Shown: positions 1 to 64,000 of the stretch, piece by piece | How positions within the stretch are numbered: position 1 is the first letter of the stretch | Layout: each line of letters begins with the position of its first letter | From: a phage | Direction: 5' to 3' (one strand) | Length of the DNA: 64,000 nt | Sequence record: PZ049338.1 | The notes under the pieces: generated by a model | The model's database searches: none | Told to the model about the DNA's origin: nothing | Seen by the model: the letters and a program-made list of their open reading frames with translations, nothing else | Position numbers and translations under genes: made by a program

Positions 1-791
1 ATTTGCGACTTGTCCAGTCGCCGGACTGATGCGCGCCTGATGGATACGGGGGCGAGTACCTTTTCACTTTACACATCAAATTTTACTCCCCGACTATCTG
101 CGAATTAAAGATTAATCAGTGTTAATTGACGCAGTGACACGCCTCAAACGAGATAATCAACCATTGAAATCAATCAAGGCCGATTAAATAAAACTTGTCG
201 TTGTTGTGCTACGTTGTCGCATTCTTTATATAATCTTTCGGTAGTCTTAGTTGTGAGTAGGTAGAATTTTCATTCATTCGCTATCACTATTCGATTACGC
301 GGCCTCTCGGCCTATCATCTTTTCAATCACTAGCCCACTTATTCTATTCAGTGAGATACCAAATTAACACTATACCGACGCTTAGATGTATAGATGATGT
401 TCTAGTCTGGTTAAATCAGTCTTTACTTTGATGGCAACATGACACGTTGTGTAAACCGCTGGCACTTAAGCCGTCACGCATTGCGTTTTACGCCACCTTT
501 TCAACCTTCCTTGCAAGCCTTGCGACTTTTAAGGTCGGGGCAAACTACTCCGGCTAAGTATTCAGTGTCTTATGTTTCCCACTGTTACCCGCTTTCGTCA
601 ATAAGCCGTAATTTAAAACCATCCGTTAATCAGGTATGATTGCCACATTGTCGGGGGGAAGTATCCGACTGATGTTTACCGTTGGTTATACGGCGGGCTA
701 TTGCCCCTTAAGGTGCGGCCTATGTGGTAGGCTGCCTTTGATGGGTAATGATTAACCTATCCCATCTATTTACTACTGGATAACTAATCTA

Positions 792-813
792 GTTAATCCA
801 CATATATTAAGAG
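792..813 (+). promoter_or_regulatory. Copy D of conserved 22-bp motif GTTAATCCACATATAT(A/T)AAGAG; candidate phage-specific promoter
   Basis: Near-identical 22-mer also found at 21677-21698, 44433-44454 and 63683-63704 (all on - strand); this copy faces rightward toward the late block. Confidence 0.3.
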
Positions 814-1418
814 ATAATCCCTTAATACGTCCTACTTAAAACATTCTAGGTTATCCCTTCCTACCTTGTCAACCTTACTTAGAAAATTCTTTCTTCTGGT
901 TGACTCACCTGATAGTTACTTGGCTATTCAGCTTCACTATCTGGTATGTGGTAGATTATAGGTTTAACCTTTCTACCTTGTCAATAAGATATTTTAATTT
1001 ATCTTGCTGACCTTTACTACCTATCAGGCTTTCGCGTTGTTGCTGCGTCGTCCTGATATGATTAACTATACGCAATCTTTTCAGATATGCAAACTAATAT
1101 TTTAATTATTTTCTAACTTTCTTTCATCTCACTGATTTATAACGGATTATTTCTTGATATTCTTTCTTGATTCAGTGGATAAGATACGGGATACGGCTTA
1201 TCTATCCCATCTATAGCGTCACCTTTCCACCTGGACAAATTGGAACATCAATCACCTTATCTATTCCCTACCTTTCCAGCTCATAGATTCATGCCTGATT
1301 GATGATCTTTCTTGTGAGCTGGAAGCTAAGAGATAACACCGCATGAATTAAAACTAGATAAAGGGCACTAGATAGAAACATGCGGAACGTTATCCCATAC
1401 GTCTTAATTGCTATTACA

Positions 1419-1447
1419 CGGAAGAAAGGAAAGGAAGAAAGGAAGAA
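1419..1447. repeat. Short tandem repeat (GGAAGAAA-like units, about 3 copies)
   Basis: Direct reading: aggaaaggaagaaaggaagaaaggaaga. Confidence 0.6.
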
Positions 1448-1560
1448 AGGAAGATACACCATACGGATTAATGCTTATCAAACTATCGTCGGGTAACGGT
1501 GCAATGATTAAGATTGATGCGACCAATGGTCGTGTTATGACCTGCGGTCATGCGTACCTA

Positions 1561-1722
1561 TTATCAAAGTCAACAATCAAACGATGATTATCAAAGACGA
1601 TTATCAAACGATAACTATCAAAGACGATTATCAAACGATAACCATCAAAGGATAACTATCAAAGGATAACTATCAAAGGATAACTATCAAAGGATAACTA
1701 TCAAAGGATAACTATCAAAGGC
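1561..1722. repeat. Tandem array of 14-bp units GATAACTATCAAAG (5 perfect copies preceded by degenerate copies); iteron-like
   Basis: Direct reading of perfect head-to-tail 14-mers at ~1651-1720 and variants (cgattatcaaa, gataaccatcaaag) upstream. Confidence 0.8.
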
Positions 1723-2843
1723 TGGCATTTTAAACACCGACGTTTTAGCCTCACAAAATAACGGGAAGAAATATAGCTCAGGATACTTACTATTAGTAAG
1801 AACATAACCATGCTGGTTATTATTACCATGCTATCTATGCGATGGCTTATCATTAGGTAGCTAACTATAACATCGTGCATCATATTCCATTGGTATCATT
1901 AGATGACTAATCATGTGCGTGCATAGTATATCACTTGAGATAATAACGCATGAATACTATATCACTTCCCATTATCAGCGGAGGTATATTAATCCCGTGA
2001 ACTAATAGCCAACTAATTACTTATGATATAGTTGCCAATGTTATTAATAGATGAGGTATGGTATCATTTGTATATTAATAATAAGCAAGCTATCTATTCA
2101 CTGGATGCAATTACAGTATTGTGCTTCATCCAATAGGCTGTATAATCGTTGTTACATTGTTAACGGTATATGTGCCGACCCACTTCCCCCTTTTTAAAAG
2201 TTGTGTGCGCAGCTAGCCCCCTATACCACCGCGTGAGAGTATGAGAATGAGGATACCCTAACCAATTAATGGGTGAGAGTGATTGCCCGTGGGTATGACC
2301 TCCCATCAGACAGTACTCATGACCTCCCATCTATCAGTGTCAGTAGAGGCCGAAGGCCTTGGTCTTACCAAAGGTAAGTGACTTCCCATCTATTTTCACT
2401 TTCTTTCAGTGTAAACAGTGTAAATCTGTAAGAAAATTGAAAATTTTGAACTAAAGTTCATGTACGAAGGAGATAGAGATTGATAAGAGATTCTTAAACA
2501 GTTTCTTATATATCTCCTTCTTATCCATTCTTATATATCCTCTCTTCTCTCCTCTATAAAAGCCCCTCTTATATTTAAAAATCCATAAACCAATTACGCT
2601 GAACAAGAAGAAAGTATAAAGGAGGTTATGACCTTCCATCTGATTGATAAGATGAGTACCCATCAACTATTTTAATCTTTTCAGTGTAAGTCTGTAATGT
2701 TTTCCATTTATCAGTGCTATATGTAACTGTAGCATCTATAAGGTTTATGTAATTAATAAATAGATAGATGGGTGGATGGTGGGAACTACATTCGCTGGAA
2801 GCGAAACTATTGCTTCTGGCAATTATTAATTGAAGGAGTGAAC

Positions 2844-3230
2844 ATGTCTGACAATAACGAATTACTTGATTCCATTGTTGAAGGTCGCTCCGTCAAGACT
2901 GGACAGTTTGTGAAGGGTAATACTCAAGGTAAGGGCCGTCCGAAAGGTAGCCGAAACAAAATGACTCAACGAATGTTGAATCGTGTTGCTGAACGAAGTG
3001 AAGATGGTTTGTCTATGGAAGAAATCATGATGGATATCGCCCAAGACCCTCAAATGCCAGCAGAGCTTCGCTTTAAAGCAGCAGCTAAAGTTTCTGACCT
3101 CGTTTATCCTAAAGCATCTTCTGTTGAAGTTAAGATGGACGATAAAGAAAGCATGACTAAAGAACAGATTGATGCTCGCCTTAAAGCTTTGCTTAGTGGT
3201 GGCCATACAACTGAAGACACTGAGGACTAA
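2844..3230 (+). CDS. Putative terminase small subunit
   Basis: ATG at 2844 preceded by GAAGGAG; basic N-terminal GKGRPKGSRNK-type motif; ~0.5 kb upstream of large terminase. ORF-track start at 2772 looks like an upstream extension. Confidence 0.4.
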   Translation: MSDNNELLDSIVEGRSVKTGQFVKGNTQGKGRPKGSRNKMTQRMLNRVAERSEDGLSMEEIMMDIAQDPQMPAELRFKAAAKVSDLVYPKASSVEVKMDDKESMTKEQIDARLKALLSGGHTTEDTED

Positions 3231-3232
3231 AT

Positions 3233-3469
3233 ATGATTGGACTGATATTTGATATTCTTATTCCACGCTTCCGTACTTCTGATTTTTGCCTTGAGGGTAA
3301 TGATGCTGAAGGTTATGACGCTGTGTGTGAATATACGTCACGAGATGTAGGAGAACGCTTCGATAAGATAGCAAGTATCAGTTACTTTCAACTCTTCGGG
3401 TTTGTTCTGTTTCCTAAAGTACATCTAGATTCGATTCGTACGTTTACAAGAGAAGACGTACTGAAATAA
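3233..3469 (+). CDS. Hypothetical protein (78 aa)
   Basis: ORF starting 3 nt after the previous stop; no recognisable domain. Confidence 0.25.
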   Translation: MIGLIFDILIPRFRTSDFCLEGNDAEGYDAVCEYTSRDVGERFDKIASISYFQLFGFVLFPKVHLDSIRTFTREDVLK

Positions 3470-3797
3470 ATTCCTTGCCAGCCAGCGAGGTTGACTTTCG
3501 TCGGGTAAGTCGTGAAAGAACCCGACCGCGAATTCAAAGTCTAGCTAGGGTGACAAGAGTATGACAGGCTGTCCTAGATAAGTGTCGGTACTCAACTAGA
3601 TGTTGTATTGGATGTTAGGTAAGTCAAGAGAGACAAGCCACGGTCGGGGTCGTCCACGTTAAACATTAAAACCCCGCCCCTCGAATACACGACTGAAGAT
3701 TTTCCAAATGACTAAAGGTTCAGAAAATTTTGCAGTTGCCGCTTTGCGGATTAGGGTGAGAGCCCTCGAAAGGTTTATAGTATACACGGAGGTAAGG

Positions 3798-5282
3798 ATG
3801 GATTTTAATGAAATCGACTTAGACTCCCTTCCGGAACATATCAAGTGGGAAATTATTGACTTACTAGAGGAAAGGGAAAGGGTCATTAAATATAATCGGA
3901 TTAACGAATTCGAACCCTACGAGTTCCAAAAGAATTTTTATTCTGCAAGTGCTAAATTCAAAAGACGCTTCCTTTGTGCGGCTAACCGAGTTGGTAAGTC
4001 TTACTCTGAAGCGGTAGAAGTGTTTTATCATTTGTCAGGTCTGTACCCTGAATGGTGGGACGGACACAGATTTAAGAAACCAATCCTCTTATGGGCTGTT
4101 GGTATCACCGGTGACTCAACTCGAAAGGTGTTGCAGAAGGAGTTGTTTGGTACACCGATGGGCAAAGACCAAGATGCATTGGGAACAGGCGCTATCCCTC
4201 GTGACCTGATTGACATTGAGAACATCGAGAAAGACGGTAACATCATCAAAATCGCAAAGGTTAAGCATCATGATAAAAATGGTGACTTTGATGGTTGGTC
4301 TACTATCGAATTCCGCTCAACTCAACAGGGTGAGCACGTACTGATGGGTGCGACTGTAGATTATATATGGTTAGATGAAGAAGACCCGTTCAAGTCTATG
4401 GAAATCTATGCACAGTGCGTTACTCGTACTGCTACTACTGGTGGTTTGATTACCATCACCGCTACTCCTGAGAACGGTTTGACGAAACTGGTAGACCTGT
4501 TCATGAAAGACACGTCAGGTTACTTATATTTTCAGAATGCGACATGGGATGATGCTCCCCACTTAGATGAAGAAACTAAAAAAGAGTTGTTAGCATCTAT
4601 TCCGACATGGCAGCACGAAATGCGAAGCAGGGGGATTCCAATGATGGGCGAAGGTTTGATTTACGATATTGCAGAGTCTTCTATTATTACAGAGCCGATT
4701 GAGATTCCATCTCACTGGCGTAGACTTGCAGCAGTTGATATTGGTATCAGTCACGATACTGCGGTTGTATGGACAGCTTACGATGCTGCTACTGACTGTA
4801 TCTATGTATATGACTGCTACTCAGCAGATGCGGGCGTTCCTGCTATGCACGCTACAGCTATTAATGCTCGTGGCAACTGGATTCCTGTTATTCTTCCACA
4901 CGATGCTGATAACACTGAACGTGGTTCAGGTCGTAGTGTCGCGTCTTATTATGCAGAGGCTGGTGTCAACGTGATGCCTGAGACGTTCTATAATCCACTG
5001 GATTGGACGGGTAAGAAGAATAACTTCGTAGAACCGGGCATTATGGAAATCCTTCAAAGGATGAAGACTGGTCGCTTTAAAGTGTTTAGCACTTGTGGCA
5101 AGTTCTTCGAAGAAATGCGTCGTTATCACCGTAAAGATGGCAAGATTGTCAAAGAATTCGATGATACAATGGACGCAGCACGATATTCAGCACTCTCAGT
5201 AATTGGACGTGGTGTAAGTGCAGGTGAAGCAAGTGCTGGCTACAATGCAGCATTCAATGATAACTGGAATTACAATTACTAA
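3798..5282 (+). CDS. Terminase large subunit
   Basis: ATG at 3798 with GGAGG SD; Walker-A-like CAANRVGKS, DEED-type ATPase region and C-terminal nuclease-like domain; position before portal. Confidence 0.85.
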   Translation: MDFNEIDLDSLPEHIKWEIIDLLEERERVIKYNRINEFEPYEFQKNFYSASAKFKRRFLCAANRVGKSYSEAVEVFYHLSGLYPEWWDGHRFKKPILLWAVGITGDSTRKVLQKELFGTPMGKDQDALGTGAIPRDLIDIENIEKDGNIIKIAKVKHHDKNGDFDGWSTIEFRSTQQGEHVLMGATVDYIWLDEEDPFKSMEIYAQCVTRTATTGGLITITATPENGLTKLVDLFMKDTSGYLYFQNATWDDAPHLDEETKKELLASIPTWQHEMRSRGIPMMGEGLIYDIAESSIITEPIEIPSHWRRLAAVDIGISHDTAVVWTAYDAATDCIYVYDCYSADAGVPAMHATAINARGNWIPVILPHDADNTERGSGRSVASYYAEAGVNVMPETFYNPLDWTGKKNNFVEPGIMEILQRMKTGRFKVFSTCGKFFEEMRRYHRKDGKIVKEFDDTMDAARYSALSVIGRGVSAGEASAGYNAAFNDNWNYNY

Positions 5283-5300
5283 CAATTATAGGAGTTTAGA

Positions 5301-7664
5301 ATGTCAGATAATAAAATTACTGGCAACATCACAATTGATGAAGACACTCTGAGCACTCTCCAATACCAAGTTGGTACTTATTATAACCACGCTATTGGTT
5401 ATCATGAAGGGGAACTGGGTGTTCGTGCTCGGATGGGTTGGGAATATTACTACGGTAACCTCCCAGAACCCGTCACAAAGGGCTCTTCTAAGTGGGTTGA
5501 CCGAAGTGTATGGGAAAGTGTGAATGGTACGCTACAGGAGCTTGTAAGCGTTTTTACAAGTGGTGAGGATGCAGTTAAGTTCGCCCCGATGCACTCTAAA
5601 GATGCAGATGCTGCTATTGCAGCGACTAAGATGGTTAACAAGGTTCTTCTCCGTGATAATCCGGGATTCAACGTACTGCATGACGCTTTTAAAGAGTGTC
5701 TGATTGCGCGTAACTCGTTTATCAAACGTTACTGGAAAGTTGAGAAGAAAGTATTCACTGAAGAATTCGATGGTTTAACCAAAGATGAATTAGATGTGTA
5801 CCTCTCTGGTATTAAGGGAGATATTATTGAGTTTTCCTCTGAGATTAAGGATATGTCAGAAGATGAAGACGGTGATAATATCATTGAGACCCATGCTGAA
5901 GAGCAAGAAGAAAATGAATTTGAACAAATCGAAGATGAACCACAGGCACAAGCTATTCCTGAAGACATGACCTCTGCTGGTGACTTGCAAGACGAGCCAG
6001 AACCAGAACCTGTCGAAGAAACCGAAGCTGACAACGAAATTGCTGACATTGCTCCGGGTGCTTTAGCTAAGCCTGAAGAAGATTCCGAAGAAGAGGAAGA
6101 ACAAAACGAAGAAGACCAACTCTTCTGCGGCATTGTTACCTATGAAGTTACAACCGAAGGTGTTTGCGTTGAATATGTTCCTTTCGAAGAAGTAATCATT
6201 GAACCTACGGCTCGTTCCTTGCATGATGCCAACTATATCGGCCATCGTGTTCGTAAATCCAAGGACGAACTGATTCTTATGGGCTTTGATGCTGATGTTA
6301 TTGAAGAATTGAACCCAGCTTCGTCTGATATTGAAGCTGGAGTCATCGCTAACTCTCGTGTTAACAACCTGAACCCACTTAACGTGAGTGATGTGTTGTC
6401 TGTAGGTGACGAGAAGGCAGATAAACTGTGGTTGCATGAAAACTACATTAAGACATCTCTCATCTCTGGTCGTTTGGAGATTTTGCAGGTGTTTACACTC
6501 AACGGTCAGATTCTGGAAGTGAACCGTGTCAACGAATTCCCATTCGAGACAATGACTCCGTTCCCAATTCCGGGTTCTGTGTGGGGTGAATCAGTATTTG
6601 ACATTACTAAAGATGTACAGGATTTATCTACGACGCTGATTCGTGGTATGATTGATAACATCATGAACGCTAACTTCCGTAGATATGAAGCCATCAAAGG
6701 TCAGTACGACCGAGAATCATTACTGAACAACCGTCCGGGTGCAGTCGTTGAGGTTCTATCTCAAGGTGCTGTTACTCCTTTCCCATATCACCAATTACCA
6801 CAAGGTATCGACAACCTGCTTACTTACATTAATAGCAAGAAGGAAGAACGTACTGGTGTTAGTAAGGTAGGGCAAGGTCTTGACCCAAACGTGTTTAAGA
6901 ACGATAACTCGACTGCCACTGTAAATATGGTCATGAGTGCTGCTCAAAACCGTTTGCGCATGGTTGCTCGTAACATCGCTCAACGCGGTATGATGAGTTT
7001 GATGCTGTCCATCTACAACTTGATTCGTGAGAATGGTAAGACACCTATCAACGTTGAAACAGCTAATGGTAATGTAACACTTGACCCACGTAAACTGCCA
7101 CATCGTACTCAAATGATTGTAGCGGTAGCGGTAGGTGATGGTGAGCGTCGTGAACGTGCAGCAGGTTTGCAGAGTTTGATGATGTCTATGACTCAGATTC
7201 CTCAATTGCAACAGTTCCTGCAACCGAACAACGCATACTACTTAGCAACTCAACTGTTTGAGACTATGGGTATCTATGATGTGGAAAACTATCTGACTCC
7301 AATTGATAAGTTACCTCCTCCGAAACCAGACCCGATTCAAGAACTGACTATCCAGCAGTTGCAGGAGACAGTTAAGCAGATTGGTGTTACAACACAGAAG
7401 ATTCTGTCCGACGTTAATAATGAAGACCGTAAATCAGAGTTTGAGCAGCAGAAAGCTGCGGATGAAATGAGTCTGAAGATTAACGAGTCCCGCTCTAAGG
7501 TAGACAAGGAAGCTGAGGAGGTGGAGATTAAGCGACTGGAATTGCAACTTAAACGTGAGGAGTTGGCTATCCAACGTGAGTTGGTTGAGCTTAAGAAACA
7601 AGAGATGCTTGTTGAGGCTCAATTGGAAGCACGACAGACTCGCCCGGTTTCACTTGGGAGGTAA
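5301..7664 (+). CDS. Portal protein (787 aa) with ~90-aa acidic low-complexity insertion
   Basis: Size and position directly after large terminase; good SD; C-terminal coiled coil. Confidence 0.65.
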   Translation: MSDNKITGNITIDEDTLSTLQYQVGTYYNHAIGYHEGELGVRARMGWEYYYGNLPEPVTKGSSKWVDRSVWESVNGTLQELVSVFTSGEDAVKFAPMHSKDADAAIAATKMVNKVLLRDNPGFNVLHDAFKECLIARNSFIKRYWKVEKKVFTEEFDGLTKDELDVYLSGIKGDIIEFSSEIKDMSEDEDGDNIIETHAEEQEENEFEQIEDEPQAQAIPEDMTSAGDLQDEPEPEPVEETEADNEIADIAPGALAKPEEDSEEEEEQNEEDQLFCGIVTYEVTTEGVCVEYVPFEEVIIEPTARSLHDANYIGHRVRKSKDELILMGFDADVIEELNPASSDIEAGVIANSRVNNLNPLNVSDVLSVGDEKADKLWLHENYIKTSLISGRLEILQVFTLNGQILEVNRVNEFPFETMTPFPIPGSVWGESVFDITKDVQDLSTTLIRGMIDNIMNANFRRYEAIKGQYDRESLLNNRPGAVVEVLSQGAVTPFPYHQLPQGIDNLLTYINSKKEERTGVSKVGQGLDPNVFKNDNSTATVNMVMSAAQNRLRMVARNIAQRGMMSLMLSIYNLIRENGKTPINVETANGNVTLDPRKLPHRTQMIVAVAVGDGERRERAAGLQSLMMSMTQIPQLQQFLQPNNAYYLATQLFETMGIYDVENYLTPIDKLPPPKPDPIQELTIQQLQETVKQIGVTTQKILSDVNNEDRKSEFEQQKAADEMSLKINESRSKVDKEAEEVEIKRLELQLKREELAIQRELVELKKQEMLVEAQLEARQTRPVSLGR

Positions 7665-7667
7665 TGA

Positions 7668-7892
7668 GTGAACCTAACTGCATTAAGTAAATTAAAAGGA
7701 TTAATGGAGGGGGATGACCTCTCCAACCTTTTACAAGAGTTAAAAAATGATATTGCCCTGAGTATAGTTCAGACTTCATTCGACCAAAAGGAAAAGAGGG
7801 AAGAGCTATACATGCTAACTAAAGCTATAGATGGTTTACAGGTTAAGCTTCAGGAGTATGTTAACGAATATGATAAGATTCAGGAGATTTAA
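7668..7892 (+). CDS. Small coiled-coil protein (74 aa), GTG start
   Basis: ORF between portal and scaffold; predicted helical. Confidence 0.35.
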   Translation: MNLTALSKLKGLMEGDDLSNLLQELKNDIALSIVQTSFDQKEKREELYMLTKAIDGLQVKLQEYVNEYDKIQEI

Positions 7893-7894
7893 TA

Positions 7895-8950
7895 ATGGCT
7901 AATGACGCAATCGAAGTACAAGAAGTAGTAACTAACCCAATGTTCATTGATACTGACAACTTTAACTTCTTTGACCTTGAAGATGTAGTTGCTGATGATG
8001 GTAACGAACTCGGCTATAATACTAAGCAGACTGGCAAAGACCTGATGCCTAAAGAAGAAGTAGCTGAAGCCGATGAAGACGAAGGTGATGAGGATACTGA
8101 TGCCCTCCCTCCGGAAGAAGGCGAAGAAGGTTACGAAGATGAAGACGAAGAAGGTAATGAAGGCGAAGCTGACGAATCCGAACAAGCTGAAGCAGGCGAA
8201 GACGGTGAAGAAGTTGACTTTGAGACTTACGAAGTAACTCTGCCTAATGGCGAAGTCATAGTTCTCAGTGATGCTATCGCTGGTTACAAAAACGCTCAGG
8301 CGCTGGCGGCAGAACGCGAAGAGTTCGAGAGCGTGCGTAATAAATTCACTGATGAATCTGAGAAAGTAGCTAAGTATCTTGATTTGGCTCGTCTGGAAGC
8401 TGACCGTGTAATCGAAGATTATGAAGACTTCGACTGGGCAGCATACAAGAAAGATGACCCGGTTGGTTATGTAGAGAACCGTGAGTTCTTAGACCGCTAT
8501 CGTGCGCGTCGTCAGGAGATTATTGAAGCTCAGGAATCCTTAGAAGCAGAACGTGCTGCCAAAGAAGCTGAAGACTTTAAAGAGAAAGCCCGTGAAGCAG
8601 GTGTTATTCTGGCTCGTGATATTCCGGGTTGGAACAACGATATGTACCAGAGCCTCATGCTGTACGCAGTAGAGAATGGTGCGAATGCTGAAGAAATTGC
8701 TAACTCTGTTGACCCAACTATTTTTAAGATTCTGCACAAAGCAATGCAGTATGATAAGGGTAAGCAGGTCGTAAAAGCTAAAGTTAAGCGTGTTGGTGGT
8801 TCCCCGACTAAAGTAGCTAAGCCGTCTGCGAAAGTGACGACTACTACCTCTCCGGAGACCGGAAAACGTAAAGCAATCCTTAAGAAAATGGAGAATGGTG
8901 GCCTGAACGAGAGCGAACTGCGTAATTCTTTCAGTTTCTTGGAAGATTAA
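7895..8950 (+). CDS. Putative scaffolding protein
   Basis: Highly acidic (E/D-rich N-terminal half), helical, located between portal and major capsid gene. Confidence 0.55.
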   Translation: MANDAIEVQEVVTNPMFIDTDNFNFFDLEDVVADDGNELGYNTKQTGKDLMPKEEVAEADEDEGDEDTDALPPEEGEEGYEDEDEEGNEGEADESEQAEAGEDGEEVDFETYEVTLPNGEVIVLSDAIAGYKNAQALAAEREEFESVRNKFTDESEKVAKYLDLARLEADRVIEDYEDFDWAAYKKDDPVGYVENREFLDRYRARRQEIIEAQESLEAERAAKEAEDFKEKAREAGVILARDIPGWNNDMYQSLMLYAVENGANAEEIANSVDPTIFKILHKAMQYDKGKQVVKAKVKRVGGSPTKVAKPSAKVTTTTSPETGKRKAILKKMENGGLNESELRNSFSFLED

Positions 8951-9101
8951 TGGTTAATCTGTAAGGGTTTTATGATAAACGTACTAGAATAGTATGTTAA
9001 CAACAAGGAAATGCCTTGTGTGTTCAACAAAGAGTAACGAACGTGTTCGTGCTCACTGAGCCGCAAGGCAAACAACAATATTATCAGAGGAGAATTCTCT
9101 A

Positions 9102-10067
9102 ATGGCAGATACTACTTTAGTTTCTTATGACCTGAATGGTAAGAAACTTTCCTTTGCAAACTGGATTTCTAACCTGTCTCCTACCGAGACCCCGTTCGTT
9201 TCCATGACTGGCAAAGAAGCAATTAATCAGACTCTGTTCCAATGGCAGACTGATACGCTGGAAACCGCTAACCCGAACAACGCAGTTGTTGAAGGTTCTG
9301 CTGCTGAAGCTCCAGTTCGTAGCTCTACCACTGTACTGAACAACGTTACTCAGATTCTGCGTAAAGTGGTTCGTGTTTCTGATACCGCAAACGCTCTGGC
9401 GAACTACGGTCGTGGTCAGGAACTCCAGTACCAGATGGAAAAAGCTGGTAAAGAAATCAAGCGTGACCTCGAAGTTGCTCTGCTGCGTAACGGCGCTAAA
9501 GTTGACGGTAACGGCACTACTGCTCGTAAGACCGCTGGCTTTACTGCTCTGGTTGCTGCTAAAGGTGTAGCTGACCCGGACACTGGTGCTGTTGTTCATA
9601 AAGAGACTGCTGTTAAGTCTAAGATTTCTGAAGCAGAACTGTTTGACCTGACGTACAACCTGTACCTGTCTGGTTCTAACGCGAACATCATCATGTTCCA
9701 CCCGAAACACGCAAGCTTCTTCGCTTCCCTGATGGACACTCCGGCTGCTGGTACTAACCGCATGAAGATGTTCGACGGTAGCGATACTAAGTTTAACCAG
9801 TATGTTTCTAGCGTAGTTGACCCGCTGGGTCAGTTGTACAAGCTGATTCCTAACCGTTGGATGGATGAGACTGAGATCTACTTCTTCACTCCTTCTGACT
9901 GGGATGCTGCTCGAATGGATTGGGGTAGTCGTGGTACTACCACTGTTGCTGGTGCTCACGAACACGCATTGCGTATTACTGGTGGTATCTTCTCTCAAGG
10001 TGATAACCAGAAGCACAACAACATTCAACCATTCATTACTGTATATATGTGGCGTCGCATTTCTTAA
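9102..10067 (+). CDS. Putative major capsid protein (321 aa)
   Basis: Strong SD (AGAGGAGAA), follows scaffold gene, structured leader, codon usage typical of a highly expressed gene. Confidence 0.6.
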   Translation: MADTTLVSYDLNGKKLSFANWISNLSPTETPFVSMTGKEAINQTLFQWQTDTLETANPNNAVVEGSAAEAPVRSSTTVLNNVTQILRKVVRVSDTANALANYGRGQELQYQMEKAGKEIKRDLEVALLRNGAKVDGNGTTARKTAGFTALVAAKGVADPDTGAVVHKETAVKSKISEAELFDLTYNLYLSGSNANIIMFHPKHASFFASLMDTPAAGTNRMKMFDGSDTKFNQYVSSVVDPLGQLYKLIPNRWMDETEIYFFTPSDWDAARMDWGSRGTTTVAGAHEHALRITGGIFSQGDNQKHNNIQPFITVYMWRRIS

Positions 10068-10080
10068 TAGGAGTTAGTCC

Positions 10081-11787
10081 ATGCCTTTAATGAGATTACG
10101 AAATGTAGGGAAGACTGGTGTAACAACAGATATCCCTTCATATGATTTAAAACCCTCGGATTGGTCTTGGGCTAACAACGTTCGATTCCAAGCAGATAGG
10201 GTTCAGAAAGTGGGTGGCTCTAAGGCCGCCCTAACTCGTCTTATGCCACAAGAACATCCACTTGGTGTCGTACAGTGGCCTCTTACTGAATCACTGTTAT
10301 ATGGTACTTGGAAGCCTGGGACATCTAAGGGTAGTTTATGGGTGGCTCGTGGTAACTCACATGAGAATATTTCAAAAAGAGCCTCCGGAAGTAGTACACC
10401 TTTTGAATATGAGTGTTCTCCAGAGTATTCATGGGACTATACAACACTCTCTAACACAGTTATTTTTAATACTCGTCTTTCAGACCCACAAGGTATTAAG
10501 AATGGTCAAGCTTACTTCTCAGACCTTCCGGGTTGGGGTAAGCCCACAGCATCTACTACTGCAAACTGGAAAGCTAACCGAATTCGTGCATTTAAGAACT
10601 ACTTACTTTGCATGGGTATGTGGGAGAATGGTGTAGAGTTTCCTCAGCGTGTACGATGGTCTGATGTTGCAATGGTCGGTTCACTTCCTTCTAATTGGTA
10701 TGAAAATGACCAGACTAAAGATGGTGGATTTAACGACCTGACAGACTCATTATCACACATCATTGATGGTCGTCCTTTGCGTGACTCCTTTGTTGTTTAT
10801 ACAAACCGAGACACATTCATCATGGACTACGTTGGTGGTACAATGGTGTTCAACTTCCGTAAAATCTTCTCAGATTCAGGGATGCTTGCACCAAACTGTT
10901 GTGTTGAGTTTGAAGGTCAGCACTTTGTTATTTCAGAGGATGACATTTTCGTTCACAACGGTTCCACTCGTAGGTCTGTTGCTACAGGTCGTGTGAAAGA
11001 TTACCTCATGGCTCAGATTGCCTCTAACAACCACGAAGCTACTCGTGTATATGCATATCCTGCTCGTAAAGAGATTTGGATTACATATGTTAGTGATGGT
11101 AACACTCCATCTAACGCTGACGATAAGGTTTGGTCTTGTGATAAGGCTGCAATCTGGTCTTGGCAGTACGATACTTGGTCTTTTACAGACTTACCTAATA
11201 TCTATGATATTGGTATCGGATTATCACCTGAGACTGACTCTCGTTTCTGGTATGATAGTGAGTTCGTACCAACACCTGGAGACCCGACACAATATGGTGA
11301 CTATCCGTGGGAAGATCCTAAGATTCCTGAAGATATTTGGAAGAACAAGGTTCAGGGGTTCACAAGACATGTAATGTTCGGTGCCTCATCTGATATGTGC
11401 TTCTACAACCTTGATAATGGTTACTATTGGGAGAAGTATGATGCGGTGTCTAAGACTATTTCCAAAGTTCCAGTTGTTTGTGAATTAGAGCGTTCTGCAC
11501 TGGATTTCGATGAACAAGAACCTGATATCTCTTACCATAAATGGTGGAGGGCAGTTTACCCACAGATGGGTGGTACTGGTACAGTTCGATTCTATGTTGG
11601 TGGCTCTAACTCCCCTAACGGTGAACCTGTTTGGGATTCTTGGCAGGACTTTGATATCGAACTTGATTCTAAAGTTGACTGCTTCTCAAACTACAGATAC
11701 CCAGCAATTAAACTGCTTGATTCTACGGAAGGTGAGTGGTCAATGGTTGGATATGATGTTGAATACTTCAAAGAAGGGAATAGATAA
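10081..11787 (+). CDS. Virion structural protein (568 aa), possible tail tube/adaptor component
   Basis: Position immediately after capsid gene; Trp-rich beta-type composition; function by synteny only. Confidence 0.4.
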   Translation: MPLMRLRNVGKTGVTTDIPSYDLKPSDWSWANNVRFQADRVQKVGGSKAALTRLMPQEHPLGVVQWPLTESLLYGTWKPGTSKGSLWVARGNSHENISKRASGSSTPFEYECSPEYSWDYTTLSNTVIFNTRLSDPQGIKNGQAYFSDLPGWGKPTASTTANWKANRIRAFKNYLLCMGMWENGVEFPQRVRWSDVAMVGSLPSNWYENDQTKDGGFNDLTDSLSHIIDGRPLRDSFVVYTNRDTFIMDYVGGTMVFNFRKIFSDSGMLAPNCCVEFEGQHFVISEDDIFVHNGSTRRSVATGRVKDYLMAQIASNNHEATRVYAYPARKEIWITYVSDGNTPSNADDKVWSCDKAAIWSWQYDTWSFTDLPNIYDIGIGLSPETDSRFWYDSEFVPTPGDPTQYGDYPWEDPKIPEDIWKNKVQGFTRHVMFGASSDMCFYNLDNGYYWEKYDAVSKTISKVPVVCELERSALDFDEQEPDISYHKWWRAVYPQMGGTGTVRFYVGGSNSPNGEPVWDSWQDFDIELDSKVDCFSNYRYPAIKLLDSTEGEWSMVGYDVEYFKEGNR

Positions 11788-12011
11788 TGGCTGCAATCGA
11801 CAGGACAAAACAACCCTATCGTATTTACAAACCACTCTTCCTAGATGAAGACCAGATTAAGATGGACTTAGACCGAGAGTTTGAGTCCATCTCTCAGGCA
11901 CTCATTTGGGTAACGAACAATATGCTTATAATTGTTGATGCGGTCAATCCTCTTCTGATTGCTGCTGGTAAAGCACCTATTGTTCTTGAATATCCTAAGA
12001 CGAATAGCTAA
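11787..12011 (+). CDS. Hypothetical virion-associated protein (74 aa)
   Basis: Start overlaps upstream stop (TAATG coupling). Confidence 0.35.
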   Translation: MAAIDRTKQPYRIYKPLFLDEDQIKMDLDREFESISQALIWVTNNMLIIVDAVNPLLIAAGKAPIVLEYPKTNS

Positions 12012-12023
12012 GGAGCTAATAAA

Positions 12024-13256
12024 ATGGGCAAGAAAAGTACACCGAAGCAGACCACTACTTCAAAAACTGAGAATAATCCGTGGGCTCCGGCCCAAGACCA
12101 ACTCAAAGATATACTCTCTGAGGCTCAGAAACAATATGAAGCAACCGGTGGTCTCGATGGTAACTGGATTGATAAGAATTTCCCAGACTTAACACCAGAG
12201 ATGAAAGCATCTCTTGGTAATCTGGCATCTTCTGGTCAGTTAAATCAAGTAGCGGATAATATTAATAAGATTACCTCTAGTGCATCTACAAACGTAAATA
12301 ATGCCTCTAGTGCATTATCTGGAATGACTTCTGGTGGCATTACTGGTCAGCAGATTAATGATTTGGCTAGCTCATTATATGATAATGAACTTGTTGACAG
12401 TCAAGTTACAAGTCTCACTGATGATGCAATGTTAAACTACGACAAACAAGTTAATGCACTTAACCAAGCTGCTGGTGCAACTGGTAACATGGGCTCTTCT
12501 CGTGCTGGTGTTGCTCAAGGTGTTATGGCAGGTGAAACCAACAAAGCAATCGCTAAAGGTACAGCGGACATTACTAATGCCGCTCGTTCCTCAGCGTACA
12601 ACCAAGCACTTGGTACACTGCAAGGTAATCAACAGACTAATCTGTCTGCTTCTGGCGCTCTTGGTAGTCTCGGTATGAACCAAGGTCAACTTCAAGCTAG
12701 TAACTCTGATATCTATCAGAAGGTTCTCCAGAACGAAGCTACTGCTGCTAACGTGTGGCAATCTCAAGCACAAGGTAAAGCTGATAACGATTGGTTCAAC
12801 GCAACTGGTGCTGCTAATGGTGGCTGGGATAACCTGTCTAAATACTTGCAAATGGTTGGTGCCATTGGTGGTATGGGAGGTACTTCCAACTCTACCGTTA
12901 CATCTAAGACCTCAGGAAGCAGTGGTGGTATGTTCAACTCCATCCTTGGTGGTGTTTCTACCGGTGCCGGTTTGATTGGTGCTGGTGCTCAAGCTGGTTG
13001 GTGGTCTGACGCTGCTATGAAGAAGAACGTCAAGAAGACTGGCAAGACTAAGAAAGGTACTAACAAATATGAGTGGGAGTGGAACAAGGCAGGTGAGGAG
13101 AAGGGTATGAAGGGTAAGGCGTCTGGTGTACTTGCACAAGATGTTGCCAAGAAGAACCCTGAAGCTGTTAAGAAAACTCCAAGTGGCAAGCTGATGGTCG
13201 ATTATGATAAGACTGATGTTAAGCCTAAAAACTCTAAAGCTAAGAAGAAGAAATAA
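12024..13256 (+). CDS. Virion structural protein (410 aa), S/N/G-rich with Lys-rich C-terminus
   Basis: Good SD; low-complexity composition; followed by a terminator hairpin. Confidence 0.4.
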   Translation: MGKKSTPKQTTTSKTENNPWAPAQDQLKDILSEAQKQYEATGGLDGNWIDKNFPDLTPEMKASLGNLASSGQLNQVADNINKITSSASTNVNNASSALSGMTSGGITGQQINDLASSLYDNELVDSQVTSLTDDAMLNYDKQVNALNQAAGATGNMGSSRAGVAQGVMAGETNKAIAKGTADITNAARSSAYNQALGTLQGNQQTNLSASGALGSLGMNQGQLQASNSDIYQKVLQNEATAANVWQSQAQGKADNDWFNATGAANGGWDNLSKYLQMVGAIGGMGGTSNSTVTSKTSGSSGGMFNSILGGVSTGAGLIGAGAQAGWWSDAAMKKNVKKTGKTKKGTNKYEWEWNKAGEEKGMKGKASGVLAQDVAKKNPEAVKKTPSGKLMVDYDKTDVKPKNSKAKKKK

Positions 13257-13276
13257 GAGCCTTCGGGCTCTTTTCT
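13255..13276 (+). terminator. Rho-independent terminator with UUCG tetraloop
   Basis: AGAGCC-TTCG-GGCTCT hairpin followed by TTTCTT. Confidence 0.5.
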
Positions 13277-13291
13277 TATAGGAGAATAGAA

Positions 13292-14152
13292 ATGGGTAAT
13301 ATCTTATCAGCAATCACAGATGGTGCTTTGGATTCTATCAAAAGCCCCCTTAAGGTTGTAAAAGACATTGGTAAAGGTGATTTCAGCGGGGCATTTAAAA
13401 ACCTCAAACACATTCCCGGTAACCAAGAACGTGCTAACAAAGAGATTCTTCAATCTGCTGGTGTCCGAGGTTGGGTTGGTGACTATCCCGGTGAAAGTGC
13501 TGCTGCAATAGTTGGTTCTATCTTTGGCGGTGCAGCCCTTATGGGTGGTGGAGCAGCCGCAGCCGGTGGTGCTGGGGCAGCAGGTGCTGGAGGTGCTGCG
13601 GGTGGTTCTGCTGCTCTTGGTGGTGCAGGTGCTGCCGGATATTTAGCACCTACTGCTGCTGGAGGTGTTGGTGCCACAGGTGCTGGCAGTAGCTTAGTAT
13701 CTACAGGTGCTCTCTCAGCTATCAGTTCCCAAGCCCCATCTACTGCTGCACTGTTACAGATGGGTAATGCTGGGGTTGGTGCATCTACAGCAACTGCTGG
13801 TGCTTCGTCCTTTACTCCTGCAATGTTAACAACTCAAGGTGCTGCTGCATCTGGCGGTACTTATGGTGCTGCTTCTGCTCCTGCAATTGCATTGCAAACA
13901 CCTGCTGCCGGTGGTGCTTCTGCTGGAAGCTCTACAATGTCAAACCCTGAAACTTGGAATCAAATCTCTAAACTTGTGAACAGTGTTAAAAAACCAGAGC
14001 AAGAGAACCAAACACTTGCACCTGTTCCAATGGGTTCGGGACATCGAGGTAACTTCAACTTCGACCGTAAGAATTTCCAAAATCAGGCACTAACTCAAAC
14101 GTATGGTGAACTTTATAATAAACCTACGAAAACACCGAATATTAAATTCTAA
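13292..14152 (+). CDS. Gly/Ala-rich low-complexity virion protein (286 aa)
   Basis: ~110-aa G/A tract (GGAAAAGGAGAAGAGG...); strong SD. Confidence 0.4.
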   Translation: MGNILSAITDGALDSIKSPLKVVKDIGKGDFSGAFKNLKHIPGNQERANKEILQSAGVRGWVGDYPGESAAAIVGSIFGGAALMGGGAAAAGGAGAAGAGGAAGGSAALGGAGAAGYLAPTAAGGVGATGAGSSLVSTGALSAISSQAPSTAALLQMGNAGVGASTATAGASSFTPAMLTTQGAAASGGTYGAASAPAIALQTPAAGGASAGSSTMSNPETWNQISKLVNSVKKPEQENQTLAPVPMGSGHRGNFNFDRKNFQNQALTQTYGELYNKPTKTPNIKF

Positions 14153-14163
14153 GGAGAGATTAG

Positions 14164-14718
14164 ATGGCTACTAACGCCTACTTAGAGCGCATGAATCAGC
14201 TCCGTTCAGAAAGACGTCAAGTTAAAACTAGACAGTTAGAAGAAATGGGTGTTCCGATTCGTCGCCCAGAACAACATAGTAATTATAATGGTGCTTCACC
14301 TTCAGGTGTTCCTACTGGAGAAGCTCCTATCCCTCAAGAAGATGAATCATACAAAGACTCCCACTTCTATAATGCGTTTGAAGGTTATAAACAGCGTGAT
14401 GAGAAGTTTGGTAGTGTCATTGATGAACTCACTGAGTTAGCTACAGGTCTTCGTGAGCAGGTTAAACTAGGGTATATGCCTGAGCAAGTTGCTCGTCAAC
14501 GATTGACACAATTCGTAGGTGATACTCAACAGCAATTTGTACGTGCTAAGCCTCAACTGGAAAAAGAAAAGCAGAATAAGCAAATGGAAGCAATGTTAGG
14601 TGTATTAACTGGTGTTACACAGCAACAGCAGATGCAACAGCAGCAAGCCAAAGCTAACGAGCCTATCCCAGCAGAGGGTATTTCAGCAGAAGAAGCACAA
14701 CAAAGGGGAGGTTGGTAA
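14164..14718 (+). CDS. Hypothetical virion protein (184 aa), Q-rich C-terminus
   Basis: SD AAGGAGAGA; in structural operon. Confidence 0.4.
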   Translation: MATNAYLERMNQLRSERRQVKTRQLEEMGVPIRRPEQHSNYNGASPSGVPTGEAPIPQEDESYKDSHFYNAFEGYKQRDEKFGSVIDELTELATGLREQVKLGYMPEQVARQRLTQFVGDTQQQFVRAKPQLEKEKQNKQMEAMLGVLTGVTQQQQMQQQQAKANEPIPAEGISAEEAQQRGGW

Positions 14719-16361
14719 TGGCTGATTCTAACAGCCTGTCATTTGGTGCTCTCGCACTGAATACTGGCATTAATAATTTAAAGAAGGTTGTTAATCCTGT
14801 TATTAACACCTCTCTCGCTGAAAATGATTTCAAAGAGCAGAATGGTCGGTATCCAAACTCTAAGGATGAGTTGAATACTTTTATCAAGCAGGGTGGTCAA
14901 TCTGAACGTGACCGTCGTAATCCTGCTCCAACTCCTGCTCCTGCACAAGCGGCTCCAGAACAAGCTCCGGGTGAACCATTTAACCCATCTAGTCTGTTAG
15001 TTCCAGTGCAGAAACATCTTCCTACTCAACAGACACCTGATAGTGCTCAGGATAAGGCCGCACAGCAACGTGGGGCTCTTAATCAGCAAGCACAAGGCAA
15101 AGCCCAAGCTGTTGCGAAAGCACGCTCACAGGGCTACCAGGACGTTCCTAATGCTGCTCAAGACCCAGCGGGTAACTTAGCTGCTCGTAACGCTAACAAA
15201 GCTGCTGGTGTGGGTGGTACTTCTGGTGAGATTAACTTTAATAAAGAAGGCGAAGTACCTTCTCCTCAACAAGCTCAGAACATGCAGCTTGACCAATTGG
15301 GTAAGAAGACAGCCTTCAATATGGATGATATGCCTGAGTGGTATGAGTCTAATTCGTTTAACTATGGACTCATTTCTTTTGGTCTCAATCTGTTATCTGG
15401 TAACGATTTGGCTACCTCTTTTGGTGCCGCTGGTGAAGCTTTCTCTTCTATGTATGGGCAAGAGCGTCGTCAGATGTGGGCGCAAGATTTGATTAGTCAG
15501 GGATATTCCCCTACAGAGGTTGAAGAGTACATCCGTACTGGTAAGTCTGACGTATTGACCGACCCGATGGAGAAACAGGCTAAGCAGATTCAAATGGCTA
15601 CTGGTTTGGCTAATCTGGAAGCTATTCAGTACGAGAACTCTGATGAAGAGCGTCAGTACAAGAAAGACCAAGATAAGTTTGAACGTGATATCAAGATTCA
15701 GCAACTCAATGATTCCCGTGCTGCTCGTGCTGAAAGTGCTGCCCTCCGTCGTGAACAGATGGCTATCAATCAGGAGGAAAGAGAGTTACGTCGTCAAGAG
15801 CGTGCTGAGAAAGCTGCTGCGAAGGGTCAGGAGTATAAAGAAAGCTTGGCTAAGGCTGAGAACTGGTATACCCGTGCTCGTCAAGGTTATAAGAACTACG
15901 AAGATACAGTTAAGAGTTATGGTGGTGTTAACAACATTTACTCCGATAGTGCTTTAGGTAAGATTACTCAGGCTGCACTGACTGATGCTGTGTTCTCTGG
16001 TACCTCTGTCAAAGAAGCTGTTTCGAAGGGTGTTGACGAGAAGTTCGTTACCACTGTTAACCGTGAACGTGAGTTCTTGGCTCCTCTGCTCCGTAAGGAC
16101 TCTGGTGCTGCAATCTCTCAATCTGAATGGAAAACTACGGGTGAGATTTACTTCCCACGTCCGGGTGATACCCAGCAAACGATTGACCAGAAAGCTCAAT
16201 CTCGTGTTGTAGCAATGTTGGCAACCAACCCTCATGCATCTGGTGAACTCCGTGGTGCAGTTGATGCTTACACTCGTGGTGAGATTTCCTCTCTCCGTGA
16301 GAAAGGTGGTCGAGTTTATGCTCAATTACCAGACGGAAGGTGGTTGGAAATCCAACAATAA
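14718..16361 (+). CDS. Putative internal virion protein (~547 aa) with coiled-coil segment
   Basis: ATG at 14718 overlaps upstream stop (TAATG) with GGGGAGG SD; ORF-track start 14712 is a TTG extension. Confidence 0.45.
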   Translation: MADSNSLSFGALALNTGINNLKKVVNPVINTSLAENDFKEQNGRYPNSKDELNTFIKQGGQSERDRRNPAPTPAPAQAAPEQAPGEPFNPSSLLVPVQKHLPTQQTPDSAQDKAAQQRGALNQQAQGKAQAVAKARSQGYQDVPNAAQDPAGNLAARNANKAAGVGGTSGEINFNKEGEVPSPQQAQNMQLDQLGKKTAFNMDDMPEWYESNSFNYGLISFGLNLLSGNDLATSFGAAGEAFSSMYGQERRQMWAQDLISQGYSPTEVEEYIRTGKSDVLTDPMEKQAKQIQMATGLANLEAIQYENSDEERQYKKDQDKFERDIKIQQLNDSRAARAESAALRREQMAINQEERELRRQERAEKAAAKGQEYKESLAKAENWYTRARQGYKNYEDTVKSYGGVNNIYSDSALGKITQAALTDAVFSGTSVKEAVSKGVDEKFVTTVNREREFLAPLLRKDSGAAISQSEWKTTGEIYFPRPGDTQQTIDQKAQSRVVAMLATNPHASGELRGAVDAYTRGEISSLREKGGRVYAQLPDGRWLEIQQ

Positions 16362-16376
16362 TATTGGAGATGATAA

Positions 16377-19300
16377 ATGAATTTTGTGACTGACCCTAAA
16401 TTGCTTGAGGAGTTAAACGCAGGATTCAATCCACAGGGGGCTTCGGCCCCTTCGGTTGATTCCCAAACTCAAACCGCTCCACAGGAAGCAGAAACTAACT
16501 GGGGTATTTACGCTAAAGAAGATGGTTCCATTATGGACACTATCGGTTCTGGTTTGACCAGGATGGGGCGTGCTACCGCAGCAGCTATGGTTCCTAGTGA
16601 TGATGAGGACATGTCGGATTACGCATTAGCTCGCGCTCGACGTGCTAACGCAGAGTACAAAGCTGATGCTGAAAAGCTTGGTGTTGCAGGTCAGGTAGTT
16701 GCAGGTGCTGCAACATATGCCCCTGTTATTGCCGCTGGTATTGCTAACCCTCTGGCAGGTGCTGCTATGATGGGTGGTGCTACTACTGCTGACTCTCTTG
16801 CTGCACAGATTGATAACAATCAAGATTTAGACCTTAACAGTGCAATTGCTGCCGGTGCTGCATCAGCAGGTGTCGACCTTGCTACAATGGGACTCGCCTC
16901 TCGTGGCATGAATGTTGCTAAGGAATTAACATCCCCTGTTAAGCGTGCAATTGCCGGTACTGGTATACAAGCAACTCAGGGTGCTACTTCTAACGCAGCA
17001 GCTCAAGCTGCTATTAACTTAGCATCTGGTCGTCCTTGGAATGAAGGTCTGATAGAAGCTGCTGCCATTGGTGGTGTTGCAGGTGGTGGTTTACATGCTA
17101 CCCTCTCTGGATTGAACCACTCTGCAGGCACTCCACCTAATAAGGGTGGTCAGAAGGCTACAGAAGACCAAGTTAAGTTCGAAACCAAAGATGGGATTAC
17201 TCCTACGGGTGATTATCGTAATCAAGTGTACGAATACGCAAACCAACGTCACCAGTATGATGAAGACATTAACAACATCGACATTGATGATACTAATGGT
17301 TTGGATGCCGCTGTAAATGCTAAAGTAGGCATGGCACTTAACAACGGTACTGCCTCTGCTATTCAGGGCACTGCTAAGCTGTTAGATAAGTTTAAAGTAC
17401 CTAAGACTATTAACTTCTGGGATATGGATGTTGGTAATGGTATCAGTAGCCAACCTGTTGGTAACATAGCTCGCGATTGGTTCAATTTCAGTGACAAAGA
17501 CCTGTTGAAAGCTGGTGAATCTATTGGCCGTGCCAAGCAGACATTGACTGGACGTACCAAAGCACTGGAACAGGGTGAGTTTGAGGAATCCTTCCTTCGT
17601 CAGATGAAAGACTCTTACGATAAGGCCCAAAACGACATCTTAGGGCGTGCAGAATCCAACTGGCGTACCGTCGATAACATTCGTTCACAAATGACCGGTG
17701 CAGAGCGTCCTATGCGTGATTCTCTGAATATCCTGTCTCGTAACCTTGAAGACTACTCTAAGATGGTACGTGATGCCAACTTAGGTAAAGCCCCTAACAC
17801 CGATACTCTCCGTGCTGTTGTAGAAAGCATTGAAGTTAATGCTAAGAAGACTGGACTTCGTGACAAGCTGAAATCTCTTGTAGATGACGCTGAGCAGTTT
17901 GATGGTATCACAAACTTAGAGTCTGCACTGTTGTTTGCAAAAGGTGCTCAGAAGGTTGCTCCTGGCATCCATCGTGCTAACCCTGACCCACTGAAAGCAT
18001 CAAGCCAGAAGGCTGATATGCTGGATGCTGCTGCTGTTGCAACAGGTCAGTTCTGGTTACCTGTGGCTCGTCGTGGTCTTCGTGAGATTGGCGGTAAACG
18101 TTCTCAAGCTCGTTTGCGTGGTGAGAAGGCTCAAGGTGAAGTTGTTTCTCAATCCTTGGCTCGTGACCCACGTCCTGATTTTGTTAACCAAGCTGCTCAG
18201 CGTGGTGATTTCAAAGGTGCTGCTGATGAAGCTGCTGCTGATTTGGAATCAATGGGTATTTCTACTGGTCAGAAAGATGTATGGGGTCGTGAAGCCGAGG
18301 CTGCACCTGTACAAGAGACTGCACCAATCCAAGAAGCCCCGGTTACTCCGGAACCTAAAGTCGATGTTTGGGGTCGTCCTCGTGAGTTCACAGACCTGAC
18401 TGGTCGTGGAGTACGTGAGGCAGAAGCAGCTAAGGCTGAAGCAGAGGCCGCTAACGCACCTGTGGTAGACCCAGAAGCAGAAGCCCAGATAAGGTTCAAC
18501 CTTGGTGAAAGACTCGCTCAGGATGCTCGTGTGGACGCTCAGAGACGTGCTCCTGCACCAGAACCTGAACCTGCATTCACGGATAAAGACTCTCGTCGTG
18601 TAGATGACTTGCAAACCAAACAGAACACCGATGGTTTAACATCCTCTGAAGCTCGTGAACTTGAGTCACTTATTCAGCGTAAGCCTACGCCTGAAGTTAA
18701 GGAAGCAGAACCTGAAGCCCCTAAGAAAGAAGGTGTTAAAGCTTCTGAACTGGCTCGTAAACCCATCTCTGATAAGATTAAAGAGTTCAAGGAGTTGTCT
18801 CCTGAAGCTAAGAAAGACCCTCAACTGATTAACGAGTTTACTCGTAACAGACGTCTTCTCTCTGATGCTGATAAAGCTGTATCCTCTAAGGCTACTGCTA
18901 TGTCTGTTCCTCAGGAAGATATTTGGAGAATCATTGAACGTCAAGGTGGCTTGGAGTCTGTATTTAAGGATGGTCACTCTGCTGAACGTGGTCTGAATAT
19001 TCTTATGCAGAAAGATAAGATTGACTTGCAACGTAAAGCTGATATCGAAGCTAAGAATGCCGAAGATGCCGCTGACAGTGTTAATACTAAATCAGGGAAA
19101 GGTGAGACAACCTCTACTGATGAAGTTGATACTGGAAAGGTAATCGAAGACATGAAGAAAGACTTCATCTCTAAAGGTGTTTCTGGTGAGACATTTGAAG
19201 CTGCACAAGTCCGCGCTGAACAGACCCTTGGCCCAGATTATACACCAACGCAGTTAGCTAACGTTGTTAAATTACTGGCAAAAGAGAAAGCGGCTAAGGC

Positions 19301-20387
19301 TCGTGAAGAAGCTAAGAAGACTAGTAAAGCAGCTAAAACCTCTACTCCGGCAGCAACCCCTACCGTTGGTAGAACAATGCAAGACTCTTGGAATGATATT
19401 CATGGTTATGCACAGACACTCGGTGTTGATGCTGAACCTGAAATCCGTAAGGCACTTAAATCAGCCATGAACTCTGGTAACAAGGACAGGGCTAAATTTA
19501 AGGCACTTAGCGAGGCCAAGGAGCGTGAGTTGTACAACAAGGTAGACGACTTCATTGCAGAACAGCAGAAGGCCTACGAGCGTGCTTTAGCGGCTCCTAA
19601 GACCGAACAACCTGCTGAGTTGGGTGAATGGCGTAAGAAGGTTGCAGACCTCAAGAAACGTCGTGCTCGTGTTTCTAACTTCAATGACTGGCAGACTAAG
19701 AAAGCTAATGACCGCAAGGTAGTAGCAGAGAAAGCTATCAAAGAAGAAGAAGCTCGTACTAAGCGTTTAGAGGCTGAAGCTAAGAAGGCTGATGATGAAG
19801 CTAAGGCTGCTGAGAAGGCTATCAAAGATGCTGAAGAAGCTAAGGCAGCAGAGCAGAAGAAAATGGAAGAAGCTGTAGAGAAGGCTTTCGAAGAGAAAGA
19901 TATGGATGCTGATGTTATCGTAGAAGCTGGTTCCCAGTTGTTTGAGAAACTTGCTGCTCGTGTTAACAGTACAGATTCACCTGACTACAATAAGTTGAAA
20001 GCCATTATGACTGTTGTTGAGCGTAACCTGCCAGTTACCAAACTGAAAACAGGTGAACGTAATCAGGCTAAAGCTTTACTGCTGTCCCAGAAGGCACTGT
20101 TCGATGGTCTGGCTCGTAAAGCAGAGTTCCCGAACAATCCTGAATACTGGTTGTCTACAACAGAACGTGACTTAATTGGTGAAGCATACACTGGTAAGCA
20201 AGGGACTAAGGAGTACGGTTCCATGTATCAGCGTCTGCGTGCTGGTCTGTTCGAAGACGAATCAACTCGTGAGTATGTTCGATTCCCTATCGAGGCTCTG
20301 AATCGTAAGATTAAGAATCTTCGTAAGCGTGCTGAGAATACTACTGAACTTGGAGAGGGTGCTATTAACGTTCAGGACATCAAGTAA
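16377..20387 (+). CDS. Large internal virion / DNA-ejection protein (1336 aa), tape-measure-like
   Basis: Size and position comparable to T7 gp16-class proteins; long Ala/Lys/Glu coiled-coil C-terminal region; no catalytic motif recognised. Confidence 0.45.
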   Translation: MNFVTDPKLLEELNAGFNPQGASAPSVDSQTQTAPQEAETNWGIYAKEDGSIMDTIGSGLTRMGRATAAAMVPSDDEDMSDYALARARRANAEYKADAEKLGVAGQVVAGAATYAPVIAAGIANPLAGAAMMGGATTADSLAAQIDNNQDLDLNSAIAAGAASAGVDLATMGLASRGMNVAKELTSPVKRAIAGTGIQATQGATSNAAAQAAINLASGRPWNEGLIEAAAIGGVAGGGLHATLSGLNHSAGTPPNKGGQKATEDQVKFETKDGITPTGDYRNQVYEYANQRHQYDEDINNIDIDDTNGLDAAVNAKVGMALNNGTASAIQGTAKLLDKFKVPKTINFWDMDVGNGISSQPVGNIARDWFNFSDKDLLKAGESIGRAKQTLTGRTKALEQGEFEESFLRQMKDSYDKAQNDILGRAESNWRTVDNIRSQMTGAERPMRDSLNILSRNLEDYSKMVRDANLGKAPNTDTLRAVVESIEVNAKKTGLRDKLKSLVDDAEQFDGITNLESALLFAKGAQKVAPGIHRANPDPLKASSQKADMLDAAAVATGQFWLPVARRGLREIGGKRSQARLRGEKAQGEVVSQSLARDPRPDFVNQAAQRGDFKGAADEAAADLESMGISTGQKDVWGREAEAAPVQETAPIQEAPVTPEPKVDVWGRPREFTDLTGRGVREAEAAKAEAEAANAPVVDPEAEAQIRFNLGERLAQDARVDAQRRAPAPEPEPAFTDKDSRRVDDLQTKQNTDGLTSSEARELESLIQRKPTPEVKEAEPEAPKKEGVKASELARKPISDKIKEFKELSPEAKKDPQLINEFTRNRRLLSDADKAVSSKATAMSVPQEDIWRIIERQGGLESVFKDGHSAERGLNILMQKDKIDLQRKADIEAKNAEDAADSVNTKSGKGETTSTDEVDTGKVIEDMKKDFISKGVSGETFEAAQVRAEQTLGPDYTPTQLANVVKLLAKEKAAKAREEAKKTSKAAKTSTPAATPTVGRTMQDSWNDIHGYAQTLGVDAEPEIRKALKSAMNSGNKDRAKFKALSEAKERELYNKVDDFIAEQQKAYERALAAPKTEQPAELGEWRKKVADLKKRRARVSNFNDWQTKKANDRKVVAEKAIKEEEARTKRLEAEAKKADDEAKAAEKAIKDAEEAKAAEQKKMEEAVEKAFEEKDMDADVIVEAGSQLFEKLAARVNSTDSPDYNKLKAIMTVVERNLPVTKLKTGERNQAKALLLSQKALFDGLARKAEFPNNPEYWLSTTERDLIGEAYTGKQGTKEYGSMYQRLRAGLFEDESTREYVRFPIEALNRKIKNLRKRAENTTELGEGAINVQDIK

Positions 20388-20466
20388 TTGTAAGGTGTTG
20401 CAAATTATGGCACTAATATAGTTTGTGACACACTTGCAGATTCACCGTACCTGAATAGGACTTGAT

Positions 20467-20598
20467 AATGAACGAATATAAACTTCCTTCGAACAAAGAT
20501 AAAGATTTCTGGGAACGTAATAACGAATCTCGGAAAGAAAGCAAAATCACCAAAAAGAAGGGAGATAAAAACCCTTGGACTCCATACCGGAGTTGGTA
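20467..20598 (+). CDS. Small basic ORF (43 aa)
   Basis: ATG ORF not in track (under 60 aa), immediately followed by terminator. Confidence 0.2.
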
Positions 20599-20608
20599 AC
20601 CTTTACAG

Positions 20609-20630
20609 GGCTCCTTCGGGAGCCTTTTTT
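20609..20630 (+). terminator. Rho-independent terminator with UUCG tetraloop
   Basis: GGCTCC-TTCG-GGAGCC followed by TTTTTT. Confidence 0.55.
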
Positions 20631-20649
20631 CGTTTATGGGGTATAAGAT

Positions 20650-21075
20650 TTGAAAAAGAGATATTACAAGAAGAAAGAAGGGTCGTTGAAAGGGACTGGA
20701 TACGACTCCTTTTTAGAGAAGCATGTTCATGAGAACATAATCCCGAATGCCAGATTCCATGATAAGGGAGATAAGGTGTCTTATACCGTTTCTCATACTT
20801 ACGAACCTGATTTCGTATTAGAGAAAGATGGTAAGACTTACTTAGTGGAAACTAAGGGTAGGTTCAGGGATTCAAATGAGGCTAGGAAGTACATCTTTAT
20901 TAGAGAATTCTTACCAGAGAATACTGAATTGGTATTTGTATGGGAGAAGTCCAACACCATATTCCCGTTCGCCAAAAAGAGGAAGGATGGGACTAAAGCA
21001 ACTCATGAGGAATGGGCCATTAAGAACGGCTTTCGGAACTGGGTTCAAACATCATTCACAGAGGAAGTGTTATGA
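20650..21075 (+). CDS. T7 endonuclease I-like Holliday-junction resolvase
   Basis: Matches recalled T7 gp3 motifs: HTYEPDFVL...LVETKG...IFIREF; TTG start in track, true start uncertain. Confidence 0.7.
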   Translation: MKKRYYKKKEGSLKGTGYDSFLEKHVHENIIPNARFHDKGDKVSYTVSHTYEPDFVLEKDGKTYLVETKGRFRDSNEARKYIFIREFLPENTELVFVWEKSNTIFPFAKKRKDGTKATHEEWAIKNGFRNWVQTSFTEEVL

Positions 21076-21491
21076 TTAAGCATATAGCTACATGGGTTAA
21101 ACAAGTTGTATTTGGGGCTGGTATTGTGGCAGTCCTTGGTCTATTCCCACTAGGTTACAAATATGGGGTAGATTCTGAACACATTGCTCAACGAGCAGAG
21201 TATACCAAAGAACTTGAAACCTTAGTCAAACGTTATGACCAGACTCAAGGTATCTTATCAGCATTGGCTCAGGGTCAGCAAGTTTCATTGACCCTTTTAC
21301 GCACTAAACAGGATGGAGTGAAAAGTGACGTTAATAAGTACAATCAAAGCAGTAATGCTCGTATTTCTTGTCTTGATGATGAGTGGTTGCGGGTCTACAA
21401 CAACTCCATTACCGGAGATAAGCATAAATCCGGAAGCAAGGTTGATGGAAAGACCACAGGAAAGGTTAACACTGGAGATGGGAGCAAATAA
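21072..21491 (+). CDS. i-spanin (Rz-like), N-terminal TM anchor
   Basis: N-terminal hydrophobic helix then coiled periplasmic domain; ATGA overlap with upstream stop; contains embedded o-spanin ORF. Confidence 0.6.
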   Translation: MIKHIATWVKQVVFGAGIVAVLGLFPLGYKYGVDSEHIAQRAEYTKELETLVKRYDQTQGILSALAQGQQVSLTLLRTKQDGVKSDVNKYNQSSNARISCLDDEWLRVYNNSITGDKHKSGSKVDGKTTGKVNTGDGSK

Positions 21492-21603
21492 TGGTAATGC
21501 TCTTTCTGTTATCACTGAGAATAACATGATATGTGAAAGAGAGATTAATAAACTCACTGATTTGCAAGATTGGGTGGGGTTATTGAAACATGTGCCTAAA
21601 TAA
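21355..21603 (+). CDS. o-spanin (Rz1-like lipoprotein), overlapping i-spanin in a different frame
   Basis: Signal peptide ending in lipobox-like LMMSGC, mature Cys; classic overlapped Rz/Rz1 arrangement. Confidence 0.6.
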   Translation: MLVFLVLMMSGCGSTTTPLPEISINPEARLMERPQERLTLEMGANNGNALSVITENNMICEREINKLTDLQDWVGLLKHVPK

Positions 21604-21609
21604 GATATA

Positions 21610-21634
21610 GGGGAATATTAATTTCCCCTTTTTT
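21610..21634 (+). terminator. Rho-independent terminator ending the late block
   Basis: GGGGAA-tattaat-TTCCCC followed by TTTTTT. Confidence 0.6.
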
Positions 21635-21676
21635 CTTAAAAGTTTGTAAGATAATTAGAAATGTTAAGTAGAATTA

Positions 21677-21698
21677 CTCTTTATATATGTGGATTAAC
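21677..21698 (-). promoter_or_regulatory. Copy A of conserved 22-bp promoter-like motif, pointing leftward into the 21610-21634 hairpin
   Basis: Reverse complement reads GTTAATCCACATATATAAAGAG. Confidence 0.3.
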
Positions 21699-21831
21699 TC
21701 CACCCTATATAATAATAAAGACTGAGGTTAATTATCAGTGAAATAATAACTAGAACCAGTGGAATCATCCAATTGTCAAGAAAATTAAGTATTGACAGTG
21801 CTATCTTGTTCATACTTTGTAATCCACTCCT

Positions 21832-22551
21832 CTATCGTTGGGGGGGTTTAACTTTCTCGATAGCTGCTCTAAAGATTGCAGCACGGTGGAGTTTATCAGA
21901 TATTTCCGGAGAACGTAACTTAGTCTTTGGAACAATAATTGAGACATAAGCACTATCAGCAGAATCGAAAGGATATTGACTAATTGCCCTAACATCTAAA
22001 GCCCTCAAACCATGAATCTTCACAGGATATTTCTTTGTGATGTAAATGTGCTTGAAAACCTCGTCCATTCGCTCTCTCCAAGCCGGGGAGCGTATAGAAC
22101 GGTGTCTACCAACACAACCTATGGCTACACGTTCAAACCTCTCACACAGCCTCTCAAGACGTTCTAGAGACCCTTCGGAGTGCCATACAGGTACTGCCTT
22201 GCTTAGTAGGTGTTCTGGTAACTTCGCTAGGAGCGCGTCGTTTTCTTCATCAGTGCCGCCAATAACGTCAGGTACAATAAACCACCCGATACGAGCATAA
22301 AGAGACTCAACCCACTTATAATACTTATTCCAATGTTTATCCCAGTCAACTATCTCACCTTTACGATTCGATTTCATCCAAACAGAGAAAGCACCATTAT
22401 CAAGAATCAAGTCACAATCTAATTGAACTATACGCTTAATCTGGTCAGGGCGATGGAAAGAAACAAGGGCTCCACCTCCACGGTAGAGTGCCTTGATTAG
22501 CTCATCACCTTCACCACCCCAAATAGGGCCACCATGAAAGTGTATTGTCAT
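21832..22551 (-). CDS. Hypothetical protein (239 aa)
   Basis: First gene of leftward block; no confident domain assignment. Confidence 0.4.
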   Translation of the reverse strand: MTIHFHGGPIWGGEGDELIKALYRGGGALVSFHRPDQIKRIVQLDCDLILDNGAFSVWMKSNRKGEIVDWDKHWNKYYKWVESLYARIGWFIVPDVIGGTDEENDALLAKLPEHLLSKAVPVWHSEGSLERLERLCERFERVAIGCVGRHRSIRSPAWRERMDEVFKHIYITKKYPVKIHGLRALDVRAISQYPFDSADSAYVSIIVPKTKLRSPEISDKLHRAAIFRAAIEKVKPPQR

Positions 22552-23024
22552 TTTCGTTCCTGTAATAGTTTACGGAGCCTATCAAACTCAGCAAGCATCC
22601 AACCATATTGAGGTTGGTTAATTACTGTAGCATTATTAGGTTGTCCATAATAATAGTAATGCTCAAATGGCAATGTAGATTCAGAAAGCAAGATGCGGAT
22701 ATCCCGATGCTGTCTCAGTTTACAACGAATAGCTGCAAGGATAACTTCCTGATGCTCAAGCTCCATATTACCTCTGGTGTCAATACGGAACTCTTTAACA
22801 GTTTTACCAATACGTTTGGAGCCATGACCAGATGCCAGTCTGAATTCATCAAACTGACAACCAGTTAAGTAGTAATGCCAGAAGCCTTCCATTGAACGGA
22901 ATGAACCATATCCATCAACAATGAAGTCTCTGTCGTACAAGTTAGAAAGCATTCTACCAAGTTCAGTGTGACCTCTTGAGTAGATATTGATGTGCTCAAC
23001 ACCATCCAATGTGGGGTTTATCAA
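22548..23024 (-). CDS. Hypothetical protein (158 aa)
   Basis: ORF coupled to neighbours; weak resemblance to NADAR/YbiA-type fold only. Confidence 0.35.
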   Translation of the reverse strand: MINPTLDGVEHINIYSRGHTELGRMLSNLYDRDFIVDGYGSFRSMEGFWHYYLTGCQFDEFRLASGHGSKRIGKTVKEFRIDTRGNMELEHQEVILAAIRCKLRQHRDIRILLSESTLPFEHYYYYGQPNNATVINQPQYGWMLAEFDRLRKLLQERK

Positions 23025-23269
23025 AACGGAATATCCTCTTCTAACTGTCTACGAACCTCAGCCTCTGACATTTCAACACAGACAGGGCAATACCACTGAT
23101 TGTTGAGAACCGTTCCCCAGCCGCTTGCTACGGCCCCTGTTGTGGTTCGTATGCCACATGGACAAGGGACTAAGCCCTCGTCGTCAAGAATAAGTTTAGA
23201 TTTAGTTTTAGCCACCAAATAACTCCTTCGCCTGCTGTTTAAACTTCGCAACTTCTTCCGGGTTGTCAC
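23021..23269 (-). CDS. Small basic zinc-ribbon protein ending in SSB-like tail EEDIPF
   Basis: CPC...CPVC motif; C-terminus LEEDIPF resembles E. coli SSB tip DDDIPF. Confidence 0.4.
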   Translation of the reverse strand: MTTRKKLRSLNSRRRSYLVAKTKSKLILDDEGLVPCPCGIRTTTGAVASGWGTVLNNQWYCPVCVEMSEAEVRRQLEEDIPF

Positions 23270-23777
23270 AGTAGTTTAAGTCAGCTTCAAGTAATGCGTA
23301 ATGGATAACTTTCAAAAGATCTTGAAGACCATTCTTATCTTTGTGCCGGTATGCATACTTAATCATATTGCACTGTTGAAAATTTAACTGAGGATTTGCG
23401 TTGTAGAATTCAATTGGCTGAATACGCCCACTACCTGCTTGATAGTGAGAACCACCAACCATAGTGCTTAATGAATTACCCTTAGATGCCATCGCTAATT
23501 GCTCCGTGTGGTCATGTGAATAGTCTACTGGGGCAGTTTTATGTCCAGTAAGCATTGGTACGCAAATGTGGACTTCATTACGCTTACCCACATCAATTGC
23601 CTTTCTTTCATTACTTAATTCATACCCTGTCATTTGGGCTAGGTTATGAAGTTGGTCAGACACTATCTCATACATCTTTCTAAAAGCTTTGGCAGATAAG
23701 GATGCTTCCTCGTATTTTCGGCTTAATACCTGAAGTTCCGCCTCAGTCTCGAAGTGATTAATCATCGTCTTCATCAT
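23208..23777 (-). CDS. Hypothetical protein (189 aa); weak DUF3310-like resemblance
   Basis: GGSHY...IQPIEF motif region; assignment from memory only. Confidence 0.35.
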   Translation of the reverse strand: MMKTMINHFETEAELQVLSRKYEEASLSAKAFRKMYEIVSDQLHNLAQMTGYELSNERKAIDVGKRNEVHICVPMLTGHKTAPVDYSHDHTEQLAMASKGNSLSTMVGGSHYQAGSGRIQPIEFYNANPQLNFQQCNMIKYAYRHKDKNGLQDLLKVIHYALLEADLNYCDNPEEVAKFKQQAKELFGG

Positions 23778-23863
23778 CCTCAGATTTCTTAATCATAATC
23801 ATCATGCCCATTAATAGTAACATGAAAGCCAATACAAACAAATCACTAACAAATAAAGACGGG

Positions 23864-24208
23864 TTAGTAAACATAACAAGGTTTTCCTAATCGTTTCATC
23901 TCTGAAATCATATGCTTAGTCCCTTTGGACTCACCATCCCACATAATAATCGCTTGGTCGGCGTAGAGAGCCATCTTTGCATTGCGCAAGTGACCAGCCT
24001 TTTTACCATGTATGTGCCATTCGGCTGGGAATCGTTTAACTGGAGCACGACAACGAGCAGCTATACGCTCGCCATGTTGGTCTGGCCCTCGGGCTGTACC
24101 TGATACTACTTCGGTAATAGTCCTGCGGATATCCTTAGGAATCTGATTCCATTGAACCACAAACTCCTCCCAAGTTATATCACGACTTCCGGCAATGATA
24201 GTCTTCAT
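23864..24208 (-). CDS. SLOG/DUF2493-like (YspA-type) small protein
   Basis: IIAGSRD...MWDGESKGT pattern of the DprA/LOG-like SLOG superfamily. Confidence 0.45.
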   Translation of the reverse strand: MKTIIAGSRDITWEEFVVQWNQIPKDIRRTITEVVSGTARGPDQHGERIAARCRAPVKRFPAEWHIHGKKAGHLRNAKMALYADQAIIMWDGESKGTKHMISEMKRLGKPCYVY

Positions 24209-24209
24209 G

Positions 24210-24419
24210 TCAGAGTCCTTCTACGGTCTTACCTATTACGAAAACCTCTTCATCTGGGAAACGAGCTAAGTAACGCTGACCTGCTTCTTCAGCAGCCTCA
24301 GTTGTTGAGTGAACACTCTCACAGAACCATTCCCACTGACAGTAAGGGCTATCACTATATGTAGTAGCCATCAAAATAAATACCATCATATTAAAACCTG
24401 CTAGATAAGTCAGCACCAT
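24210..24419 (-). CDS. Hypothetical protein (69 aa)
   Basis: ORF in operon context. Confidence 0.3.
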   Translation of the reverse strand: MVLTYLAGFNMMVFILMATTYSDSPYCQWEWFCESVHSTTEAAEEAGQRYLARFPDEEVFVIGKTVEGL

Positions 24420-24831
24420 GTGCCGATATACGCTTATACTTCAGCGTCATTTCATAAGTAGAGGTTGCTTTTGTATATGCAATCCACTCTACACCCAATT
24501 CCATTGCAACTTCACGCATCCAACGATAACCACCCACGAGAGCACGCCTGTTAGCGTCTGTGGAGAACGCAACTAGTACAGACATACAATCACCTACATG
24601 CATATCAACTTCTCGGTAGAAGGCCATTGAGGCCACTATATTGCCATCATCACCGAACACTACATACTCATACCGGTTCATACTTTCAATGAGTATTTTT
24701 GTATTATAGTAGAACTCGAATGACTCTCGATGCTGGAAAAGGGGCTGACCAGCCCACACAACACCAGCAAATCTTGGAGAGAATCCTGCTGTGGGGCTGT
24801 TTGGCCCCTTAATGTATTTATGTACAGGCAT
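24391..24831 (-). CDS. Hypothetical protein (146 aa)
   Basis: ORF in operon context. Confidence 0.35.
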   Translation of the reverse strand: MPVHKYIKGPNSPTAGFSPRFAGVVWAGQPLFQHRESFEFYYNTKILIESMNRYEYVVFGDDGNIVASMAFYREVDMHVGDCMSVLVAFSTDANRRALVGGYRWMREVAMELGVEWIAYTKATSTYEMTLKYKRISAHGADLSSRF

Positions 24832-24845
24832 GGTCAGTTCCTTAA

Positions 24846-25100
24846 TTAATCACAACTAGAGCTAGAGCCAGAGTCACAGCTAGAACTACCACTGTCGTAA
24901 TTATCACTAGATGTTGCGATTGTAGTGGAAGTGGAGATACCTGCATCATCAGAAGTTACAGTTGCACGCTTAGTTGTCTTCTTAGCTACAACCTTCTTAT
25001 CTTCAGGGGTAGGGATGGTGCCATAACGAATCTTCTCGTTACAACGCATCAGTTCAAACATATTGCTATGAGTTTCTTTACCACATGCTACACAAGTCAT
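24846..25100 (-). CDS. Hypothetical protein (84 aa), Ser-rich C-terminus
   Basis: ORF in operon context. Confidence 0.3.
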   Translation of the reverse strand: MTCVACGKETHSNMFELMRCNEKIRYGTIPTPEDKKVVAKKTTKRATVTSDDAGISTSTTIATSSDNYDSGSSSCDSGSSSSCD

Positions 25101-25369
25101 TAATGTGCTCCTATAAAAGATTTATTTGAGATACTAGTTGGGCCGGTACAGTAATGAGAACCTGTAAAGTAACCACCACAAATTTGACAAGTGTAATCCA
25201 TGCTGGAGAACGGTTGTCCTGTGTTATTTACTGGAATCACTTCGCCATTACGGCCACGATTTGCTCGTACAAACCGCTTTGCAGCGGCAAGTAGAACATC
25301 ATAACCCATCTCTGGGCTTAATCCTTCAGACACAGCGATTGCTCGCTCTAACTGGGATAGTGTGTACAT
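25100..25369 (-). CDS. Hypothetical Cys-containing protein; start uncertain (25369 to 25537)
   Basis: Longest ORF overlaps ligase 3' end by 158 nt; an internal Met at ~25369 avoids the overlap. Confidence 0.3.
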   Translation of the reverse strand: MYTLSQLERAIAVSEGLSPEMGYDVLLAAAKRFVRANRGRNGEVIPVNNTGQPFSSMDYTCQICGGYFTGSHYCTGPTSISNKSFIGAH

Positions 25370-25379
25370 TTCATATACT

Positions 25380-26471
25380 TTATTCAATTGGATTTCCTTC
25401 TGCATCACATTCGCGGACGTAGAGTCCGACAGGGAACTGTGGTAAGCCATCGTTAGTGAGGGCTTGGTATTTGTAGGTAATCCATTTACCAAGGAGTTTA
25501 ACTTGGCTATCATATTTCCGAAAATCATGTCCACCACGCATTTTACACTTGAAGTAATTCTTAGTACCCTTCATCTGGCAGACGAGTACACCCTCTTCAT
25601 TAAGGTCTTTCTCAACGTGTGTTACGAATGCCTCAGCATCCTGCATTAACTTCCACTTCTGTAAGTTATGAGAGCGATGATTGAACTCGTAAAGACCATT
25701 CACATTACGAAGCATCATACCTTCATATCCATCATTAATGAATCTGTTCAGTAGAATCTGAGCAGAGATTTCATTATTGACTAAGATGTTAGGTACAACC
25801 TTGATGAACTGAGTTCTTACTTTAGTAACATCAGCAAGCATGTCATGTCGTGTTTCCCAAGTCACATCTGACACTGGAATATCAAACACATGGAACTCAA
25901 GTCGTGATGTATCTTTGTTAGGCTTCTTAGCCGCACTGACGATGTTTTGAAGAGGTAGTCCGTGGATGTACAACTCACCATCCAGCTTAGTGAATCCTGT
26001 CCGTTCAGATACGTCAATGATTTCTTTCTTTAAATGCTCATGGCAGTCATATGTCTTACCGCCTCGGCTATGGAGGATAACCCCTTCATGAGTGATCTCA
26101 GCAATGCATCGAAGCCCGTCAAGCTTAGGAGAAACGTAGCAAGGCCAACTAATACGATGTCCCACTTTTGTATAATCGTGGGCCAACATGGGGAGGATTT
26201 CTCCGACACCCATCGCTTCCTCAACAGTGGGTCGGTAGCATTTATCGATTTGTTTGTTGTATTTTGATTCAGCTTCCAACAGAGCTTGTTCTTGTGCTGT
26301 CGTTTCATTTGCACGTCCTACATTCTTAGGCTTAGCAACAGTCTCCTTGATTTGCATCTTACCACCAAGACGACCATGTGTGACAATAACAGTATCATCA
26401 GAGACTCCGACAGTCCAAATCTTAATGTTACCCTTCTTGTCCTTAGCAAACAACTCTTTACAATAAACCAT
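25380..26471 (-). CDS. ATP-dependent DNA ligase
   Basis: Adenylation motif I KLDGLR; ATG at 26471 with AAGGA SD; track start 26477 is TTG. Confidence 0.8.
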   Translation of the reverse strand: MVYCKELFAKDKKGNIKIWTVGVSDDTVIVTHGRLGGKMQIKETVAKPKNVGRANETTAQEQALLEAESKYNKQIDKCYRPTVEEAMGVGEILPMLAHDYTKVGHRISWPCYVSPKLDGLRCIAEITHEGVILHSRGGKTYDCHEHLKKEIIDVSERTGFTKLDGELYIHGLPLQNIVSAAKKPNKDTSRLEFHVFDIPVSDVTWETRHDMLADVTKVRTQFIKVVPNILVNNEISAQILLNRFINDGYEGMMLRNVNGLYEFNHRSHNLQKWKLMQDAEAFVTHVEKDLNEEGVLVCQMKGTKNYFKCKMRGGHDFRKYDSQVKLLGKWITYKYQALTNDGLPQFPVGLYVRECDAEGNPIE

Positions 26472-26489
26472 TCTCAATCCTTAGAGACG

Positions 26490-26511
26490 AAAAAGGCACC
26501 CGAAGGTGCCC
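26490..26511 (-). terminator. Rho-independent terminator (UUCG tetraloop) upstream of ligase
   Basis: On - strand GGGCACC-TTCG-GGTGCC followed by TTTTT. Confidence 0.5.
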
Positions 26512-26518
26512 TCTTAAA

Positions 26519-26989
26519 TTACAGGTTTTTAGTTGCACGCATAACTGCTGCAATGTTGGCGATATCTGTAGCTGACACAGAATCAAGGCCAAGTTCCTGG
26601 ATAACTTTCACAACATCCTTTGGGTCAATGTCGTCAGCCTCATCCACTGCAATCGAGCCTTCCACTTGAGCATTTTCACGAGGCTCTTCAAGATTGCCTT
26701 CACGAACCAGAGTACCATCAGAAAGGTCAGTAACGTCTTCAACATCCGTGGTATCAAGTGCATCATAGTCATTCACCGTAGCTTCTTTACCCTTGAACTC
26801 AAATACATCAGAACCTGAAGCTACAAGAGCACTCTCATAGGATGCTCGGGTCGTCTCCAATGTCTGGCCGCTCGTCATCGTAATATACACTGTCGAGTTC
26901 TGTGCAAAGCTCACCGCTTCCACTTTCTCCATGTTCACAAATACTTCCCGATTCGCATTCGCTAACGTCACTTGATAAAACTTCGCCAT
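26519..26989 (-). CDS. Acidic protein (156 aa)
   Basis: Good SD (TAAGGA); start overlaps 3' end of exonuclease gene by ~155 nt; D/E-rich C-terminal half. Confidence 0.45.
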   Translation of the reverse strand: MAKFYQVTLANANREVFVNMEKVEAVSFAQNSTVYITMTSGQTLETTRASYESALVASGSDVFEFKGKEATVNDYDALDTTDVEDVTDLSDGTLVREGNLEEPRENAQVEGSIAVDEADDIDPKDVVKVIQELGLDSVSATDIANIAAVMRATKNL

Positions 26990-27806
26990 TATTTGTATCC
27001 TTACTTAGTTCATAATCTAACCAGTCCCAGCTAAACAGGTTGTCTGCTGTTTGACCGATGTATAGTAAACGTGCTTGTTCAAGCATAACTTCTTCGTAAT
27101 TCTCACCAAATACCTTTTTGTATTCAGCGGAAACCACATCAAACATTTCCCTCACAGTAGTAAGACCATCCAACAACTTGATAGCTGTTGCCTCACCAAC
27201 GCCTTTACGACGCAGTTGAAGTTTACCACCCCACATGACTTCTTTTCGAATACCACATCCGGGAATGTTATCGGTATTGTCTCCAGTCAGCATTTGCTGA
27301 AAGAAGAATAATTTAGATTCGAACTCTGGAACCCAATGTTTCAGAACTTCTGGTTGTCTATCACCACAAGCCCATCTATAATGCCAACCAAAACAAGTCC
27401 ACATGTCCTTGTCACGAGTAGCAATCAGTGTATTCTCAGGGTCATTACGCTGCTCTATTGCCATCCAGTCGTCAGCCTCAATACCATCCACAATGATGTG
27501 GTTATAATATTTGACTATATGCTTCTCAACTGTTTCGTAATGGAAAGGCCTCGCTGTGTTTGGGTCACGATTACCCTTGTACTCCTGCTGAACAGCAACC
27601 TCATTTCTGAAATTACCTTTACCAGACAATGCACAAATGTAACTGTCTCCCTTGTTAATCTTAATGACATGACGTATTAAATCATCTACAAGCTTAACAA
27701 TCTCTGTCTCGGGTGCCGGTATATACTCACCCTTAATGTAAGGATGAGCAGCTTTAATAGCACCAATCTGATACCGAAGAATGTCAGCGTCAATCAGTAT
27801 ACGCAT
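26835..27806 (-). CDS. 5'-3' exonuclease / flap endonuclease (T7 gp6-like)
   Basis: MRILIDADIL N-terminus, EADDWM and LTGDNTDNIPG motifs resembling T7 gene 6 exonuclease. Confidence 0.8.
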   Translation of the reverse strand: MRILIDADILRYQIGAIKAAHPYIKGEYIPAPETEIVKLVDDLIRHVIKINKGDSYICALSGKGNFRNEVAVQQEYKGNRDPNTARPFHYETVEKHIVKYYNHIIVDGIEADDWMAIEQRNDPENTLIATRDKDMWTCFGWHYRWACGDRQPEVLKHWVPEFESKLFFFQQMLTGDNTDNIPGCGIRKEVMWGGKLQLRRKGVGEATAIKLLDGLTTVREMFDVVSAEYKKVFGENYEEVMLEQARLLYIGQTADNLFSWDWLDYELSKDTNNGEVLSSDVSECESGSICEHGESGSGELCTELDSVYYDDERPDIGDDPSIL

Positions 27807-27994
27807 TAGTTCTTCTCGTCAAATTGCTTAAGGGCACCGACTAGAGCATCAGCTTTAAACTTAGCTGTTGGTAGAGAAGGTTCTTCAACCTCCCGAACAT
27901 TGGTAGTCTTGTTTGTGATGTTGTACCAGCGCAATCCTTCATCCACTGTTACAACATACTTGTCATTCTCATAAACAACATTATCCATCGTCAC
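27806..27994 (-). CDS. Hypothetical protein (62 aa)
   Basis: ORF between sigma factor and exonuclease genes. Confidence 0.3.
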   Translation of the reverse strand: MTMDNVVYENDKYVVTVDEGLRWYNITNKTTNVREVEEPSLPTAKFKADALVGALKQFDEKN

Positions 27995-27997
27995 TCC

Positions 27998-28567
27998 TTA
28001 ACTCTGGAAGTTTACTGATTCTCTGTCAATGTTAGCGACTAATTGACTTCGAATACGATGGAGACTGACGTAAATGTTATTTGAAGACATGCCATACTTA
28101 TTGGCAACATCTTTAGTCGTGAGGTTCTTCAGGTAAACATCGGTGAACAATTCACGTTCTGATTCCTTAAGAGTCTCAAAAGCTCTCTGAACAAACGAGG
28201 AAGCTTCATCGGCTAGTAACTCACGAACAGGGTCAGTTAACCCATTATCATGGCATTCAAATTCGAGGACATTATCGTACATCTCCGTATCAACTCTGTC
28301 GAACTCTCGGCGTACATAACCATAACGAACATTGTTCGCAATAGTACCTATAACACCGCCTAACTTATCCCACTGGATTCTGTCCCAATACTGCCAAATC
28401 CTTAGCAGAGTTTCTTGAGCCAAATCTTCAGCCAGATGGTAATCTTTTTCCATGTAGTAGAATTGTTTCTGGAGAGGTTTCCAGAACTCTTCGTACAACT
28501 CTTCAAAAGTATATGTTTCTCGTTTTGGAGTAGGGGCACTAATTCTCTTAGCCATCATACATTCCAT
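27998..28567 (-). CDS. Phage-encoded sigma-70 family (ECF-like) sigma factor
   Basis: Region-2-like DLAQETLLRIWQYW and region-4 HTH LTTKDVANKYGMSSNNIYVSLHRIRSQL. Confidence 0.7.
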   Translation of the reverse strand: MECMMAKRISAPTPKRETYTFEELYEEFWKPLQKQFYYMEKDYHLAEDLAQETLLRIWQYWDRIQWDKLGGVIGTIANNVRYGYVRREFDRVDTEMYDNVLEFECHDNGLTDPVRELLADEASSFVQRAFETLKESERELFTDVYLKNLTTKDVANKYGMSSNNIYVSLHRIRSQLVANIDRESVNFQS

Positions 28568-28575
28568 GTACTGAT

Positions 28576-28599
28576 GAAAGAAAACCCCTCCGAAGAGGG
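28576..28599 (-). terminator. UUCG-tetraloop hairpin plus U-tract immediately upstream of sigma gene (terminator/attenuator)
   Basis: On - strand CCCCTC-TTCG-GAGGGG followed by TTTTCTTTC, ends 9 nt before sigma ATG. Confidence 0.5.
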
Positions 28600-28796
28600 G
28601 CTAAGTTTCAAGCCGCACTTAAGGTAGCGAATCACCTTTACAAACAGCCTCTATCTGTTGCACACCGTTAGCATTAAGGTTCCGGGTTCTATATTATCGA
28701 GGATAAAGTATATGCTGATGGACATATAGGCCATAGGTTATCTCCCAATTAGCCATCACCTTGGGGTAACATGCCCTTGCCGCTGTTTGAATTTAA

Positions 28797-29570
28797 TTAG
28801 AACGGGCAATCGTCGTCAAAATCCAGACCTTCATCTGGTTTATTGGTCGGCTTATTGTTACCGTACTTCTGTTCTTCACGAGTAGTGGTATTCTTTGGCT
28901 TTTCACCATCACCACTGTCGGCAATTGGTTCTTTGCCTGCATACGGAATGTGTTGTGCATCTTTAGCTTCTGCAATCACATCACGCTGGAATTTGTAAAG
29001 CTTGGAGTATGCTTGCAGCATCTCAGGGGTATCAATGTAAGGGTTATATGCTACCAGTTCTGAACGTGCTTCACCAACTTTGGACTTGTTTCGAGAAGAA
29101 ACAGCACCAATGGAAGTCACTTTGTTACGCTTCACACCTTTCTTCGTGGTATAAGAACCAACACCGATTGAAACAACTTCATTCAGGCGTTCCATGAACC
29201 ACTCGAGATTACGAGGAACTTCGGTAATAGTTGGGTCAATTGCTTTACAGAGGTCGAATACACCACCACGTTTAGCACCGGGGAAGAGGTAGAAGTCTTT
29301 GAACTGACAGGAAGGGCGAGGGTCGATAGGCTTACCGACTTTATCTTCTTCACCTTCGTATGTGCGACCAGTTGCGTCAACGTCAATAAGTTCAAAAGCA
29401 ATGGTACACTTGAATGCGGGAGCTTTCGCTTCACCTTGCCAATCTGGTTGAGGCTGAACACCTAAGCCAACAAAGCGAACGATACGTGCGTCGAATACAT
29501 CATCTTCAATCGCGTCGTATACAGTGAAAGATTTTTTAGAAGTGGAAGTAGATGGAATAGCAGTAGTCAT
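28797..29570 (-). CDS. ssb: Single-stranded DNA-binding protein with acidic C-terminal tail
   Basis: C-terminus DFDDDCPF matches the SSB-Ct paradigm (E. coli DFDDDIPF); position in replication module. Confidence 0.65.
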   Translation of the reverse strand: MTTAIPSTSTSKKSFTVYDAIEDDVFDARIVRFVGLGVQPQPDWQGEAKAPAFKCTIAFELIDVDATGRTYEGEEDKVGKPIDPRPSCQFKDFYLFPGAKRGGVFDLCKAIDPTITEVPRNLEWFMERLNEVVSIGVGSYTTKKGVKRNKVTSIGAVSSRNKSKVGEARSELVAYNPYIDTPEMLQAYSKLYKFQRDVIAEAKDAQHIPYAGKEPIADSGDGEKPKNTTTREEQKYGNNKPTNKPDEGLDFDDDCPF

Positions 29571-29665
29571 TATTTAATATCCTTATTAATTAATCTCAAT
29601 GTTGAGAGAACTGTTTATATCTCTCGCTCAGTTGTATATAGATTAGTGTAAGATAACTGAAAATC

Positions 29666-30097
29666 TTACATACTTTCTTGCATTATTTGAGAGCGACTAA
29701 CACCATCAAAGTAACAAAAATCGCCCACAATATTGCTATTAATATGGTATACTTCATTGAGGTTCTCACCTGTACGCTTGTGATAGTGATGGCAGATAGC
29801 TTTGTGAGCACAAATCAACCGACTCATGAACGCATACACATGGCTCCTGCCGTATGTACGACCATCCACTGTAGATGATTTCGTATTCACAAACCTGTCA
29901 ACAGCGTCATACTCTATCACTGGTAACATTCTTAGTGCAACAAATAGTGCATTGGTTGATGAAGGGCGGGAATGTCCCGAGTTCGCCGCCCCGTATAACA
30001 CATCCTGCAACCAACCACTAAGTTCATGGAGTTCATCAAAGTTAGAAAACAGGGACTGAATACAATGATTATCTAAATGGACTGTAGGACGTGACAT
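29666..30097 (-). CDS. Hypothetical protein (143 aa), His/Cys-rich
   Basis: ORF in operon context. Confidence 0.35.
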   Translation of the reverse strand: MSRPTVHLDNHCIQSLFSNFDELHELSGWLQDVLYGAANSGHSRPSSTNALFVALRMLPVIEYDAVDRFVNTKSSTVDGRTYGRSHVYAFMSRLICAHKAICHHYHKRTGENLNEVYHINSNIVGDFCYFDGVSRSQIMQESM

Positions 30098-30105
30098 TCT
30101 AAACC

Positions 30106-30510
30106 TTAAATCTCGAAGTGAGGGCCATCAAAACGTTTGTTCTTGTTCCAACCGTCAGTGGTTGGTGCCCAAGTACCACCCCACACAACACGAACGCCAA
30201 GTTTATCAGCGGAAGCTAACATATGAGCAGCCATAACAACAAAGCTTTCCAGATTATTCCAATCAACAGGGTAAGGTACAATATCAATTGCATGACTATA
30301 CCCATCAGATTGACGAAGGTGTTTAGAGTTCATAGTCCAAGATGAACCCTTGGCTACATATTCACGCTGCTTCTCAATAGTACGCATACCTTCTGTGATT
30401 GTCACATCGAAAGGCATATTCTTGAAAGCTTCGACACAGACAGCACGTAAGTCTGGATGAACTTGGTCAAGACGTTCTTGAGAGCGAGCACTAAGTTTAA
30501 CATTACTCAT
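30106..30510 (-). CDS. Endolysin, L-alanyl-D-glutamate peptidase (peptidase M15, T5-Lys-like)
   Basis: Motifs SKHLRQSDGYSHAIDIVPY, DWNNLESF, DGPHFE resembling T5 endolysin family. Confidence 0.8.
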   Translation of the reverse strand: MSNVKLSARSQERLDQVHPDLRAVCVEAFKNMPFDVTITEGMRTIEKQREYVAKGSSWTMNSKHLRQSDGYSHAIDIVPYPVDWNNLESFVVMAAHMLASADKLGVRVVWGGTWAPTTDGWNKNKRFDGPHFEI

Positions 30511-30528
30511 TATTAACTCCTTAAAGCA

Positions 30529-31041
30529 TTAAACATTGTCTTCAATATACCCTTTTTTAGGTGCTTCGTTGTGCATAACCTTACGAAGTTCTTGAAGGGA
30601 GATTGGGGTGTAGTTTAATTGCTCACATGATGTGCAGAAGTATCGCTTATCAACAATCTTAGCACGATGCATGTGTCCATGAATGTTCATCTTACCACGT
30701 AACTCAGCGGGATGCACTGGAATGTGGGTAAGCCAGAACTCTTTGTACTTAATAGGGCCAGAGACCCAATTGAATGCCTTGTGGAAATCCACATGGAAAT
30801 CATCATGGTTGCCCAGAATAAGATGTTTATTAGGGCAATTAATCTGCCTGATTAAGTCCAAAGCTGTAACATCAAACACCCAATCACCCATAAAGAACAT
30901 CTTATCACGAGATGTGACTAAGTTGTTAATGTTTGTGATGATTGTCTGGTCATGATGCTCGATTGATTCAAACTCAGGGCGATACTTTAGGATGTTACGA
31001 TGGGCGAAGTGCCCATCTCCTAGGAAATATACTTCAGCCAC
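30529..31041 (-). CDS. Calcineurin-like metallophosphoesterase
   Basis: Motifs GDGHF, GDWVFD, GNHDD, GHMH. Confidence 0.7.
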   Translation of the reverse strand: MAEVYFLGDGHFAHRNILKYRPEFESIEHHDQTIITNINNLVTSRDKMFFMGDWVFDVTALDLIRQINCPNKHLILGNHDDFHVDFHKAFNWVSGPIKYKEFWLTHIPVHPAELRGKMNIHGHMHRAKIVDKRYFCTSCEQLNYTPISLQELRKVMHNEAPKKGYIEDNV

Positions 31042-31351
31042 GATTAATCCTCTTCTAAGGCTACAAGTTGCATTAATGCACCACCAAGCAGTTTGTGGTT
31101 CATCTTAGCTTCAGCTTCATCTTCGTAGACTTTCTGAACAACCTTCTGGTCTTTGCCAGAGGAAATAAGGAATGCGTGGTAATAGTAAATGCGCTTCTCA
31201 ACCATTAATCTCAACCTCGTCTACATATGAATAGGAATTATCGTAATCATAAGACTCACATACACGGTATGCTTCATCCTTGTCATGAGTTGCTAGGATA
31301 AGTCTCCAACCTTCTCCATCTACCCCATCAACCCATACGTGGTAATACTTG

Positions 31352-31555
31352 TTAGAGGTCACTATTCAGTAAGTCCACCGCATATTCATAACCTGACCAG
31401 TTATCAACACCTGCTGCACGAAGGGCTTCAAGAAACTCAAGTTCCTCGTCTGCTTCTTCTAAAGTATTAACGATGCCTTGTAACTCTTCAGTCATCTTAA
31501 CATCATTACCTTCGATGTACTTCTTTAAAATAGATGATAACATTAGATTGTGCAT
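31352..31555 (-). CDS. Hypothetical acidic protein (67 aa)
   Basis: ORF. Confidence 0.3.
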   Translation of the reverse strand: MHNLMLSSILKKYIEGNDVKMTEELQGIVNTLEEADEELEFLEALRAAGVDNWSGYEYAVDLLNSDL

Positions 31556-31758
31556 CCATCACAAGTTAAGTCACCCATAAGTGACAGGGAGAGTAGGCGA
31601 GATTGTTCGTCACTGTAAAGCTGGTCAATCTCTTCTTTGAGTTTAGCCAGTTCAGTGAAATTAATCAACTGACCGTGTTCGAGGCAGTCCGTCTTAAATA
31701 CAAAGAGTGCTTCAACTTCTGTTGAATCTTCATCTGTATATTTATCAATATATTCCAT
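31543..31758 (-). CDS. Hypothetical protein (71 aa)
   Basis: ORF. Confidence 0.3.
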   Translation of the reverse strand: MEYIDKYTDEDSTEVEALFVFKTDCLEHGQLINFTELAKLKEEIDQLYSDEQSRLLSLSLMGDLTCDGCTI

Positions 31759-31985
31759 TATCGTACCTTCTTGTAAACTAACATACCAACATCGTTGGTG
31801 AATGGTTCAAGTTCTTTTACCCGGAATAACTCAACACGGCAATCAACTGTCGAGTATTTCTCAATGTTCTTTTTGACAGCTCGAGCATTCTTACGAGTTT
31901 TACATGAGACTGTAGTGTATGACTGTGTTCCACCACTGTAGTTATAGGTCGTCTTTACAACCCATTTATCTCCACTGTAAATCAT
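31758..31985 (-). CDS. Hypothetical protein (75 aa)
   Basis: ORF. Confidence 0.3.
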   Translation of the reverse strand: MIYSGDKWVVKTTYNYSGGTQSYTTVSCKTRKNARAVKKNIEKYSTVDCRVELFRVKELEPFTNDVGMLVYKKVR

Positions 31986-32332
31986 ACTTTAACTCCAAAT
32001 TTATTTTTAAGAGTATCTTTAATCCACTCAAGACGGTGTAAATTCAAGTGATGCTTGCGATAATTCTGGTCATTGATATATTGTTTTGAGCCAAACGGGA
32101 AGTCTGGGTCAAGATTATCTTCTTTGAAGAGATTTATCAATTGACGCATGATTGCAGTATTACTCCTCAACCCGTAATAGCTTGAGTAAGAAATAGAGTT
32201 ACTGCACAGGCCATTATGGAAATCAACCCACTCTGGTGGCTTGAGTGAATCATGAATGTGATAATACTGATATAGGAAGTCTTGAAGATTTCGTTCCTTC
32301 TTACGGAACAGTTTTCGGAGGAAATTAATCAT
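31982..32332 (-). CDS. Hypothetical protein (116 aa)
   Basis: ORF. Confidence 0.35.
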   Translation of the reverse strand: MINFLRKLFRKKERNLQDFLYQYYHIHDSLKPPEWVDFHNGLCSNSISYSSYYGLRSNTAIMRQLINLFKEDNLDPDFPFGSKQYINDQNYRKHHLNLHRLEWIKDTLKNKFGVKV

Positions 32333-32523
32333 TGTTGTGGAATCTCAAATGTTAATGGTTTAACCCTGAAGGTTATGTGTGGGTAATCTTTAATAAGACT
32401 TGCAGCTTTGACTATAGCATCTTGCTCTGTCGTGAAGATTAACAATTGACCACCGAGGCTTGCTACAGAGCCTAACTCGGTAACAATGGCCCATGTGACG
32501 TGTACGTGAATCTCTCTTCCCAT
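32329..32523 (-). CDS. Hypothetical protein (64 aa)
   Basis: ORF. Confidence 0.3.
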   Translation of the reverse strand: MGREIHVHVTWAIVTELGSVASLGGQLLIFTTEQDAIVKAASLIKDYPHITFRVKPLTFEIPQQ

Positions 32524-32583
32524 TATTCCACACCTGCAATTAATGTTACTGTATATTTACGACCACCTCTAACATCTTCAACC

Positions 32584-32988
32584 TTAGTTACAATACCTTC
32601 CATTATGATTCCTTAATCGGTAATAAATTGCGGATTCAGTTCTGCCCAATCGTGCAGCTATAGTTTTAACAGGAACACCTGCTCTCCACATCTCAAAGCA
32701 ATCGTCATGACTTTCTCTGTAACGATTTACGTTTGTTTCAGTAGCATGTTCAGAGCCTTCAAGAATTTCAAGGTGTTCTGGGTTACAGCAAGCCCTGTTC
32801 CTGCATTTGTGATTAATCTCACAACCTTCAGGGATTGAGCCGTTAAGTTCTTCCCACACTAACCTGTGGTACATCACCCAAGTATTTTTACCAATATTCT
32901 TGCGGAAGTACCCATCACTGTTAAGTTTATGAGAAACGGGGATTTTACACCCCGTATTAGTAATATCAAATACAAGTTTCTTTGGCAT
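32584..32988 (-). CDS. HNH homing endonuclease directly downstream of DNA polymerase gene
   Basis: HRLVWEE...EINHKCRNRACCNPEHLE motif plus C-terminal HTH; ATG 3 nt after polymerase stop. Confidence 0.6.
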   Translation of the reverse strand: MPKKLVFDITNTGCKIPVSHKLNSDGYFRKNIGKNTWVMYHRLVWEELNGSIPEGCEINHKCRNRACCNPEHLEILEGSEHATETNVNRYRESHDDCFEMWRAGVPVKTIAARLGRTESAIYYRLRNHNGRYCN

Positions 32989-32990
32989 AT

Positions 32991-34835
32991 TCAATGGGTA
33001 TGGAACCAGCTTGCACCAAGCATTGAGTCTGAAGCTAATGGACATTCCATATTCAACGACTCTCCAGCTTTTTTAACACACTGGTCAATCAACTCTCTTA
33101 ATTTAACTACATCTTTGGTGGCGCAAGTGAACTGCATCTCATCGTGCATCATAATGACCTGATTTGCAAACAGCTTATCACGTTTAACCCAAGAAATCAG
33201 GTAGCAGTCAGCAATCTTCATAACAATAGAACCAGCAGACTGGAGCATTGTATTCAGTGCTTTATGGGTCATCACCTCACCGGAGTTAGGGTCACGACGC
33301 ATAATCAACTTACGACCATCAATAGCTGGAACCCAACCATGTTTCGCTGCGAATGTTTGTACCCACTCCATAAGAACTGGAATACAAGGACATTCTTTCA
33401 GGAACTTATCACGAGCTTCCTGACCTTCGGCAACACCACCACCTAACTGAGCACCTAAGTTCGCATTACCAGCGCCATAGAGGAAAGCATAGATAAACGT
33501 CTTAGCCTGCTTACGAGTTGCTAGACCTGCAAGCTTCTGGTTGTGCGAGTGGATATCACCATTCAGAAGAACTTCACGATACTCTAGAGCGGAGTCGAGT
33601 GCTTTCTGATAATACTCAGCCTCTCGTGTCTTACCAGCTTCGAGAGCTTCCTCAAGCAGCATACGAGATACAGCAATGAGGTAGTGAGTAAGCATACGAA
33701 GTTCAAGACCTGCACCATCCCCACCTACGAAAGCCTGTTGGCCCTCTGGGATAAGGTATGTACAGTGTCCTACATCTTCCCACTTCTTACCATTGAACTC
33801 CTGCATGATGTTAGTCAGTGGCTTACGACGAAACTTGCCAGACTCAATCATTTTCTTGGTGAGCTTAGGAACCAGAATGCCACGACGACCCATCTCAGAG
33901 TCACAGTAGTCACCCTTAAATAAGTGACGACATTCTTCACCCAGCAACGCACCAGCAGCAGGAATGTTAACAATTGTCTTGTGACGCATACGAGCAGTTG
34001 GTGTAGCGCATGGGTTGGCTTCACCAGACAGCTTACCATCAGCACGTACTTGAGCAATCAAACCTTCTAAGAGGGAACGACGATGCGCAAGCTGCATACG
34101 ATGCTTCAAGAGCGTCAATGCCTGACTCTCATCCTCACCAACTGAATCAAAAGAATCATCAGTGATTTGTGGAGAAGTCGGCCAGAACTGTTTCAGTAGA
34201 AGTTTCTTCTTAATGGCATCGAAGTTAGGAACCTTTCTGCTCAGGTCGAAACCTAAAGCAACCAGAATTGCCTTCATGTAACCCTTCGTCTGGTCACGGA
34301 AGTGTGTATCAATAAACCCGTTAACAGCGTTGGTGAATGCAAGTCTGTCCTCAGAATCACACTGTTCATTGATGAACTTAGCGTATGAGGTTTTCTCCAA
34401 ACGTTTGCGATACTGCCAAACTTGGAAAGGTGTCTTCTTCTCGTTCCACTCAGTAGGAACCCAACCCATATCCATCATGACTTTCTTCAGTCGAGATGTT
34501 TTACCAGGGTCGAATGGTGTATACCATACAGCGGAGAATGGCCCACTAACATCTTCAGAAGAGAGTCCATGAATGTCCATGTACTTCTGAACGAATGCTT
34601 TAGGTTGACCGTTCAACTTAAACGGAGCTTTATACTCTGAACCCTTGTGCATCATAGGAGGAAGCAAAGGGATTAATTCGAGGTCAATCTTGAGGATACG
34701 CTCATTCAATGAGTGAACCAACCAAGAAGCACCACGCTTATCAAAGTTACAGCCATGTTTCCACTGATTCGAAATCAAATCAGCGACTTTCTGTTCTAAC
34801 AGGAATGGTTTAGTCCAATCCGGCTTGATATCCAT
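32991..34835 (-). CDS. DNA polymerase, family A (T7 gp5-like) polymerase domain only
   Basis: Motif B RKQAKTFIYAFLYGAG, motif C MMHDEMQF, GAGLELRMLTHY; lacks the 3'-5' exonuclease domain. Confidence 0.85.
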   Translation of the reverse strand: MDIKPDWTKPFLLEQKVADLISNQWKHGCNFDKRGASWLVHSLNERILKIDLELIPLLPPMMHKGSEYKAPFKLNGQPKAFVQKYMDIHGLSSEDVSGPFSAVWYTPFDPGKTSRLKKVMMDMGWVPTEWNEKKTPFQVWQYRKRLEKTSYAKFINEQCDSEDRLAFTNAVNGFIDTHFRDQTKGYMKAILVALGFDLSRKVPNFDAIKKKLLLKQFWPTSPQITDDSFDSVGEDESQALTLLKHRMQLAHRRSLLEGLIAQVRADGKLSGEANPCATPTARMRHKTIVNIPAAGALLGEECRHLFKGDYCDSEMGRRGILVPKLTKKMIESGKFRRKPLTNIMQEFNGKKWEDVGHCTYLIPEGQQAFVGGDGAGLELRMLTHYLIAVSRMLLEEALEAGKTREAEYYQKALDSALEYREVLLNGDIHSHNQKLAGLATRKQAKTFIYAFLYGAGNANLGAQLGGGVAEGQEARDKFLKECPCIPVLMEWVQTFAAKHGWVPAIDGRKLIMRRDPNSGEVMTHKALNTMLQSAGSIVMKIADCYLISWVKRDKLFANQVIMMHDEMQFTCATKDVVKLRELIDQCVKKAGESLNMECPLASDSMLGASWFHTH

Positions 34836-34938
34836 ATCTACCTCAACATTACTAGCCGTACACCTGACGAATCAGTTGGGAGTTAAGTCGGCATTCGTAG
34901 TTATCCTTGCCGCCTCCGAAGAGGCAGCGATGTAGGTC

Positions 34939-35205
34939 TTAGTTAGCCCACTTAGTAAATCGACCGGTATTCAAATCACGTACAACGACGTTGGTTCGGA
35001 ACAACTCTTTGAGTTCTTCTTTAGCCTTCATCAGTTTTTGTTGTTTGTAAATCTTACCAACCTGAATACGTGTAGGTTCGTCATTCGTTTCAAACAGAAT
35101 CTTAATGTCCTTGCTGACAAGCTCAGGAAGAGTCCTATAAACTGCTGAAGATATGAAACGACCTTTGGTAGTGTATTCACGGTACTCGATAACTAATTTA
35201 CTCAT
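34939..35205 (-). CDS. Hypothetical protein (88 aa)
   Basis: ORF. Confidence 0.35.
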   Translation of the reverse strand: MSKLVIEYREYTTKGRFISSAVYRTLPELVSKDIKILFETNDEPTRIQVGKIYKQQKLMKAKEELKELFRTNVVVRDLNTGRFTKWAN

Positions 35206-35429
35206 TTTGCTGCTCCATTAGCATTAGGGAAATAACGTTCATAATTTCTTGCGTGGTTAGTTTCCAACTTAGCCACACATTGACGACAGAATGGATACAA
35301 TCCACTGTCAGAGTTCGCAGATTCATCGAAGTGATAAACCCCACGAAGTTGTTTACAGCACTTGCAAGTGATGCACTGGCCGTAAGTTGTTCTTGCGTAA
35401 TTGTTAATTAAACGCTTAACCATGTCCAT
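35202..35429 (-). CDS. Cys-rich zinc-finger protein (~75 aa)
   Basis: CITCKCCKQ...CRQC; ATG at 35429 with GGAG SD; track start 35456 is GTG inside the terminator hairpin. Confidence 0.4.
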   Translation of the reverse strand: MDMVKRLINNYARTTYGQCITCKCCKQLRGVYHFDESANSDSGLYPFCRQCVAKLETNHARNYERYFPNANGAAK

Positions 35430-35444
35430 TAGGACTCCAGAGAC

Positions 35445-35468
35445 AAAAAAGGCCACCCGTAGGCAGCC
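35445..35468 (-). terminator. Rho-independent terminator
   Basis: On - strand GGCTGCC-TACG-GGTGGCC hairpin followed by TTTTTT. Confidence 0.45.
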
Positions 35469-35565
35469 TTGTGTTAACCTTCACCCCAGCCCGTATTAGA
35501 ATCCATCGAATTCATCATACGTCCCAGTTCTCTTCACCAGCAGTGTAACCAATTGCATTCATTCG

Positions 35566-35922
35566 TTAATCCTTCTTCTTCTTGCTCTTAGGCTTGCTCA
35601 CAGGTAAACGGGACTTAGCGCCCTTACGTCCACCTGCGGCCTTACCTTTTGAGCTACCAGACTTACCACCAGCAGACATATTCTCGCTGGCATCACGTAA
35701 ACGCAAATTACTGCGGTCATTGGAGCCACCATCTTTAACTGTCTTCTTGTGGTCAACGTGTACAGATGTTGGCAATTTTCTACCGATGCTCTTTTCCATC
35801 TCTCGACGGGCACGGTGTCGCATTGCATCCTTAGACTTCTTACCAACGCCGGTATCACCACGCTTTATAGCAGTGATACGTTCTTGTGCGTAGTTTCGTA
35901 CATAACCCGGTGAACTAGGCAT
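35566..35922 (-). CDS. Small basic HNH-family nuclease
   Basis: VHVDHKKTVKDGGSNDRSNLRL HNH signature; GGAGG SD. Confidence 0.5.
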   Translation of the reverse strand: MPSSPGYVRNYAQERITAIKRGDTGVGKKSKDAMRHRARREMEKSIGRKLPTSVHVDHKKTVKDGGSNDRSNLRLRDASENMSAGGKSGSSKGKAAGGRKGAKSRLPVSKPKSKKKKD

Positions 35923-35934
35923 TCAACCTCCATG

Positions 35935-36150
35935 TTAATCAGAGCATGAACGGGTGACCCCTCGCTCTCCAACTGGTGCGCGTTCTTTTGCTTGCCAGTC
36001 TTGTGCGAGTTTTTGATAATTCTCAGCTTCTTCCACATTGCCATTTGCATATGCTTCATCACGCATTGAAAAACACCAGTCAACCGTTGATGCGTTACTC
36101 TTGTCCATTATAATCACCCCATTCGTATTCATATTCGTCGAAACGTTCAC
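35935..36150 (-). CDS. Hypothetical acidic protein (71 aa)
   Basis: ORF; preferred over overlapping 35865-36083 ORF. Confidence 0.3.
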   Translation of the reverse strand: MNVSTNMNTNGVIIMDKSNASTVDWCFSMRDEAYANGNVEEAENYQKLAQDWQAKERAPVGERGVTRSCSD

Positions 36151-36265
36151 CCGGCATTGTTTCTTTACAACACGGGCATATGTAATAGTGTGAATAGTCC
36201 TCAGTGCTTACGCGTTTCATGGGAACAAAACACCAATCACATTCAATACTTTTCACACCGTACAT
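36095..36265 (-). CDS. Small zinc-ribbon protein (~56 aa)
   Basis: CDWC...CPCC; internal ATG at 36265 with AAGGTA SD avoids overlap with upstream gene. Confidence 0.3.
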   Translation of the reverse strand: MYGVKSIECDWCFVPMKRVSTEDYSHYYICPCCKETMPGERFDEYEYEWGDYNGQE

Positions 36266-36275
36266 AATGAATACC

Positions 36276-36545
36276 TTATTTAAGACTCTTCTCAACTCTA
36301 CGAGTAATATACTCACGAGCTACTTTAGGATTACATTCCATTAAGAGGTCTTCAACATCTTCGTTGATTTCACTCTTCGTTACAGTTAACTGATGAAGAT
36401 ACTTACCCTGAATAATCATTGCAATCTGCAGAGCTTCATCAAAACTTGATTGATTGACAGCCTCTTGTGAGGCCATAACTGATTGGATGATTTGGTTTAC
36501 ATCAAATTCAACCAAGGAGCCATCATCTTTCTGATATTTTACCAT
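36276..36545 (-). CDS. Hypothetical protein (89 aa)
   Basis: ORF. Confidence 0.35.
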   Translation of the reverse strand: MVKYQKDDGSLVEFDVNQIIQSVMASQEAVNQSSFDEALQIAMIIQGKYLHQLTVTKSEINEDVEDLLMECNPKVAREYITRRVEKSLK

Positions 36546-36553
36546 TCACTACC

Positions 36554-37003
36554 TCAGCGACCAGAGCGTACAAAGTATGCCAGCTTGTCGATGGCAGCTA
36601 CTAATTCTTGCAAGATGCTAACAGTCACATCATCCTCTGTATCAAACAGACGAGCCACATGACCAGTTATTGTTTCCAGAGTTTCGACCATATCAGACAA
36701 CATCTCTGAACTGTCGTAGCTGTCAACACCTTCACTGAACCAGCGAACTTCATGATAATACCCTGCCGTTGATTTGACAGGATGCTGTAGGCCACGTAGC
36801 CGCTCAGCAACAATATCAGACCATTCATCAGCAACAGTATCAATATCTTCGAACAGTTTATGGAGACTTCCAAAGTTGGCTCCGGTTACGTTCCAATGAT
36901 AATTCTCTGCCTTGATGGACAGTAATTTGAGGTTGGCAACCACTGGATTCAATGGGTGCAGATTATCTTCACCACTTTGACGTGACGGTCTTGGAGATAA
37001 CAT
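36554..37003 (-). CDS. Dps/ferritin-like protein
   Basis: HWNVTGANFGSLHKLFEDI...DIVAERLRGL resembles Dps family ferroxidase/DNA-binding signature. Confidence 0.5.
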   Translation of the reverse strand: MLSPRPSRQSGEDNLHPLNPVVANLKLLSIKAENYHWNVTGANFGSLHKLFEDIDTVADEWSDIVAERLRGLQHPVKSTAGYYHEVRWFSEGVDSYDSSEMLSDMVETLETITGHVARLFDTEDDVTVSILQELVAAIDKLAYFVRSGR

Positions 37004-37659
37004 TACTCAGTTTCCTTAATAGTTGCTTTCAAGGCCGACCAAGCGACCGGATAAAGGTCAGTCATGATTGCATCAAGTTGCTGTGCAAACAAACGAACCT
37101 CGTATTGAGCATGAGTGCTCGAACGTTGACGGTATACTTCAAACCAACCATACAGTGAACCAGTCCATACCCATTCTGTAACCATCCCTTGCGGGAGTAC
37201 AAAGCGAGCCTGCTCTGGTGCAATGAACTTAATCAGCTTATCGTAGGCAAGTAATGCTGCTTCATATGCGTAATTATACAACACAAGAGCTTCATATTTC
37301 TTAACACCTTCAAGAAGTACACCACCGCCATCATGCAAGTTATCAGGTCGTGCAAAGATTTCCTTAGGAATGAACACTTCGACATTACCATCTTTATATC
37401 GACGGCTCATTTCGTTCCAAGAAAATCCAACCTGATGCTTACCTAGCTGGCGAGCGATTGCGATTGGGGCTTTACAGCGAAGGGTCACTGTTGCGTGCCG
37501 GAATGGGGTTACATGACGTTCACGAGCTAAGAACTTGACCAAGCGAACATCTCGCTCATTCAACTCACCTTCTCGTGTTACACCATAAGATACTCGTGCT
37601 GCGTTAACAACTGAAGTATCATCACCCATTAAATCTACTAATTGCGCTTCAATAGTCAT
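37003..37659 (-). CDS. ThyX-like flavin-dependent thymidylate synthase homolog (non-canonical motif)
   Basis: AARVSYG N-terminal and QLGKHQ...S...SRRY region resembling the ThyX RHR-x-S motif with RHR replaced by KHQ. Confidence 0.45.
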   Translation of the reverse strand: MTIEAQLVDLMGDDTSVVNAARVSYGVTREGELNERDVRLVKFLARERHVTPFRHATVTLRCKAPIAIARQLGKHQVGFSWNEMSRRYKDGNVEVFIPKEIFARPDNLHDGGGVLLEGVKKYEALVLYNYAYEAALLAYDKLIKFIAPEQARFVLPQGMVTEWVWTGSLYGWFEVYRQRSSTHAQYEVRLFAQQLDAIMTDLYPVAWSALKATIKETE

Positions 37660-37673
37660 CCTTGACCCTTATA

Positions 37674-37883
37674 TTAATATTCGATTTTACTTAAAATGAA
37701 AATAGCACCATCAGGTGTTATATTAGCCTTATGCATTGACACTTTAATGTTATGCTTACGGGCAGGTATGAGGTTTTTCAACCCTGCACGGGCTTCTTTT
37801 CTTGTTTTATAAGTCATTAACAATGGTAAGTCGTCTGACTTATCTTTATTAAGAAGCTTGAGTACCCAAATCCATTGAGACAT
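37674..37883 (-). CDS. Hypothetical protein (69 aa)
   Basis: ORF. Confidence 0.3.
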   Translation of the reverse strand: MSQWIWVLKLLNKDKSDDLPLLMTYKTRKEARAGLKNLIPARKHNIKVSMHKANITPDGAIFILSKIEY

Positions 37884-37892
37884 GATTGTACC

Positions 37893-38078
37893 TTAAATAT
37901 GTTCGAAATCTTTACGAGTGGCTTCACGAATATAGAAGCCTTTATAGCCATGACTTGTTGCTAAATCATGTGCTATCTTCTTTGTAGCACAGATAGCCAT
38001 AAGGCAACCCTGCACGACAATAACATGGGCACGTAGTTCACGTTCCATTAACTGTATTCCATTTCTGTTGATTGACAT
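37893..38078 (-). CDS. Hypothetical protein (61 aa)
   Basis: ORF. Confidence 0.3.
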   Translation of the reverse strand: MSINRNGIQLMERELRAHVIVVQGCLMAICATKKIAHDLATSHGYKGFYIREATRKDFEHI

Positions 38079-38223
38079 TCATTACATCGGGTTTTCTTTA
38101 CAGTAATCTCGACATATTGTTTGTTCTTCCCACGAGAAGGAGAGCCTTTCTTAAGCTCTCGAATCTTCGTATAGGAAATGTTAAGCTCTATTCCAGAGCA
38201 GGTTGGACATCTCACTATTCACC

Positions 38224-38466
38224 TCAGTAATTGTAAGGGTCGTAGTCCAAAGAATCAAACCCGTAATCTGAACTATCAAGATAGCGACCCGGAAAACCCA
38301 TTCGCTGATAAGTTGGTTCGCTAGGGATGGTGTTACCACGAGTGATTTTCTTAACTTGGTCAGAGGAGAACAAAGCTAATCCTTCAGAGGTTCGGGCCGA
38401 AGCCCGTTCCCCTTTCTTGACAACCTTACCCTTCTTTAACCAATCTTCGAAGGAGCGGTATTGCAT
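38224..38466 (-). CDS. Hypothetical protein (80 aa)
   Basis: ORF. Confidence 0.3.
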   Translation of the reverse strand: MQYRSFEDWLKKGKVVKKGERASARTSEGLALFSSDQVKKITRGNTIPSEPTYQRMGFPGRYLDSSDYGFDSLDYDPYNY

Positions 38467-38468
38467 GG

Positions 38469-38684
38469 TTATTTACCCCAATGTTCAACAAACTGTTGAA
38501 ACACTTTACGGTCGAATGTGAAATTACGAGCAATATTACATTCAACAAAAGTAGAGCCCATATAGTCTATAGACAATTCATCAGTGTGACCGTGAACTTG
38601 GATAAGGCGTTTAATCTTATCCTTCTCCTTCCGAGGTAACATACGGAATGCTTCCTGTATGTCTGTAATATGCTTAATTTTCAT
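38469..38684 (-). CDS. Hypothetical protein (71 aa)
   Basis: ORF. Confidence 0.3.
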   Translation of the reverse strand: MKIKHITDIQEAFRMLPRKEKDKIKRLIQVHGHTDELSIDYMGSTFVECNIARNFTFDRKVFQQFVEHWGK

Positions 38685-38950
38685 CAGCGAGTCTCTTCTA
38701 AGTCTCGGTTAACACCCACATTACCATCAAGGTTAGCCTGCACTTGAGCAGAAATAACAATCAGGTTCTTAGGGTAGGAGAGGGTTGTTTTACCAGAGCT
38801 AAGCACATGGATTCGAACTTTCAGAGGAGTAACATCCACAACTCGGGCTATTTCTAGCCCTTGGTTGTATTTACCATTACCCCAGACAACAATATCGTCC
38901 AGTCGAATCACCCGGTGCAGCTTATCACGGTGATTGTGTGACAGTAACAT
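38684..38950 (-). CDS. Hypothetical protein (88 aa)
   Basis: ORF. Confidence 0.3.
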   Translation of the reverse strand: MLLSHNHRDKLHRVIRLDDIVVWGNGKYNQGLEIARVVDVTPLKVRIHVLSSGKTTLSYPKNLIVISAQVQANLDGNVGVNRDLEETR

Positions 38951-39240
38951 TAATCAAGACCTCGCACTGTAGAGAGGATGAAATTACGCAGCATGTCTTC
39001 AGTCTGCATCCCTGTTTTGAAACCTACTGGCTTCTTGTTTTCATCAAACACGATGATGGTTGGGACACCACGGATGCCAAAGGTACGAGCTTCTTCGCGT
39101 ACTCCGTCGTCTTCGATGCTACGGGATTCAAAAGTAAATCCCTCTTCTTCCAGTTCATCTTGAACTTTCTTGAAGATAGGCTCGATTGCTTTGCAAGGAG
39201 CACAGGAAGTACCAAAGTATTTAATTACAGAGTAAGCCAT
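38950..39240 (-). CDS. Thioredoxin-like protein (CAPC active site)
   Basis: GTSCAPCK active-site motif and GVPTIIVF cis-Pro loop region. Confidence 0.65.
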   Translation of the reverse strand: MAYSVIKYFGTSCAPCKAIEPIFKKVQDELEEEGFTFESRSIEDDGVREEARTFGIRGVPTIIVFDENKKPVGFKTGMQTEDMLRNFILSTVRGLD

Positions 39241-39998
39241 TATTCACCACCTTCGTTGTCTAATTCCATTGCTTTAACCACTGCCTTACAGAAGCCGCTT
39301 CGAACGATATCGTCAGAAGTACCTTCAACAACAGCAGCATAGTCGCCCAGAGCGTGACGGTTGATAAAATCAATCGCCCAATCCAGACCATTTTCACCAC
39401 CCATATCATTCTGCTCGGAATCCCCGATACAGAACAGCTTAGAGTTCTCACCCAAGCGAGTCATGATTGAGTACATTTCATCAGGTTTGGTATTCTGAGA
39501 TTCATCCACAATGACCACAGCGTTCTCGAAAGAACGACCACGAACATATTCCAGTGGTACGAATTCAATGTTACCAAGACCCATCTGGCACTCATAGAAG
39601 CCATGACCGTAACGACCTTTGATTACATCTACCATAGGCATCAGATACGGTTCAAACTTCTCTTTCAGAGTGCCGGGCAGGAGACCAAGAGATTTACCCA
39701 TACCAACCGAAGGTCGGCTCAGTACAATCTTCTGAATCTTGTTCTGCTTAAGCCAATCTGCGGCTTGACTCATGAGTACAAAAGTCTTACCGCAACCAGC
39801 AGGAGCGTCAACAAACACAACCTGAGCTTCCATCATGCTAGTATGAAGTTCACGTTGGAACTCATTCTTAGGGATGATAGGCTTGATAATGTTTGCTGTC
39901 TCAAACTCACGACGAGCGTGTTGGCTATTACGACGAACAGTTTCTTCGCGCAGTGCTTCACGACGTAATTCACGACGACTAGGCTTAAGTTTCTTCAT
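39240..39998 (-). CDS. phoH: PhoH-like ATPase
   Basis: Walker A DAPAGCGKTF and PhoH-like downstream motifs. Confidence 0.75.
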   Translation of the reverse strand: MKKLKPSRRELRREALREETVRRNSQHARREFETANIIKPIIPKNEFQRELHTSMMEAQVVFVDAPAGCGKTFVLMSQAADWLKQNKIQKIVLSRPSVGMGKSLGLLPGTLKEKFEPYLMPMVDVIKGRYGHGFYECQMGLGNIEFVPLEYVRGRSFENAVVIVDESQNTKPDEMYSIMTRLGENSKLFCIGDSEQNDMGGENGLDWAIDFINRHALGDYAAVVEGTSDDIVRSGFCKAVVKAMELDNEGGE

Positions 39999-40602
39999 TA
40001 TTCAACTCCTCAGTGTGACCAGAGCCAGCATATGCTTGAGTAGCACCCTGCTGACCGTTGTAGTTACCTTTAACAGCGTAAGAGTCGTTACCAACGTCTT
40101 CGTGTTCAAAGAATACCATCTGACCAATGCGCATACCGGGTTTGATAAGGAGTCGGTGATACTTGTTCATATTCTTGAACTCCATAGTAAGCTGTGCGCC
40201 ATGCCAACCGGCATCTGCCCAACCTGCCATCATGTGTTCAAGGAAGCAACGAGCCACTGTAGAACGTAATACAAACTGACTGGAGATAGTATTTGGTAAG
40301 TTAAATGTCTCAACAGAGTGAGCCAAGAAACACTGACCCGGTTCGATAATCAAACCAGTCTCAGGGATAATCTGTTTGATGAACTTAGGAGATTGCTTTG
40401 CAGCAATATCAATCGGTTCAGAATGAACACCCGGAACAGCTTCAGCCATACCAGAAAGGTCTTGGTATTGCCATGCAGGGGCTTCGACCAGAATCTCGTT
40501 ACCAATACGGATATCAATACTCGCTGAGTTTACGTTCTCATGCAGAGCGTCAATAACATTTTCATCAATCAGTTGGTGCAATCGTGTAGAAGAGAGTAAC
40601 AT
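39985..40602 (-). CDS. dCTP deaminase / dUTPase-superfamily enzyme
   Basis: AGWADAGWHGAQLTMEF motif typical of dCTP deaminase family. Confidence 0.55.
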   Translation of the reverse strand: MLLSSTRLHQLIDENVIDALHENVNSASIDIRIGNEILVEAPAWQYQDLSGMAEAVPGVHSEPIDIAAKQSPKFIKQIIPETGLIIEPGQCFLAHSVETFNLPNTISSQFVLRSTVARCFLEHMMAGWADAGWHGAQLTMEFKNMNKYHRLLIKPGMRIGQMVFFEHEDVGNDSYAVKGNYNGQQGATQAYAGSGHTEELNNEET

Positions 40603-40785
40603 TAACTATCCTTAGTCTTCGTCGTTGTCGTTAAAGCGGAATGGGTCGGAGCATTCAATTACCCCAGCGTCTTCGTCTAAGCGAAAGGTCATTCCTGCAA
40701 TTTCAAAATCGGAGTCCATCATGTGTTATTCCTTAACAAGAGGCCACACTTATTATAGTGACCTCTAGAGAGTATCCTTACACCG

Positions 40786-41283
40786 TTATTTGTAAAAGAT
40801 TCTGCTATGTGGAGGATTCAACCAATCAAATCCAGCCAGATTGCAAAGATGCTCATACAAAGCAACGGTAACATTTACGTCCTGCTCACAGTAAGTGAAC
40901 ATGTCTTCAGTGAACACATCCCAAGCATTCTCTGTCTTGCCATAATCGCCTTTATAGATACCAAGCTCACGACCCCATGAATCCAGTGAATGACCACCGG
41001 GGCGGTCAGGCTGGAGCATACGGCTGAGAACTAAGGTATCAAAGGTGTTCATGTGGAATTCAAGACCACTGAGTTTAGCCAGAGTCGGGAGGTCATAATC
41101 AATGATGTTATGGCCAACCGTTAAATCGAAGGACATTAAATCCTTCATATACTTGTCTAAATCTTGTGGTCTATAACCCTGTCGCTCTTTCGGTTGACTA
41201 GGGTCAATAATCCAGGCACAGTGAAATTTGGAGACATCAATATAGAGATTGTTAGTCTCTATATCTGTACAAGCAATCTTCAT
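40786..41283 (-). CDS. DNA polymerase 3'-5' exonuclease domain (T7 gp5 N-terminal homolog), separately encoded
   Basis: Exo I DIETNNL, Exo II VGHNIIDYDLPTL, Exo III YCEQD; N-terminus closely parallels T7 DNA polymerase. Confidence 0.8.
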   Translation of the reverse strand: MKIACTDIETNNLYIDVSKFHCAWIIDPSQPKERQGYRPQDLDKYMKDLMSFDLTVGHNIIDYDLPTLAKLSGLEFHMNTFDTLVLSRMLQPDRPGGHSLDSWGRELGIYKGDYGKTENAWDVFTEDMFTYCEQDVNVTVALYEHLCNLAGFDWLNPPHSRIFYK

Positions 41284-41292
41284 TAATACACC

Positions 41293-43089
41293 TTAGAATG
41301 GTCGACTATCATCACGACTGACTTCATCAGAGTCAGGCTCCTCTCCCGGGATAGAGAAAGGATTCTTAGGGTCATACTCATCAGCAGTACGCTGTCTCAA
41401 TCGACCTGTAACTGGGTTATAGGAAGTTGGGACAATACCTGTCTGACCGAAGTTACGGTCTTTCAGGAGACGAATCTGAGACAAGTTACGAGCATCACCA
41501 TCTGCCTGCTTGTTACGCTCAAAGCCCAGAATTAACTGGGAGAATCGCATAAGAGCACGCGAACCTGTGAACTGCACTTCCTGAACCTGACCACCTTCCT
41601 CGTGCGGAGCACCAGTTTTAGGTGGGTTCAAGTGACTGAATACGAAACATGTGAACTCCAGTTCGTTACACAGTCCAGCCAGTTCTACAGCAATACGAGC
41701 AACTTCGGTGTTAATCTCAGTCGCTGATAAGTGTGATACCAGTGCGGTGATGTTATCTAAGAAGATGAACTTCACACCATGCTCCACAACCCAGAAACGC
41801 ATACAGCGTTTGATATCTTCCCAATCATTCTGACCAAAGTTCCGGTAAAGGAACAGATGGCCATCATACTTCAGAGCTTCACTCTTAAGCAGTTCAGGGT
41901 CGAACTCAACATCTGGGCGATGGAAAGGTATATTAGCAGATTTACCTGCGATGTTTTTGATTGTGTTACCTACAGTCTCTTCCAACATGAAAGCGCCCAC
42001 TTTCTCTTTGTGGACGTTAATGAGGTGAGCACTAAGTTCGTGAGCAAGCAGTGTTTTACCACCACCCACACCACCACCAATTGCAATCACTTCACCATAT
42101 CGGAGACCGAAGGTTAACTCTGTAAGACCTTCCCAAGGGAATGATAAACCCCACTCAGGCTTCTTCAGCGCATCTTCCAGACACTCAGCTACAGTCGTTG
42201 AGCCAGCCGGAGATTCTTTTGCAGCATTGAAGCGTAAGCAGTTATTAAGTTCGAGGTCACGACCGTCCATGAGGAGGTCATTAGCGTCCTTAATTGGAGC
42301 ACCATCTTTACGGAACCCTTTAGGGATTCGGGCAATCTTAATGTTCGGATACATCGCTCGAATCTTGTTCACAGCATCATCACCAGCTTCATCGTTATCC
42401 ATGCAGACAACAACTTCAGCGAATGATTCTACGAATGCACGGTCACGAGAGAACGCAGCCGCTGCTGATTTCGAGCCATCCGGTAAAGAAACACATGCTG
42501 GTTTGTATGTACTCTTAGAGTTCTCTGTCAATACCTGAAAACCAGACATTGCACTGAGTTCGTCTTCAAATACAAACAACTTACCTGTGTACACATCACC
42601 AAGACGTGCTTGGGACATACCGAAGAAACTACAACCTGATGCTGCACCTACAGCATAAAAACCTTTAGGTTCTAAGGTGCGAACTTTGTAAGCACGGATT
42701 GCTCCGTCCTTTTCCTTCGGGTAAAACTGAGAGATAGGTTCCCGGTTAGTGGATGAAAGACCAATACGAACACCAAAACGTTCGGCAACTTCTTTCTTCA
42801 CACCACGAATGGTGCAGTTCTGAATAGGAAGCTCTTGGACTTCCGCTAAACGTTCTTGTACTTCTTCCTCGGTCAGTTCACGGAATTCATGACGAACTCC
42901 TTCCCACTTCTCGCGGTTACCTTCTTCAACCTGTTCGTAAAAACCATCACGACTACAGTAAACCCACTGCTCGCCGGTCTCAACATTTTCCCAATGCTGA
43001 AGATGGTTGCCAGTTCGGTCATGGCCTGCTGCCGTACAGGTTGGACATGCAGAATCACCAAGGATTCTTTTGTTTCCATAAACTTTCAT
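41293..43089 (-). CDS. Primase-helicase (T7 gp4-like)
   Basis: N-terminal zinc finger CPTC...C, TOPRIM region, DnaB-type Walker A GGGVGGGKT; acidic C-terminus ending RPF. Confidence 0.85.
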   Translation of the reverse strand: MKVYGNKRILGDSACPTCTAAGHDRTGNHLQHWENVETGEQWVYCSRDGFYEQVEEGNREKWEGVRHEFRELTEEEVQERLAEVQELPIQNCTIRGVKKEVAERFGVRIGLSSTNREPISQFYPKEKDGAIRAYKVRTLEPKGFYAVGAASGCSFFGMSQARLGDVYTGKLFVFEDELSAMSGFQVLTENSKSTYKPACVSLPDGSKSAAAAFSRDRAFVESFAEVVVCMDNDEAGDDAVNKIRAMYPNIKIARIPKGFRKDGAPIKDANDLLMDGRDLELNNCLRFNAAKESPAGSTTVAECLEDALKKPEWGLSFPWEGLTELTFGLRYGEVIAIGGGVGGGKTLLAHELSAHLINVHKEKVGAFMLEETVGNTIKNIAGKSANIPFHRPDVEFDPELLKSEALKYDGHLFLYRNFGQNDWEDIKRCMRFWVVEHGVKFIFLDNITALVSHLSATEINTEVARIAVELAGLCNELEFTCFVFSHLNPPKTGAPHEEGGQVQEVQFTGSRALMRFSQLILGFERNKQADGDARNLSQIRLLKDRNFGQTGIVPTSYNPVTGRLRQRTADEYDPKNPFSIPGEEPDSDEVSRDDSRPF

Positions 43090-43156
43090 GACTTAATCCT
43101 TTTCCATGTCATTAAGCTTGCTGCGGGTATTACTTAGTGCCTTAGGTTAGATAACA

Positions 43157-43831
43157 TTACAGAGTGTCATAGTAGTCTGCGCGATTATGCAGACACCAGT
43201 CACCCGACTCAACACGGTTACTGTCGCCTTGGTCTTCATCAATGTGATAAATCCAAGCCTTTGCGAAGGAACCATCATCCAGTTGGATTTCAACCTGCGT
43301 ACGGTTATAGAAACCATTCTCAGGGTCACAGGCACTGTACCCTTCCAGCATGTCGTATGCACCAGTCAGACCTTCCAGAGGTGCTTCAAATACATCAACA
43401 ACAACCTGCTTGCCAGACTTGTTAGCCTTAAGGTTCACGGAAGGGAAGTAGGAGCCACCGTAGCGATATAAATCGAACTGGTCTACAGTCACACCCTTAC
43501 TTACAAATTCACCGCCGCCACGAGCGTTTACGTGGAAATTCTGCATGTTGCGACGCAGAGAGCCATAAGTTGCGATGAATACTTTACCGTCTGAAGGAAT
43601 TACTAAGTTCTTTGACATTACTTGTCCTGTTTTAGGTTGTAGATAATATTTAACTTCGACAAATCGCCATGTGTTCTGGAGGTTCTCTGCCATTTCTTTT
43701 GCTTCTGGGTAAGTTAAGCCACAGCCAAGCTGATAACCTTCCTCACCCTTACTCATGCGACCAATCAGTAAATAACGAACTTCATGGTCACCTGTTAGTG
43801 GTTCTTTAATTGAGAGCTTCATCTTATACAC
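43157..43831 (-). CDS. GGCT/AIG2-like (gamma-glutamyl cyclotransferase fold) protein
   Basis: YGSLRR motif characteristic of AIG2/GGCT family. Confidence 0.45.
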   Translation of the reverse strand: MYKMKLSIKEPLTGDHEVRYLLIGRMSKGEEGYQLGCGLTYPEAKEMAENLQNTWRFVEVKYYLQPKTGQVMSKNLVIPSDGKVFIATYGSLRRNMQNFHVNARGGGEFVSKGVTVDQFDLYRYGGSYFPSVNLKANKSGKQVVVDVFEAPLEGLTGAYDMLEGYSACDPENGFYNRTQVEIQLDDGSFAKAWIYHIDEDQGDSNRVESGDWCLHNRADYYDTL

Positions 43832-43887
43832 TTCTCACCCCTTGTTATGTTCGACAAAGGCCACTCCGAAGAATGACCTTTAGCAAA

Positions 43888-44424
43888 TTACCAGAGCTTA
43901 TTAAGAGCCAGATTATTAGTAATCACTGGTGTGCTTTCGTAATCATCCAGAGATGTTGGGCCCATACTAATAGCACCATATCCAGTTACGTGAACACTTA
44001 CACGGGTCATCTGGTCGAAGAATTCCTTCATCTGAGACGGTTCTGTGATGTTCTTTCCAGCAACACCAAGAACCTGTACACGCTGACCAGAGGAGCGCAG
44101 ACCCTTCTTAGTGACCACTGCCGTAACTGTCTGACCAACAACAGTGGGCTTAGTTAATACCTCAAAGAACACACCGGATATGTCAGTTACACCCTGTTCC
44201 ATATGCATTGTTGCATAGTTAACTTTGTAGGTGTTTGGAACTTCATATACACGGGTAGATTTGAAAGTAGTACCAATGTAGTTATCTGCATTGAAGTCAC
44301 GGGAACGGCTACGACGTTCAGCCTCAATGAGAAGTGATTGGTAATAACCTTCCAGTATTTCACCAACACCTTTACGAGTTGTACTTAACCCGATTACTCG
44401 GGAATATCCAATAATTAAGAACAT
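43888..44424 (-). CDS. Hypothetical protein (178 aa)
   Basis: ATG 8 nt downstream of conserved 22-bp promoter-like motif. Confidence 0.45.
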   Translation of the reverse strand: MFLIIGYSRVIGLSTTRKGVGEILEGYYQSLLIEAERRSRSRDFNADNYIGTTFKSTRVYEVPNTYKVNYATMHMEQGVTDISGVFFEVLTKPTVVGQTVTAVVTKKGLRSSGQRVQVLGVAGKNITEPSQMKEFFDQMTRVSVHVTGYGAISMGPTSLDDYESTPVITNNLALNKLW

Positions 44425-44432
44425 TAAGAATC

Positions 44433-44454
44433 TCTCTTTATATATGTGGATTAA
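44433..44454 (-). promoter_or_regulatory. Copy B of conserved 22-bp promoter-like motif
   Basis: Reverse complement GTTAATCCACATATATAAAGAG followed by AGATTCTTAATG (start codon). Confidence 0.35.
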
Positions 44455-44457
44455 CTA

Positions 44458-44997
44458 TTACAATTTCTGAGTCACTGTTTCGTAGGTGGTTACTACCTTT
44501 TTCTTCTTCTCAGTGATACCGGAAAGAAGTGCCCAATAGAAACGACCGCCATGACGTTCAGCCATCTCAGCAGCAATCTGCTCTGCCTTCTCAGCAGTTT
44601 CCACCACTACGCGAGGTGGACGAGATGATTCAGGACACCACAAGATATACTTACCGAGGTTCTTATCTTTAGGAGAAGCCTTGGCTTCCGCTTTAGCTGT
44701 CTCTTGGGTAGCAGTAGAACTTTCACCCAAATCGTTGAGACGCCATGTATACAAGGCAGTACCTGATAGTAGGGTCAGTCGGCTACGAATGATGAAGCTG
44801 GTTGGTCGCTGATTCAACTGTATAGAATACAATTGACGACCATGCTTGTCAATTAAGCACACTTCCCAACGACCCGGATATAACAAGTAGATTCCAATAG
44901 TGTACATGAACCTATTACCAATACGAGCCTCTGCACGGTCATGGTCATGGAAGTTGAAGTTAACAGAAGAGGGGATGTGGATTAACTTCTTAGACAT
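44458..44997 (-). CDS. Hypothetical protein (179 aa)
   Basis: ORF. Confidence 0.4.
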   Translation of the reverse strand: MSKKLIHIPSSVNFNFHDHDRAEARIGNRFMYTIGIYLLYPGRWEVCLIDKHGRQLYSIQLNQRPTSFIIRSRLTLLSGTALYTWRLNDLGESSTATQETAKAEAKASPKDKNLGKYILWCPESSRPPRVVVETAEKAEQIAAEMAERHGGRFYWALLSGITEKKKKVVTTYETVTQKL

Positions 44998-45203
44998 TAT
45001 TTACCAACCTTAGTTACGCTTTCAACAAGAGCATAAGGGAATGCGGCTTGCAATTCCATGTGACCTGCCTTACCACCAATAGTCTTGTTCTCAATGAAGA
45101 TGTAGAACTTGTAGTGGTGAGGGTCAATCTGAACCATTGTTGCAGGAATGATTTTATCCGCAGAGTCAAGAAGTTTTACACGATATTTAATAATCTCAGC
45201 CAT
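44997..45203 (-). CDS. Hypothetical protein (68 aa)
   Basis: ORF. Confidence 0.3.
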   Translation of the reverse strand: MAEIIKYRVKLLDSADKIIPATMVQIDPHHYKFYIFIENKTIGGKAGHMELQAAFPYALVESVTKVGK

Positions 45204-45207
45204 TTCT

Positions 45208-45477
45208 TTAATCCCAGTTAGGTTGGAGGTCTTTCATTGCGAAGTCACGTACTTCACCACGTTCACGGCAAACAGCTTTTACGAACCACTGTTCACCTTC
45301 ATGGTACTCAGAGATACCATACCAAATATTGATTGGTACAATAGTGCGCTCTGCTGTTTCACCGCGCCAGTTAGTGTAGGTCACACGGTGTGGTACTTGT
45401 AGAACTAATAACTTTGGTCGTGCTGTTTCAGAAGGGACTTTCGTCGTCATAATCTTCACCGTAGACAATAGAATCAA
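45208..45477 (-). CDS. Hypothetical protein (89 aa)
   Basis: ORF. Confidence 0.3.
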   Translation of the reverse strand: MILLSTVKIMTTKVPSETARPKLLVLQVPHRVTYTNWRGETAERTIVPINIWYGISEYHEGEQWFVKAVCRERGEVRDFAMKDLQPNWD

Positions 45478-45703
45478 TGAACGCTTGATGTTTTGCCAAC
45501 TTCTTTTTCATGAGTTTGTTGTGGACTTGAAGAATATTAGAGACCTCTTTGGTGACAGTCACATGAGGTACAGCAACACCTTCAGCGAATTTTAGTCGCT
45601 TAAAGGGAGCGACAAGGTAAATGAACTTAGCAACTTCAGTGTTGTTTCGTAAATTTACCTCTTCCCCATTAGTTAACTTATAATACACCCAGAGATTCCA
45701 CAA
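45428..45703 (-). CDS. Small protein ending in SSB-like acidic tail DYDDESPF
   Basis: C-terminal motif resembling the SSB C-terminal tip. Confidence 0.35.
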   Translation of the reverse strand: MWNLWVYYKLTNGEEVNLRNNTEVAKFIYLVAPFKRLKFAEGVAVPHVTVTKEVSNILQVHNKLMKKKLAKHQAFIDSIVYGEDYDDESPF

Positions 45704-46865
45704 TAATTACATCGTTAGTTGTAACCATGATTTCCCAGCCAGCCAGTTCGAACATACCACCGGTGAATACACCTACGTTACGAACATCATCGTTACGCAT
45801 CTGAACGATGTAGATGCCGTTTTCAACCAAGCGAATTGGTTCCTGACGCGTCACAGTAGCTGTTACCTCTGCTTCGATAGCGAAGTTTTCATCTTCAGCA
45901 GCTTCTACTGCATTGTCTGTGGCAGTCTGGTTCTGAGTTACAATGTCAACCAGTTCCTGAGCGGCAGCGTTACCACGAACGATTGCTGCTTGCAATTCAC
46001 TGTTGGTGTTCACTTCATTTTGCAATTCAGCCAGAGCTTCATTAATATCTTCGACAGCATAAACTTCCTGACCATTGAAGATTGCCATTACGTTGGCTGC
46101 AAAACGTTCTGCGTTAGAACCGGTCATACCCGGAGCAGTGTTAACTTCCAGTACCCACGCTTCATCACGACGAGTAATGAGGTCAACTGCACCGTAGTCC
46201 AGACCCAGAGCAGCGATTGCTTTCAGGGCTTCACGCTTAGCTTCTTCATTAGGCTCAGCCTGCTGAGTTGCATAAATCCAACCAGTGTGGTGATTTCGGA
46301 TAATATCACTGTATTCTGGCAGGTCAGCGTAACCGTTCACACGCTTCTTCTGCTGAATGTTAGTGATAACACCATTCATCACATGGATGCGGTATTCACG
46401 ACGCTGAGCATTAACACCCTTGGTGTAAAGCTGTGCATTAGCCAGAGTACCTTGAACACCATCACCGAAAAGCTCTTCGTTGTTGGTTGCAATCACAATG
46501 CCTTCACCAGAGTGTCCAGAAAGGCGTGTACGGCAATAAACCAGATGACCTGCATCAAGCCATGACTGAGCTTCTTCACGGTCTGTAGTGTACTCTACAG
46601 TCTTCACATCATTGCGACGGAATACTTCGAAAGAGATACGTTTGTTGGTCGCATTACCAACGTTGTACGGGTTGTTCAGGATGCGGGCATTGCCGATGAT
46701 TTCGGCAGATAGGGAGGATGAACCGTAGTTGACAATTAAGTCACCACTGCGACCACGGAAGCGAGAGCCATCAGTCAGGAGACGAAGTGCTCCCGGCATT
46801 AAAGGCATGAGTTCGTTCAGGGTGTCAGAAGGGCCATTTGAATATACACGTAAGCGAGGTGCCAT
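45678..46865 (-). CDS. ATP-grasp ligase (RimK/glutathione-synthetase-like)
   Basis: Flexible loop RTRLSGHSGEGIVIA, EYRIHVMNG, DYGAVDLITRRDEAWVLEVNTAPGM matching ATP-grasp motifs. Confidence 0.75.
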   Translation of the reverse strand: MAPRLRVYSNGPSDTLNELMPLMPGALRLLTDGSRFRGRSGDLIVNYGSSSLSAEIIGNARILNNPYNVGNATNKRISFEVFRRNDVKTVEYTTDREEAQSWLDAGHLVYCRTRLSGHSGEGIVIATNNEELFGDGVQGTLANAQLYTKGVNAQRREYRIHVMNGVITNIQQKKRVNGYADLPEYSDIIRNHHTGWIYATQQAEPNEEAKREALKAIAALGLDYGAVDLITRRDEAWVLEVNTAPGMTGSNAERFAANVMAIFNGQEVYAVEDINEALAELQNEVNTNSELQAAIVRGNAAAQELVDIVTQNQTATDNAVEAAEDENFAIEAEVTATVTRQEPIRLVENGIYIVQMRNDDVRNVGVFTGGMFELAGWEIMVTTNDVIIVESLGVL

Positions 46866-46907
46866 TGTTGTTACCTTTTCAGTGGGTTGTTGGAAATCAA
46901 TATTATA

Positions 46908-46927
46908 AGAGGCTCCGAAGAACCTCT
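46908..46927 (-). terminator. Intergenic UUCG-tetraloop hairpin (weak terminator or processing site)
   Basis: On - strand AGAGGTTC-TTCG-GAGCCTCT; downstream tract only moderately U-rich. Confidence 0.3.
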
Positions 46928-46938
46928 GAAATATGGAC

Positions 46939-47178
46939 TTAAGCGGCCATCAATGCGATGAGTTTGCGGTTTTCATTCCTGAGAGCACCAATCTCATCAT
47001 CAATAAGACTGTAGTGGTACGATAACATTTGGAGGGACATTTCACCTACATCTGAGGCAGTCATCTGCTCGACGTAAGTTGCCTTCTCCTCAATCAGCCG
47101 TCCAATGTCTTTGTTGTTTTGTGCTATTAAATCCATCGCCTCTTTACGAGCAGCTCTTGCGACTTCATTATCAGCCAT
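46939..47178 (-). CDS. Hypothetical protein (79 aa)
   Basis: ORF. Confidence 0.3.
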   Translation of the reverse strand: MADNEVARAARKEAMDLIAQNNKDIGRLIEEKATYVEQMTASDVGEMSLQMLSYHYSLIDDEIGALRNENRKLIALMAA

Positions 47179-47402
47179 TAGACTTCAATCCCCTTCAGAC
47201 GGCAGTAGTCAGCCAGCATCATGTGGATTGATACCGGATAAGGGATAGCCACTTTAACACCTTTTTGCTCTTCGTAAAGACCAATCTGGTAGGCACGAAC
47301 TGCACGGAGCATATCAGAACCTAAATCAGTCATTGGAACTTTACGAATCACAACCGGGTTCTCCAGACGAAGAACCTTAACTTCTTTCATTGAATCATCC
47401 AT
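47178..47402 (-). CDS. Hypothetical protein (74 aa)
   Basis: ORF. Confidence 0.3.
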   Translation of the reverse strand: MDDSMKEVKVLRLENPVVIRKVPMTDLGSDMLRAVRAYQIGLYEEQKGVKVAIPYPVSIHMMLADYCRLKGIEV

Positions 47403-47417
47403 ATTCTCATTTACCTA

Positions 47418-49409
47418 TCATTTCTTGTTTGAAACTTTACCCGGAACCTTTCCAGTTTCCAGAACTTTTGAACAGCGTTCACAGCAAGGTGTACTGCCGA
47501 TAAACTCTGTAACCGCTGCTTTGTTGAAAGGAATCTTGTAGTTGCAGAAAGAGCAAGTGTTCATCTCTTCCCACTGAACCAGAGTCACTTTCATACCGTT
47601 TTGCAGAGACTTGCGATAAGTCAGGATTGGTCGGACATTACTGCCGCTATTCTTCCGCGCTTCCACAATCTCATTCTGGAGAGCTTTCAGTTCACTCTTC
47701 AGATGCTTGTTACTGTGGCACTGTAAGCAGAGGCTCTCAACCTCTGATTCAGCATCAACAGGTAACTCTTCTTGACAGTTGATACATTCAAAACGAAGCG
47801 AGTCGTCAGAGGACGTCTTTACACCATCAACTAACCCCGCATCTACACAACCACCACAATAGGCGTAATCATGATAGATTGTTGAGTCTGCCACGAAATC
47901 GAACGGTATTGGAGAGCCACAGTTTCCGCAGCAATTGTAAGACCCGTTTCCCTCCCATTCCTTTTTTGTGACTACAGTTCCGTCACGAGTTGTGTCCATT
48001 GTGTAACCATCATCTTCCTCTTCTTCGAGTTCAGAGAAGTCACCAATTGAAACACCGGGAGTGGTAAGAGTTAGAGCCGGCGGGGTACGATTGTTCTTGA
48101 CAGTGTTGAACTCTGTCAGAATATCATTGATATCTTCATCTAACGAACCTTCATCATCCAAATCCAATGTTGAAGGAATTAGGGTCTCACCTTGTGGTGA
48201 AACATCAGATACGATGATAGTCAGGATGTAGTTTGATTCGTAACAAGAGATAATCTTGCCTTCGAACATACCACCATCGGTGTACATTTCCAGAGGAACG
48301 CCATGACCCTGAACCTCAATGTAAGCGCCTTCACCTATCCAACCGGTAAGTTGACCTTTCTGAGGATTCTTAGGATACGGTTCGTACTGATACGCTTCGA
48401 ACACCATACGTTCATGCATCTTGTATGGAACCTGATGCACTTCCAGAAGTTCGTTAAGCTGCTTGTACTTGTTGCTCACTGAATCAGGGACACCAATGTG
48501 AGAAGGCTCAACGTTGCTTCGATTAACGCTGCTGCGAGAAGGATTGTTATAAACACGCGACGAGCCGTAGGTGTCATAACGGTCTGAAAAGTAGTCATCA
48601 TACGACTGGTAGGAATTGCCCCAGTAGCGCGATTGGTATACCGTTTGAAACACAGGCAGCTCGTGCTTGATTTCCTCCTTAAATACCAGACCATCAGTTG
48701 CATCAAATACATACTGAGTTCCGACTTCGAGTTCAAACTCTTTGTCGAAAGTTGGGTTCCACTTCTTACGGGACATAATCCACTTGAGCATGTCCTTCTC
48801 AGAAGCACCATACCAGTCACCACCAGTGGTCTTCATCATGTAGAATGGACGCTCGTCGTTACGCAGGAAGTTCAGCGTATTCAGCTTAGCGTCATGCCAC
48901 ACCAGAACGAATGCACCATGCAATTTCTTGATGGTTTCTTCGATACCGATAGTTGCGATTGAATGGCAAACGTTCTCACTGTCCACTTCAAACTGCTCAT
49001 GGTCAGGGAGTAGGCTTTGGTTTACTAATGAGCCGTTGTGAACCAGAGTGATATGTCCACATTGGAATGGGTGGGCGTTCTTGTCAACCACAGCTCCAGC
49101 AGTTGCATAGCGGTTGTGACCAACAATGAATCGAGGGTACGACACTGATGTTGTTTTAACACCGAGGTTGTTAACATTCTCAGAACGATGCTGAGCAATA
49201 TCTTTCCACAGAGTTGAACGAAGGAAAATGTCACTTGGTACAGCTTTCTTAGCCGTCTTCAAGAAGGCATCCTGCTGATACGGCTTGTAATAAGCCATCA
49301 CCCCAGTTGAATGGTCGCCTCGGAACACATCGGCATACAACATCTGCTCGAAACGCTCGAGGTTAGTTGAAGATAAGGCGGTTCCACCTACAAATACAAT
49401 TCCACACAT
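47418..49409 (-). CDS. Class-II (Ntn) glutamine amidotransferase-like protein with C-terminal triple zinc-ribbon region
   Basis: N-terminal MCGIV nucleophile; C-terminal CxxC pairs (CGNC...CGGC, CINC...CLQC, CSFC...CERC). Confidence 0.55.
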   Translation of the reverse strand: MCGIVFVGGTALSSTNLERFEQMLYADVFRGDHSTGVMAYYKPYQQDAFLKTAKKAVPSDIFLRSTLWKDIAQHRSENVNNLGVKTTSVSYPRFIVGHNRYATAGAVVDKNAHPFQCGHITLVHNGSLVNQSLLPDHEQFEVDSENVCHSIATIGIEETIKKLHGAFVLVWHDAKLNTLNFLRNDERPFYMMKTTGGDWYGASEKDMLKWIMSRKKWNPTFDKEFELEVGTQYVFDATDGLVFKEEIKHELPVFQTVYQSRYWGNSYQSYDDYFSDRYDTYGSSRVYNNPSRSSVNRSNVEPSHIGVPDSVSNKYKQLNELLEVHQVPYKMHERMVFEAYQYEPYPKNPQKGQLTGWIGEGAYIEVQGHGVPLEMYTDGGMFEGKIISCYESNYILTIIVSDVSPQGETLIPSTLDLDDEGSLDEDINDILTEFNTVKNNRTPPALTLTTPGVSIGDFSELEEEEDDGYTMDTTRDGTVVTKKEWEGNGSYNCCGNCGSPIPFDFVADSTIYHDYAYCGGCVDAGLVDGVKTSSDDSLRFECINCQEELPVDAESEVESLCLQCHSNKHLKSELKALQNEIVEARKNSGSNVRPILTYRKSLQNGMKVTLVQWEEMNTCSFCNYKIPFNKAAVTEFIGSTPCCERCSKVLETGKVPGKVSNKK

Positions 49410-49465
49410 GGATAATAATCCTCTAAGTTCATTTAAATGGGGCCGAAGCCCCTGTTTGTTAATAC

Positions 49466-51133
49466 TTAAGCGATATGGTCGTTATCTGGCTCATAATCAT
49501 CGTCTTCTTCAATATCGTCATCTTCAGATGATTCATACATATCGTAATCACCACCACGACGAGGTACAGGGACTTCATTACGAGCTTCACGGTTCTCTTC
49601 ATTACGCATGTCTACGAACTGACGGTAGAAGTTTCCGAACAGACGAGAACGTTGAGCCTGATTGGTTTCGTAGATGAACCAATCAATGTCAAAAGTGATG
49701 CCAAGCATATCGCACTTCCAACGCAACTCAGCTAACCAACGGAATGTCAGCATTGGAGGGCGGGTGTTCTCCAACAACCAAGTGCCATTACTGCGGGTTT
49801 CCAGATTGATTCGCAGGTGTTCCCAATAGCGAGGTTCCAGATAGAAATTTGTACGATGACTTGAATCATCCTCGGCAGATTTCACAGTGTGAACGTAAGC
49901 ACTGAGTTTGCGTAGGGTTGACATTGAAATCACTTCATATGCCAGTTTGTAGCCAATGTCCAAATCTTCTTCGAAGTTCTGAACAACCTTCGGCAGACCC
50001 TTACGAATTGCGCTGTGAATCGGCAATGTTGATAGGTACTCAATGAAGTCACTATCAGTACCTTCGAAGTTCACCGCCAGTTCCTTCAGTGATAAGAAGC
50101 GGTTAGTCAGGCGAATAATGCTGCCCTTACGCCACTTGGCCTCACTAATACGGAATTCAACTGAACCAAAACTACTCATCGGTAACAAGTTCAGTGAAGT
50201 GTACTTATCCCATTCACGGGTTACACGATTAGTGAAATCGTGGTTGTCCAGATGCCAGTTGTTAGCCAGAGTAGCTAACTGCTCCTGTGCAAAACCAAGA
50301 GCAACACAGAAGTTGTTCTTGTAACGATGCCAACCAGAGCAGCGGAACAGTACACGCTCATAAACAATATACGCAAGAATCATGCGCTTCAGTTGAGCGA
50401 CACTCAAATCACGTACATCAATGTGAACGTGGGTGGAGCAACGCCAAGATGTATCTGGCGTATGACGGAACAGGAAGGAGTCGATTTCCAGGGATGCTGC
50501 ATAGAGGTCACGACCACCCCAAGGGGATGAACATACAAACTCCATACCTGAGTTACGAAGTGAACCATCTAGCTTTGCTTCCCAATACTGGAAAGTTGGC
50601 TCATCACTGAGGTGAATCTCTTCGAGTTCAATCTCAATACCTGCCAGATGTGTTCCAACAATTAAAGGATGACCCTGAATAGTTGGGTAGGTTGCACGTT
50701 GCCCGTAAATCTGTGCAATATTCATGTTATTCGATACCTCTACGTTTCCGGAGATGAAGCCGTTGCGGCTTGGATTATTAACGCTTCCGTGTCTCTGGTT
50801 ACCAATCTCTTCCCGTAGATTGTCTCGTGTGTATGCGTGTTGACCTCTTTGAAGTCCAGTGAAGAGGCTAGGTCTCTGGCTTTCGCGCTCCATTCTCCGC
50901 TGTCTTGCTTGTTCATCAGCACGGTTATTCAACCACGTCATGAAGGCACTATCTTCTGACTGAGCTACCCCCTGATTCACTATTGGCACAGGTGGCTCTT
51001 CGAAAGCTTGAGATACAACACTTTCTGTTACATTCGGAGGTTGATAATTAGCCCATCTGTCCATGTGTACAGTGGCTTCAACGTCGAAGAAACCCCCAGT
51101 TAATCCTGGGGAGTTGTTACTGTTATTTGGCAC
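49466..51133 (-). CDS. Amidoligase-like protein (GCS2/glutamine-synthetase-like fold candidate) with acidic C-terminus
   Basis: THVHID H-x-H motif; operon context with ATP-grasp and amidotransferase. Confidence 0.35.
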   Translation of the reverse strand: MPNNSNNSPGLTGGFFDVEATVHMDRWANYQPPNVTESVVSQAFEEPPVPIVNQGVAQSEDSAFMTWLNNRADEQARQRRMERESQRPSLFTGLQRGQHAYTRDNLREEIGNQRHGSVNNPSRNGFISGNVEVSNNMNIAQIYGQRATYPTIQGHPLIVGTHLAGIEIELEEIHLSDEPTFQYWEAKLDGSLRNSGMEFVCSSPWGGRDLYAASLEIDSFLFRHTPDTSWRCSTHVHIDVRDLSVAQLKRMILAYIVYERVLFRCSGWHRYKNNFCVALGFAQEQLATLANNWHLDNHDFTNRVTREWDKYTSLNLLPMSSFGSVEFRISEAKWRKGSIIRLTNRFLSLKELAVNFEGTDSDFIEYLSTLPIHSAIRKGLPKVVQNFEEDLDIGYKLAYEVISMSTLRKLSAYVHTVKSAEDDSSHRTNFYLEPRYWEHLRINLETRSNGTWLLENTRPPMLTFRWLAELRWKCDMLGITFDIDWFIYETNQAQRSRLFGNFYRQFVDMRNEENREARNEVPVPRRGGDYDMYESSEDDDIEEDDDYEPDNDHIA

Positions 51134-51717
51134 TGTGGTAATTCCTTGGCTAAAAAGCGAACCAAGTGACGTGCTTCAGCAGCCACTTCGATAGCATCGT
51201 CAGAGAGGAACTTACCGATGCTCACATCCTTGTAGCGTAAGTCTGAATTGACACGCAGGAATACCCCTCCAATAACTTCAGGATACTCATTTTTGTTGAA
51301 GAACGCTTTGATGTTCTCCCAACTAAAGCGGAAGTTGTTACAGATACGGCTGTGGGTTAACCCCTTCTTAGTTGAGCGATTTGCACGATAACTGACCCAT
51401 ACGAAGTTGTTTCCAATCTTCACGAATGCAGGCTCAGGTAATTCTAGAACCAGATTCGGGTCAGTATGAGAGATGGATACGTTACGGTAATTACCATCGT
51501 CACCCATCGTCGTTCCGTGGAATACCAGAGCATCTTCAGCTTCCTGAGAATACGCTGCACGGTCACGCTGTGCTCGCGTCATTTCACTGAAATCCAGAAC
51601 AGTATTGTCATGGGTCACTGCGTCAATCTGGAAGGGCTGGACTTTACCAGCCTCATCCTTCAGACCAACGTAAGTCCCAGAGTAATACATTGAGAAATCG
51701 TCGGTAAGCATTAGCAA
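51100..51717 (-). CDS. Hypothetical protein (205 aa), translationally coupled in amidoligase operon
   Basis: Overlaps both neighbours by short coupling overlaps. Confidence 0.4.
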   Translation of the reverse strand: MLMLTDDFSMYYSGTYVGLKDEAGKVQPFQIDAVTHDNTVLDFSEMTRAQRDRAAYSQEAEDALVFHGTTMGDDGNYRNVSISHTDPNLVLELPEPAFVKIGNNFVWVSYRANRSTKKGLTHSRICNNFRFSWENIKAFFNKNEYPEVIGGVFLRVNSDLRYKDVSIGKFLSDDAIEVAAEARHLVRFLAKELPQCQITVTTPQD

Positions 51718-52514
51718 ATCTCCATCACACGTACATATTCTTTAGCCAGAGCTTTGTCATTGTTGTTAATGACACGCTGTACTTCTTCCGGGTTGATGAT
51801 TGATGCGATGCCACGGAAATCACCACGCATCATAGCGAATGCTTTCTGAGCTTGTTCCCAAGCCCATTTGCGATTCTCTTTGTTCATAATCCAGAAGTTG
51901 GACATTACACGATATTCGATACCGTATGGCTTGAAGCGGCAAGCACCAGCTTTACCATACAGTTCTTTTCGACGGTCATCACCGTCCAGCAGGAGGGCGG
52001 GCAGTCCCAGGAAGTAGTCACACATCACGCCGAGAACTTTCTGACTTTCGGACGTCACAGTAGTAACTGTATCGTAGCCAACGTGGATGTGACCACCTGC
52101 TGTACGAAGACCGGGGTCAGCAGCTTGAGGTTTAGGATTACGCATACCAGTCAGTGCGTTGTAATCAGGCTCACAGCCGAATACGAATGCATCTTTGTGG
52201 AAGCGTTCCAGTTCAGCAGCGGTGTAGATATGAGAACTGACATTCATTGCCAGTTCATGACCTACATAACCAACTGCTTCTTCACAGTATTTGATACCAT
52301 CAACAATGTTCTTGTCGAAGGATTCAAAATCACTATGCGGGTTGGTGTCGAACTCAACCAGCACGTTATCTTCCTGAATACGAACGTCTTCCGTGACTGC
52401 TTTCTTGTTGTACTTGTCCGCTCCAAGCAGACCTGAAACAGAACTGATAGCCCCTGTGCTCGAATCACGAGTGAACAACTCAGGGTCGGTAGCCAACAAA
52501 ATAACATTAGACAT
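51711..52514 (-). CDS. Amidoligase-like protein (second copy, 267 aa)
   Basis: GGHIHVGY H-x-H motif. Confidence 0.4.
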   Translation of the reverse strand: MSNVILLATDPELFTRDSSTGAISSVSGLLGADKYNKKAVTEDVRIQEDNVLVEFDTNPHSDFESFDKNIVDGIKYCEEAVGYVGHELAMNVSSHIYTAAELERFHKDAFVFGCEPDYNALTGMRNPKPQAADPGLRTAGGHIHVGYDTVTTVTSESQKVLGVMCDYFLGLPALLLDGDDRRKELYGKAGACRFKPYGIEYRVMSNFWIMNKENRKWAWEQAQKAFAMMRGDFRGIASIINPEEVQRVINNNDKALAKEYVRVMEIC

Positions 52515-52534
52515 TTCGTTTTCCTTAAAGAGGG

Positions 52535-53671
52535 TTAATATTTAGGGTTGTAACCGTTTGCTTCTGCGAAAGCAGCCAAAGCAGCAATTGCAGCTTCAGC
52601 ATCTCTCTTGTTCATGTCACTATGAACCGGACTGTATGGGTGGTCTTGCGAACCAGATGTTGGGCCTGCAATGTAGAAACCAACAACACTGTTCCATTCT
52701 TGCACGCCTGGGATTACTTCATCACCAGCGATACTGAAAGCATCAACCATCTTACGGTAGCGAATTGCGTTAGAATGGTCAGTATCAATATCACCAAATG
52801 TATCACGCTCACGCGCTACATCACGGGAATTGGTTCTCCAGTTCCAGTAAATACCCTTGTAGCGGTCATCAAACACCACTTCAAGACTTTTAAAGTGCGA
52901 GTCACGATAGTAACCACGCTGATTCTTCCACGTATCCTGCACGTAGTCGAACTTGTCAACACGCTGATGGAGGAGGTTAATCAGGCCTTGAGAACCAATG
53001 GTGTCCGGAGAGAACCAGTTATACTCACCAGTACGAATTGGTTGATAATACTTATCGACCTTGCCCGAGAATGCACTCTTGTTAACAGTGATGTTAAAGA
53101 AGTGCGCGATGATGGCAGAAAAACGTCGCGTGTATCCACAATGCAACGCCTCTTTATAAGCGGTGACGAATCCACCATAGTTACAGAGGTTGCGGAACAA
53201 TGACATTGCCAACATAACTTCGTCAGCTTTGCGCTTGCCAATGTGGAAACGAATTACGCCAAGCTTTGGATGAACCTTCACCCAAGACTTATACATTGGC
53301 AACTCTTCCAGCAATAACTTCATTTCACTGAAATAGTTTGGGCCACAAGTTTTAAGCATGTACTTGACGCGTGATTGTTGATTTTCGATTTGGTAGAATT
53401 CCTCAGGATATTCACCATCGCCATGAGTATCCATTGGGGCAGACCACATGTGACTAATGCCATACTCAACTTCAAAATCGATGTGCTTCTGTTGGTGACC
53501 ATCACGCTCACGGATATTACTGGCTTCTACCGGAGTGAAATGTTGTGTCGGGCTGTCAGGGTTAATTAGGCGCTGCTCATGCCAACGATTAACACCCATT
53601 TTACCGAAACAAATACCTTGGGCACGGAAGGATTTTCCGTCCTTAAACATTACGCGATATTGAACTGACAT
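52535..53671 (-). CDS. Hypothetical protein (378 aa), paralog of the downstream-coordinate neighbour
   Basis: N-terminus CFGKMGVNRWHEQ aligns with CFGFMAYINQWNEH of 53672-54628. Confidence 0.45.
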   Translation of the reverse strand: MSVQYRVMFKDGKSFRAQGICFGKMGVNRWHEQRLINPDSPTQHFTPVEASNIRERDGHQQKHIDFEVEYGISHMWSAPMDTHGDGEYPEEFYQIENQQSRVKYMLKTCGPNYFSEMKLLLEELPMYKSWVKVHPKLGVIRFHIGKRKADEVMLAMSLFRNLCNYGGFVTAYKEALHCGYTRRFSAIIAHFFNITVNKSAFSGKVDKYYQPIRTGEYNWFSPDTIGSQGLINLLHQRVDKFDYVQDTWKNQRGYYRDSHFKSLEVVFDDRYKGIYWNWRTNSRDVARERDTFGDIDTDHSNAIRYRKMVDAFSIAGDEVIPGVQEWNSVVGFYIAGPTSGSQDHPYSPVHSDMNKRDAEAAIAALAAFAEANGYNPKY

Positions 53672-54628
53672 TTAGTTACCTTTTACATGTTCGTTAATGA
53701 GAGCAATGCAATTGAGGAGTTCTTCTTCATCAAGCTGATGGTAGCTTGAGGAATTATTACGAATCAGGCTCTCCAGTGTCTGACTGGTTGGTGAATCTGA
53801 TGGAGCACCTTGTACATCCATGAGAATATCCTTTAGGTCTGCTTCATGACCTATACGCTCGAAGATAGGTGCTGGTTCACCTTCCCCATCGTAGGTGGTC
53901 TCCATCGTACCATCACGGCCATAGCCGCTTGCAGTGGAACCCCACTCACCTTGCCATGCGTGTCCCAGACGACCTTCCATAATCATAATAATGTCATGGA
54001 TTTCAGTATCATCTTGGAACAGTTCAGAGTCATCACTGCATTGATACCAGTAACGAACCTCACCTTTCCAATTCGCATTGCCATTAAACATCATGGAGTA
54101 GATGAAGGCTTCTTTAGGTGAGTAACCTTTGTTACGAAGGAGTTCGTACAGTCGGTTACATGCTGTGTATTCAATCAAGTTACGGAGCATCATTGCACCG
54201 ACGATTGTTACCTGCATTTGCTGACCGCATAGAGGCCATGTAATACGAACGTTGGCATTACCCCAATTGCCACTATATTCAGATACCTTATCAAGGTTCT
54301 CTACAGTCACATTGCTGTAGAATTGTGGGAATGCTTCCATGATTGCAACTAAATCAGCTTCAATCATCCCCTTAACCGCGTCAGAATTACAACGAGGCAC
54401 TGGTAACCAAATTAAGAAGTGAATGTTATCTGATTCGAAGTCGGGGTTTGCGCAGTAAACACTTTCTGCATCCTCCCAATCAAAATCTTCATCATCTTCA
54501 TTTACAACATGCCCTAATCCATTAACGTAATGCTCGTTCCATTGATTGATGTAGGCCATGAAGCCAAAGCATGGGCGAGAGTGACGGAGTTCCTTCCCTT
54601 GTCCGTTAACAGTGATAGCTTGTACCAT
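53672..54628 (-). CDS. Hypothetical protein (318 aa), paralog of 52535-53671
   Basis: Shared N-terminal and mid-protein LRNL...Y motifs. Confidence 0.45.
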   Translation of the reverse strand: MVQAITVNGQGKELRHSRPCFGFMAYINQWNEHYVNGLGHVVNEDDEDFDWEDAESVYCANPDFESDNIHFLIWLPVPRCNSDAVKGMIEADLVAIMEAFPQFYSNVTVENLDKVSEYSGNWGNANVRITWPLCGQQMQVTIVGAMMLRNLIEYTACNRLYELLRNKGYSPKEAFIYSMMFNGNANWKGEVRYWYQCSDDSELFQDDTEIHDIIMIMEGRLGHAWQGEWGSTASGYGRDGTMETTYDGEGEPAPIFERIGHEADLKDILMDVQGAPSDSPTSQTLESLIRNNSSSYHQLDEEELLNCIALINEHVKGN

Positions 54629-54690
54629 TTGTTTGTTACCTTAGAGAGTTAAAGCTTAGAGCCCTCAATTAAGAGGGCGACCTTGAATTA

Positions 54691-55062
54691 TTATTCAGTT
54701 ACTTGCAGCTTGGAAGATTCCCAAAGCTGGTCTACCAGATGAACGCGCTTAACTGCGTCGTCAATGAATTGGTTGAGTTGAATACGCTGGAACTTCTCAG
54801 CCTGACGAGAAAGCAGGAGCTCTTGGTACTGAGCTTTCAGGAAGTTGCGAGTTACCACCAGAGTTTTCTGACGATGCCCAGCTTTGCCCAGACGGATTTC
54901 AGCATTAATAACACTGAGTTGGTCGCTGATTGATTTGCGTAGGACTTTCGCCGCAGACACTTCCAGATTAAAACGCTTAAGGTCTTTACGAGCGTTAGTC
55001 AGTGCTGAGCCTTCAGATTTCAGGATTGCTTCGATAGTTGCGATATTACCAATCTTATTCAT
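54691..55062 (-). CDS. Hypothetical coiled-coil protein (123 aa)
   Basis: ORF. Confidence 0.35.
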   Translation of the reverse strand: MNKIGNIATIEAILKSEGSALTNARKDLKRFNLEVSAAKVLRKSISDQLSVINAEIRLGKAGHRQKTLVVTRNFLKAQYQELLLSRQAEKFQRIQLNQFIDDAVKRVHLVDQLWESSKLQVTE

Positions 55063-55507
55063 TGCTTTTACCCTTAGGTTTGTGGAGTTTTAGGAAATAA
55101 TGGTTACGATATTTAAACGCTTTCTTACCTTTAGCCCAATAAGGTCTATCAGTACCACTGTAGAAGTGGGTGTAGCGATACTTGGGTTTATAACCGGGCT
55201 TCATCACCTTGCTGGCTAAGAACATTGCCTGTGCATAAGCTGCCTTCTCTTGACTCGTTTGTGGGTGAGTCTTGAAGACCTTCTTTTGCATAGTCAGCAA
55301 ACCGTTGAAGTCTTTGTGTTTAAGGCGTTTTGTCCAATCGAACTGACTCTTTTGCAGAACAACTTTACAAGCAGTATCTGGGTAACGTTCATCAGTGACA
55401 CGAGTCGCTATAACATCAGCAACTAATTCCATGCCCTTGTCACCCTCGCCTCCGGCCTCCGTATATATTGTTAATGTAAGTGCTAATAAGCACGCTGCAA
55501 AGCTCAT
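55055..55507 (-). CDS. SleB-like cell-wall hydrolase with N-terminal signal/SAR-like segment
   Basis: Hydrophobic N-terminus then EAGGEG...VADVIATRV...YPDT motif resembling SleB/Hydrolase_2 family. Confidence 0.5.
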   Translation of the reverse strand: MSFAACLLALTLTIYTEAGGEGDKGMELVADVIATRVTDERYPDTACKVVLQKSQFDWTKRLKHKDFNGLLTMQKKVFKTHPQTSQEKAAYAQAMFLASKVMKPGYKPKYRYTHFYSGTDRPYWAKGKKAFKYRNHYFLKLHKPKGKSNE

Positions 55508-55568
55508 TGGGGATTGCTCTCCTAGTGAGGTTAGTTAATGGCTCTCGTAAGAACCCTTAGTAACTTCG

Positions 55569-55832
55569 CTACGAAGCAGTTATTTCAACTGATTTAAATA
55601 CCTTCTCAACAGGTAGGTTGTGGGCCATATTTCGGGCTTCACCTGTTTCGAGATTAACAACTTTCATGTACTCTTTACCACGGCAAACACCACCGAGTAG
55701 CATATATACACGGTGCAATGGGCACCCTTCGAGGGCAAATACAGAGCCCATATGTAACTCACCAACAGTGATAGTTGTTGGATTAAGGTTAGTGGTAATT
55801 TTAACCTTTGTCATTTTCGACAATCTCCACAC
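55569..55832 (-). CDS. Small protein, member of 6-copy paralog family
   Basis: Shares G-x-x-F...VNLETG core motif. Confidence 0.4.
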   Translation of the reverse strand: MWRLSKMTKVKITTNLNPTTITVGELHMGSVFALEGCPLHRVYMLLGGVCRGKEYMKVVNLETGEARNMAHNLPVEKVFKSVEITAS

Positions 55833-56280
55833 GAGGACAGTATTTATCTTTATTGCTGCGATACATCACAACAATCCAGTTTGAATCACGACGCTCTTTC
55901 TTACGTCGTTTCTTTTCAGCACGAGTTTCATATGTGCCAGTTCGGTAGTCACGGTATATTCCACGAAGGTAGTAGAATAACCAACCAACACCAAATGATA
56001 CACCAGCCAAAGCAGCAAAAGATAAGGCACCAAGAGCAGGGGCAGCGAACCATGTCCACCAATTGAATGACAAAATATTCTCATGTCCAAGGAGAGAGCC
56101 ACCAACCATTGACAGTGCAGCGTACAATACTGCAATGAGACCTGATAGCATCACAAAATGAAATACTGTCCGCCAGAAGTATTCGCAGAAGTTGCTCATG
56201 TTATCCCAATGATAACTGGAAAGGCTTGACATTTTTTTGTTAAACTTGTGCAGCCAACCGTTCTTATTAACCTTAATCAT
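55801..56280 (-). CDS. Membrane protein with 2-3 TM helices (holin candidate)
   Basis: Hydrophobic segments FHFVMLSGLIAVLYAALSMVGG and WTWFAAPALGALSFAALAGVSFGVGWLFYY; basic C-terminus. Confidence 0.4.
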   Translation of the reverse strand: MIKVNKNGWLHKFNKKMSSLSSYHWDNMSNFCEYFWRTVFHFVMLSGLIAVLYAALSMVGGSLLGHENILSFNWWTWFAAPALGALSFAALAGVSFGVGWLFYYLRGIYRDYRTGTYETRAEKKRRKKERRDSNWIVVMYRSNKDKYCPRVEIVENDKG

Positions 56281-56546
56281 TACGCATCCCCGATATGTTT
56301 ACATTCAACTTTAACACGGACAACCTGAGTATCAGCCAGTGGTGCGCTGACATTACCAGTCTCGATGTTAGTCAGGTGTACGCGGTGGTATCCCGGAAGA
56401 GCATTAATACTAACATTTGAGGAGTTGGCTACATCACCAACTAGGTAAAGAGTGTCGCCATTAACAAAACGAACAACTTCACCGGGTTTTGCTTGACAAA
56501 GACCAATAACTTTTGGCATTGGTACTTTTGATTTTGTCACTTTCAT
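56280..56546 (-). CDS. Small protein, member of 6-copy paralog family
   Basis: VRFVNGDTLYLVGD...INALPG motif. Confidence 0.4.
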   Translation of the reverse strand: MKVTKSKVPMPKVIGLCQAKPGEVVRFVNGDTLYLVGDVANSSNVSINALPGYHRVHLTNIETGNVSAPLADTQVVRVKVECKHIGDA

Positions 56547-56848
56547 TTATGTAACCTCAGGAATACATGTAACACAGTGGATGCACGGTTAGTAACTGAA
56601 TTAACCGAACGGTTTAGCTTCTTTGCAATCCAATCGCGAGGACGAATACCAGCCCACTTGCGAATGAAGTCATCATCCTTGTCAGTGTAAGGTTGACGCT
56701 GTTTTGCACGGGAGATTTTGAATCGTGAGCAGGCACCAATGATAACCGTCACAGTAGTACCCATCTTTTCAGCCACTTCTTCAACTGAATACTTCTTAAT
56801 CAAACGTTCTAAACGCTTGATGTTCTTATTTGTCCAAGTAAATTGCAT
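56543..56848 (-). CDS. HTH DNA-binding protein (101 aa)
   Basis: YSVEEVAEKMGTTVTVI helix-turn-helix-like segment. Confidence 0.35.
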   Translation of the reverse strand: MQFTWTNKNIKRLERLIKKYSVEEVAEKMGTTVTVIIGACSRFKISRAKQRQPYTDKDDDFIRKWAGIRPRDWIAKKLNRSVNSVTNRASTVLHVFLRLHK

Positions 56849-57118
56849 ATGAACCTCCTAAGTATTTAATAAAGGGCTCCGTAGAACCCTTGATAATTAC
56901 TCAGCATCAACAGTGAGTGAAATGCCGAATGCGATTAGGGCAAGAACTACAGCCGCTATTGCATACCAATCCATAATCACTCCTTATTCCATTTAACATT
57001 AAATGAGATAAGGCACGCCGCTGCCAGTGCAGTTTCAACAACAGCGATCACATGATTACCAACAGTCACATCGTATATCGCAAATCCCAACCAGAATGCT
57101 GTAAGGTACAGATATAGT

Positions 57119-57871
57119 TTACGACTGGATAATGCTTTCTTGAGCCAGTTCATCTTTCACCTGTTTAAGTGTAAATGTATTGTCGTCACAATCAATACCA
57201 ATAGGGCCGATAATACGGTATTTAGTATTGCGAGTTTCAACAAAGAAAGTACCAACCTTCTCAGAGATATTTACTACACGGGAGGTACTGATTGACAACC
57301 CATCACGGAAAGGGTGATTTCCGTGAGTGTGGGTATCGCTCCAGATTCGACCAGTCATGTACCAGTTGCTATCATTGGACTTGTAAATGATAGCAGATGA
57401 CAGTTTGGCGTCGAATTGTGGAATTGGTAATGGGACATAACCTTCACGCAGTATCGGATTTTGTTCATCCGGCATTTGAGTGAAAGGCTTCATCTCAAAC
57501 ATTATTTCAAAGTCACGAGCCCATTGGCGAATCCGTTTTGGATTTAAACCATTGACACGTTTGAAGTAACCCTGCTGATGTTCAGCACTGATTAATTCAT
57601 ATGACAAATCCAAATCCGTACGATGAACAGTGGAACACATCATCATAAGGTATTCATGACGACCACACCACACGTAAAGAAGATGTCCAATCTCCTCTTT
57701 AGTGAAATCTGTCGCTTCCGCCAGACGGTCAGTGATACCAAGCGCCAGTGGTTCAGGGAAACGCTTGTAGAAAAGGATTGGGAACTTCTCAATAAGTTCC
57801 GGCATACGACGCTTATAGAAATCGTACTGAACAGGGGTAACAGGGCGAAGTTTTACGCGTTGAGTTGTCAT
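57119..57871 (-). CDS. Protein with ProQ/FinO-like N-terminal RNA-binding domain
   Basis: LIEKFPILFY...PLALGITDRL...LLYVWCGRHEYL parallels E. coli ProQ N-terminal domain pattern. Confidence 0.4.
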   Translation of the reverse strand: MTTQRVKLRPVTPVQYDFYKRRMPELIEKFPILFYKRFPEPLALGITDRLAEATDFTKEEIGHLLYVWCGRHEYLMMMCSTVHRTDLDLSYELISAEHQQGYFKRVNGLNPKRIRQWARDFEIMFEMKPFTQMPDEQNPILREGYVPLPIPQFDAKLSSAIIYKSNDSNWYMTGRIWSDTHTHGNHPFRDGLSISTSRVVNISEKVGTFFVETRNTKYRIIGPIGIDCDDNTFTLKQVKDELAQESIIQS

Positions 57872-58134
57872 CTATTTGCCTCACATTTAATTACTTCGTT
57901 TATTTCTTCAGCCACACTCTTTGCCTCTTTATACGAGGTTAGTAAAGAGTTCCAGTAATCGTCACGGTATTCGTGAACAGTTAATGAACTAAGGCGCTCT
58001 TTGTAATACTTAGCGCGCTTTATTGCATCACGTCCAGTTTCTATCATGTGACGTGTGTTTTTAAGTCTTTTATTTCTGACGAGATTCTTCGTCATCCATA
58101 AATTTACGCTTCTTGTGTTCATAATGAACCTCAA
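57868..58134 (-). CDS. Hypothetical basic protein (88 aa)
   Basis: ORF. Confidence 0.3.
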   Translation of the reverse strand: MRFIMNTRSVNLWMTKNLVRNKRLKNTRHMIETGRDAIKRAKYYKERLSSLTVHEYRDDYWNSLLTSYKEAKSVAEEINEVIKCEANR

Positions 58135-58466
58135 TTGCGATGATTGTCACAACTGCAACAGCAGCGAGAGCGTATTCAATCCACCAGATATCAGCTAGGC
58201 TTGACATAGATGAAACCCTCATAGGCGGTGTAGATGAACTTACGACCGAGCAGTGTGCCTACAAGCACGTACTTTTGTTTAGTGGAGTTGGACACTACGG
58301 CCCCCCTGATATGGTGAGGAGTTAGGATACCAGAACATGTTCTTACTGTTTGCAATCATACCGAATCCGGTAAGACCCATCAGTTGGTCACACAATGCTT
58401 GAGCGATTGATTGAGGCTTGGTGGTAGATTCACTAACCTTGAAACTGACTTTAGGCTCTTTGTACA

Positions 58467-58757
58467 TTACAAACCCCCATGTCTACATTTAACAAGAATG
58501 CCGTCAATGATGATGTAGTGTGAATGGTAAACCATTTCACGAGGTATATCACCATGTTCGCTGTTCCACTGGATAAAGTTCATCCGTTCCCAATCAATAT
58601 ATTGGGACTTCGCTTGAGCAATTACTTCTTCCAGAGTGACTTCACCATAAGGACTCATTGACTTCATCATTTCACAAACTGACATATCAACTCCTGTCAA
58701 AGTCGAGAACAACACTACCGTTCTTCTCAATCTCAGCCATAACTTTATTGTACTCAT
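58467..58757 (-). CDS. Hypothetical protein (96 aa)
   Basis: ORF. Confidence 0.3.
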   Translation of the reverse strand: MSTIKLWLRLRRTVVLFSTLTGVDMSVCEMMKSMSPYGEVTLEEVIAQAKSQYIDWERMNFIQWNSEHGDIPREMVYHSHYIIIDGILVKCRHGGL

Positions 58758-58998
58758 TCACTGTTCGAACGAGTGCAGCCTTCGGGTTGGCTTGCATGGC
58801 AATACCCATGACAACGCCTTGAACTTGAGGGTCAGTCACCCAAGTATTAACGATTGCTGATGCACAACCAACAATCTTAGGAATCACGCGTGGTTTACGC
58901 TTTTCAGTGCGAGCACTATCACACTCGATAAGGTAAGTCATTATCAGTGCTTCAAGGGCTTCCTCATACTGAAAGAGTTTTTCATCTTGAACAATCAT
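58687..58998 (-). CDS. Hypothetical protein (103 aa)
   Basis: ORF; start region preceded by hairpin. Confidence 0.3.
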   Translation of the reverse strand: MIVQDEKLFQYEEALEALIMTYLIECDSARTEKRKPRVIPKIVGCASAIVNTWVTDPQVQGVVMGIAMQANPKAALVRTVNEYNKVMAEIEKNGSVVLDFDRS

Positions 58999-59249
58999 TA
59001 GAAGTCCTTAAAATAGGAGGCGGGGACGAGCCGCCTTTACCCTATGAGTTAAGTTTGCATGTAAGACCTAACAATCGGATGCCTTCAGCGGAATAAGCGT
59101 TATGCGTATCCTGCACTAAACTCCCGCCCCCTTAGTGGGCTGGGTGTATAAAGGGTAACGCCCTTATGGGCTAGTTACATGAATGTTAGTTTGATAGGAG
59201 ATCTGACGTCCTATCTCAAAGGGCTCTCAGAAGAACCCTTTACGATAGT

Positions 59250-59498
59250 TTACAGATGCAGCATGTACGTGTGCAGTGCATCGTGAGCCATCTCACGAGT
59301 TGGATAAGGCATAGACCAAAGTCCAGCTTCATCACTGTACACATAAGCACACTCATTACTTACCGGGTCACGCAGTTTGGTAATCAGTGGGTCAACATGC
59401 TCAACCACTATTGCACCGTGTGATGCTGCTTCTTGGAGGAGGTTTGCAGTATTACTTGTAACCCTCACACCTCCGAAGTATTGAAGATGTCTTGCCAT
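59250..59498 (-). CDS. Hypothetical protein (82 aa)
   Basis: ORF. Confidence 0.3.
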   Translation of the reverse strand: MARHLQYFGGVRVTSNTANLLQEAASHGAIVVEHVDPLITKLRDPVSNECAYVYSDEAGLWSMPYPTREMAHDALHTYMLHL

Positions 59499-59836
59499 TA
59501 TGAGAATAAACCTCCTCGACTGAATTTAGGTTTTGGTGGTTCAACCGACTTCTTCATTGTTACGAGTGAGTTCAACCCCTTCTTAATAGCTTCAGATATT
59601 TCAGCGTATATCTTTGCATCAAGTAGGATGAAATCCCCAACAGGCTTGCCACCAGATAGTACACTCTGGATGGTTTCCTCACCAAAGGTAAACTTTGGCC
59701 CGAACCCTCCGAAGAAGTGGACTGTACCAGCCAATTCGTCACGAGAAACAATGCTCATTTCGATGTGAGTAACACCCGGCACTGAATCAAACTGACAGCG
59801 AATCTTAACAGATGGAAAACTCAGTACACTAATCAT
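59498..59836 (-). CDS. Hypothetical protein (112 aa)
   Basis: ORF. Confidence 0.35.
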   Translation of the reverse strand: MISVLSFPSVKIRCQFDSVPGVTHIEMSIVSRDELAGTVHFFGGFGPKFTFGEETIQSVLSGGKPVGDFILLDAKIYAEISEAIKKGLNSLVTMKKSVEPPKPKFSRGGLFS

Positions 59837-60108
59837 TGTTTCTTACCCGGAAGAAGTTTGTAGAGGAAATCCACCCAAAGTTTACCGAAGCAAATTCCAG
59901 TGAACACACCCAAAACAGCGACAAGGCCTAGGGGCCATAAGAAAATCATCACAGTAGTAAACGTTACATCTGGATGACCTTTCTTCTCACGACTTCTGAA
60001 CATATCAGAGCCTAGTTGGTCAGCCAGACGTACCGCACCGATTGTGGCTACAATTCCTATTAGGTAAATGGCAACTATAAGGATGAGGTAATCAGAAAAG
60101 CTGTTCAT
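59833..60108 (-). CDS. Small membrane protein with two TM helices (holin-like)
   Basis: LILIVAIYLIGIVATIGAV and VMIFLWPLGLVAVLGVFTGICF hydrophobic helices. Confidence 0.4.
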   Translation of the reverse strand: MNSFSDYLILIVAIYLIGIVATIGAVRLADQLGSDMFRSREKKGHPDVTFTTVMIFLWPLGLVAVLGVFTGICFGKLWVDFLYKLLPGKKQ

Positions 60109-60290
60109 TACAACATCTTCAGAGTTATTGATGAATCTTCACCTTCTGTAAACACGTTTGCATCCTTAACAGGATACTCATTACCTGAGGCATCTTCTAT
60201 ATAGACAATAGCTTCCGGCCCAGATTTAACAGAGAGGTTTTCAAGAACTCTGATTAATTCATCAACTGTCATAACAACCTCAATAATTAA

Positions 60291-60485
60291 TCAGCAGGAT
60301 TGGTCACAAGGCTGGTCGCCACAGGTTGTGCAGATTACCGGAGAGTAACTACACGCTGGGTATACTGACACACCATCCCACGTTTCACACCCACAAGCAG
60401 GGCATGTACCGTTAGATTCCATGTCATCGCCATCTTCAACTTCACCACCACCGTAACAAGTCATCGGTAATACCCCAAGTAACAT
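60291..60485 (-). CDS. Cys-rich small protein (64 aa)
   Basis: CPACGC...C...CTTCGDQPCDQSC. Confidence 0.3.
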   Translation of the reverse strand: MLLGVLPMTCYGGGEVEDGDDMESNGTCPACGCETWDGVSVYPACSYSPVICTTCGDQPCDQSC

Positions 60486-60606
60486 AATAAGGTTTCAAGA
60501 CAGTTAAGATGGAATTCTTCTTTTAAAGACAAAGAACCCACCTGCTCTTTCGCTTCTTTAAGGCGAGCGATTTCAGCCTCCACTGTTTCGTATGTTACTT
60601 CCATAC

Positions 60607-60873
60607 TTACTCCAGAATCTGGATTCTCACGTTAACTACGCGACATGGGTCGCCCGTGAAGTTTGATGTACCGATGATTGGCTCAGAACCCTGAGGAATC
60701 TCGACCGATTCAGTCAGATTAATTTTCAGGTAGAGTTTACCATCGACCATGAAGAAATCACCAGCGCGAATCAGTTCGAAAGCAACCAGCTTACCCATTG
60801 AAGGGAAAGCCAGTTCATTCTTACCGTGCCGCTTGGTGTCACCCCAACTTTTCGTACCAGATGTACCAAACAT
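60607..60873 (-). CDS. Small protein, member of 6-copy paralog family
   Basis: FFMVDGKLYLKINL core. Confidence 0.35.
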   Translation of the reverse strand: MFGTSGTKSWGDTKRHGKNELAFPSMGKLVAFELIRAGDFFMVDGKLYLKINLTESVEIPQGSEPIIGTSNFTGDPCRVVNVRIQILE

Positions 60874-60881
60874 TATTCACC

Positions 60882-61103
60882 TTAGTAGGTTAAGCCTATG
60901 ATTTTAGCATTAGGCTGTGGGTTGACTTCGGCATTTGGACGGAAACCATCAACTGAACCTGTGTGAAGGTTGACGCAAGTGATATAACCAGCGGTTACAG
61001 TGTCAGATTTAATCCAAAAACCATTAGAGTGTTGGAAAGCACTGCCATTTGCAAGGGCTGACAGTTCAACTGTTGGTGCTGATGCTTTAGCTTCAAATTG
61101 CAT
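60882..61103 (-). CDS. Small protein, member of 6-copy paralog family
   Basis: FQHSNGFWIKSD...CVNLHTG core. Confidence 0.35.
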   Translation of the reverse strand: MQFEAKASAPTVELSALANGSAFQHSNGFWIKSDTVTAGYITCVNLHTGSVDGFRPNAEVNPQPNAKIIGLTY

Positions 61104-61308
61104 TGTCGAGTGACTCCGTTACGAAAGTTGCCTTGCGACCTTGTGCATCAGTTACTTCATACACATCTTCGCTGTAATTAGGGATGAACCAGTCATGCCC
61201 GTCATGGAGCACCACACGGATGTGGGTTGGAGTGTGTTCAACGAGGATATAATCCTCAAGGAACTCAAACTCAGGGATGTTTGAACCAACACAGGTTGCT
61301 GTTGCCAT
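61093..61308 (-). CDS. Hypothetical protein (71 aa)
   Basis: ORF. Confidence 0.3.
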   Translation of the reverse strand: MATATCVGSNIPEFEFLEDYILVEHTPTHIRVVLHDGHDWFIPNYSEDVYEVTDAQGRKATFVTESLDNAI

Positions 61309-61444
61309 TTCTTATCCTTTGTTTGTTGTTGATTTACATAAGCTCACACCTAAGACAATGCACTCATTCAAGTGGAATGCAGAGGGGCGACAATACAAAG
61401 TGTATGAGCTTATGTAAAGCCCGCCAAATGGCGAGCAATACTCT

Positions 61445-61600
61445 TACTTGGTCAGATACAGATCTTCATAAGACCAGTTACCCTGACGTTTTACTGTCAG
61501 AGCGCGACCACGCAGCCAGAAGGATTCAACTTTCAGAGCGCCATTTGCTACGGCATCCATACGCTCAGGACGGTTCATTGCTTTAGTTGCTTTAGACATG
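61445..61600 (-). CDS. Small ORF (51 aa), not in track
   Basis: ATG ORF MSKATKAMNRPERMDAV... read on - strand. Confidence 0.2.
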
Positions 61601-61661
61601 ATTTACTCTCTTAGTGAGTGGGTTGATTTTACAATGTATAAGGAAACGTCACAGTAGTGAT

Positions 61662-61898
61662 TTACTTAATTCTTGAGCGGTGTGCCAGAACCATATCGTA
61701 CATTGGTACGACTTTGGTAGTAGGTACAATATATACAGGATAGCCGGTGTCAAGATTTACAGCATTGATACGTGAATTAGCATCAGTAACTATTGATGTG
61801 ATTCTGACATAAATCTCACCAGTCTCTCGTGCAAAGCAAGCACCAACTGACACTGTATCAAATGGAATCAGCTCTTTGGCTTCTTTTACAATTTCCAT
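61662..61898 (-). CDS. Small protein, member of 6-copy paralog family
   Basis: FARETGEIYVRIT...NAVNLDTG core. Confidence 0.4.
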   Translation of the reverse strand: MEIVKEAKELIPFDTVSVGACFARETGEIYVRITSIVTDANSRINAVNLDTGYPVYIVPTTKVVPMYDMVLAHRSRIK

Positions 61899-61900
61899 TG

Positions 61901-62143
61901 CTACCCCTTAACCTTTGAACGGTCAGTGATAACTAATTCAGGTCTTTTAATAACTTGGTCAGCAATCTTGAAAGGTTCAATAGTACCTGTCTCAAGACAC
62001 ACTGAGTTATATAGTGTTTTTGATGCACCGACAACACCATCAGTCTTGAGGTAGATGTCACCATCATACTCAAAACACTCACCGATGATTAAAGAGCCAA
62101 ATGGTGTTGTATTTTGTTTAGGTTTTAAGAACTCCATCACCAA
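61901..62143 (-). CDS. Small protein, member of 6-copy paralog family
   Basis: FEYDGDIYLKTD...NSVCLETG core. Confidence 0.4.
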   Translation of the reverse strand: MVMEFLKPKQNTTPFGSLIIGECFEYDGDIYLKTDGVVGASKTLYNSVCLETGTIEPFKIADQVIKRPELVITDRSKVKG

Positions 62144-62883
62144 CCCTCCATAGGGAATTCGAGATAGACCTGAGCATTAACACGAATTTCGTTCGTGATT
62201 CGGCTTGTACGGTCAGTGTTACGAGATACACGACCGAACCAACGCCACCCATTTGAGACGGCCTTAGTGCCCGTGTGCCACGTTTGCCAATCAAACTGAT
62301 ACAATGTACGGTCTTGGGCAACAACACGCTCCAGAGCGCCTACAGACAGCTTCTGTAGCACTTCTTTATGCCACTGGCGGTAGATTAATTCTCCGTCAGG
62401 TATTTGGCTGAAGTAGCTAGAGCCAATAGCAAAATCAGTAGGACATACATCAGCGTTGACCAGACCGAGGATGTGCTCCGAATGGTAAGCAGGATTGTCA
62501 TAATCAGGCTGACCAGCAGTGATAAAGTGCTGACCAGTAGGAATGGGAGGACGTGGTACGTCGTCATGATGGAATCCTGGAATTGCTGGATACCAACCCG
62601 GCATCAACATATGGACGCGGGAATCAAATACGCATTCATCAGCCAACCAATCATCTGGAAGGTTGTTGATAAAGCTGCGAGTGATAGGGCCACCGTTCTC
62701 CCATGCGAAATTTAAATCACAATTGAAGAACATTTGCTCGTTCTTGATTTCATCATTACTAATGCCTGATGCAAAAGAACCGAGCGGGTTTACTTTCGAG
62801 TGGAATATCTTTTCGGAGTTCATTTTAGGAACCTTTAACAGCGAAAGAGACAGCCTCATTAAGTGAGCGGAATCGTCCAACAT
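62137..62883 (-). CDS. Hypothetical protein (248 aa); possible Fe/2OG-oxygenase-like HxD...H pattern (weak)
   Basis: PGFHHDD...H segment; start uncertain (internal Met ~62823). Confidence 0.3.
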   Translation of the reverse strand: MLDDSAHLMRLSLSLLKVPKMNSEKIFHSKVNPLGSFASGISNDEIKNEQMFFNCDLNFAWENGGPITRSFINNLPDDWLADECVFDSRVHMLMPGWYPAIPGFHHDDVPRPPIPTGQHFITAGQPDYDNPAYHSEHILGLVNADVCPTDFAIGSSYFSQIPDGELIYRQWHKEVLQKLSVGALERVVAQDRTLYQFDWQTWHTGTKAVSNGWRWFGRVSRNTDRTSRITNEIRVNAQVYLEFPMEGW

Positions 62884-62997
62884 ACATACCTGCGGCAGAT
62901 GTTACAACGAACCACTGACCAATGTGAGAGATACCAGCGATGCGGCGATTATCATCATCAGCCACACGCCAGTAATCAGTGTGTATTTGCTTTACCT

Positions 62998-63279
62998 TCA
63001 TAAATCAAATCGCATACCAGCGTACTTGTACAGAGCGCGTTCTTCAGGCTCCATTGCGAATATTTTAAGTGTATTTGGCTCTTCATTTAGGTAATGCTTA
63101 GCAACACGTTCGATTTGGTCACGGCAGCTTTTAATATCAGCGTGCTCACTATAGCCAACAAATGAACTATACAGCACACCATTTAATTTGAAACCGATAC
63201 GCTGGATACGTGTTGGTGCTTTAATCCAAGGCATATTCGCGTTGGTGTACTCTTTAACGTAGATGGTAACAGTCGTCAC
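62998..63279 (-). CDS. Hypothetical protein (93 aa)
   Basis: ORF. Confidence 0.35.
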   Translation of the reverse strand: MTTVTIYVKEYTNANMPWIKAPTRIQRIGFKLNGVLYSSFVGYSEHADIKSCRDQIERVAKHYLNEEPNTLKIFAMEPEERALYKYAGMRFDL

Positions 63280-63290
63280 AGTAGTAACTC

Positions 63291-63674
63291 CTATCTGATA
63301 TGAGGGAGGGCATGGATGATTTCTCTTTGCTTCTCACTTTCAAAGTCAAACGAATCATCATCAAGCGGTAATAAAAACTTGGTTGCAATAAGTGCGTAAC
63401 CTATATCTAATATTTCACCTTGACCGGTTACAAAACCTTCACTGTAAATAATTGCAAGTTCATCCATATCTTCACCACAATTAAAGTAACCAATGCGGCC
63501 ATTGTGATTGATATGGGATACGAATACATAACCATCTTGCTCTGGATTGTATACAGCATCAGCACCATTAAGGATTTGATTAACAATAACTGATTTACCA
63601 ACCAGTTGAGCACGACCTTCGGGAGAGCGAGCACCGATTACCAGTGCCAGTTTACCTTCTTGAATACCACTCAT
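63291..63674 (-). CDS. Hypothetical protein (127 aa), first gene after promoter-like motif copy C
   Basis: ATG 8 nt downstream of the 22-bp motif. Confidence 0.45.
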   Translation of the reverse strand: MSGIQEGKLALVIGARSPEGRAQLVGKSVIVNQILNGADAVYNPEQDGYVFVSHINHNGRIGYFNCGEDMDELAIIYSEGFVTGQGEILDIGYALIATKFLLPLDDDSFDFESEKQREIIHALPHIR

Positions 63675-63682
63675 AAGAATAC

Positions 63683-63704
63683 CTCTTATTATATGTGGAT
63701 TAAC
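63683..63704 (-). promoter_or_regulatory. Copy C of conserved 22-bp promoter-like motif
   Basis: Reverse complement GTTAATCCACATATAATAAGAG followed by GTATTCTTATG (start codon). Confidence 0.35.
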
Positions 63705-64000
63705 TGAACACTAATTAATCACACTGAATCAGTGAAATTAAGTAGGGTGTCTGTCTCTTCCAGACTGTCACACTTAATCGGCCCAGCAGTGAACTGGCTA
63801 TGAGGTCATCAACACGTAATCAGGGAGAAAGGAGGGAAAACCCTGAGAACCAAACAATACCCGCCTAACTTATTAACCGAACTCAATCCACCTTACCCAA
63901 AGGAGGTAGGGCTATGTGGCCTAAGCCACGCGGTAGGATTGCGGTAATTTATAGTGGAGATAAGCTCACTCCACTGGCCTCTTGGATGGAGAGGTATTCT

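Follow-up and report, generated by a model that had tools for sequence, protein, structure and literature searches.

The closest described counterpart of this locus belongs to Salmonella phage 7-11, whose purified gp47 steers the core RNA polymerase of E. coli to GTAAtg-N16-aCTA late promoters (Lavysh et al. 2022, PMC8948821). The same study validated the P48 promoter of 7-11 in vivo and in vitro and reported a hairpin before the sigma gene in both 7-11 and GAP52 (Fig. 5C). Its authors describe a 'potential regulatory hairpin' before gene 47 and do not call it a terminator, and ToxI has 0 occurrences in their paper. A further known system is gp36 of phiEco32 (Kuravirus), a phage ECF-like sigma factor encoded in a syntenic replication/nucleotide-metabolism cluster, which redirects host RNA polymerase to non-early genes. 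It differs from the 7-11 type, with which it shares ~15% identity, in having no region 4, in recognising the single-element promoter tAATGTAtA and in acting with gp79, a protein absent from 7-11 and GAP52.

ToxI, the RNA antitoxin of ToxIN abortive-infection systems, also bears on this locus; its native arrays hold 4–13 copies of a 35–37-nt repeat. A phage-borne version is known from phiTE, whose 'pseudo-ToxI' comprises 1.5 repeats with GAC at positions 27–29, which abolishes binding of the pECA1039 ToxN; escape needs repeat expansion (Blower et al. 2012, PMC3475682). In a 2017 paper this phage is still introduced by 'To date, phiTE remains the only phage...'.

Here we analyse the corresponding locus in a 64-kb stretch of phage DNA (PZ049338.1, hereafter the window). 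The phage is Moazamivirus-like (Grimontviridae) and ~97% identical to the plasmid-dependent phage Lu221. The sigma gene has the same neighbours as in 7-11, with the gene 48 homologue upstream and a 62-aa ORF and an exonuclease gene downstream; a CUUCGG-type hairpin with a T-tract stands at the same position, and a P48-type motif lies upstream of gene 48 in both. The window differs from 7-11 in a C9/G25/U29 variant of a ToxI-like repeat and in an extra 147-nt RNA that interrupts it (Table 1).

Table 1 Features of the sigma factor locus in the window
Feature	Coordinates	Strand	Remarks
ECF-type sigma factor gene	27998..28555	minus	185 aa from conserved start MAKR
Shine-Dalgarno-like GGAA	28562..28565	minus	6 nt before ATG 28555; read from sequence
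Intrinsic terminator (predicted)	28576..28602	minus	stem-loop AGCCCCTC-TTCG-GAGGGGTT at 28602..28583 and U-tract TTTTCTTTC at 28584..28576
Single ToxI-like (pseudo-ToxI) repeat	28605..28637	minus	AGGTGATTCGCTACCTTAAGTGCGGCTTGAAAC; directly 5' of terminator hairpin; no toxN nearby
Structured RNA B	28642..28788	minus	147 nt; closing helix AAACAGC/GCUGUUU; inserted between ToxI 5' tail and repeat core
AAATTC, remnant of ToxI inter-repeat junction and 5' tail (native GAA^AUUC)	28789..28794	minus	cut off by B
Upstream gene, homologue of 7-11 gene 48 / phiEco32 gene 40	28797..29570	minus	257 aa, function unknown; phrog_6599, E 9e-98
Late-promoter motif GTAAGA-N16-ACTA	29669..29644	minus	upstream of gene-48 homologue; positional equivalent of 7-11 P48

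The sigma factor gene and its neighbourhood

Profile searches bear out the sigma-70 region-2 and region-4 signatures that the initial annotation had attributed to the ORF. Pfam Sigma70_r2 (PF04542) is matched at residues 30–86 (26.3 bits, cut-off 24) and Sigma70_r4_2 (PF08281) at residues 126–176 (29.1 bits, cut-off 25.7), while the NCBIfam model TIGR02937 (sigma70-ECF) covers the ORF nearly over its full length (64.3 bits, cut-off 42.9) and phrog_1740, 'RNA polymerase sigma factor', matches with an E value of 6e-37. The Pfam domains of regions 1 and 3 gave no match at E values up to 1. The product is a small two-domain protein with region 2 and region 4 and without regions 1.1 and 3, as in the ECF class (group 4), and it shares 148 of 181 residues (82% identity) with 7-11 gp47. 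Judged from its sequence, the ORF is an ECF-type sigma factor and the orthologue of gp47. This reading is right but not new, the orthologue having already been characterised. Binding to core RNA polymerase and promoter direction are predicted from the 82%-identical gp47 and from the promoter motif in the window. The earlier statement that the 64 kb contain no single-subunit RNA polymerase is likewise correct: nine ORFs reach 450 aa or more, and they correspond to terminase, portal, a structural protein, DNA polymerase, primase-helicase, aminotransferase, amidoligase and two proteins of unknown function.

The longest open frame at the locus spans 27998..28567 on the minus strand (189 aa). Its upstream in-frame ATG at 28567 is not conserved and overlaps the Shine-Dalgarno-like AGGGAT/AAGGAT of the relatives, and we therefore assigned the start from the alignment of relatives and their annotations: ATG 28555 (MAKR) is the start in all relatives and in the GenBank annotations. 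At the site of the GGAA of the window, the relatives carry AGGGAT, AAGGAT or AGGGAG.

The gene-48 homologue precedes the sigma gene in all relatives. The late-promoter motif upstream of it aligns with GTAAGT-N16-ACTA upstream of 7-11 gene 48 and is the late-type motif nearest to the sigma gene; a perfect GTAATG-N16-ACTA at 43160..43135 precedes the primase-helicase gene. One weak sigma-70-like site at 28819..28790 (TTGACG-N18-TAAATT) was given no weight, being among 49 such sites where 44 are expected by chance. An ARAGORN scan of the window found neither tRNA nor tmRNA.

The hairpin before the sigma gene

The UUCG hairpin with a U-tract that had been noted upstream of the sigma gene is real and lies on the minus strand. 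Its placement 9 nt before the start codon does not stand, since the ATG at 28567 is not conserved; the U-tract ends 8 nt before that codon and 20 nt before the conserved ATG 28555. The hairpin has an 8-bp stem with 5 G-C pairs and a UUCG loop (CUUCGG), with a folding energy of -13.4 kcal/mol, and the U-tract 3' of it is interrupted (UUUUCUUUC). It ranks among the three best terminator-like sites in 20 kb, a stretch that contains 29 such sites against 13.8 ± 3.5 in shuffled sequence, and it is retained in the minimum free energy (MFE) fold of the whole intergenic RNA.

We compared this position in the window, PKM.Hi.22.6, 7-11, GAP52/A24, BUCT695, Privateer, LAh_8 and APT65. A hairpin followed by a T-tract is present in nine lineages, with stem and loop sequences that are unrelated between lineages; the hairpins (-10.6 to -13.4 kcal/mol, 6–7 T in the next 9 nt) end 27–41 nt before the conserved start. 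Conservation across lineages rules out a chance hairpin. A GC-rich stem-loop followed by a U-tract, kept as a structure while its sequence varies among relatives, is what characterises an intrinsic terminator, and this is what we predict the element to be; the Privateer record annotates its hairpin as 'terminator'. About ten C(UUCG)G hairpins, including this one, are scattered through the window, so the sigma hairpin looks like generic punctuation and not like a device specific to sigma. As sigma factor and hairpin are already in the literature for 7-11, finding them here adds little by itself, and the value of the locus lies in the elements that adjoin the hairpin.

A ToxI-like repeat and a structured RNA beside the hairpin

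Two elements adjoin the hairpin on its 5' side, a ToxI-like repeat and a structured RNA that we call B, neither of which appears in the initial annotation. The repeat is identical at 25 of 25 positions to the pseudo-ToxI of phiTE and to the ToxI arrays of pPA21A and a Hafnia plasmid, and at 33 of 37 (89%) to the repeats of E. coli and Salmonella toxIN plasmids. It is unique in the window, and shuffled sequences gave 0 chance matches. The phiTE sequence, for its part, exactly matches the genuine ToxI arrays found in a second ToxIN family (pPA21A, the Hafnia plasmid, E. coli IncX4). A tblastn search of the window for a ToxN homologue gave no match, so the repeat is an orphan, as in phiTE, and not a toxin-antitoxin locus; in place of a tandem array the window holds one core copy and a detached 5'-tail remnant. 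Like the phiTE element, it is phage-borne, lies on the transcribed strand without toxN and carries C9/G25. In contrast to phiTE, it comprises one repeat, reads CUU where phiTE has GAC (C27 and U28 thus being intact), and has a terminator and a sigma gene as its neighbours; the phage that carries it is an unrelated podophage.

The 7-11 copy agrees at 39 of 39 positions with the ToxI repeats of ToxN-encoding toxIN plasmids from Salmonella and E. coli. Its core differs from that of the window at three positions, two of which (U9C and A25G) form a compensatory pair of the ToxI pseudoknot that is experimentally neutral (PMC3475682). By the criteria of the same study, the window repeat keeps the ToxN-contacting C27 and U28 together with the C9-G25 pseudoknot pair; its position 29 is U. 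The 7-11 copy is flanked by GAAAU on its 5' side and GAAAAU on its 3' side, whereas in the window the 5' UAAAUUC is split from the core by B and the 3' flank is GAAAC, not the ToxN motif GAAAU. The junction reads TTGAAATTCAGGTGATTT in 7-11, GAAATCAAGGTGATT in PKM.Hi.22.6, and TTAAATTCA followed by B and then AGGTGATT in the window.

B is missing from the sister phage PKM.Hi.22.6 and from 7-11. Copies that are 80–90% identical occur in 472 phage records, mostly T4-like, and in the T4-like phages B likewise lies beside ToxI-like repeats. For B, 97.4% of cells are paired, and compensatory changes occur in 17 of 44 pairs, against 6.1 ± 1.6 in shuffles (0/500). Rfam scans of positions 27900–29800 and of the T4-like locus returned nothing credible, which makes B a covariation-supported RNA without an Rfam family. 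Searches for B in plasmids, E. coli genomes and genome_contigs gave no match. Neither the core of B nor the window-type ToxI variant (C9/G25 with CTW) has an exact match in 185,579 representative bacterial genomes, and both therefore look like phage lineages and not like recent captures. A 27-aa ORF within B (28734..28651, preceded by a GGGAGA Shine-Dalgarno) is not regarded as a gene, since most T4-like copies lack its ATG, its frame is broken by a 1-nt indel, and the substitutions are compensatory for the RNA helices.

The order and spacing of the elements are those of native toxIN loci (promoter, toxI repeats, terminator, toxN), in which the start codon lies ~15–30 nt past the terminator (layout also in PMC3475682, Fig. 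5A). In the window, however, the downstream gene encodes a sigma factor and not ToxN, and the hairpin sequence is unrelated to toxIN terminators. Since the phage hairpin has no homology to those terminators, repeat and terminator did not arrive as one captured unit. Relatives without a ToxI-like sequence also have the hairpin; it is thus older than the repeat at this locus, and the repeat is not needed to explain the presence of the terminator. The sequence upstream of the GAP52/A24 hairpin, considered as a different antitoxin, had no meaningful plasmid match.

Such repeats are not confined to this family, as we found them in T4-like, T5-like, Kuravirus and rV5-like phages; 113 phage records in all are positive for ToxI. 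A single ToxI repeat followed by a terminator hairpin recurs independently in Kuravirus XT18, between terL and portal, and the same layout is present in a T4-like contig; elsewhere the repeats stand behind a consensus sigma-70 promoter or within tRNA clusters. T4 carries a degenerate ToxI-like sequence after rIII.

The position of the repeat and B suggests that the terminator is also the 3' end of a non-coding RNA module, which would be abundant. We propose that the repeat was acquired just 5' of the terminator in the Salmonella-infecting branch and that this phage additionally acquired B at the terminator-adjacent site. Most likely the repeat would be a decoy for the ToxN that plasmid-borne ToxIN abortive-infection systems set free, and together with the structured RNA it may help the phage evade this plasmid-borne suicide defence. 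The repeat is a natural ToxI mimic in a phage family for which the literature searched reports none. We count against the decoy that the repeat is single, that its 5' tail is severed by B, that its 3' flank is GAAAC and that position 29 is U; in addition, T4 keeps its degenerate copy and yet reportedly had to be experimentally evolved to overcome toxIN.

The same features could mean that the repeat and B have no anti-defence role, as passengers or inert scars of recombination, and that the hairpin is only the terminator of the gene-48 unit, an alternative that we regard as doubtful but serious. It would account for a repeat that is single, damaged in its 5' tail and imperfect at its 3' cleavage site, and for the presence of B in one sister phage and its absence from the other; it also agrees with the inactivity of a single phiTE repeat (PMC3475682) and with the reported lack of benefit of the T4 copy against toxIN. 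A passenger would not be expected, however, to be retained on the transcribed strand in five phages (7-11, SeKF_80, PKM.Hi.22.6, PKM.Lu.22.1 and the window) with ~90% core identity, with substitutions that are compensatory and ToxN-contact bases that are intact. The recurrence of ToxI-like repeats at highly transcribed sites in at least five unrelated phage groups and the strong structural covariation in B argue in the same direction.

A stronger form of the decoy proposal, which we put forward only tentatively, is that B and the ToxI decoy make up one composite anti-defence RNA with the hairpin as their common 3' end, highly transcribed from the sigma-dependent P48-like promoter and neutralising plasmid-borne ToxIN in the plasmid-carrying hosts that are the speciality of these phages. 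If so, B would be an undescribed phage RNA family, common to hundreds of T4-like phages, that stabilises, presents or complements the decoy, and orphan ToxI repeats beside terminators or tRNAs would be a widespread form of counter-defence beyond phiTE, unreported in the literature searched.

Possible read-through and expression of the sigma gene

Jointly, the locus is probably best explained by a gp47-type sigma factor, a leaky ancestral terminator with read-through, and an adjoining ToxI decoy with RNA B. The sigma factor would reprogram the core RNA polymerase of the host to GTAAtg-N16-aCTA late promoters, and the terminator between the gene-48 homologue and the sigma gene would be ancestral and probably leaky. 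As we recognise no dedicated promoter for the sigma gene, we infer that it is expressed from transcripts that read through the terminator. Early in infection these would start at host-type promoters far upstream, and later at the sigma-dependent P48-like promoter. The terminator may set a low ratio of sigma to gene 48 and damp the positive feedback loop, acting as fixed punctuation and not as a regulated switch. A constitutive internal partial terminator in the E. coli rpsU-dnaG-rpoD operon likewise lowers expression of a downstream sigma gene relative to the upstream gene; that operon serves bacterial housekeeping and has no homology to the phage locus, and the analogy is one of mechanism only.

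Dependence on read-through is plausible because the U-tract and the start codon are only 20 nt apart, a gap that contains a Shine-Dalgarno-like GGAA, because the intergenic region has no late-type promoter motif (none with at most 1 mismatch to GTAAtg-N16-aCTA in 28556–28800), and because the nearest such motif is found only before the preceding gene. Primer extension in 7-11 gave an end with late kinetics in the 48-47 intergenic region, which Lavysh et al. read as processing or a reverse-transcriptase stop (PMC8948821). This 5' end may instead come from an unrecognised promoter, which counts against the read-through model, as does the interruption of the U-tract.

For 7-11, Lavysh et al. proposed that the hairpin acts chiefly in RNA stability or processing and not in termination. 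On this proposal, in the manner known for the T4 gene 32 mRNA, a very stable CUUCGG hairpin left at the 5' end of the sigma mRNA after polycistronic processing protects the message and raises sigma output. The late primer-extension end of 7-11 fits it, having no promoter consensus upstream, and CUUCGG hairpins are known stabilisers (discussed in PMC8948821); moreover, several C(UUCG)G hairpins of the window have no T-tract (for example at 34928, 38406 and 49452), which indicates that the phage uses such hairpins for a non-termination role too. We nevertheless consider it unlikely as the chief function here, since the T-tract is present in every lineage, including those with other loops (TTTAT in Privateer, CTAGT in LAh_8, CATGA in APT65). 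Conservation thus concerns the GC stem and its U-tract, which together mark a terminator, and does not extend to the tetraloop. The hairpin could serve in both roles.

The initial annotation had suggested attenuation or read-through control, of which read-through is plausible and regulated attenuation finds no support. It is very improbable that a factor or an alternative fold toggles the hairpin between termination and read-through and thereby times sigma synthesis: the position directly before a master regulator is suggestive, and Lavysh et al. suspect an undefined antitermination mechanism for the long early transcripts of 7-11 (PMC8948821), but neither the MFE nor the centroid fold predicts an antiterminator pairing that competes with the hairpin, the upstream sequence differs between genera with no conservation in the alignment, Rfam gives no leader or riboswitch match, and the same kind of hairpin stands at many other sites in the window.

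Under the preferred reading of a leaky ancestral terminator beside a ToxI decoy, a working decoy would link late-gene control, terminator leakiness and anti-abortive-infection RNA output in one 250-nt stretch. If the late 5' end in the 48-47 intergenic region of 7-11 arises by RNA processing, the ToxI-like repeat with its cleavage-type flanks is a candidate site. Lu221-type phages, which carry B, and Hi226-type phages, which do not, form a natural pair for probing the role of B.

Sigma factor gene and its start codon

The initial annotation had read sigma-70 region-2 and region-4 signatures in the ORF, and profile searches bear this out: Pfam Sigma70_r2 and Sigma70_r4_2 each score above the gathering cut-off, NCBIfam TIGR02937 ('sigma70-ECF') matches near full length (64.3 bits versus a cut-off of 42.9) and phrog_1740 ('RNA polymerase sigma factor') is hit with an E-value of 6e-37. 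The protein and Salmonella phage 7-11 gp47 have 148 of 181 residues in common (82% identity). In experiments with the purified protein, gp47 competes with sigma-70 for core and targets E. coli core RNA polymerase to eight late promoters, whose consensus is GTAAtg-N16-aCTA (PMC8948821). Given these experiments and the 82% identity, the proposal that the phage redirects the host RNA polymerase is correct and was already established for the orthologue; the sigma interpretation is thus right, and known. The window has nine ORFs of 450 aa or more, and not one of them looks like an RNA polymerase, in agreement with the claimed absence of a single-subunit enzyme from the 64 kb.

All features at the site are carried by the minus strand. 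In all relatives and all GenBank annotations the protein begins M-A-K-R, equivalent to ATG 28555 in the window. The first in-frame ATG, 28567, is unconserved among relatives and overlaps the site of their Shine-Dalgarno-like AGGGAT or AAGGAT. Measured from the conserved start, therefore, the U-tract ends 20 nt upstream, and not the 9 nt originally given; the sole motif in this interval is a Shine-Dalgarno-like GGAA.

Features of the sigma-factor locus and related elements in the window
Feature	Position	Strand	Basis or remark
Sigma-factor ORF	27998..28567	-	reading frame open
Tract TTTTCTTTC after stem-loop	28584..28576	-	sequence
Stem-loop AGCCCCTC-TTCG-GAGGGGTT	28602..28583	-	sequence and fold
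ToxI-like repeat AGGTGATTCGCTACCTTAAGTGCGGCTTGAAAC, 33 nt, directly 5' of hairpin	28637..28605	-	match to annotated 'pseudo-ToxI'
Structured RNA B, 147 nt, between ToxI 5' tail and repeat core	28788..28642	-	insertion versus relatives
5' tail AAATTC, split from repeat core by insertion	28794..28789	-	comparison with relatives
Stem-loop in 5' UTR of gene-48 homologue	29604-29625	-	just downstream of P48-like promoter
GTAAGA-N16-ACTA, upstream of preceding gene	29669..29644	-	positional equivalent of validated 7-11 promoter P48
Perfect GTAATG-N16-ACTA, before primase-helicase gene	43135-43160	-	motif match
Late-promoter motif, one mismatch	2694, 8961, 20390, 31183, 38855, 40756		
C(UUCG)G hairpins	13255, 16435, 20607	+	T-tract at 13255, 20607
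C(UUCG)G hairpins	26515, 28602, 34928, 38406, 43882, 46927, 49452	-	T-tract at 28602, 46927
Terminator-like hairpin AAGGCTGCCTACGGGTGGCCTTTTTTGTCTCT	35449-35470	-	

A conserved terminator and its probable read-through

The terminator-like hairpin and U-tract noted earlier near the sigma start are present and kept in relatives. The hairpin (dG -13.4 kcal/mol) is among the top three terminator-like sites of a 20-kb scan, which returned 29 such sites versus 13.8 +/- 3.5 in shuffles. We took the intergenic region between the sigma gene and the gene-48 homologue preceding it from eleven relatives, and in every lineage compared (7-11, PKM.Hi.22.6, GAP52/A24/ECO319P1, BUCT695, Privateer/CsaP_009, LAh_8 and APT65) a hairpin rich in GC (-10.6 to -13.4 kcal/mol) precedes a 9-nt stretch with 6-7 T, with 27-41 nt from the hairpin end to the conserved start. 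Since stem sequences are unrelated from lineage to lineage and the UUCG loop occurs in some lineages only, the conserved trait is 'stem plus U-tract', which is how an intrinsic terminator is defined. The Privateer authors annotated the equivalent element as a terminator. The hairpin in 7-11 and GAP52 was already reported by Lavysh et al. (PMC8948821), who found a primer-extension end with late kinetics at the 7-11 hairpin region and proposed processing, a stop of reverse transcriptase or mRNA stabilisation. Moreover, C(UUCG)G hairpins occur at about ten places in the window, not all of them with a T-tract, so that the sigma-gene hairpin is generic punctuation in this genome. By structure and conservation it is an ordinary terminator, and probably a leaky one.

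The scattered C(UUCG)G hairpins resemble a genome-wide punctuation motif, like the CUUCGG hairpins of T4. Separately, the arms and tail of the window hairpin AAGGCTGCCTACGGGTGGCCTTTTTTGTCTCT are near-identical to those of the sigma-gene hairpin of the Aeromonas phage APT65 (AAGGCTGCCACATGATGGTGGCCTTTTTTGTCTCT, locus L010, about 1430-1465), which is distant from the window phage.

Of the two modes of control suggested in the initial annotation, attenuation or read-through, the second is favoured. With no late-type promoter motif within 28556-28800, and a single nearby sigma-70-like site at chance level, sigma mRNA most likely arises by terminator read-through. Distant host-type promoters would supply the early transcripts, as has been suggested for 7-11 (PMC8948821), and the sigma-dependent P48-like promoter the later ones. 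A terminator that is leaky and constitutive would hold sigma at a low level compared with gene 48 and damp the positive feedback. Regulated attenuation is unsupported, since folding of the hairpin and intergenic RNA gave no alternative antiterminator fold, and neither the relatives compared nor an Rfam scan yielded a conserved upstream sensor; the hairpin is not a demonstrated attenuator.

The stem-loop in the gene-48-homologue 5' UTR has counterparts in two comparison loci (L001, about 590-620; L003, about 250-285), and its stem changes in a compensatory way from genus to genus: the window has GAGAGA/TCTCTC, 7-11 has GAAGAG/CTCTTC and GAP52 has GAAGG/CCTTC. Possible roles are stabilisation of the 5' end or action as a translational operator.

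A ToxI-like repeat and a structured RNA upstream of the terminator

The new content of the locus is a putative ToxI-like decoy and a structured RNA, with the terminator as their predicted 3' boundary. ToxIN abortive-infection systems are type III toxin-antitoxin modules, and ToxI, made up of repeats, is their RNA antitoxin. The window repeat matches the 'pseudo-ToxI' of Pectobacterium phage phiTE at 25/25 positions and is unique in the window, with a chance expectation of zero. In the native loci examined (Salmonella plasmid p805-3, pECA1039, pPA21A, a Hafnia plasmid and an E. coli IncX4 plasmid), a promoter, 4-13 ToxI repeats and a GC hairpin with T-tract precede toxN, which lies roughly 15-30 nt on, as also described by Blower et al. 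(PMC3475682). The phage shows the same order, except that the sigma gene takes the place of toxN. As tblastn finds no ToxN homologue in the window, this is an orphan antitoxin-like repeat and not a toxin-antitoxin locus.

The 7-11 intergenic sequence GAAATTCAGGTGATTTGCTACCTTAAGTGCAGCTAGAAA is identical at 39/39 positions to repeats carried by mobilizable 6.4-kb toxIN plasmids from E. coli and Salmonella, so hosts of such phages do harbour the cognate toxin. The repeat cores of the window and 7-11 differ by U9C, A25G and A29U. The first two form a compensatory pair of the ToxI pseudoknot that is experimentally neutral, as is A29C, in place of which the window has A29U; the ToxN-contacting C27 and U28, mutation of which abolishes activity, are intact (PMC3475682). 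Outside the Salmonella branch, relatives possess the terminator and lack ToxI-like sequence, indicating that the terminator is ancestral and the repeat was added upstream later. We found no paper mentioning ToxI in 7-11-like phages.

The window repeat is a single copy with a split 5' tail, and its 3' site is GAAAC versus the ToxN motif GAAAU. A single phiTE repeat was inactive when over-expressed, and wild-type phiTE was aborted (PMC3475682). T4 has a degenerate ToxI-like copy and even so had to be evolved before it overcame toxIN. In view of these cautions, anti-ToxN activity of the window's copy is a proposal with about even odds.

Structured RNA B is present in the window and PKM.Lu.22.1, and absent from 97%-identical PKM.Hi.22.6 and from 7-11. 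Copies of 80-90% identity occur in 472 phage records, mostly T4-like myoviruses; comparison loci with B are L012 (about 2590-2760) and L020-L035. The copies examined follow rIII, and many of them come straight after a ToxI-like repeat or close to one. Across 14 distinct copies, the multi-helix fold has 44 predicted pairs with 97.4% of cells paired, and 17 compensatory pairs versus 6.1 +/- 1.6 in shuffles (0/500), slid controls giving 0-3. B matches no Rfam family, and searches of plasmids, of E. coli genomes and of representative bacterial genomes gave nothing. That B repeatedly lies beside ToxI-like repeats points to co-mobility or a related role. A small ORF within B is unconserved and was rejected as a gene.

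ToxI-like repeats in other phages and plasmids

A 38-mer query matched 113 phage records. Kuravirus XT18 has one native-type repeat, then 14 nt and a terminator hairpin, between terL and portal; in a T4-like contig (L043) a terminator-like hairpin comes after a single repeat, and a 74-kb contig (L039) has two repeats directly behind TTGACA-N17-TATAAT. In T5-like PWKp9S and Acinetobacter phage Apostate the repeats lie within tRNA clusters, and in many T4-like phages one stands right behind rIII. A search of representative bacterial genomes gave no exact match to the C9/G25 + CUW variant that the window shares with T4-like phages.

The phiTE 'pseudo-ToxI' AGGTGATTCGCTACCTT(T)AAGTGCGGGACGAAAATCC (L014, 1500-1558) is identical to genuine ToxI arrays of pPA21A, Hafnia and E. 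coli IncX4 plasmids (L017-L019), where 4-13 repeats stand beside ToxN genes; one of these plasmids comes from P. atrosepticum. The phiTE sequence may thus belong to a second ToxIN family, as its cognate antitoxin, and not be a degenerate mimic. The ToxIN systems whose ToxI repeats match are found on plasmids, among them conjugative plasmids of type IncX4. The closest relatives, PKM.Lu.22.1 and PKM.Hi.22.6, both ~97% identical to the window by megablast, are the plasmid-dependent phages Lu221 and Hi226 (Moazamivirus, Grimontviridae), which infect Enterobacteria bearing conjugative plasmids (PMC10782986).

In T4-like phages, the interval from rIII to 30.9 seems to be rich in non-coding RNA. In T4 itself (NC_000866; L049, 130541-130784), which is without B, the degenerate ToxI-like sequence GGAGATTCACTGCCTTAGTGTGAGCTAAATCG follows rIII in this intergenic region and leads into a conserved long hairpin, 'X'; its substitutions look compensatory relative to the T4-like copy (GATTCGC.../...GTGCGG).

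What the first reader, a model, noticed from the sequence alone, without database searches (positions are those of the whole stretch)
32584..41283. T7-like DNA polymerase split into separately encoded exonuclease and polymerase genes ~6 kb apart
The 3'-5' exonuclease domain (40786-41283; Exo I/II/III motifs, N-terminus near-collinear with T7 gp5) and the polymerase domain (32991-34835; motifs A/B/C) are distinct ORFs separated by ~20 genes. An HNH homing endonuclease (32584-32988) abuts the polymerase stop and a second HNH-like gene lies at 35566-35922. This suggests a historical split by mobile-endonuclease activity, with the functional enzyme presumably assembled in trans.
Basis: partly seen in the sequence, partly recalled or inferred. 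Interest (0 to 1): 0.65.

Follow-up and report, generated by a model that had tools for sequence, protein, structure and literature searches.

The report
Known two-gene phage DNA polymerase
This phage makes its T7-type DNA polymerase from two separate genes (proofreading part and copying part) about 6 kb apart. That layout is already annotated and described for its whole phage group, and the endonuclease gene next to the polymerase is a recent selfish insertion that did not cause the split.

Summary
ORF 40786-41283(-) is a complete T7-type 3'-5' exonuclease domain (T7 gp5 residues ~1-195). ORF 32991-34835(-) is the rest of the polymerase (T7 gp5 ~215-704). All catalytic motifs are intact, and 5,950 bp with 18 genes lie between them.

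It is not new. The window is a Grimontviridae phage ~96-97% identical to plasmid-dependent phages Lu221/Hi226. The same split, at the same linker position and always after the primase/helicase gene, occurs in 7-11, Kuravirus-like phages and Bruynoghevirus (LUZ24/PaP3). It is annotated as "DNA polymerase exonuclease subunit" / "part I/II" and stated in the literature.

The proposed cause is not supported for the HNH at 32584-32988.
- It is a 469-bp insertion absent from the closest relatives.
- It belongs to the HNH family found inside group I introns at polymerase motif C.
- It is flanked by a 150-nt divergent tract that starts exactly at that motif-C site (MMH|DE).
- It therefore looks like a free-standing homing endonuclease acquired long after the split.

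The second "HNH-like" gene (35566-35922) is a strongly conserved core gene lying between the two halves in every split lineage examined. It remains only a weak candidate relic of a splitting endonuclease. Trans assembly of the two halves is inferred, not shown.

The parts
41293..43089 (-). T7 gp4-like primase/helicase. It lies immediately upstream of the exo gene, the same order as primase/helicase followed by polymerase in T7-like phages.
   Evidence: Pfam DnaB_C and Toprim_2. The same primase/helicase-then-exo order is seen in L001, 7-11, IME267, BUCT640 and Delta. In unsplit Vibrio phage N4 the order is primase/helicase ... endonuclease VII, then full-length pol.
40786..41283 (-). 3'-5' proofreading exonuclease subunit of the split family A polymerase (165 aa; corresponds to T7 gp5 ~1-195).
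   Evidence: Compared with PKM.Lu.22.1 it shows 7 synonymous and 0 non-synonymous codon differences.
34836..40785 (-). 5,950-bp block of 18 genes between the two halves. It includes dCTP deaminase 39985-40602, PhoH 39240-39998, thioredoxin 38950-39240, ThyX 37003-37659, a ferritin/Dps-like gene 36554-37003 and an ATP-cone ORF 36276-36545.
   Evidence: Pfam results and the L001 annotation. The gap length differs between lineages: 1.66 kb in Delta, 6.7 kb in 7-11, 8.5 kb in IME267 and about 9.8 kb in L015.
35566..35922 (-). Conserved small HNH-like (D-H...N...N) basic protein of 118 aa. It is a core gene of the split-polymerase phages and its function is unknown.
   Evidence: phrog_4590 at E 1e-35, with only weak HNH signals. 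Identity is 77% to 7-11 gp068, 60% to IME267 gp052 and 60% to Delta_p39. The invariant residues are listed. The AF2 model shows a beta-beta-alpha core, and non-significant Foldseek hits are led by HNH domains.
32991..34835 (-). Polymerase subunit (614 aa; thumb, palm and fingers; corresponds to T7 gp5 ~215-704). It has no exo domain.
   Evidence: Motifs A, B and C are intact. Codons 1-563 show 21 synonymous and 4 non-synonymous differences from PKM.Lu.22.1.
32995..33146 (-). Divergent tract at the 3' end of pol (codons 564-614). It differs by about 29% in nucleotides from PKM.Lu.22.1, against 1.6% for the rest of the gene. It starts at the wobble base of His564 in motif C (MMH|DE). I infer it is a co-conversion or immunity tract.
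   Evidence: The boundary coincides with the intron/HNH insertion site in SU7, PE006 and 13a.
32526..32994 (-). 469-bp insertion relative to PKM.Lu.22.1 and PKM.Hi.22.6. It carries the free-standing HNH_3+HTH homing endonuclease gene (32584-32988).
   Evidence: for the insertion. Identity is 52% to the intron-encoded HNH of phage 13a gene 5 and 62-70% to the HNHs that interrupt pol in Kuravirus-like phages.

Best explanation
**What it is.** The region encodes a two-gene family A (T7 gp5-type) replicative DNA polymerase. This is an ancestral, fixed trait of the clade comprising Grimontviridae, the Kuravirus-like phages (Gordonclarkvirinae) and Bruynoghevirus.

**How the split looks.** An ancestral gene-5-like ORF downstream of the primase/helicase gene was broken once, in the surface linker between the exonuclease and polymerase domains. 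The exo gene stayed in place. Genes then accumulated between the halves, from 1.7 kb up to about 10 kb depending on lineage; here they are mostly nucleotide-metabolism genes.

**How it probably works (inferred).** The 165-aa exonuclease and the 614-aa polymerase are made separately and associate non-covalently into a T7 gp5-like enzyme that both polymerises and proofreads.

**The HNH gene at 32584-32988.** This is a separate, much later event. It is a free-standing homing endonuclease of the family that elsewhere sits inside group I introns at motif C of PolA genes. By analogy with known free-standing endonucleases, it cuts HNH-less alleles at or near MMH|DE. Repair from the HNH-bearing genome would then copy both the 150-nt stretch from the cut site to the stop codon and the endonuclease gene itself. 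That would explain the sharply bounded divergent tract.

**The gene at 35566-35922.** It is a conserved small HNH-fold protein of unknown role. It is not a mobile element.
For: **Shown: the split itself**
- Homology, motif integrity and complementary coverage of T7 gp5 by the two ORFs.
- The same breakpoint in window, 7-11, IME267 and Delta.
- The same primase/helicase-then-exo synteny in all of them, with a variable gap.
- The similarity ranking of the two halves is congruent: LAh_9 about 52/53%, Kuravirus-like 47-50%, Bruynoghevirus about 41%. T7-likes come next, at 35-41% for exo and 27-29% for pol.
- Both halves are under purifying selection.
- The literature states that the separation is common to the group (PMC9965538) and names 'DNA polymerase part I/II' in LUZ24-likes (PMC3890496).
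- PHROG families are named 'DNA polymerase exonuclease subunit'.

**Shown: the HNH at 32584-32988**
- It is a clean 469-bp insertion absent from the two closest relatives.
- There are 43 differences in the adjacent 150 nt, then 1 in the next 250 nt. The first difference is the His564 wobble base.
- Homologous HNH genes interrupt pol exactly at H|DE in SU7 and PE006.
- Another homologue lies in a group I intron at WVH|DEIQ in T7-like phage 13a.
- Two further HNH_3 genes show presence/absence differences between window and PKM.Lu.22.1 within 10 kb.

**From the literature**
- Free-standing endonucleases cut at a distance and co-convert the intervening sequence, and can collaborate with introns (PMC2988022).
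- An AlphaFold complex of an independently split T7-like PolA superposes on an unsplit homologue (PMC10201439).
Against: - Physical association of the two polypeptides, and proofreading in trans, have not been tested for any member of this clade. I found no biochemical paper.
- The mechanism of the original fission is unknown. No unsplit sister lineage closer than the T7-likes was found.
- No donor phage carrying the same HNH together with the same 150-nt tract was found in the phage collection. The best hit is about 70% nucleotide identity.
- The cleavage site of this HNH is inferred from homologues and from the tract boundary. It has not been measured.
- A terminator-like hairpin at 35470-35449 lies between the halves. 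They may therefore not be co-transcribed, though such hits were not enriched over shuffles.
Confidence: 0.85

Rival explanations
1. An HNH endonuclease gene inserted into the exo-pol linker of the ancestral polymerase gene and split it, as mobE split nrdA in phage Aeh1. The conserved HNH-like gene at 35566-35922 would be its domesticated descendant.
For: - The HNH-like gene lies between exo and pol in every split lineage checked: window, L001, 7-11, IME267, Delta, ZRK32 and L015.
- In Bruynoghevirus it starts 31 nt before the exo stop codon, that is, at the junction.
- About 250 phage records carry it, against 247 records with a split-type pol.
- Precedents exist for genes split by homing endonucleases with function kept (PMC2988022).
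Against: - Any clade-specific core gene of the replication module would show the same co-distribution.
- The protein is a minimal, highly conserved HNH-like domain, 57-77% identical across lineages where pol is only 41-53% identical. It has no recognisable DNA-targeting module, unlike homing endonucleases.
- Its HNH assignment is itself sub-threshold.
- Homologues occur next to packaging/structural genes with no PolA nearby (L017/L018; Pra-JY27).
- In the larger phages it is separated from both halves by other genes.
Confidence: 0.08
2. The split arose by a point event: a frameshift or nonsense mutation with a new start codon, as documented for S-SBP1-like cyanopodoviruses. Unrelated genes were inserted between the halves afterwards, and no endonuclease was involved. 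This concerns only the origin and is compatible with the main explanation.
For: - A documented precedent in T7-like PolAs, with adjacent exo and pol genes produced by a +1 frameshift (PMC10201439).
- The break lies in a variable surface linker. T7 has about 17 residues there that Vibrio phage N4 lacks.
- The gap size is graded among lineages, which fits stepwise accretion.
Against: No intermediate with adjacent or overlapping exo and pol genes was found in this clade. The event is too old for nucleotide traces to remain.
Confidence: 0.45
3. The exo protein no longer works with the polymerase. It would be a stand-alone DEDD nuclease used, for example, for host DNA degradation or recombination, and the pol subunit would replicate without proofreading.
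For: - The genes are 6 kb apart with a terminator-like hairpin between them.
- The library holds no biochemical evidence of a complex.
Against: - The exo gene is retained next to primase/helicase in all lineages, with all three Exo motifs invariant.
- The divergence of the two halves is congruent.
- PolA pol domains are reported to need the exo domain structurally (PMC10201439 discussion).
Confidence: 0.1
4. The split is a sequencing or assembly artefact, or the two parts are exons joined by an intron or intein. The UFV-P2 paper called them 'exons'.
For: - The window does contain one suspicious structural-gene deletion elsewhere.
- PMC3890496 speculated about introns.
Against: - The same two-ORF arrangement occurs in hundreds of independent genomes.
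- The gap holds 18 conserved protein genes, including dcd, phoH, trx and thyX.
- Rfam finds no intron in the window.
- Pfam finds no Hint/intein domain in either half.
Confidence: 0.01

Closest known systems
Split PolA of phiEco32/Kuravirus-like phages, Salmonella phage 7-11 (Grimontviridae) and LUZ24/PaP3-like Bruynoghevirus ('DNA polymerase exonuclease subunit' plus 'DNA polymerase'; 'part I/II')
   Same: Homologous halves: 41-53% identity for pol and 40-52% for exo. The breakpoint is the same, and the exo gene sits directly after primase/helicase in all of them. In the larger phages the gap carries the same kinds of gene (dcd, phoH, trx, thyX, HNH-like gene).
   Different: Only the gap length and content differ (5.95 kb here). 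This phage also has an extra free-standing HNH after the pol stop.
S-SBP1-like cyanopodovirus split T7-like PolA (Czernecki et al. 2023, PMC10201439)
   Same: A T7-like PolA divided into exo and pol genes at the inter-domain boundary. The thioredoxin-binding loop is about half length. A complex is inferred from AlphaFold modelling.
   Different: There the two genes are adjacent and overlapping, and were created recently by a traceable +1 frameshift. Here they are kilobases apart, the split is ancient, and no trace of the mechanism remains. The two events are independent.
I-TslI-type HNH endonucleases in group I introns of T7-like gene 5, and free-standing relatives that target intron insertion sites ('collaborative homing', Bonocora & Shub 2009; cited from PMC2988022 and PMC3428280, and otherwise from my own knowledge)
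   Same: The window HNH is 52% identical to the intron-encoded HNH of phage 13a gene 5. The divergence tract starts at the same H|DE position of motif C where the 13a intron and the SU7/PE006 insertions sit.
   Different: Here the gene is free-standing, placed after the stop codon, and no intron is detectable. Its cleavage activity and site have not been tested.
Genes split by homing-endonuclease insertion that keep their function (Aeh1 nrdA/mobE, T4 gene 60/mobA, phage 25 gene 43A/43B; PMC2988022)
   Same: An essential replication or nucleotide-metabolism enzyme is encoded in two cistrons whose products must reassemble.
   Different: In those cases the endonuclease gene sits in the break. Here the obvious HNH is at the far (3') end of pol and is recent, and the break is filled with 18 unrelated genes.

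Membership tests
Family A DNA polymerase, T7-like subfamily (polymerase domain) | Motif A (D..GLE), motif B (R...K...Y...YG, with Tyr at the T7 Y526 position) and motif C (HDE) | tested here: met
   DGAGLELR, RKQAKTFIYAFLYGAG and MMHDE align to the T7 gp5 motifs. Pfam DNA_pol_A scores 90 bits.
Family A DNA polymerase, T7-like subfamily (polymerase domain) | Thioredoxin-binding loop in the thumb (T7 residues 262-338) | tested here: inconclusive
   A loop is present at the homologous place but is about 30 residues shorter than in T7. It has the same length in phage Delta, whose gap holds only small genes annotated as hypothetical proteins. Binding of host or phage thioredoxin was not testable.
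DEDDy 3'-5' exonuclease domain of PolA (DNA_pol_A_exo1) | Exo I (DxE), Exo II (Nx3[F/Y]D) and Exo III (Yx3D) acidic motifs | tested here: met
   D7/E9, N59/D64 and Y131/D135 are invariant across split and unsplit homologues. Pfam scores 30 bits against a cutoff of 23.6. PDB hits are to T7 gp5 only.
Two-gene (split) PolA of phiEco32 / 7-11 / LUZ24-type phages | Separate exo ORF directly downstream of primase/helicase; pol ORF starting at the linker; no overlap or duplication of domains | tested here: met
Two-gene (split) PolA of phiEco32 / 7-11 / LUZ24-type phages | The two products form one enzyme | not testable with these tools
   Only a monomer structure predictor was available. I found no biochemical literature.
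Homing endonuclease (HNH_3 family, I-TslI-like), free-standing | Intact HNH_3 catalytic motif plus a DNA-binding module | tested here: met
   HNH_3 at 55 bits and HTH_23 at 19 bits. The protein is full length relative to the 131-aa 13a homologue.
Homing endonuclease (HNH_3 family, I-TslI-like), free-standing | Sporadic presence among near-identical genomes, with insertion next to a conserved target gene | tested here: met
   Absent from PKM.Lu.22.1 and PKM.Hi.22.6, which are 96-97% identical. It is a precise 469-bp insertion after the pol stop.
Homing endonuclease (HNH_3 family, I-TslI-like), free-standing | A co-converted or divergent flank running from the presumed cleavage site to the endonuclease gene | tested here: met
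   29% divergence over 150 nt against 1.6% elsewhere in the gene. The boundary is at H|DE, the insertion site of the homologues.
Homing endonuclease (HNH_3 family, I-TslI-like), free-standing | Site-specific cleavage of the endonuclease-less allele | not testable with these tools
   Requires an in vitro cleavage assay or mixed infections.
Group I intron / intein interrupting the polymerase | Intron ribozyme fold or Hint domain at the break or next to the HNH | tested here: not met
   No Rfam hit anywhere in the window, whereas 13a, SU7 and PE006 give Intron_gpI hits. Pfam finds no intein domain in either half.
HNH (beta-beta-alpha-Me) nuclease, for ORF 35566-35922 | Significant match to an HNH profile or structure, and catalytic His plus Asn/His metal ligands | tested here: inconclusive
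   Pfam HNH scores 19 bits, below the 21.4 cutoff. The PHROG HNH family scores E 2e-4. D57-H58, N72 and N81 are invariant. The AF2 model has a beta-beta-alpha core at pLDDT 70-88. The best Foldseek hit has E 0.2, although the top hits are HNH domains.

The most novel reading that the evidence does not exclude
The small, very conserved HNH-like protein (35566-35922) lies between exo and pol in every split lineage and abuts the exo gene in Bruynoghevirus. The most novel reading not excluded is that it descends from the endonuclease that broke the ancestral gene-5-type polymerase and has since been domesticated. It might now act as a replisome or DNA-processing partner of the two-piece polymerase.
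Probability: 0.08. Interest if true: 0.55.

Novelty: already known. Interest (0 to 1): 0.22.

Why it matters
The split itself adds nothing new. It is a fixed, annotated feature of a large phage clade.

- **Open biochemical question.** No enzyme from this widely separated two-gene PolA has been characterised. It therefore remains a convenient natural system for asking how a family A polymerase tolerates separation of proofreading from synthesis, and whether the two can be regulated independently.
- **Clean homing example.** The best-resolved by-product here is a natural case of a free-standing homing endonuclease with a nucleotide-sharp divergent tract starting at the motif-C intron-insertion site. 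The same endonuclease family occurs in three configurations across three phage groups: intron-borne in T7-likes, interrupting pol in Kuravirus-likes, and free-standing here. That supports the 'collaborative homing' picture.
- **Practical point.** Gene callers and pangenome tools should treat the exo and pol ORFs as one functional unit, and should treat the HNH genes as variable cargo.

Tried and rejected
- **Intron or intein remnants at the break.** Rfam at gathering threshold over the whole window found nothing. Pfam found no Hint domain. Rejected.
- **T7 gene 5.3 as a homologue.** It shows no similarity to either HNH gene.
- **A donor for the HNH plus divergent tract.** Distant blastn against the phage collection found nothing better than about 70% identity.
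- **Structure-based identification of the HNH-like protein.** The AF2 model is moderate (pLDDT 70). Foldseek against PDB gave no significant hit, only a suggestive clustering of HNH domains.
- **Strict linkage of the HNH-like gene to split PolA.** Contexts in unrelated contigs show it beside packaging/structural genes, so strict linkage is rejected.
- **Phage thioredoxin as a dedicated processivity factor.** The thumb loop is half length, and it is the same length in phage Delta, whose gap has only small genes annotated as hypothetical proteins. There is no support for the idea, and I did not pursue it.
- **Transcription signals.** Promoter and terminator scans gave no enrichment over shuffles.
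- **AlphaFold of an exo-pol complex.** Not attempted. Only a monomer predictor restricted to window sequences was available, and a fused chain would not be an independent test.
- **Reference not readable.** Bonocora & Shub 2009 (PMC2856452) is not held in the library. I cite it only through papers that reference it.

Full report
**What the window is.** All genes from about 22 kb to 64 kb are on the minus strand. Megablast places the region at 96-97% identity to phage PKM.Lu.22.1 (Lu221) and Salmonella phage PKM.Hi.22.6 (Hi226). It is more distantly related to Salmonella phage 7-11. Lu221 and Hi226 are plasmid-dependent podophages with elongated heads, of the family Grimontviridae (PMC10782986).

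**Checking the observation.**
- ORF 40786-41283(-) (165 aa) matches Pfam DNA_pol_A_exo1. In the PDB it matches only T7 gp5, residues 3-186, E 1e-14.
- ORF 32991-34835(-) (614 aa) matches Pfam DNA_pol_A and T7 gp5 residues 323-703, E 6e-36.
- I aligned both ORFs with T7 gp5 and the unsplit polymerase of Vibrio phage N4. The exo ORF covers T7 residues about 1-195. The pol ORF starts at about residue 215. There is no overlap and no missing domain.
- Exo I, II and III and motifs A, B and C are all intact.
- The two genes are 5,950 bp apart. By the Lu221 annotation 18 genes lie between them, among them dCTP deaminase, PhoH, thioredoxin, ThyX, a ferritin-like protein and an ATP-cone protein.

**The split is a conserved, known trait.**
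- Lu221 has the identical arrangement.
- RefSeq annotates 7-11 gp082 as "DNA polymerase exonuclease subunit" and gp063 as DNA polymerase I.
- Kuravirus-like phage IME267 has primase/helicase, then exo, then 8.5 kb, then pol.
- Bruynoghevirus phages BUCT640 and Delta have primase/helicase, then exo, then 1.7 kb of six small genes, then pol.
- A 103-kb metagenomic relative has a gap of about 9.8 kb.
- In unsplit T7-like Vibrio phage N4 the full-length polymerase follows primase/helicase and endonuclease VII. The exo gene of the split phages therefore occupies the ancestral polymerase position.
- The exo C-termini and pol N-termini of four split lineages align to the same linker position.
- tblastn ranks relatives identically for the two halves: LAh_9 at about 52/53%, Kuravirus-like at 47-50%, Bruynoghevirus at about 41%. 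T7-likes come next, at 35-41% for exo and 27-29% for pol. This fits one ancient fission followed by co-evolution of the halves and accretion of genes in the gap.
- Against Lu221, exo has 7 synonymous and 0 non-synonymous codon changes. Pol codons 1-563 have 21 and 4.
- PMC3890496 lists "DNA polymerase part I/II" in LUZ24-like phages. PHROGs has families named "DNA polymerase exonuclease subunit".
- Czernecki et al. 2023 (PMC10201439) described an independent, recent, frameshift-generated split of T7-like PolA in S-SBP1-like cyanophages. They modelled the two products as a complex that superposes on an unsplit enzyme.
- I found no biochemical study of the widely separated form. Trans assembly here remains an inference.

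**The HNH gene next to the polymerase stop codon.**
- It is a bona fide HNH_3 + HTH protein. Its ATG lies 2 nt after the pol stop.
- It is a clean 469-bp insertion (window 32526-32994) relative to Lu221 and Hi226, both of which have the same split polymerase.
- Divergence from Lu221 is 43 differences in the 150 nt next to the insertion (32995-33144), then one difference in the following 250 nt. Over pol codons 564-614 plus the stop codon that is 45 differences in 156 nt (29%), against 1.6% in codons 1-563.
- The first difference is the wobble base of the His564 codon in motif C. The window reads ATG ATG CAC|GAT GAG and Lu221 reads ATG ATG CAT|GAT GAG.
- Its homologues are informative. At 62-70% identity they interrupt the polymerase gene of the Kuravirus-like phages SU7 and PE006 exactly between H and DE of motif C. 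Both give weak group I intron hits; ECBP2 has a homologous HNH next to its pol gene.
- At 52% identity a homologue lies inside the group I intron of gene 5 of T7-like phage 13a. That intron splits WVH|DEIQ.
- The divergent tract in the window therefore begins at the insertion or target site used by this endonuclease family elsewhere.
- This is the signature expected of a free-standing homing endonuclease that cuts at a distance and is inherited together with the intervening sequence. That sequence also carries the resistant allele. The behaviour is reviewed in PMC2988022, including "collaborative homing".
- Rfam finds no intron in the window.
- Lu221 carries two other HNH_3(-AP2) genes that the window lacks, at positions corresponding to window 31552-31755 and 40003-40011. 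Endonuclease turnover in this species group is therefore rapid.
- None of these sits at the exo/pol break.

**The second, "HNH-like" gene (35566-35922).**
- Its HNH signal is sub-threshold: Pfam 19 bits against 21.4, PHROG HNH family E 2e-4. Its real family is phrog_4590, of unknown function.
- It is not sporadic. It is 77% identical to 7-11 gp068, 60% to IME267 gp052, 60% to Delta_p39 and 57% to the ZRK32 copy. It is thus more conserved than the polymerase itself.
- It is found in about 250 phage records, the same set that carries the split-type polymerase (247 records).
- An alignment of 31 family members shows invariant D57-H58, N72, N81, an RHRARR motif and a Gly/Lys-rich tail.
- An AlphaFold model (pLDDT 70-88 over residues 10-83) has a beta-beta-alpha core. 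Foldseek finds nothing significant, but the top hits are HNH domains.
- The gene always lies between exo and pol. In Bruynoghevirus it starts 31 nt before the exo stop.
- Against this, family members occur beside packaging and structural genes with no PolA nearby. The protein also lacks a targeting module, and any clade-specific replication-module gene would show the same co-distribution. I give this reading about 8%.

**Verdict.**
- The enzyme is most likely a non-covalent exo-pol heterodimer (inferred).
- The split is ancient, conserved and already annotated and published.
- The adjacent HNH is a recent homing endonuclease aimed at motif C, not the cause of the split.
- Novelty: already known. 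Interest is low. Two modest points of value remain: a sharply resolved homing footprint, and an uncharacterised conserved HNH-like gene.

**Seen in passing.**
- The window lacks 8,959 bp of structural genes present in Lu221. The junction at about 9896-9902 lies in a 7-nt microhomology. It fuses a truncated major capsid gene to the tail end of another gene. This points to a defective variant or an assembly error.
- It does not affect the polymerase finding, which rests on many independent genomes.

Noticed in passing
window 9896-9902 (chimeric ORF 9102-10067, + strand): The window lacks 8,959 bp that are present in the 97%-identical phage PKM.Lu.22.1 (record 13246-22204). The junction sits in a 7-nt microhomology (TGACTGG). 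It fuses a C-terminally truncated major capsid gene (SU10_MCP profile positions 6-252 of 292) to the last ~55 codons of another structural gene. About nine structural genes are removed, including the 'tail formation protein'. This is either a defective deletion variant or an assembly artefact.
   Followed up: partly
window 31552-31755 and 40003-40011 (compare L001 2506-2838 and L001 10991-11500): PKM.Lu.22.1 carries two additional HNH_3(-AP2) homing-endonuclease genes that are absent from the window. One lies between small early genes, and the neighbouring gene is partly replaced. The other lies between phoH and dcd. Together with the window-specific HNH after pol, that makes three endonuclease presence/absence differences within 10 kb between genomes that are ~97% identical.
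   Followed up: partly
window 35566-35922 (-): A small basic HNH-like protein (phrog_4590) is more conserved across Grimontviridae, Kuravirus-like phages and Bruynoghevirus (57-77% identity) than the polymerase is. It has an invariant D-H...N...N pattern, an RHRARR motif and a conserved Gly/Lys tail. Its function is unknown, and in other phage lineages homologues sit next to packaging genes.
   Followed up: yes
window 32991-34835 (-), pol residues ~138-222, 311-369 and 388-412: The polymerase subunit has three large insertions relative to T7 gp5. They are also present in 7-11 (the only other split phage included in that full-length alignment). The thioredoxin-binding loop is about half the length of T7's. 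A phage thioredoxin with a CAPC active site (38950-39240) is encoded between the two halves.
   Followed up: partly
window 36276-36545 (-): An 89-aa ORF consists only of an ATP-cone domain. A metagenomic relative (L015) encodes a full ATP-cone-NrdD anaerobic ribonucleotide reductase in the same gap region, two small genes downstream of the ferritin-like gene. The ORF may therefore be a relic or a stand-alone derivative of nrdD.
   Followed up: no
window 35449-35470 (-): This is the strongest terminator-like hairpin on the coding strand (9 bp stem followed by a T-run). It lies between the HNH-like gene and the genes preceding pol, so exo and pol may belong to different transcription units. Terminator-like hits overall were not enriched over shuffled sequence.
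   Followed up: no

What the first reader, a model, noticed from the sequence alone, without database searches (positions are those of the whole stretch)
37003..40602. Nucleotide-metabolism module with a ThyX-like protein carrying a non-canonical active-site motif
A dCTP-deaminase-family gene (39985-40602), PhoH (39240-39998), a thioredoxin (38950-39240) and a ThyX-like gene (37003-37659) are clustered. The ThyX-like protein has KHQ where canonical ThyX has the RHR dUMP-phosphate-binding motif (QLGKHQVGFSWNEMSRRY). This could be a divergent thymidylate synthase or an enzyme producing a modified pyrimidine.
Basis: partly seen in the sequence, partly recalled or inferred. Interest (0 to 1): 0.5.

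Follow-up and report, generated by a model that had tools for sequence, protein, structure and literature searches.

The report
Phage ThyX of the KHQ/SRRY subclass
The gene is a real flavin-dependent thymidylate synthase (ThyX) whose odd "KHQ" motif is the normal signature of a very large, mostly viral ThyX subclass that some bacteria also use as a housekeeping gene, so it most likely just makes dTMP for phage DNA.

Summary
All four ORFs lie at the stated coordinates on the minus strand, and the ThyX homologue reads QLGKHQVGFSWNEMSRRY where T. maritima ThyX has R78-H79-R80.

KHQ is not a peculiarity of this phage. It is present in 116 of the 120 closest homologues. Among 150 diverse representatives, KHQ (79) and KHK (20) dominate and RHR is rare (2).

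The subclass keeps every residue that binds or activates dUMP (H53, Q75, E86, S88, R90, Y91, E144, R147, R174). It changes together the residues that clamp the phosphates: R78K, R80Q/K/T, loss of E58 and of R/H165, gain of R89 (SGRY to SRRY), and one extra residue.

The protein passes Pfam Thy1 and NCBIfam thyX (equivalog) cut-offs, and its model matches T. maritima ThyX (TM 0.82).

The same subclass sits in syntenic chromosomal loci in Spirochaetia (beside pyrD and pyrF/pyrE-like genes), Nitrospinaceae, Poribacteria and Chloroflexota. It also occurs in prophage-like modules.

Best reading: the phage dCTP deaminase and this ThyX feed dTMP synthesis. A modified-pyrimidine synthase is not excluded but has no positive support. 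No member of the subclass appears to have been characterised biochemically. Interest is low to moderate.

The parts
37003..37659 (-). ThyX (flavin-dependent thymidylate synthase), KH[QK]/SRRY subclass, 218 aa
   Evidence: Pfam Thy1 144 bits, full length. NCBIfam TIGR02170 thyX equivalog 123.5 bits, cut-off 87.9. PHROG 85 thymidylate synthase, E 1e-60. AF2 model pLDDT 94.8; Foldseek TM 0.82 to T. maritima ThyX. About 97% identical to the annotated ThyX of Salmonella phage PKM.Hi.22.6.
37432..37440 (-). Codons for K74-H75-Q76, aligned to T. maritima R78-H79-R80
   Evidence: KHQ is present in 116 of the 120 closest homologues.
37396..37407 (-). Codons for S85-R86-R87-Y88 (Tm S88-G89-R90-Y91). R86 is the subclass-specific extra arginine.
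   Evidence: Position 89 is Arg in 139 of 150 representatives, against G/A/Q in 7 canonical sequences.
39985..40602 (-). dCTP deaminase (DCD/dUTPase superfamily), 205 aa. Presumed supplier of dUTP or dUMP.
   Evidence: Pfam DCD, E 5.6e-33. NCBIfam dCTP_deam equivalog 94.2 bits, cut-off 92.8. The residues aligned to E. coli Dcd S111/R115/E138 are S/R/E, read from the alignment with E. coli numbering from memory. 51% identical to phiEco32 gp72.
39240..39998 (-). PhoH-like ATPase. Its role in the module is unknown.
   Evidence: Pfam PhoH, E 2.3e-54. PHROG 170, E 9e-83.
38950..39240 (-). Thioredoxin, 96 aa, with a CAPC active site in the translation
   Evidence: Pfam Thioredoxin, E 1e-12. The translation shows GTSCAPCK. 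In phiEco32 the thioredoxin gene lies directly upstream of thyX.
36554..37003 (-). Dps/ferritin-like protein, translationally coupled to thyX (TAATG)
   Evidence: Pfam Ferritin, E 8e-10. PHROG 3636, E 1.9e-33. Junction sequence. A Dps-family gene is also in the phiEco32 module.
23208..23777 (-). dNMP kinase. Inferred next step (dTMP to dTDP). It lies outside the finding's coordinates.
   Evidence: PHROG 26149 deoxynucleoside monophosphate kinase, E 7.9e-46. That it acts on dTMP is an inference.

Best explanation
The ORF at 37003-37659 encodes a working flavin-dependent thymidylate synthase (ThyX). It belongs to a large sequence subclass that I call KH[QK]/SRRY.

Proposed pathway, largely inferred:
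- The phage dCTP deaminase converts dCTP to dUTP, or directly to dUMP if it is bifunctional.
- The host dUTPase, or the enzyme itself, yields dUMP.
- ThyX methylates dUMP to dTMP using methylene-tetrahydrofolate as carbon donor and NADPH-reduced flavin as reductant. Tetrahydrofolate is regenerated, so no dihydrofolate reductase is needed.
- The phage dNMP kinase carries dTMP onward.
This shifts the pyrimidine pool from C to T for a phage genome of about 43-44% G+C.

Shown here: family membership, fold, conservation of all dUMP-contacting and catalytic residues, subclass-wide conservation of the variant motif, and use of the subclass in housekeeping chromosomal loci.

Inferred: chemistry at the uracil and flavin N5 is unchanged, and only the positive charges that clamp the phosphates have been redistributed. 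K74 would stand in for R78. The new R86 (Tm position 89, supplied by the neighbouring subunit's S-x-R-Y loop) would stand in for the lost R80 and R/H165. The loss of E58 points to an altered grip on the AMP half of FAD.
For: - Membership: Pfam 144 bits full length, NCBIfam equivalog above cut-off, confident model with all top PDB matches being ThyX at TM about 0.8.
- Active site: in 150 diverse representatives H53, Q75, E86, S88, R90, Y91, E144, R147, R174 and Q180 are at least 96% conserved, and all are present in the query. The same set is shared with 7 canonical sequences.
- The motif is a class trait under selection: KHQ in 116 of 120 close homologues down to 56% identity; 79 KHQ and 20 KHK against 2 RHR among 150 representatives.
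- Co-varying switches appear at E58, 82, 143 and 165, positions not used to define the class.
- Inteins are inserted exactly at the motif in several members. Inteins are known to favour active centres (PMC5050341).
- Cellular use: syntenic, long-ORF chromosomal loci in independent assemblies. Spirochaetia: citrate synthase, aldo-keto reductase, SDR | ThyX | dihydroorotate dehydrogenase, OMP decarboxylase-phosphoribosyltransferase. Nitrospinaceae: AcrB, HlyD | ThyX | LytB. Chloroflexota: 2-oxoacid dehydrogenase E1-beta and E2 | ThyX | MFS transporter. Poribacteria: also syntenic.
- The subclass also occurs in prophage-like replication modules with RNR in cultured Proteobacteria.
- In phages it often stands alone next to replication genes with no constant partner, as expected for an enzyme that acts on a host metabolite.
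- The window has no ThyA and no second thymidylate synthase.
- The dCTP deaminase has its catalytic residues.
Against: - I found no biochemical or genetic characterisation of any KH[QK]/SRRY member. All solved ThyX structures matched are RHR type, as is the characterised mycobacteriophage enzyme.
- Two arginines that the literature calls conserved ligand contacts are missing. The compensation by R86 is inferred from covariation only. No tetramer or ligand model could be built.
- I could not check whether the bacteria that carry the subclass in housekeeping loci lack thyA or a canonical thyX.
- Related Gordonclarkvirinae are strikingly resistant to restriction-modification systems with no known modification pathway (PMC11990801), which leaves room for unusual DNA chemistry.
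Confidence: 0.85

Rival explanations
1. The variant ThyX makes a modified pyrimidine nucleotide. For example, it could release 5-hydroxymethyl-dUMP by letting water attack the exocyclic-methylene intermediate instead of reducing it. The product would enter phage DNA and protect it from restriction.
For: - 5-hydroxymethyl-dUMP is an acid-trapped species in ThyX catalysis (PMC3498832), so the chemistry is conceivable.
- Gordonclarkvirinae are remarkably resistant to restriction-modification systems without a known mechanism. The authors suspected a covalent DNA modification linked to the dCTP deaminase locus (PMC11990801).
- The substitutions lie in the flavin/nucleotide phosphate site.
Against: - The same motif class is a housekeeping gene beside pyr genes in bacteria, and it occurs in prophage-like elements. 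The class as a whole therefore cannot be dedicated to base modification.
- No class-specific change touches the residues around uracil C5 or flavin N5 (H53, S88, R90, Y91, R174 are all kept).
- The window has no dUTPase and no homologue of the phiEco32 nucleotidyltransferase. No annotated hmdU-type hypermodification enzyme turned up among the ORFs scanned.
- phiEco32 DNA was restriction-mapped and sub-cloned.
- LC-MS of phage 7-11 DNA reported only trace dADG, but that assay targeted 7-deazaguanines only.
Confidence: 0.06
2. The subclass is a thymidylate synthase with a different cofactor arrangement from canonical ThyX. It might bind FMN, or a loosely held exchangeable flavin, instead of tightly bound FAD. 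Three residues that canonical ThyX uses, or may use, to hold the AMP-pyrophosphate half of FAD (R80, R/H165, E58) are gone.
For: - Coordinated loss of R80, R/H165 and E58 and gain of R89 across the class.
- The review assigns RHR and Arg165/190 to the AMP phosphate, the ribityl and the FMN phosphate of FAD.
Against: - This is purely sequence-based.
- K74 and H75 are kept, and Q/K at position 80 can still hydrogen-bond a phosphate.
- The role of E58 is recalled from memory, not verified here.
- This is a refinement of the best explanation rather than a different function.
Confidence: 0.06
3. The protein acts on another nucleotide (UMP or dCMP, as the ThyX paralogue PolB does in polyoxin synthesis), or it is a catalytically dead nucleotide-binding protein.
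For: - ThyX paralogues with relaxed substrate range exist (PolB; PMC5954106; PDB 4p5a appears among the hits).
- The RHR motif is altered.
Against: - R174 and R90, which according to the literature recognise and polarise the uracil ring (from memory), are invariant, as are R147, Q75 and E86.
- Strong purifying selection acts on the whole active site over thousands of sequences (6902 hits at E<=1e-3), which argues against a dead enzyme.
- The query scores far better against T. maritima and T. thermophilus ThyX (E 1e-24 to 6e-30) than against PolB (2.4e-16).
Confidence: 0.03

Closest known systems
Canonical ThyX / FDTS (T. maritima TM0449, T. thermophilus, M. tuberculosis, H. pylori, PBCV-1 A674R, mycobacteriophage L5/D29 gp48)
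   Same: - Same fold (TM about 0.82) and same length.
- Same family by Pfam and by the TIGR02170 equivalog model.
- Identical dUMP and catalytic residues: H53, Q75, E86, S88, R90, Y91, E144, R147, R174.
   Different: - RHR becomes KHQ.
- S[G/A/Q]RY becomes SRRY.
- E58 and R/H165 are lost.
- One extra residue lies between the two halves of the ThyX motif (X8 instead of X7).
- No member of this subclass has a solved structure or, as far as I could find, a measured activity.
ThyX of phiEco32-like and 7-11-like C3 podoviruses (Gordonclarkvirinae, Grimontviridae) and other phages: Chaseviridae, Aeromonas LAh_6, roseophage CRP-4, Rheinheimera Barba, N4-like FBKp27
   Same: - 71-97% identical within the C3 podoviruses.
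- Identical KHQ...SRRY motif.
- Similar gene neighbourhood in phiEco32 (dCTP deaminase, Dps-like, thioredoxin, ThyX, PhoH).
- All are annotated as thymidylate synthase in GenBank.
   Different: - Gene order differs.
- phiEco32 has a 437-aa 'nucleotidyltransferase' between the exonuclease subunit and the dCTP deaminase. It has no homologue in this window.
E. coli-type dUMP supply route: Dcd, then Dut, then thymidylate synthase
   Same: A dCTP deaminase paired with a thymidylate synthase reproduces the main enterobacterial route to dTMP. This is established knowledge of pyrimidine metabolism, recalled from memory. The DCD catalytic residues are present.
   Different: - The synthase is the folate-sparing ThyX instead of ThyA.
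- No phage dUTPase was found, so that step is either done by the host or built into a bifunctional DCD. This was not resolved.
PBS1/PBS2-type uracil DNA, suggested for Gordonclarkvirinae in PMC11990801
   Same: A phage-encoded dCTP deaminase would raise the dUTP pool.
   Different: A conserved, apparently active thymidylate synthase in the same module argues against dU-DNA, which requires that dTMP synthesis be avoided. No Ugi-like or dTMP-phosphatase function was identified among the ORFs scanned, but small ORFs were not examined.

Membership tests
ThyX / flavin-dependent thymidylate synthase (Pfam PF02511, TIGR02170) | Full-length match to the family profile above the curated cut-off | tested here: met
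   Pfam Thy1 144 bits (cut-off 24.8), profile 1-191 of 191. TIGR02170 equivalog 123.5 bits (cut-off 87.9).
ThyX / flavin-dependent thymidylate synthase (Pfam PF02511, TIGR02170) | ThyX fold | tested here: met
   AF2 model pLDDT 94.8, pTM 0.89. The top 50 Foldseek PDB hits are all T. maritima ThyX, TM 0.79-0.83.
ThyX / flavin-dependent thymidylate synthase (Pfam PF02511, TIGR02170) | Literal ThyX signature RHR(X)7S (Myllykallio 2002, as quoted in PMC2826268) | tested here: not met
   The sequence is KHQ(X)8S. The His and the Ser-x-Arg-Tyr part are kept. The deviation is shared by most of the nearest 150 representatives, so the literal pattern is too narrow to define the family.
ThyX / flavin-dependent thymidylate synthase (Pfam PF02511, TIGR02170) | dUMP-binding and activating residues (Tm Q75, E86, S88, R90, Y91, R147, R174) and H53 | tested here: met
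   All are present in the query and at least 96% conserved in the subclass.
ThyX / flavin-dependent thymidylate synthase (Pfam PF02511, TIGR02170) | Residues holding the FAD phosphates and AMP (Tm R78, R80, R165; E58 from memory) | tested here: not met
   R78K, R80Q, R165Y and E58R in the query. The same positions are non-canonical across the class, and Arg appears at position 89.
ThyX / flavin-dependent thymidylate synthase (Pfam PF02511, TIGR02170) | Homotetramer with bound flavin; dUMP to dTMP activity with CH2H4folate and NAD(P)H; complementation of thyA | not testable with these tools
   Needs protein chemistry or genetics. The monomer-only prediction cannot show the three-subunit active site.
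dCTP deaminase (TIGR02274, Pfam DCD) | Profile match above cut-off and catalytic Ser/Arg/Glu (E. coli S111, R115, E138) | tested here: met
   94.2 bits against a cut-off of 92.8, a narrow margin. The residues aligned are S, R and E. Whether the enzyme is monofunctional or bifunctional was not resolved.
Thymine-replacement or hypermodification pathways (SPO1-type hmdU, PBS-type dU) | Companion functions: dUMP hydroxymethylase of the ThyA family, dTTP/dTMP-removing enzyme, dUTPase inhibitor or Ugi, 5-hmdU kinase or transferases | tested here: not met
   No ThyA-family gene and no dUTPase. No phiEco32-type nucleotidyltransferase. None of the ORFs scanned with Pfam or PHROGs matched such functions. 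Small ORFs and 12 kb of the genome outside the window were not examined.

The most novel reading that the evidence does not exclude
The KH[QK]/SRRY proteins could be a mechanistically distinct class of flavin-dependent thymidylate synthase, with a re-wired flavin and nucleotide phosphate site (different flavin form or binding mode). In phiEco32/7-11-like phages the enzyme might release a non-thymine C5-modified dUMP that contributes to their unexplained resistance to restriction-modification systems.
Probability: 0.07. Interest if true: 0.7.

Novelty: new member of a known kind. Interest (0 to 1): 0.3.

Why it matters
For this window it matters little. The gene is an ordinary auxiliary nucleotide-metabolism gene, and near-identical GenBank records already annotate it as ThyX.

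Two modest points go beyond that.
- The textbook RHR(X)7S signature does not describe a very large, mostly viral branch of the family. In that branch the phosphate-clamping residues have been exchanged as a set. At least one evolutionary survey filtered on the literal motif. No structure or enzymology exists for the branch, although ThyX is an antibiotic target and its mechanism is studied closely.
- An apparently active thymidylate synthase next to the dCTP deaminase argues against the published suggestion that these podoviruses carry uracil DNA. The cause of their restriction resistance should probably be sought elsewhere, for example in the DpdA-like gene or the amidoligase cluster in this same window.

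Tried and rejected
- A regex tabulation of the motif in distant representatives missed most sequences. A MAFFT alignment replaced it.
- The search for related loci with a 49-sequence alignment failed because no stretch was conserved enough. A 10-sequence alignment worked, but its search pattern (ARQL.KHQ) finds only variant-type genes. That scan therefore says nothing about how often the variant and canonical types occur in cells.
- A search for named cultured carriers returned almost only unnamed metagenomic proteins.
- L042 from a Prochlorococcus single-cell assembly looked phage-like (39% G+C, short one-directional ORFs) and was dropped as evidence.
- Three key papers are not held: Ulmer 2008 (mutagenesis of the Mtb ThyX motif), Koehn 2012 (folate site), and Liu & Yang 2004 ('distinctive ThyX motifs' in Trichodesmium). 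One literature search on Arg95/Arg97 returned only irrelevant papers.
- Mycobacteriophage L5 gp48 was checked as a possible characterised member. It is canonical RHR.
- I considered that KHQ might be an alignment artefact. I rejected this because three independent alignments agree and the upstream ARQxx spacing is identical.
- I considered the dU-DNA idea from PMC11990801 and judged it unlikely here, because of the conserved ThyX and the absence of the nucleotidyltransferase.
- A multimer or ligand model to test the R86 compensation could not be made with the tools.

Full report
**What is there**

The window is a phage genome about 96% identical at the DNA level to Salmonella phage PKM.Hi.22.6 (OR053651, Grimontviridae). 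It is more distantly related to Salmonella phage 7-11 and to the phiEco32-like Gordonclarkvirinae, the prolate C3 podoviruses.

On the minus strand, at exactly the coordinates given, lie these genes:
- a dCTP-deaminase-family gene, 39985-40602;
- PhoH, 39240-39998;
- a thioredoxin, 38950-39240;
- six small ORFs of unknown function;
- a ThyX homologue, 37003-37659;
- a Dps/ferritin-like gene, 36554-37003.

Neighbouring genes overlap: DCD and PhoH by 14 nt, and ThyX and the Dps-like gene share TAATG. Promoter- and terminator-like sites are no more frequent than in shuffled sequence. The block therefore reads as part of one long replication and nucleotide-metabolism operon, which continues into the DNA polymerase exonuclease subunit and the primase/helicase.

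**The motif**

The peptide QLGKHQVGFSWNEMSRRY is encoded at 37396-37449. HMMER alignments to solved ThyX structures place K74-H75-Q76 on T. maritima R78-H79-R80. There is one extra residue before the S-x-R-Y segment, and MAFFT alignments agree.

What RHR does is described in two ways in the literature:
- One review assigns it to the FAD phosphates and ribityl, with the first Arg also contacting dUMP and the isoalloxazine ring (PMC6514825).
- Basta et al. list Arg-78 and Arg-80 among residues that hydrogen-bond dUMP directly (PMC3498832).

**It is a ThyX**

- Pfam Thy1 matches end to end (144 bits).
- The NCBIfam equivalog model for thyX scores 123.5 bits against a cut-off of 87.9.
- An AlphaFold2 model built on 49 homologues is confident (pLDDT 94.8, pTM 0.89).
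- Its 50 best matches among solved structures are all T. maritima ThyX, at TM about 0.8.

**The motif is a class trait, not an oddity**

- KHQ with the extra residue is present in 116 of the 120 closest database homologues, down to 56% identity.
- An exhaustive HMMER search of 1.84 billion cluster representatives found 6902 relatives. Among the best 150 the triplet is KHQ in 79, KHK in 20 and RHR in 2.
- The variant type occurs in phiEco32, Erwinia phage Orgeat (Chaseviridae), Aeromonas LAh_6, roseophage CRP-4, Vibrio 5P1c, Rheinheimera Barba, the N4-like Klebsiella phage FBKp27 and, with KYA, Streptomyces phage StarPlatinum.
- Canonical RHR is seen in mycobacteriophage L5 gp48, cyanophage S-RIM14, Thermus phage P23-45, Pseudomonas phage TIVP-H6 and Rhodobacter phage RcCWillis.
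- Several variant members carry inteins inserted exactly within the motif. Inteins typically sit in active centres (PMC5050341).

**What changed and what did not**

In T. maritima numbering, these residues are at least 96% conserved among the 150 representatives and all are present in the query: H53, Q75, E86, S88, R90, Y91, E144, R147, R174 and Q180. A scan of all aligned positions, comparing 86 variant with 7 canonical sequences, shows the same shared core.

| Position (Tm) | Canonical | Variant class |
|---|---|---|
| 58 | E in 7 of 7 | never E among 86 |
| 78 | R | mostly K |
| 80 | R | Q, K or T |
| 82 | A | G |
| 89 | G, A or Q | R, giving SRRY (139 of 150) |
| 143 | R | P |
| 165 | R or H in 7 of 7 | about 1% R or H |

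Positions 80 and 89 were used to define the classes, so the independent evidence for a coordinated switch comes from 58, 78, 82, 143 and 165.

The switching positions include the ones the literature assigns to the FAD phosphate and AMP site (RHR and Arg165/190). My reading is an inference, not a result. The chemistry at uracil C5 and flavin N5 is unchanged, and the positive charges that clamp the phosphates have been redistributed. The new Arg-89 would be supplied by the neighbouring subunit's S-x-R-Y loop and would stand in for the lost Arg-80 and Arg-165. I could not build a tetramer with ligands to test this.

**Cellular carriers**

A scan of one genome per prokaryotic species found 74 loci of the variant type. 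The pattern used can find only that type.

Four lineages show long-ORF, syntenic chromosomal contexts in independent assemblies:

| Lineage (loci) | Upstream genes | Downstream genes |
|---|---|---|
| Spirochaetia (L018, on a 1.79-Mb chromosome; L019) | pyridine-nucleotide-disulphide oxidoreductase, citrate synthase, aldo-keto reductase, short-chain dehydrogenase | dihydroorotate dehydrogenase; fused OMP-decarboxylase/phosphoribosyltransferase |
| Nitrospinaceae (four assemblies) | AcrB-type pump and its HlyD partner | LytB/IspH |
| Chloroflexota (two assemblies) | 2-oxoacid dehydrogenase E1-beta and E2 | MFS transporter |
| Poribacteria (two assemblies) | enolase-superfamily gene and others | class-V aminotransferase and others |

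A gene kept next to pyrimidine-biosynthesis genes in a small bacterial chromosome is most simply that organism's thymidylate synthase. I could not check whether those genomes lack thyA.

In cultured Proteobacteria (Vreelandella, Phenylobacterium, Novosphingobium) the variant gene lies in phage-type replication modules with family-A polymerase, primase, helicase and ribonucleotide reductase. These modules sit inside contigs of 0.5-4.4 Mb, so they are prophage-like elements.

**The rest of the module**

- The DCD-family protein just passes the NCBIfam dCTP deaminase equivalog cut-off (94.2 against 92.8).
- It has Ser, Arg and Glu aligned with the E. coli Dcd residues I recall as S111, R115 and E138 (alignment).
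- The window has no ThyA and no separate dUTPase.
- A dNMP kinase lies at 23208-23777.
- The simplest pathway is dCTP to dUTP (phage DCD), to dUMP (host Dut or a bifunctional DCD), to dTMP (ThyX), to dTDP (dNMP kinase).
- This suits a phage of about 43-44% G+C growing in a host of about 52% G+C (host value from memory).
- The roles of PhoH, the thioredoxin and the Dps-like protein in this pathway are not established. Homologues of all three occur in the corresponding region of phiEco32.

**The modified-base alternative**

It deserves consideration. The BASEL II study found Gordonclarkvirinae 'remarkably resistant' to restriction-modification systems with no known modification pathway. The authors speculated about uracil DNA, based on the dCTP deaminase and a neighbouring nucleotidyltransferase (PMC11990801).

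Four points count against it here:
- That nucleotidyltransferase (phiEco32 gp73) has no homologue in this window.
- A conserved thymidylate synthase in the same module argues against dU-DNA.
- None of the ORFs scanned matches the companion enzymes of thymine-replacement pathways.
- phiEco32 DNA was restriction-profiled and sub-cloned (PMC9965538).

The subclass as a whole cannot be dedicated to base modification, given its housekeeping and prophage settings. A phage-specific change of product cannot be ruled out by sequence. 5-hydroxymethyl-dUMP is an acid-trapped species in ThyX catalysis. I give this about 6%.

**Known or new**

- Near-identical proteins are already annotated as ThyX in GenBank, and genome papers on these phages list a thymidylate synthase and a dCTP deaminase.
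- I found no structure or enzymology for any KH[QK]/SRRY member. All solved ThyX chains that matched are canonical.
- Stern et al. removed sequences deviating from RHRX7S by more than two dissimilar residues (PMC2826268).
- A 2004 paper whose title mentions 'distinctive ThyX motifs' in a bacterial ThyX could not be read. It may already describe this class.

**Verdict**

This is a real but ordinary gene. It belongs to a widespread, uncharacterised sequence subclass of a well-known enzyme family. Confidence that it is a functional thymidylate synthase is 0.85. Interest is 0.3.

Noticed in passing
window 43157-54628 (minus strand): A conserved cluster of genes:
- gamma-glutamyl cyclotransferase-like (43157-43831)
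- RimK-like ATP-grasp (45678-46865)
- 663-aa class-II glutamine amidotransferase (47418-49409)
- 555-aa Amidoligase_2 (49466-51133)
- phiEco32-type COOH-NH2 ligase (51711-52514)
- several unknown ORFs
From memory, it resembles the phiEco32 amidoligase/peptide-ligase system predicted by comparative genomics. Its target is unknown.
   Followed up: partly
window 21832-22551 (minus strand): A 239-aa ORF matches the PHROG 'queuine tRNA-ribosyltransferase' (E 6.6e-77). This makes it a DpdA-like 7-deazaguanine DNA transglycosylase, as reported for phage 7-11, which carries only trace dADG (PMC6884629). The corresponding gene in OR053651 seems to be annotated as a Co/Zn/Cd efflux membrane-fusion protein. 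That is probably a misannotation, but I did not verify it by alignment.
   Followed up: no
window 40603-40785, compared with L003 2019-3332 (phiEco32): phiEco32 has a 437-aa 'nucleotidyltransferase' between the exonuclease subunit and the dCTP deaminase. The BASEL authors linked this gene to a possible DNA modification. This phage has only a 183-bp gap there, and no homologue anywhere in the window (tblastn best E 0.15).
   Followed up: yes
proteins P0121, P0258 and other long representatives: Several KH[QK]/SRRY ThyX homologues carry inteins inserted inside the ThyX motif itself. Two insertion points are seen: after KHQxGF and after NE. Some of the inteins contain HNH endonuclease-like sequence.
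   Followed up: partly
window 36554-37003 (minus strand): A Dps/ferritin-like gene is translationally coupled to thyX (TAATG overlap). A Dps-family gene is also in the phiEco32 module, and a gene annotated only as 'DNA binding protein' lies in the corresponding Aeromonas LAh_6 region. Why a Dps-like protein travels with ThyX is unexplained. One speculation is protection against peroxide made by the NADPH-oxidase side reaction of ThyX.
   Followed up: no
window 39985-40602 (minus strand): The dCTP deaminase is 205 aa, against 177 aa in phiEco32. By comparison with solved Dcd structures, it has an insertion of roughly 25 residues around residues 40-68. Whether it is monofunctional or a bifunctional dCTP deaminase-dUTPase was not resolved.
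   Followed up: partly
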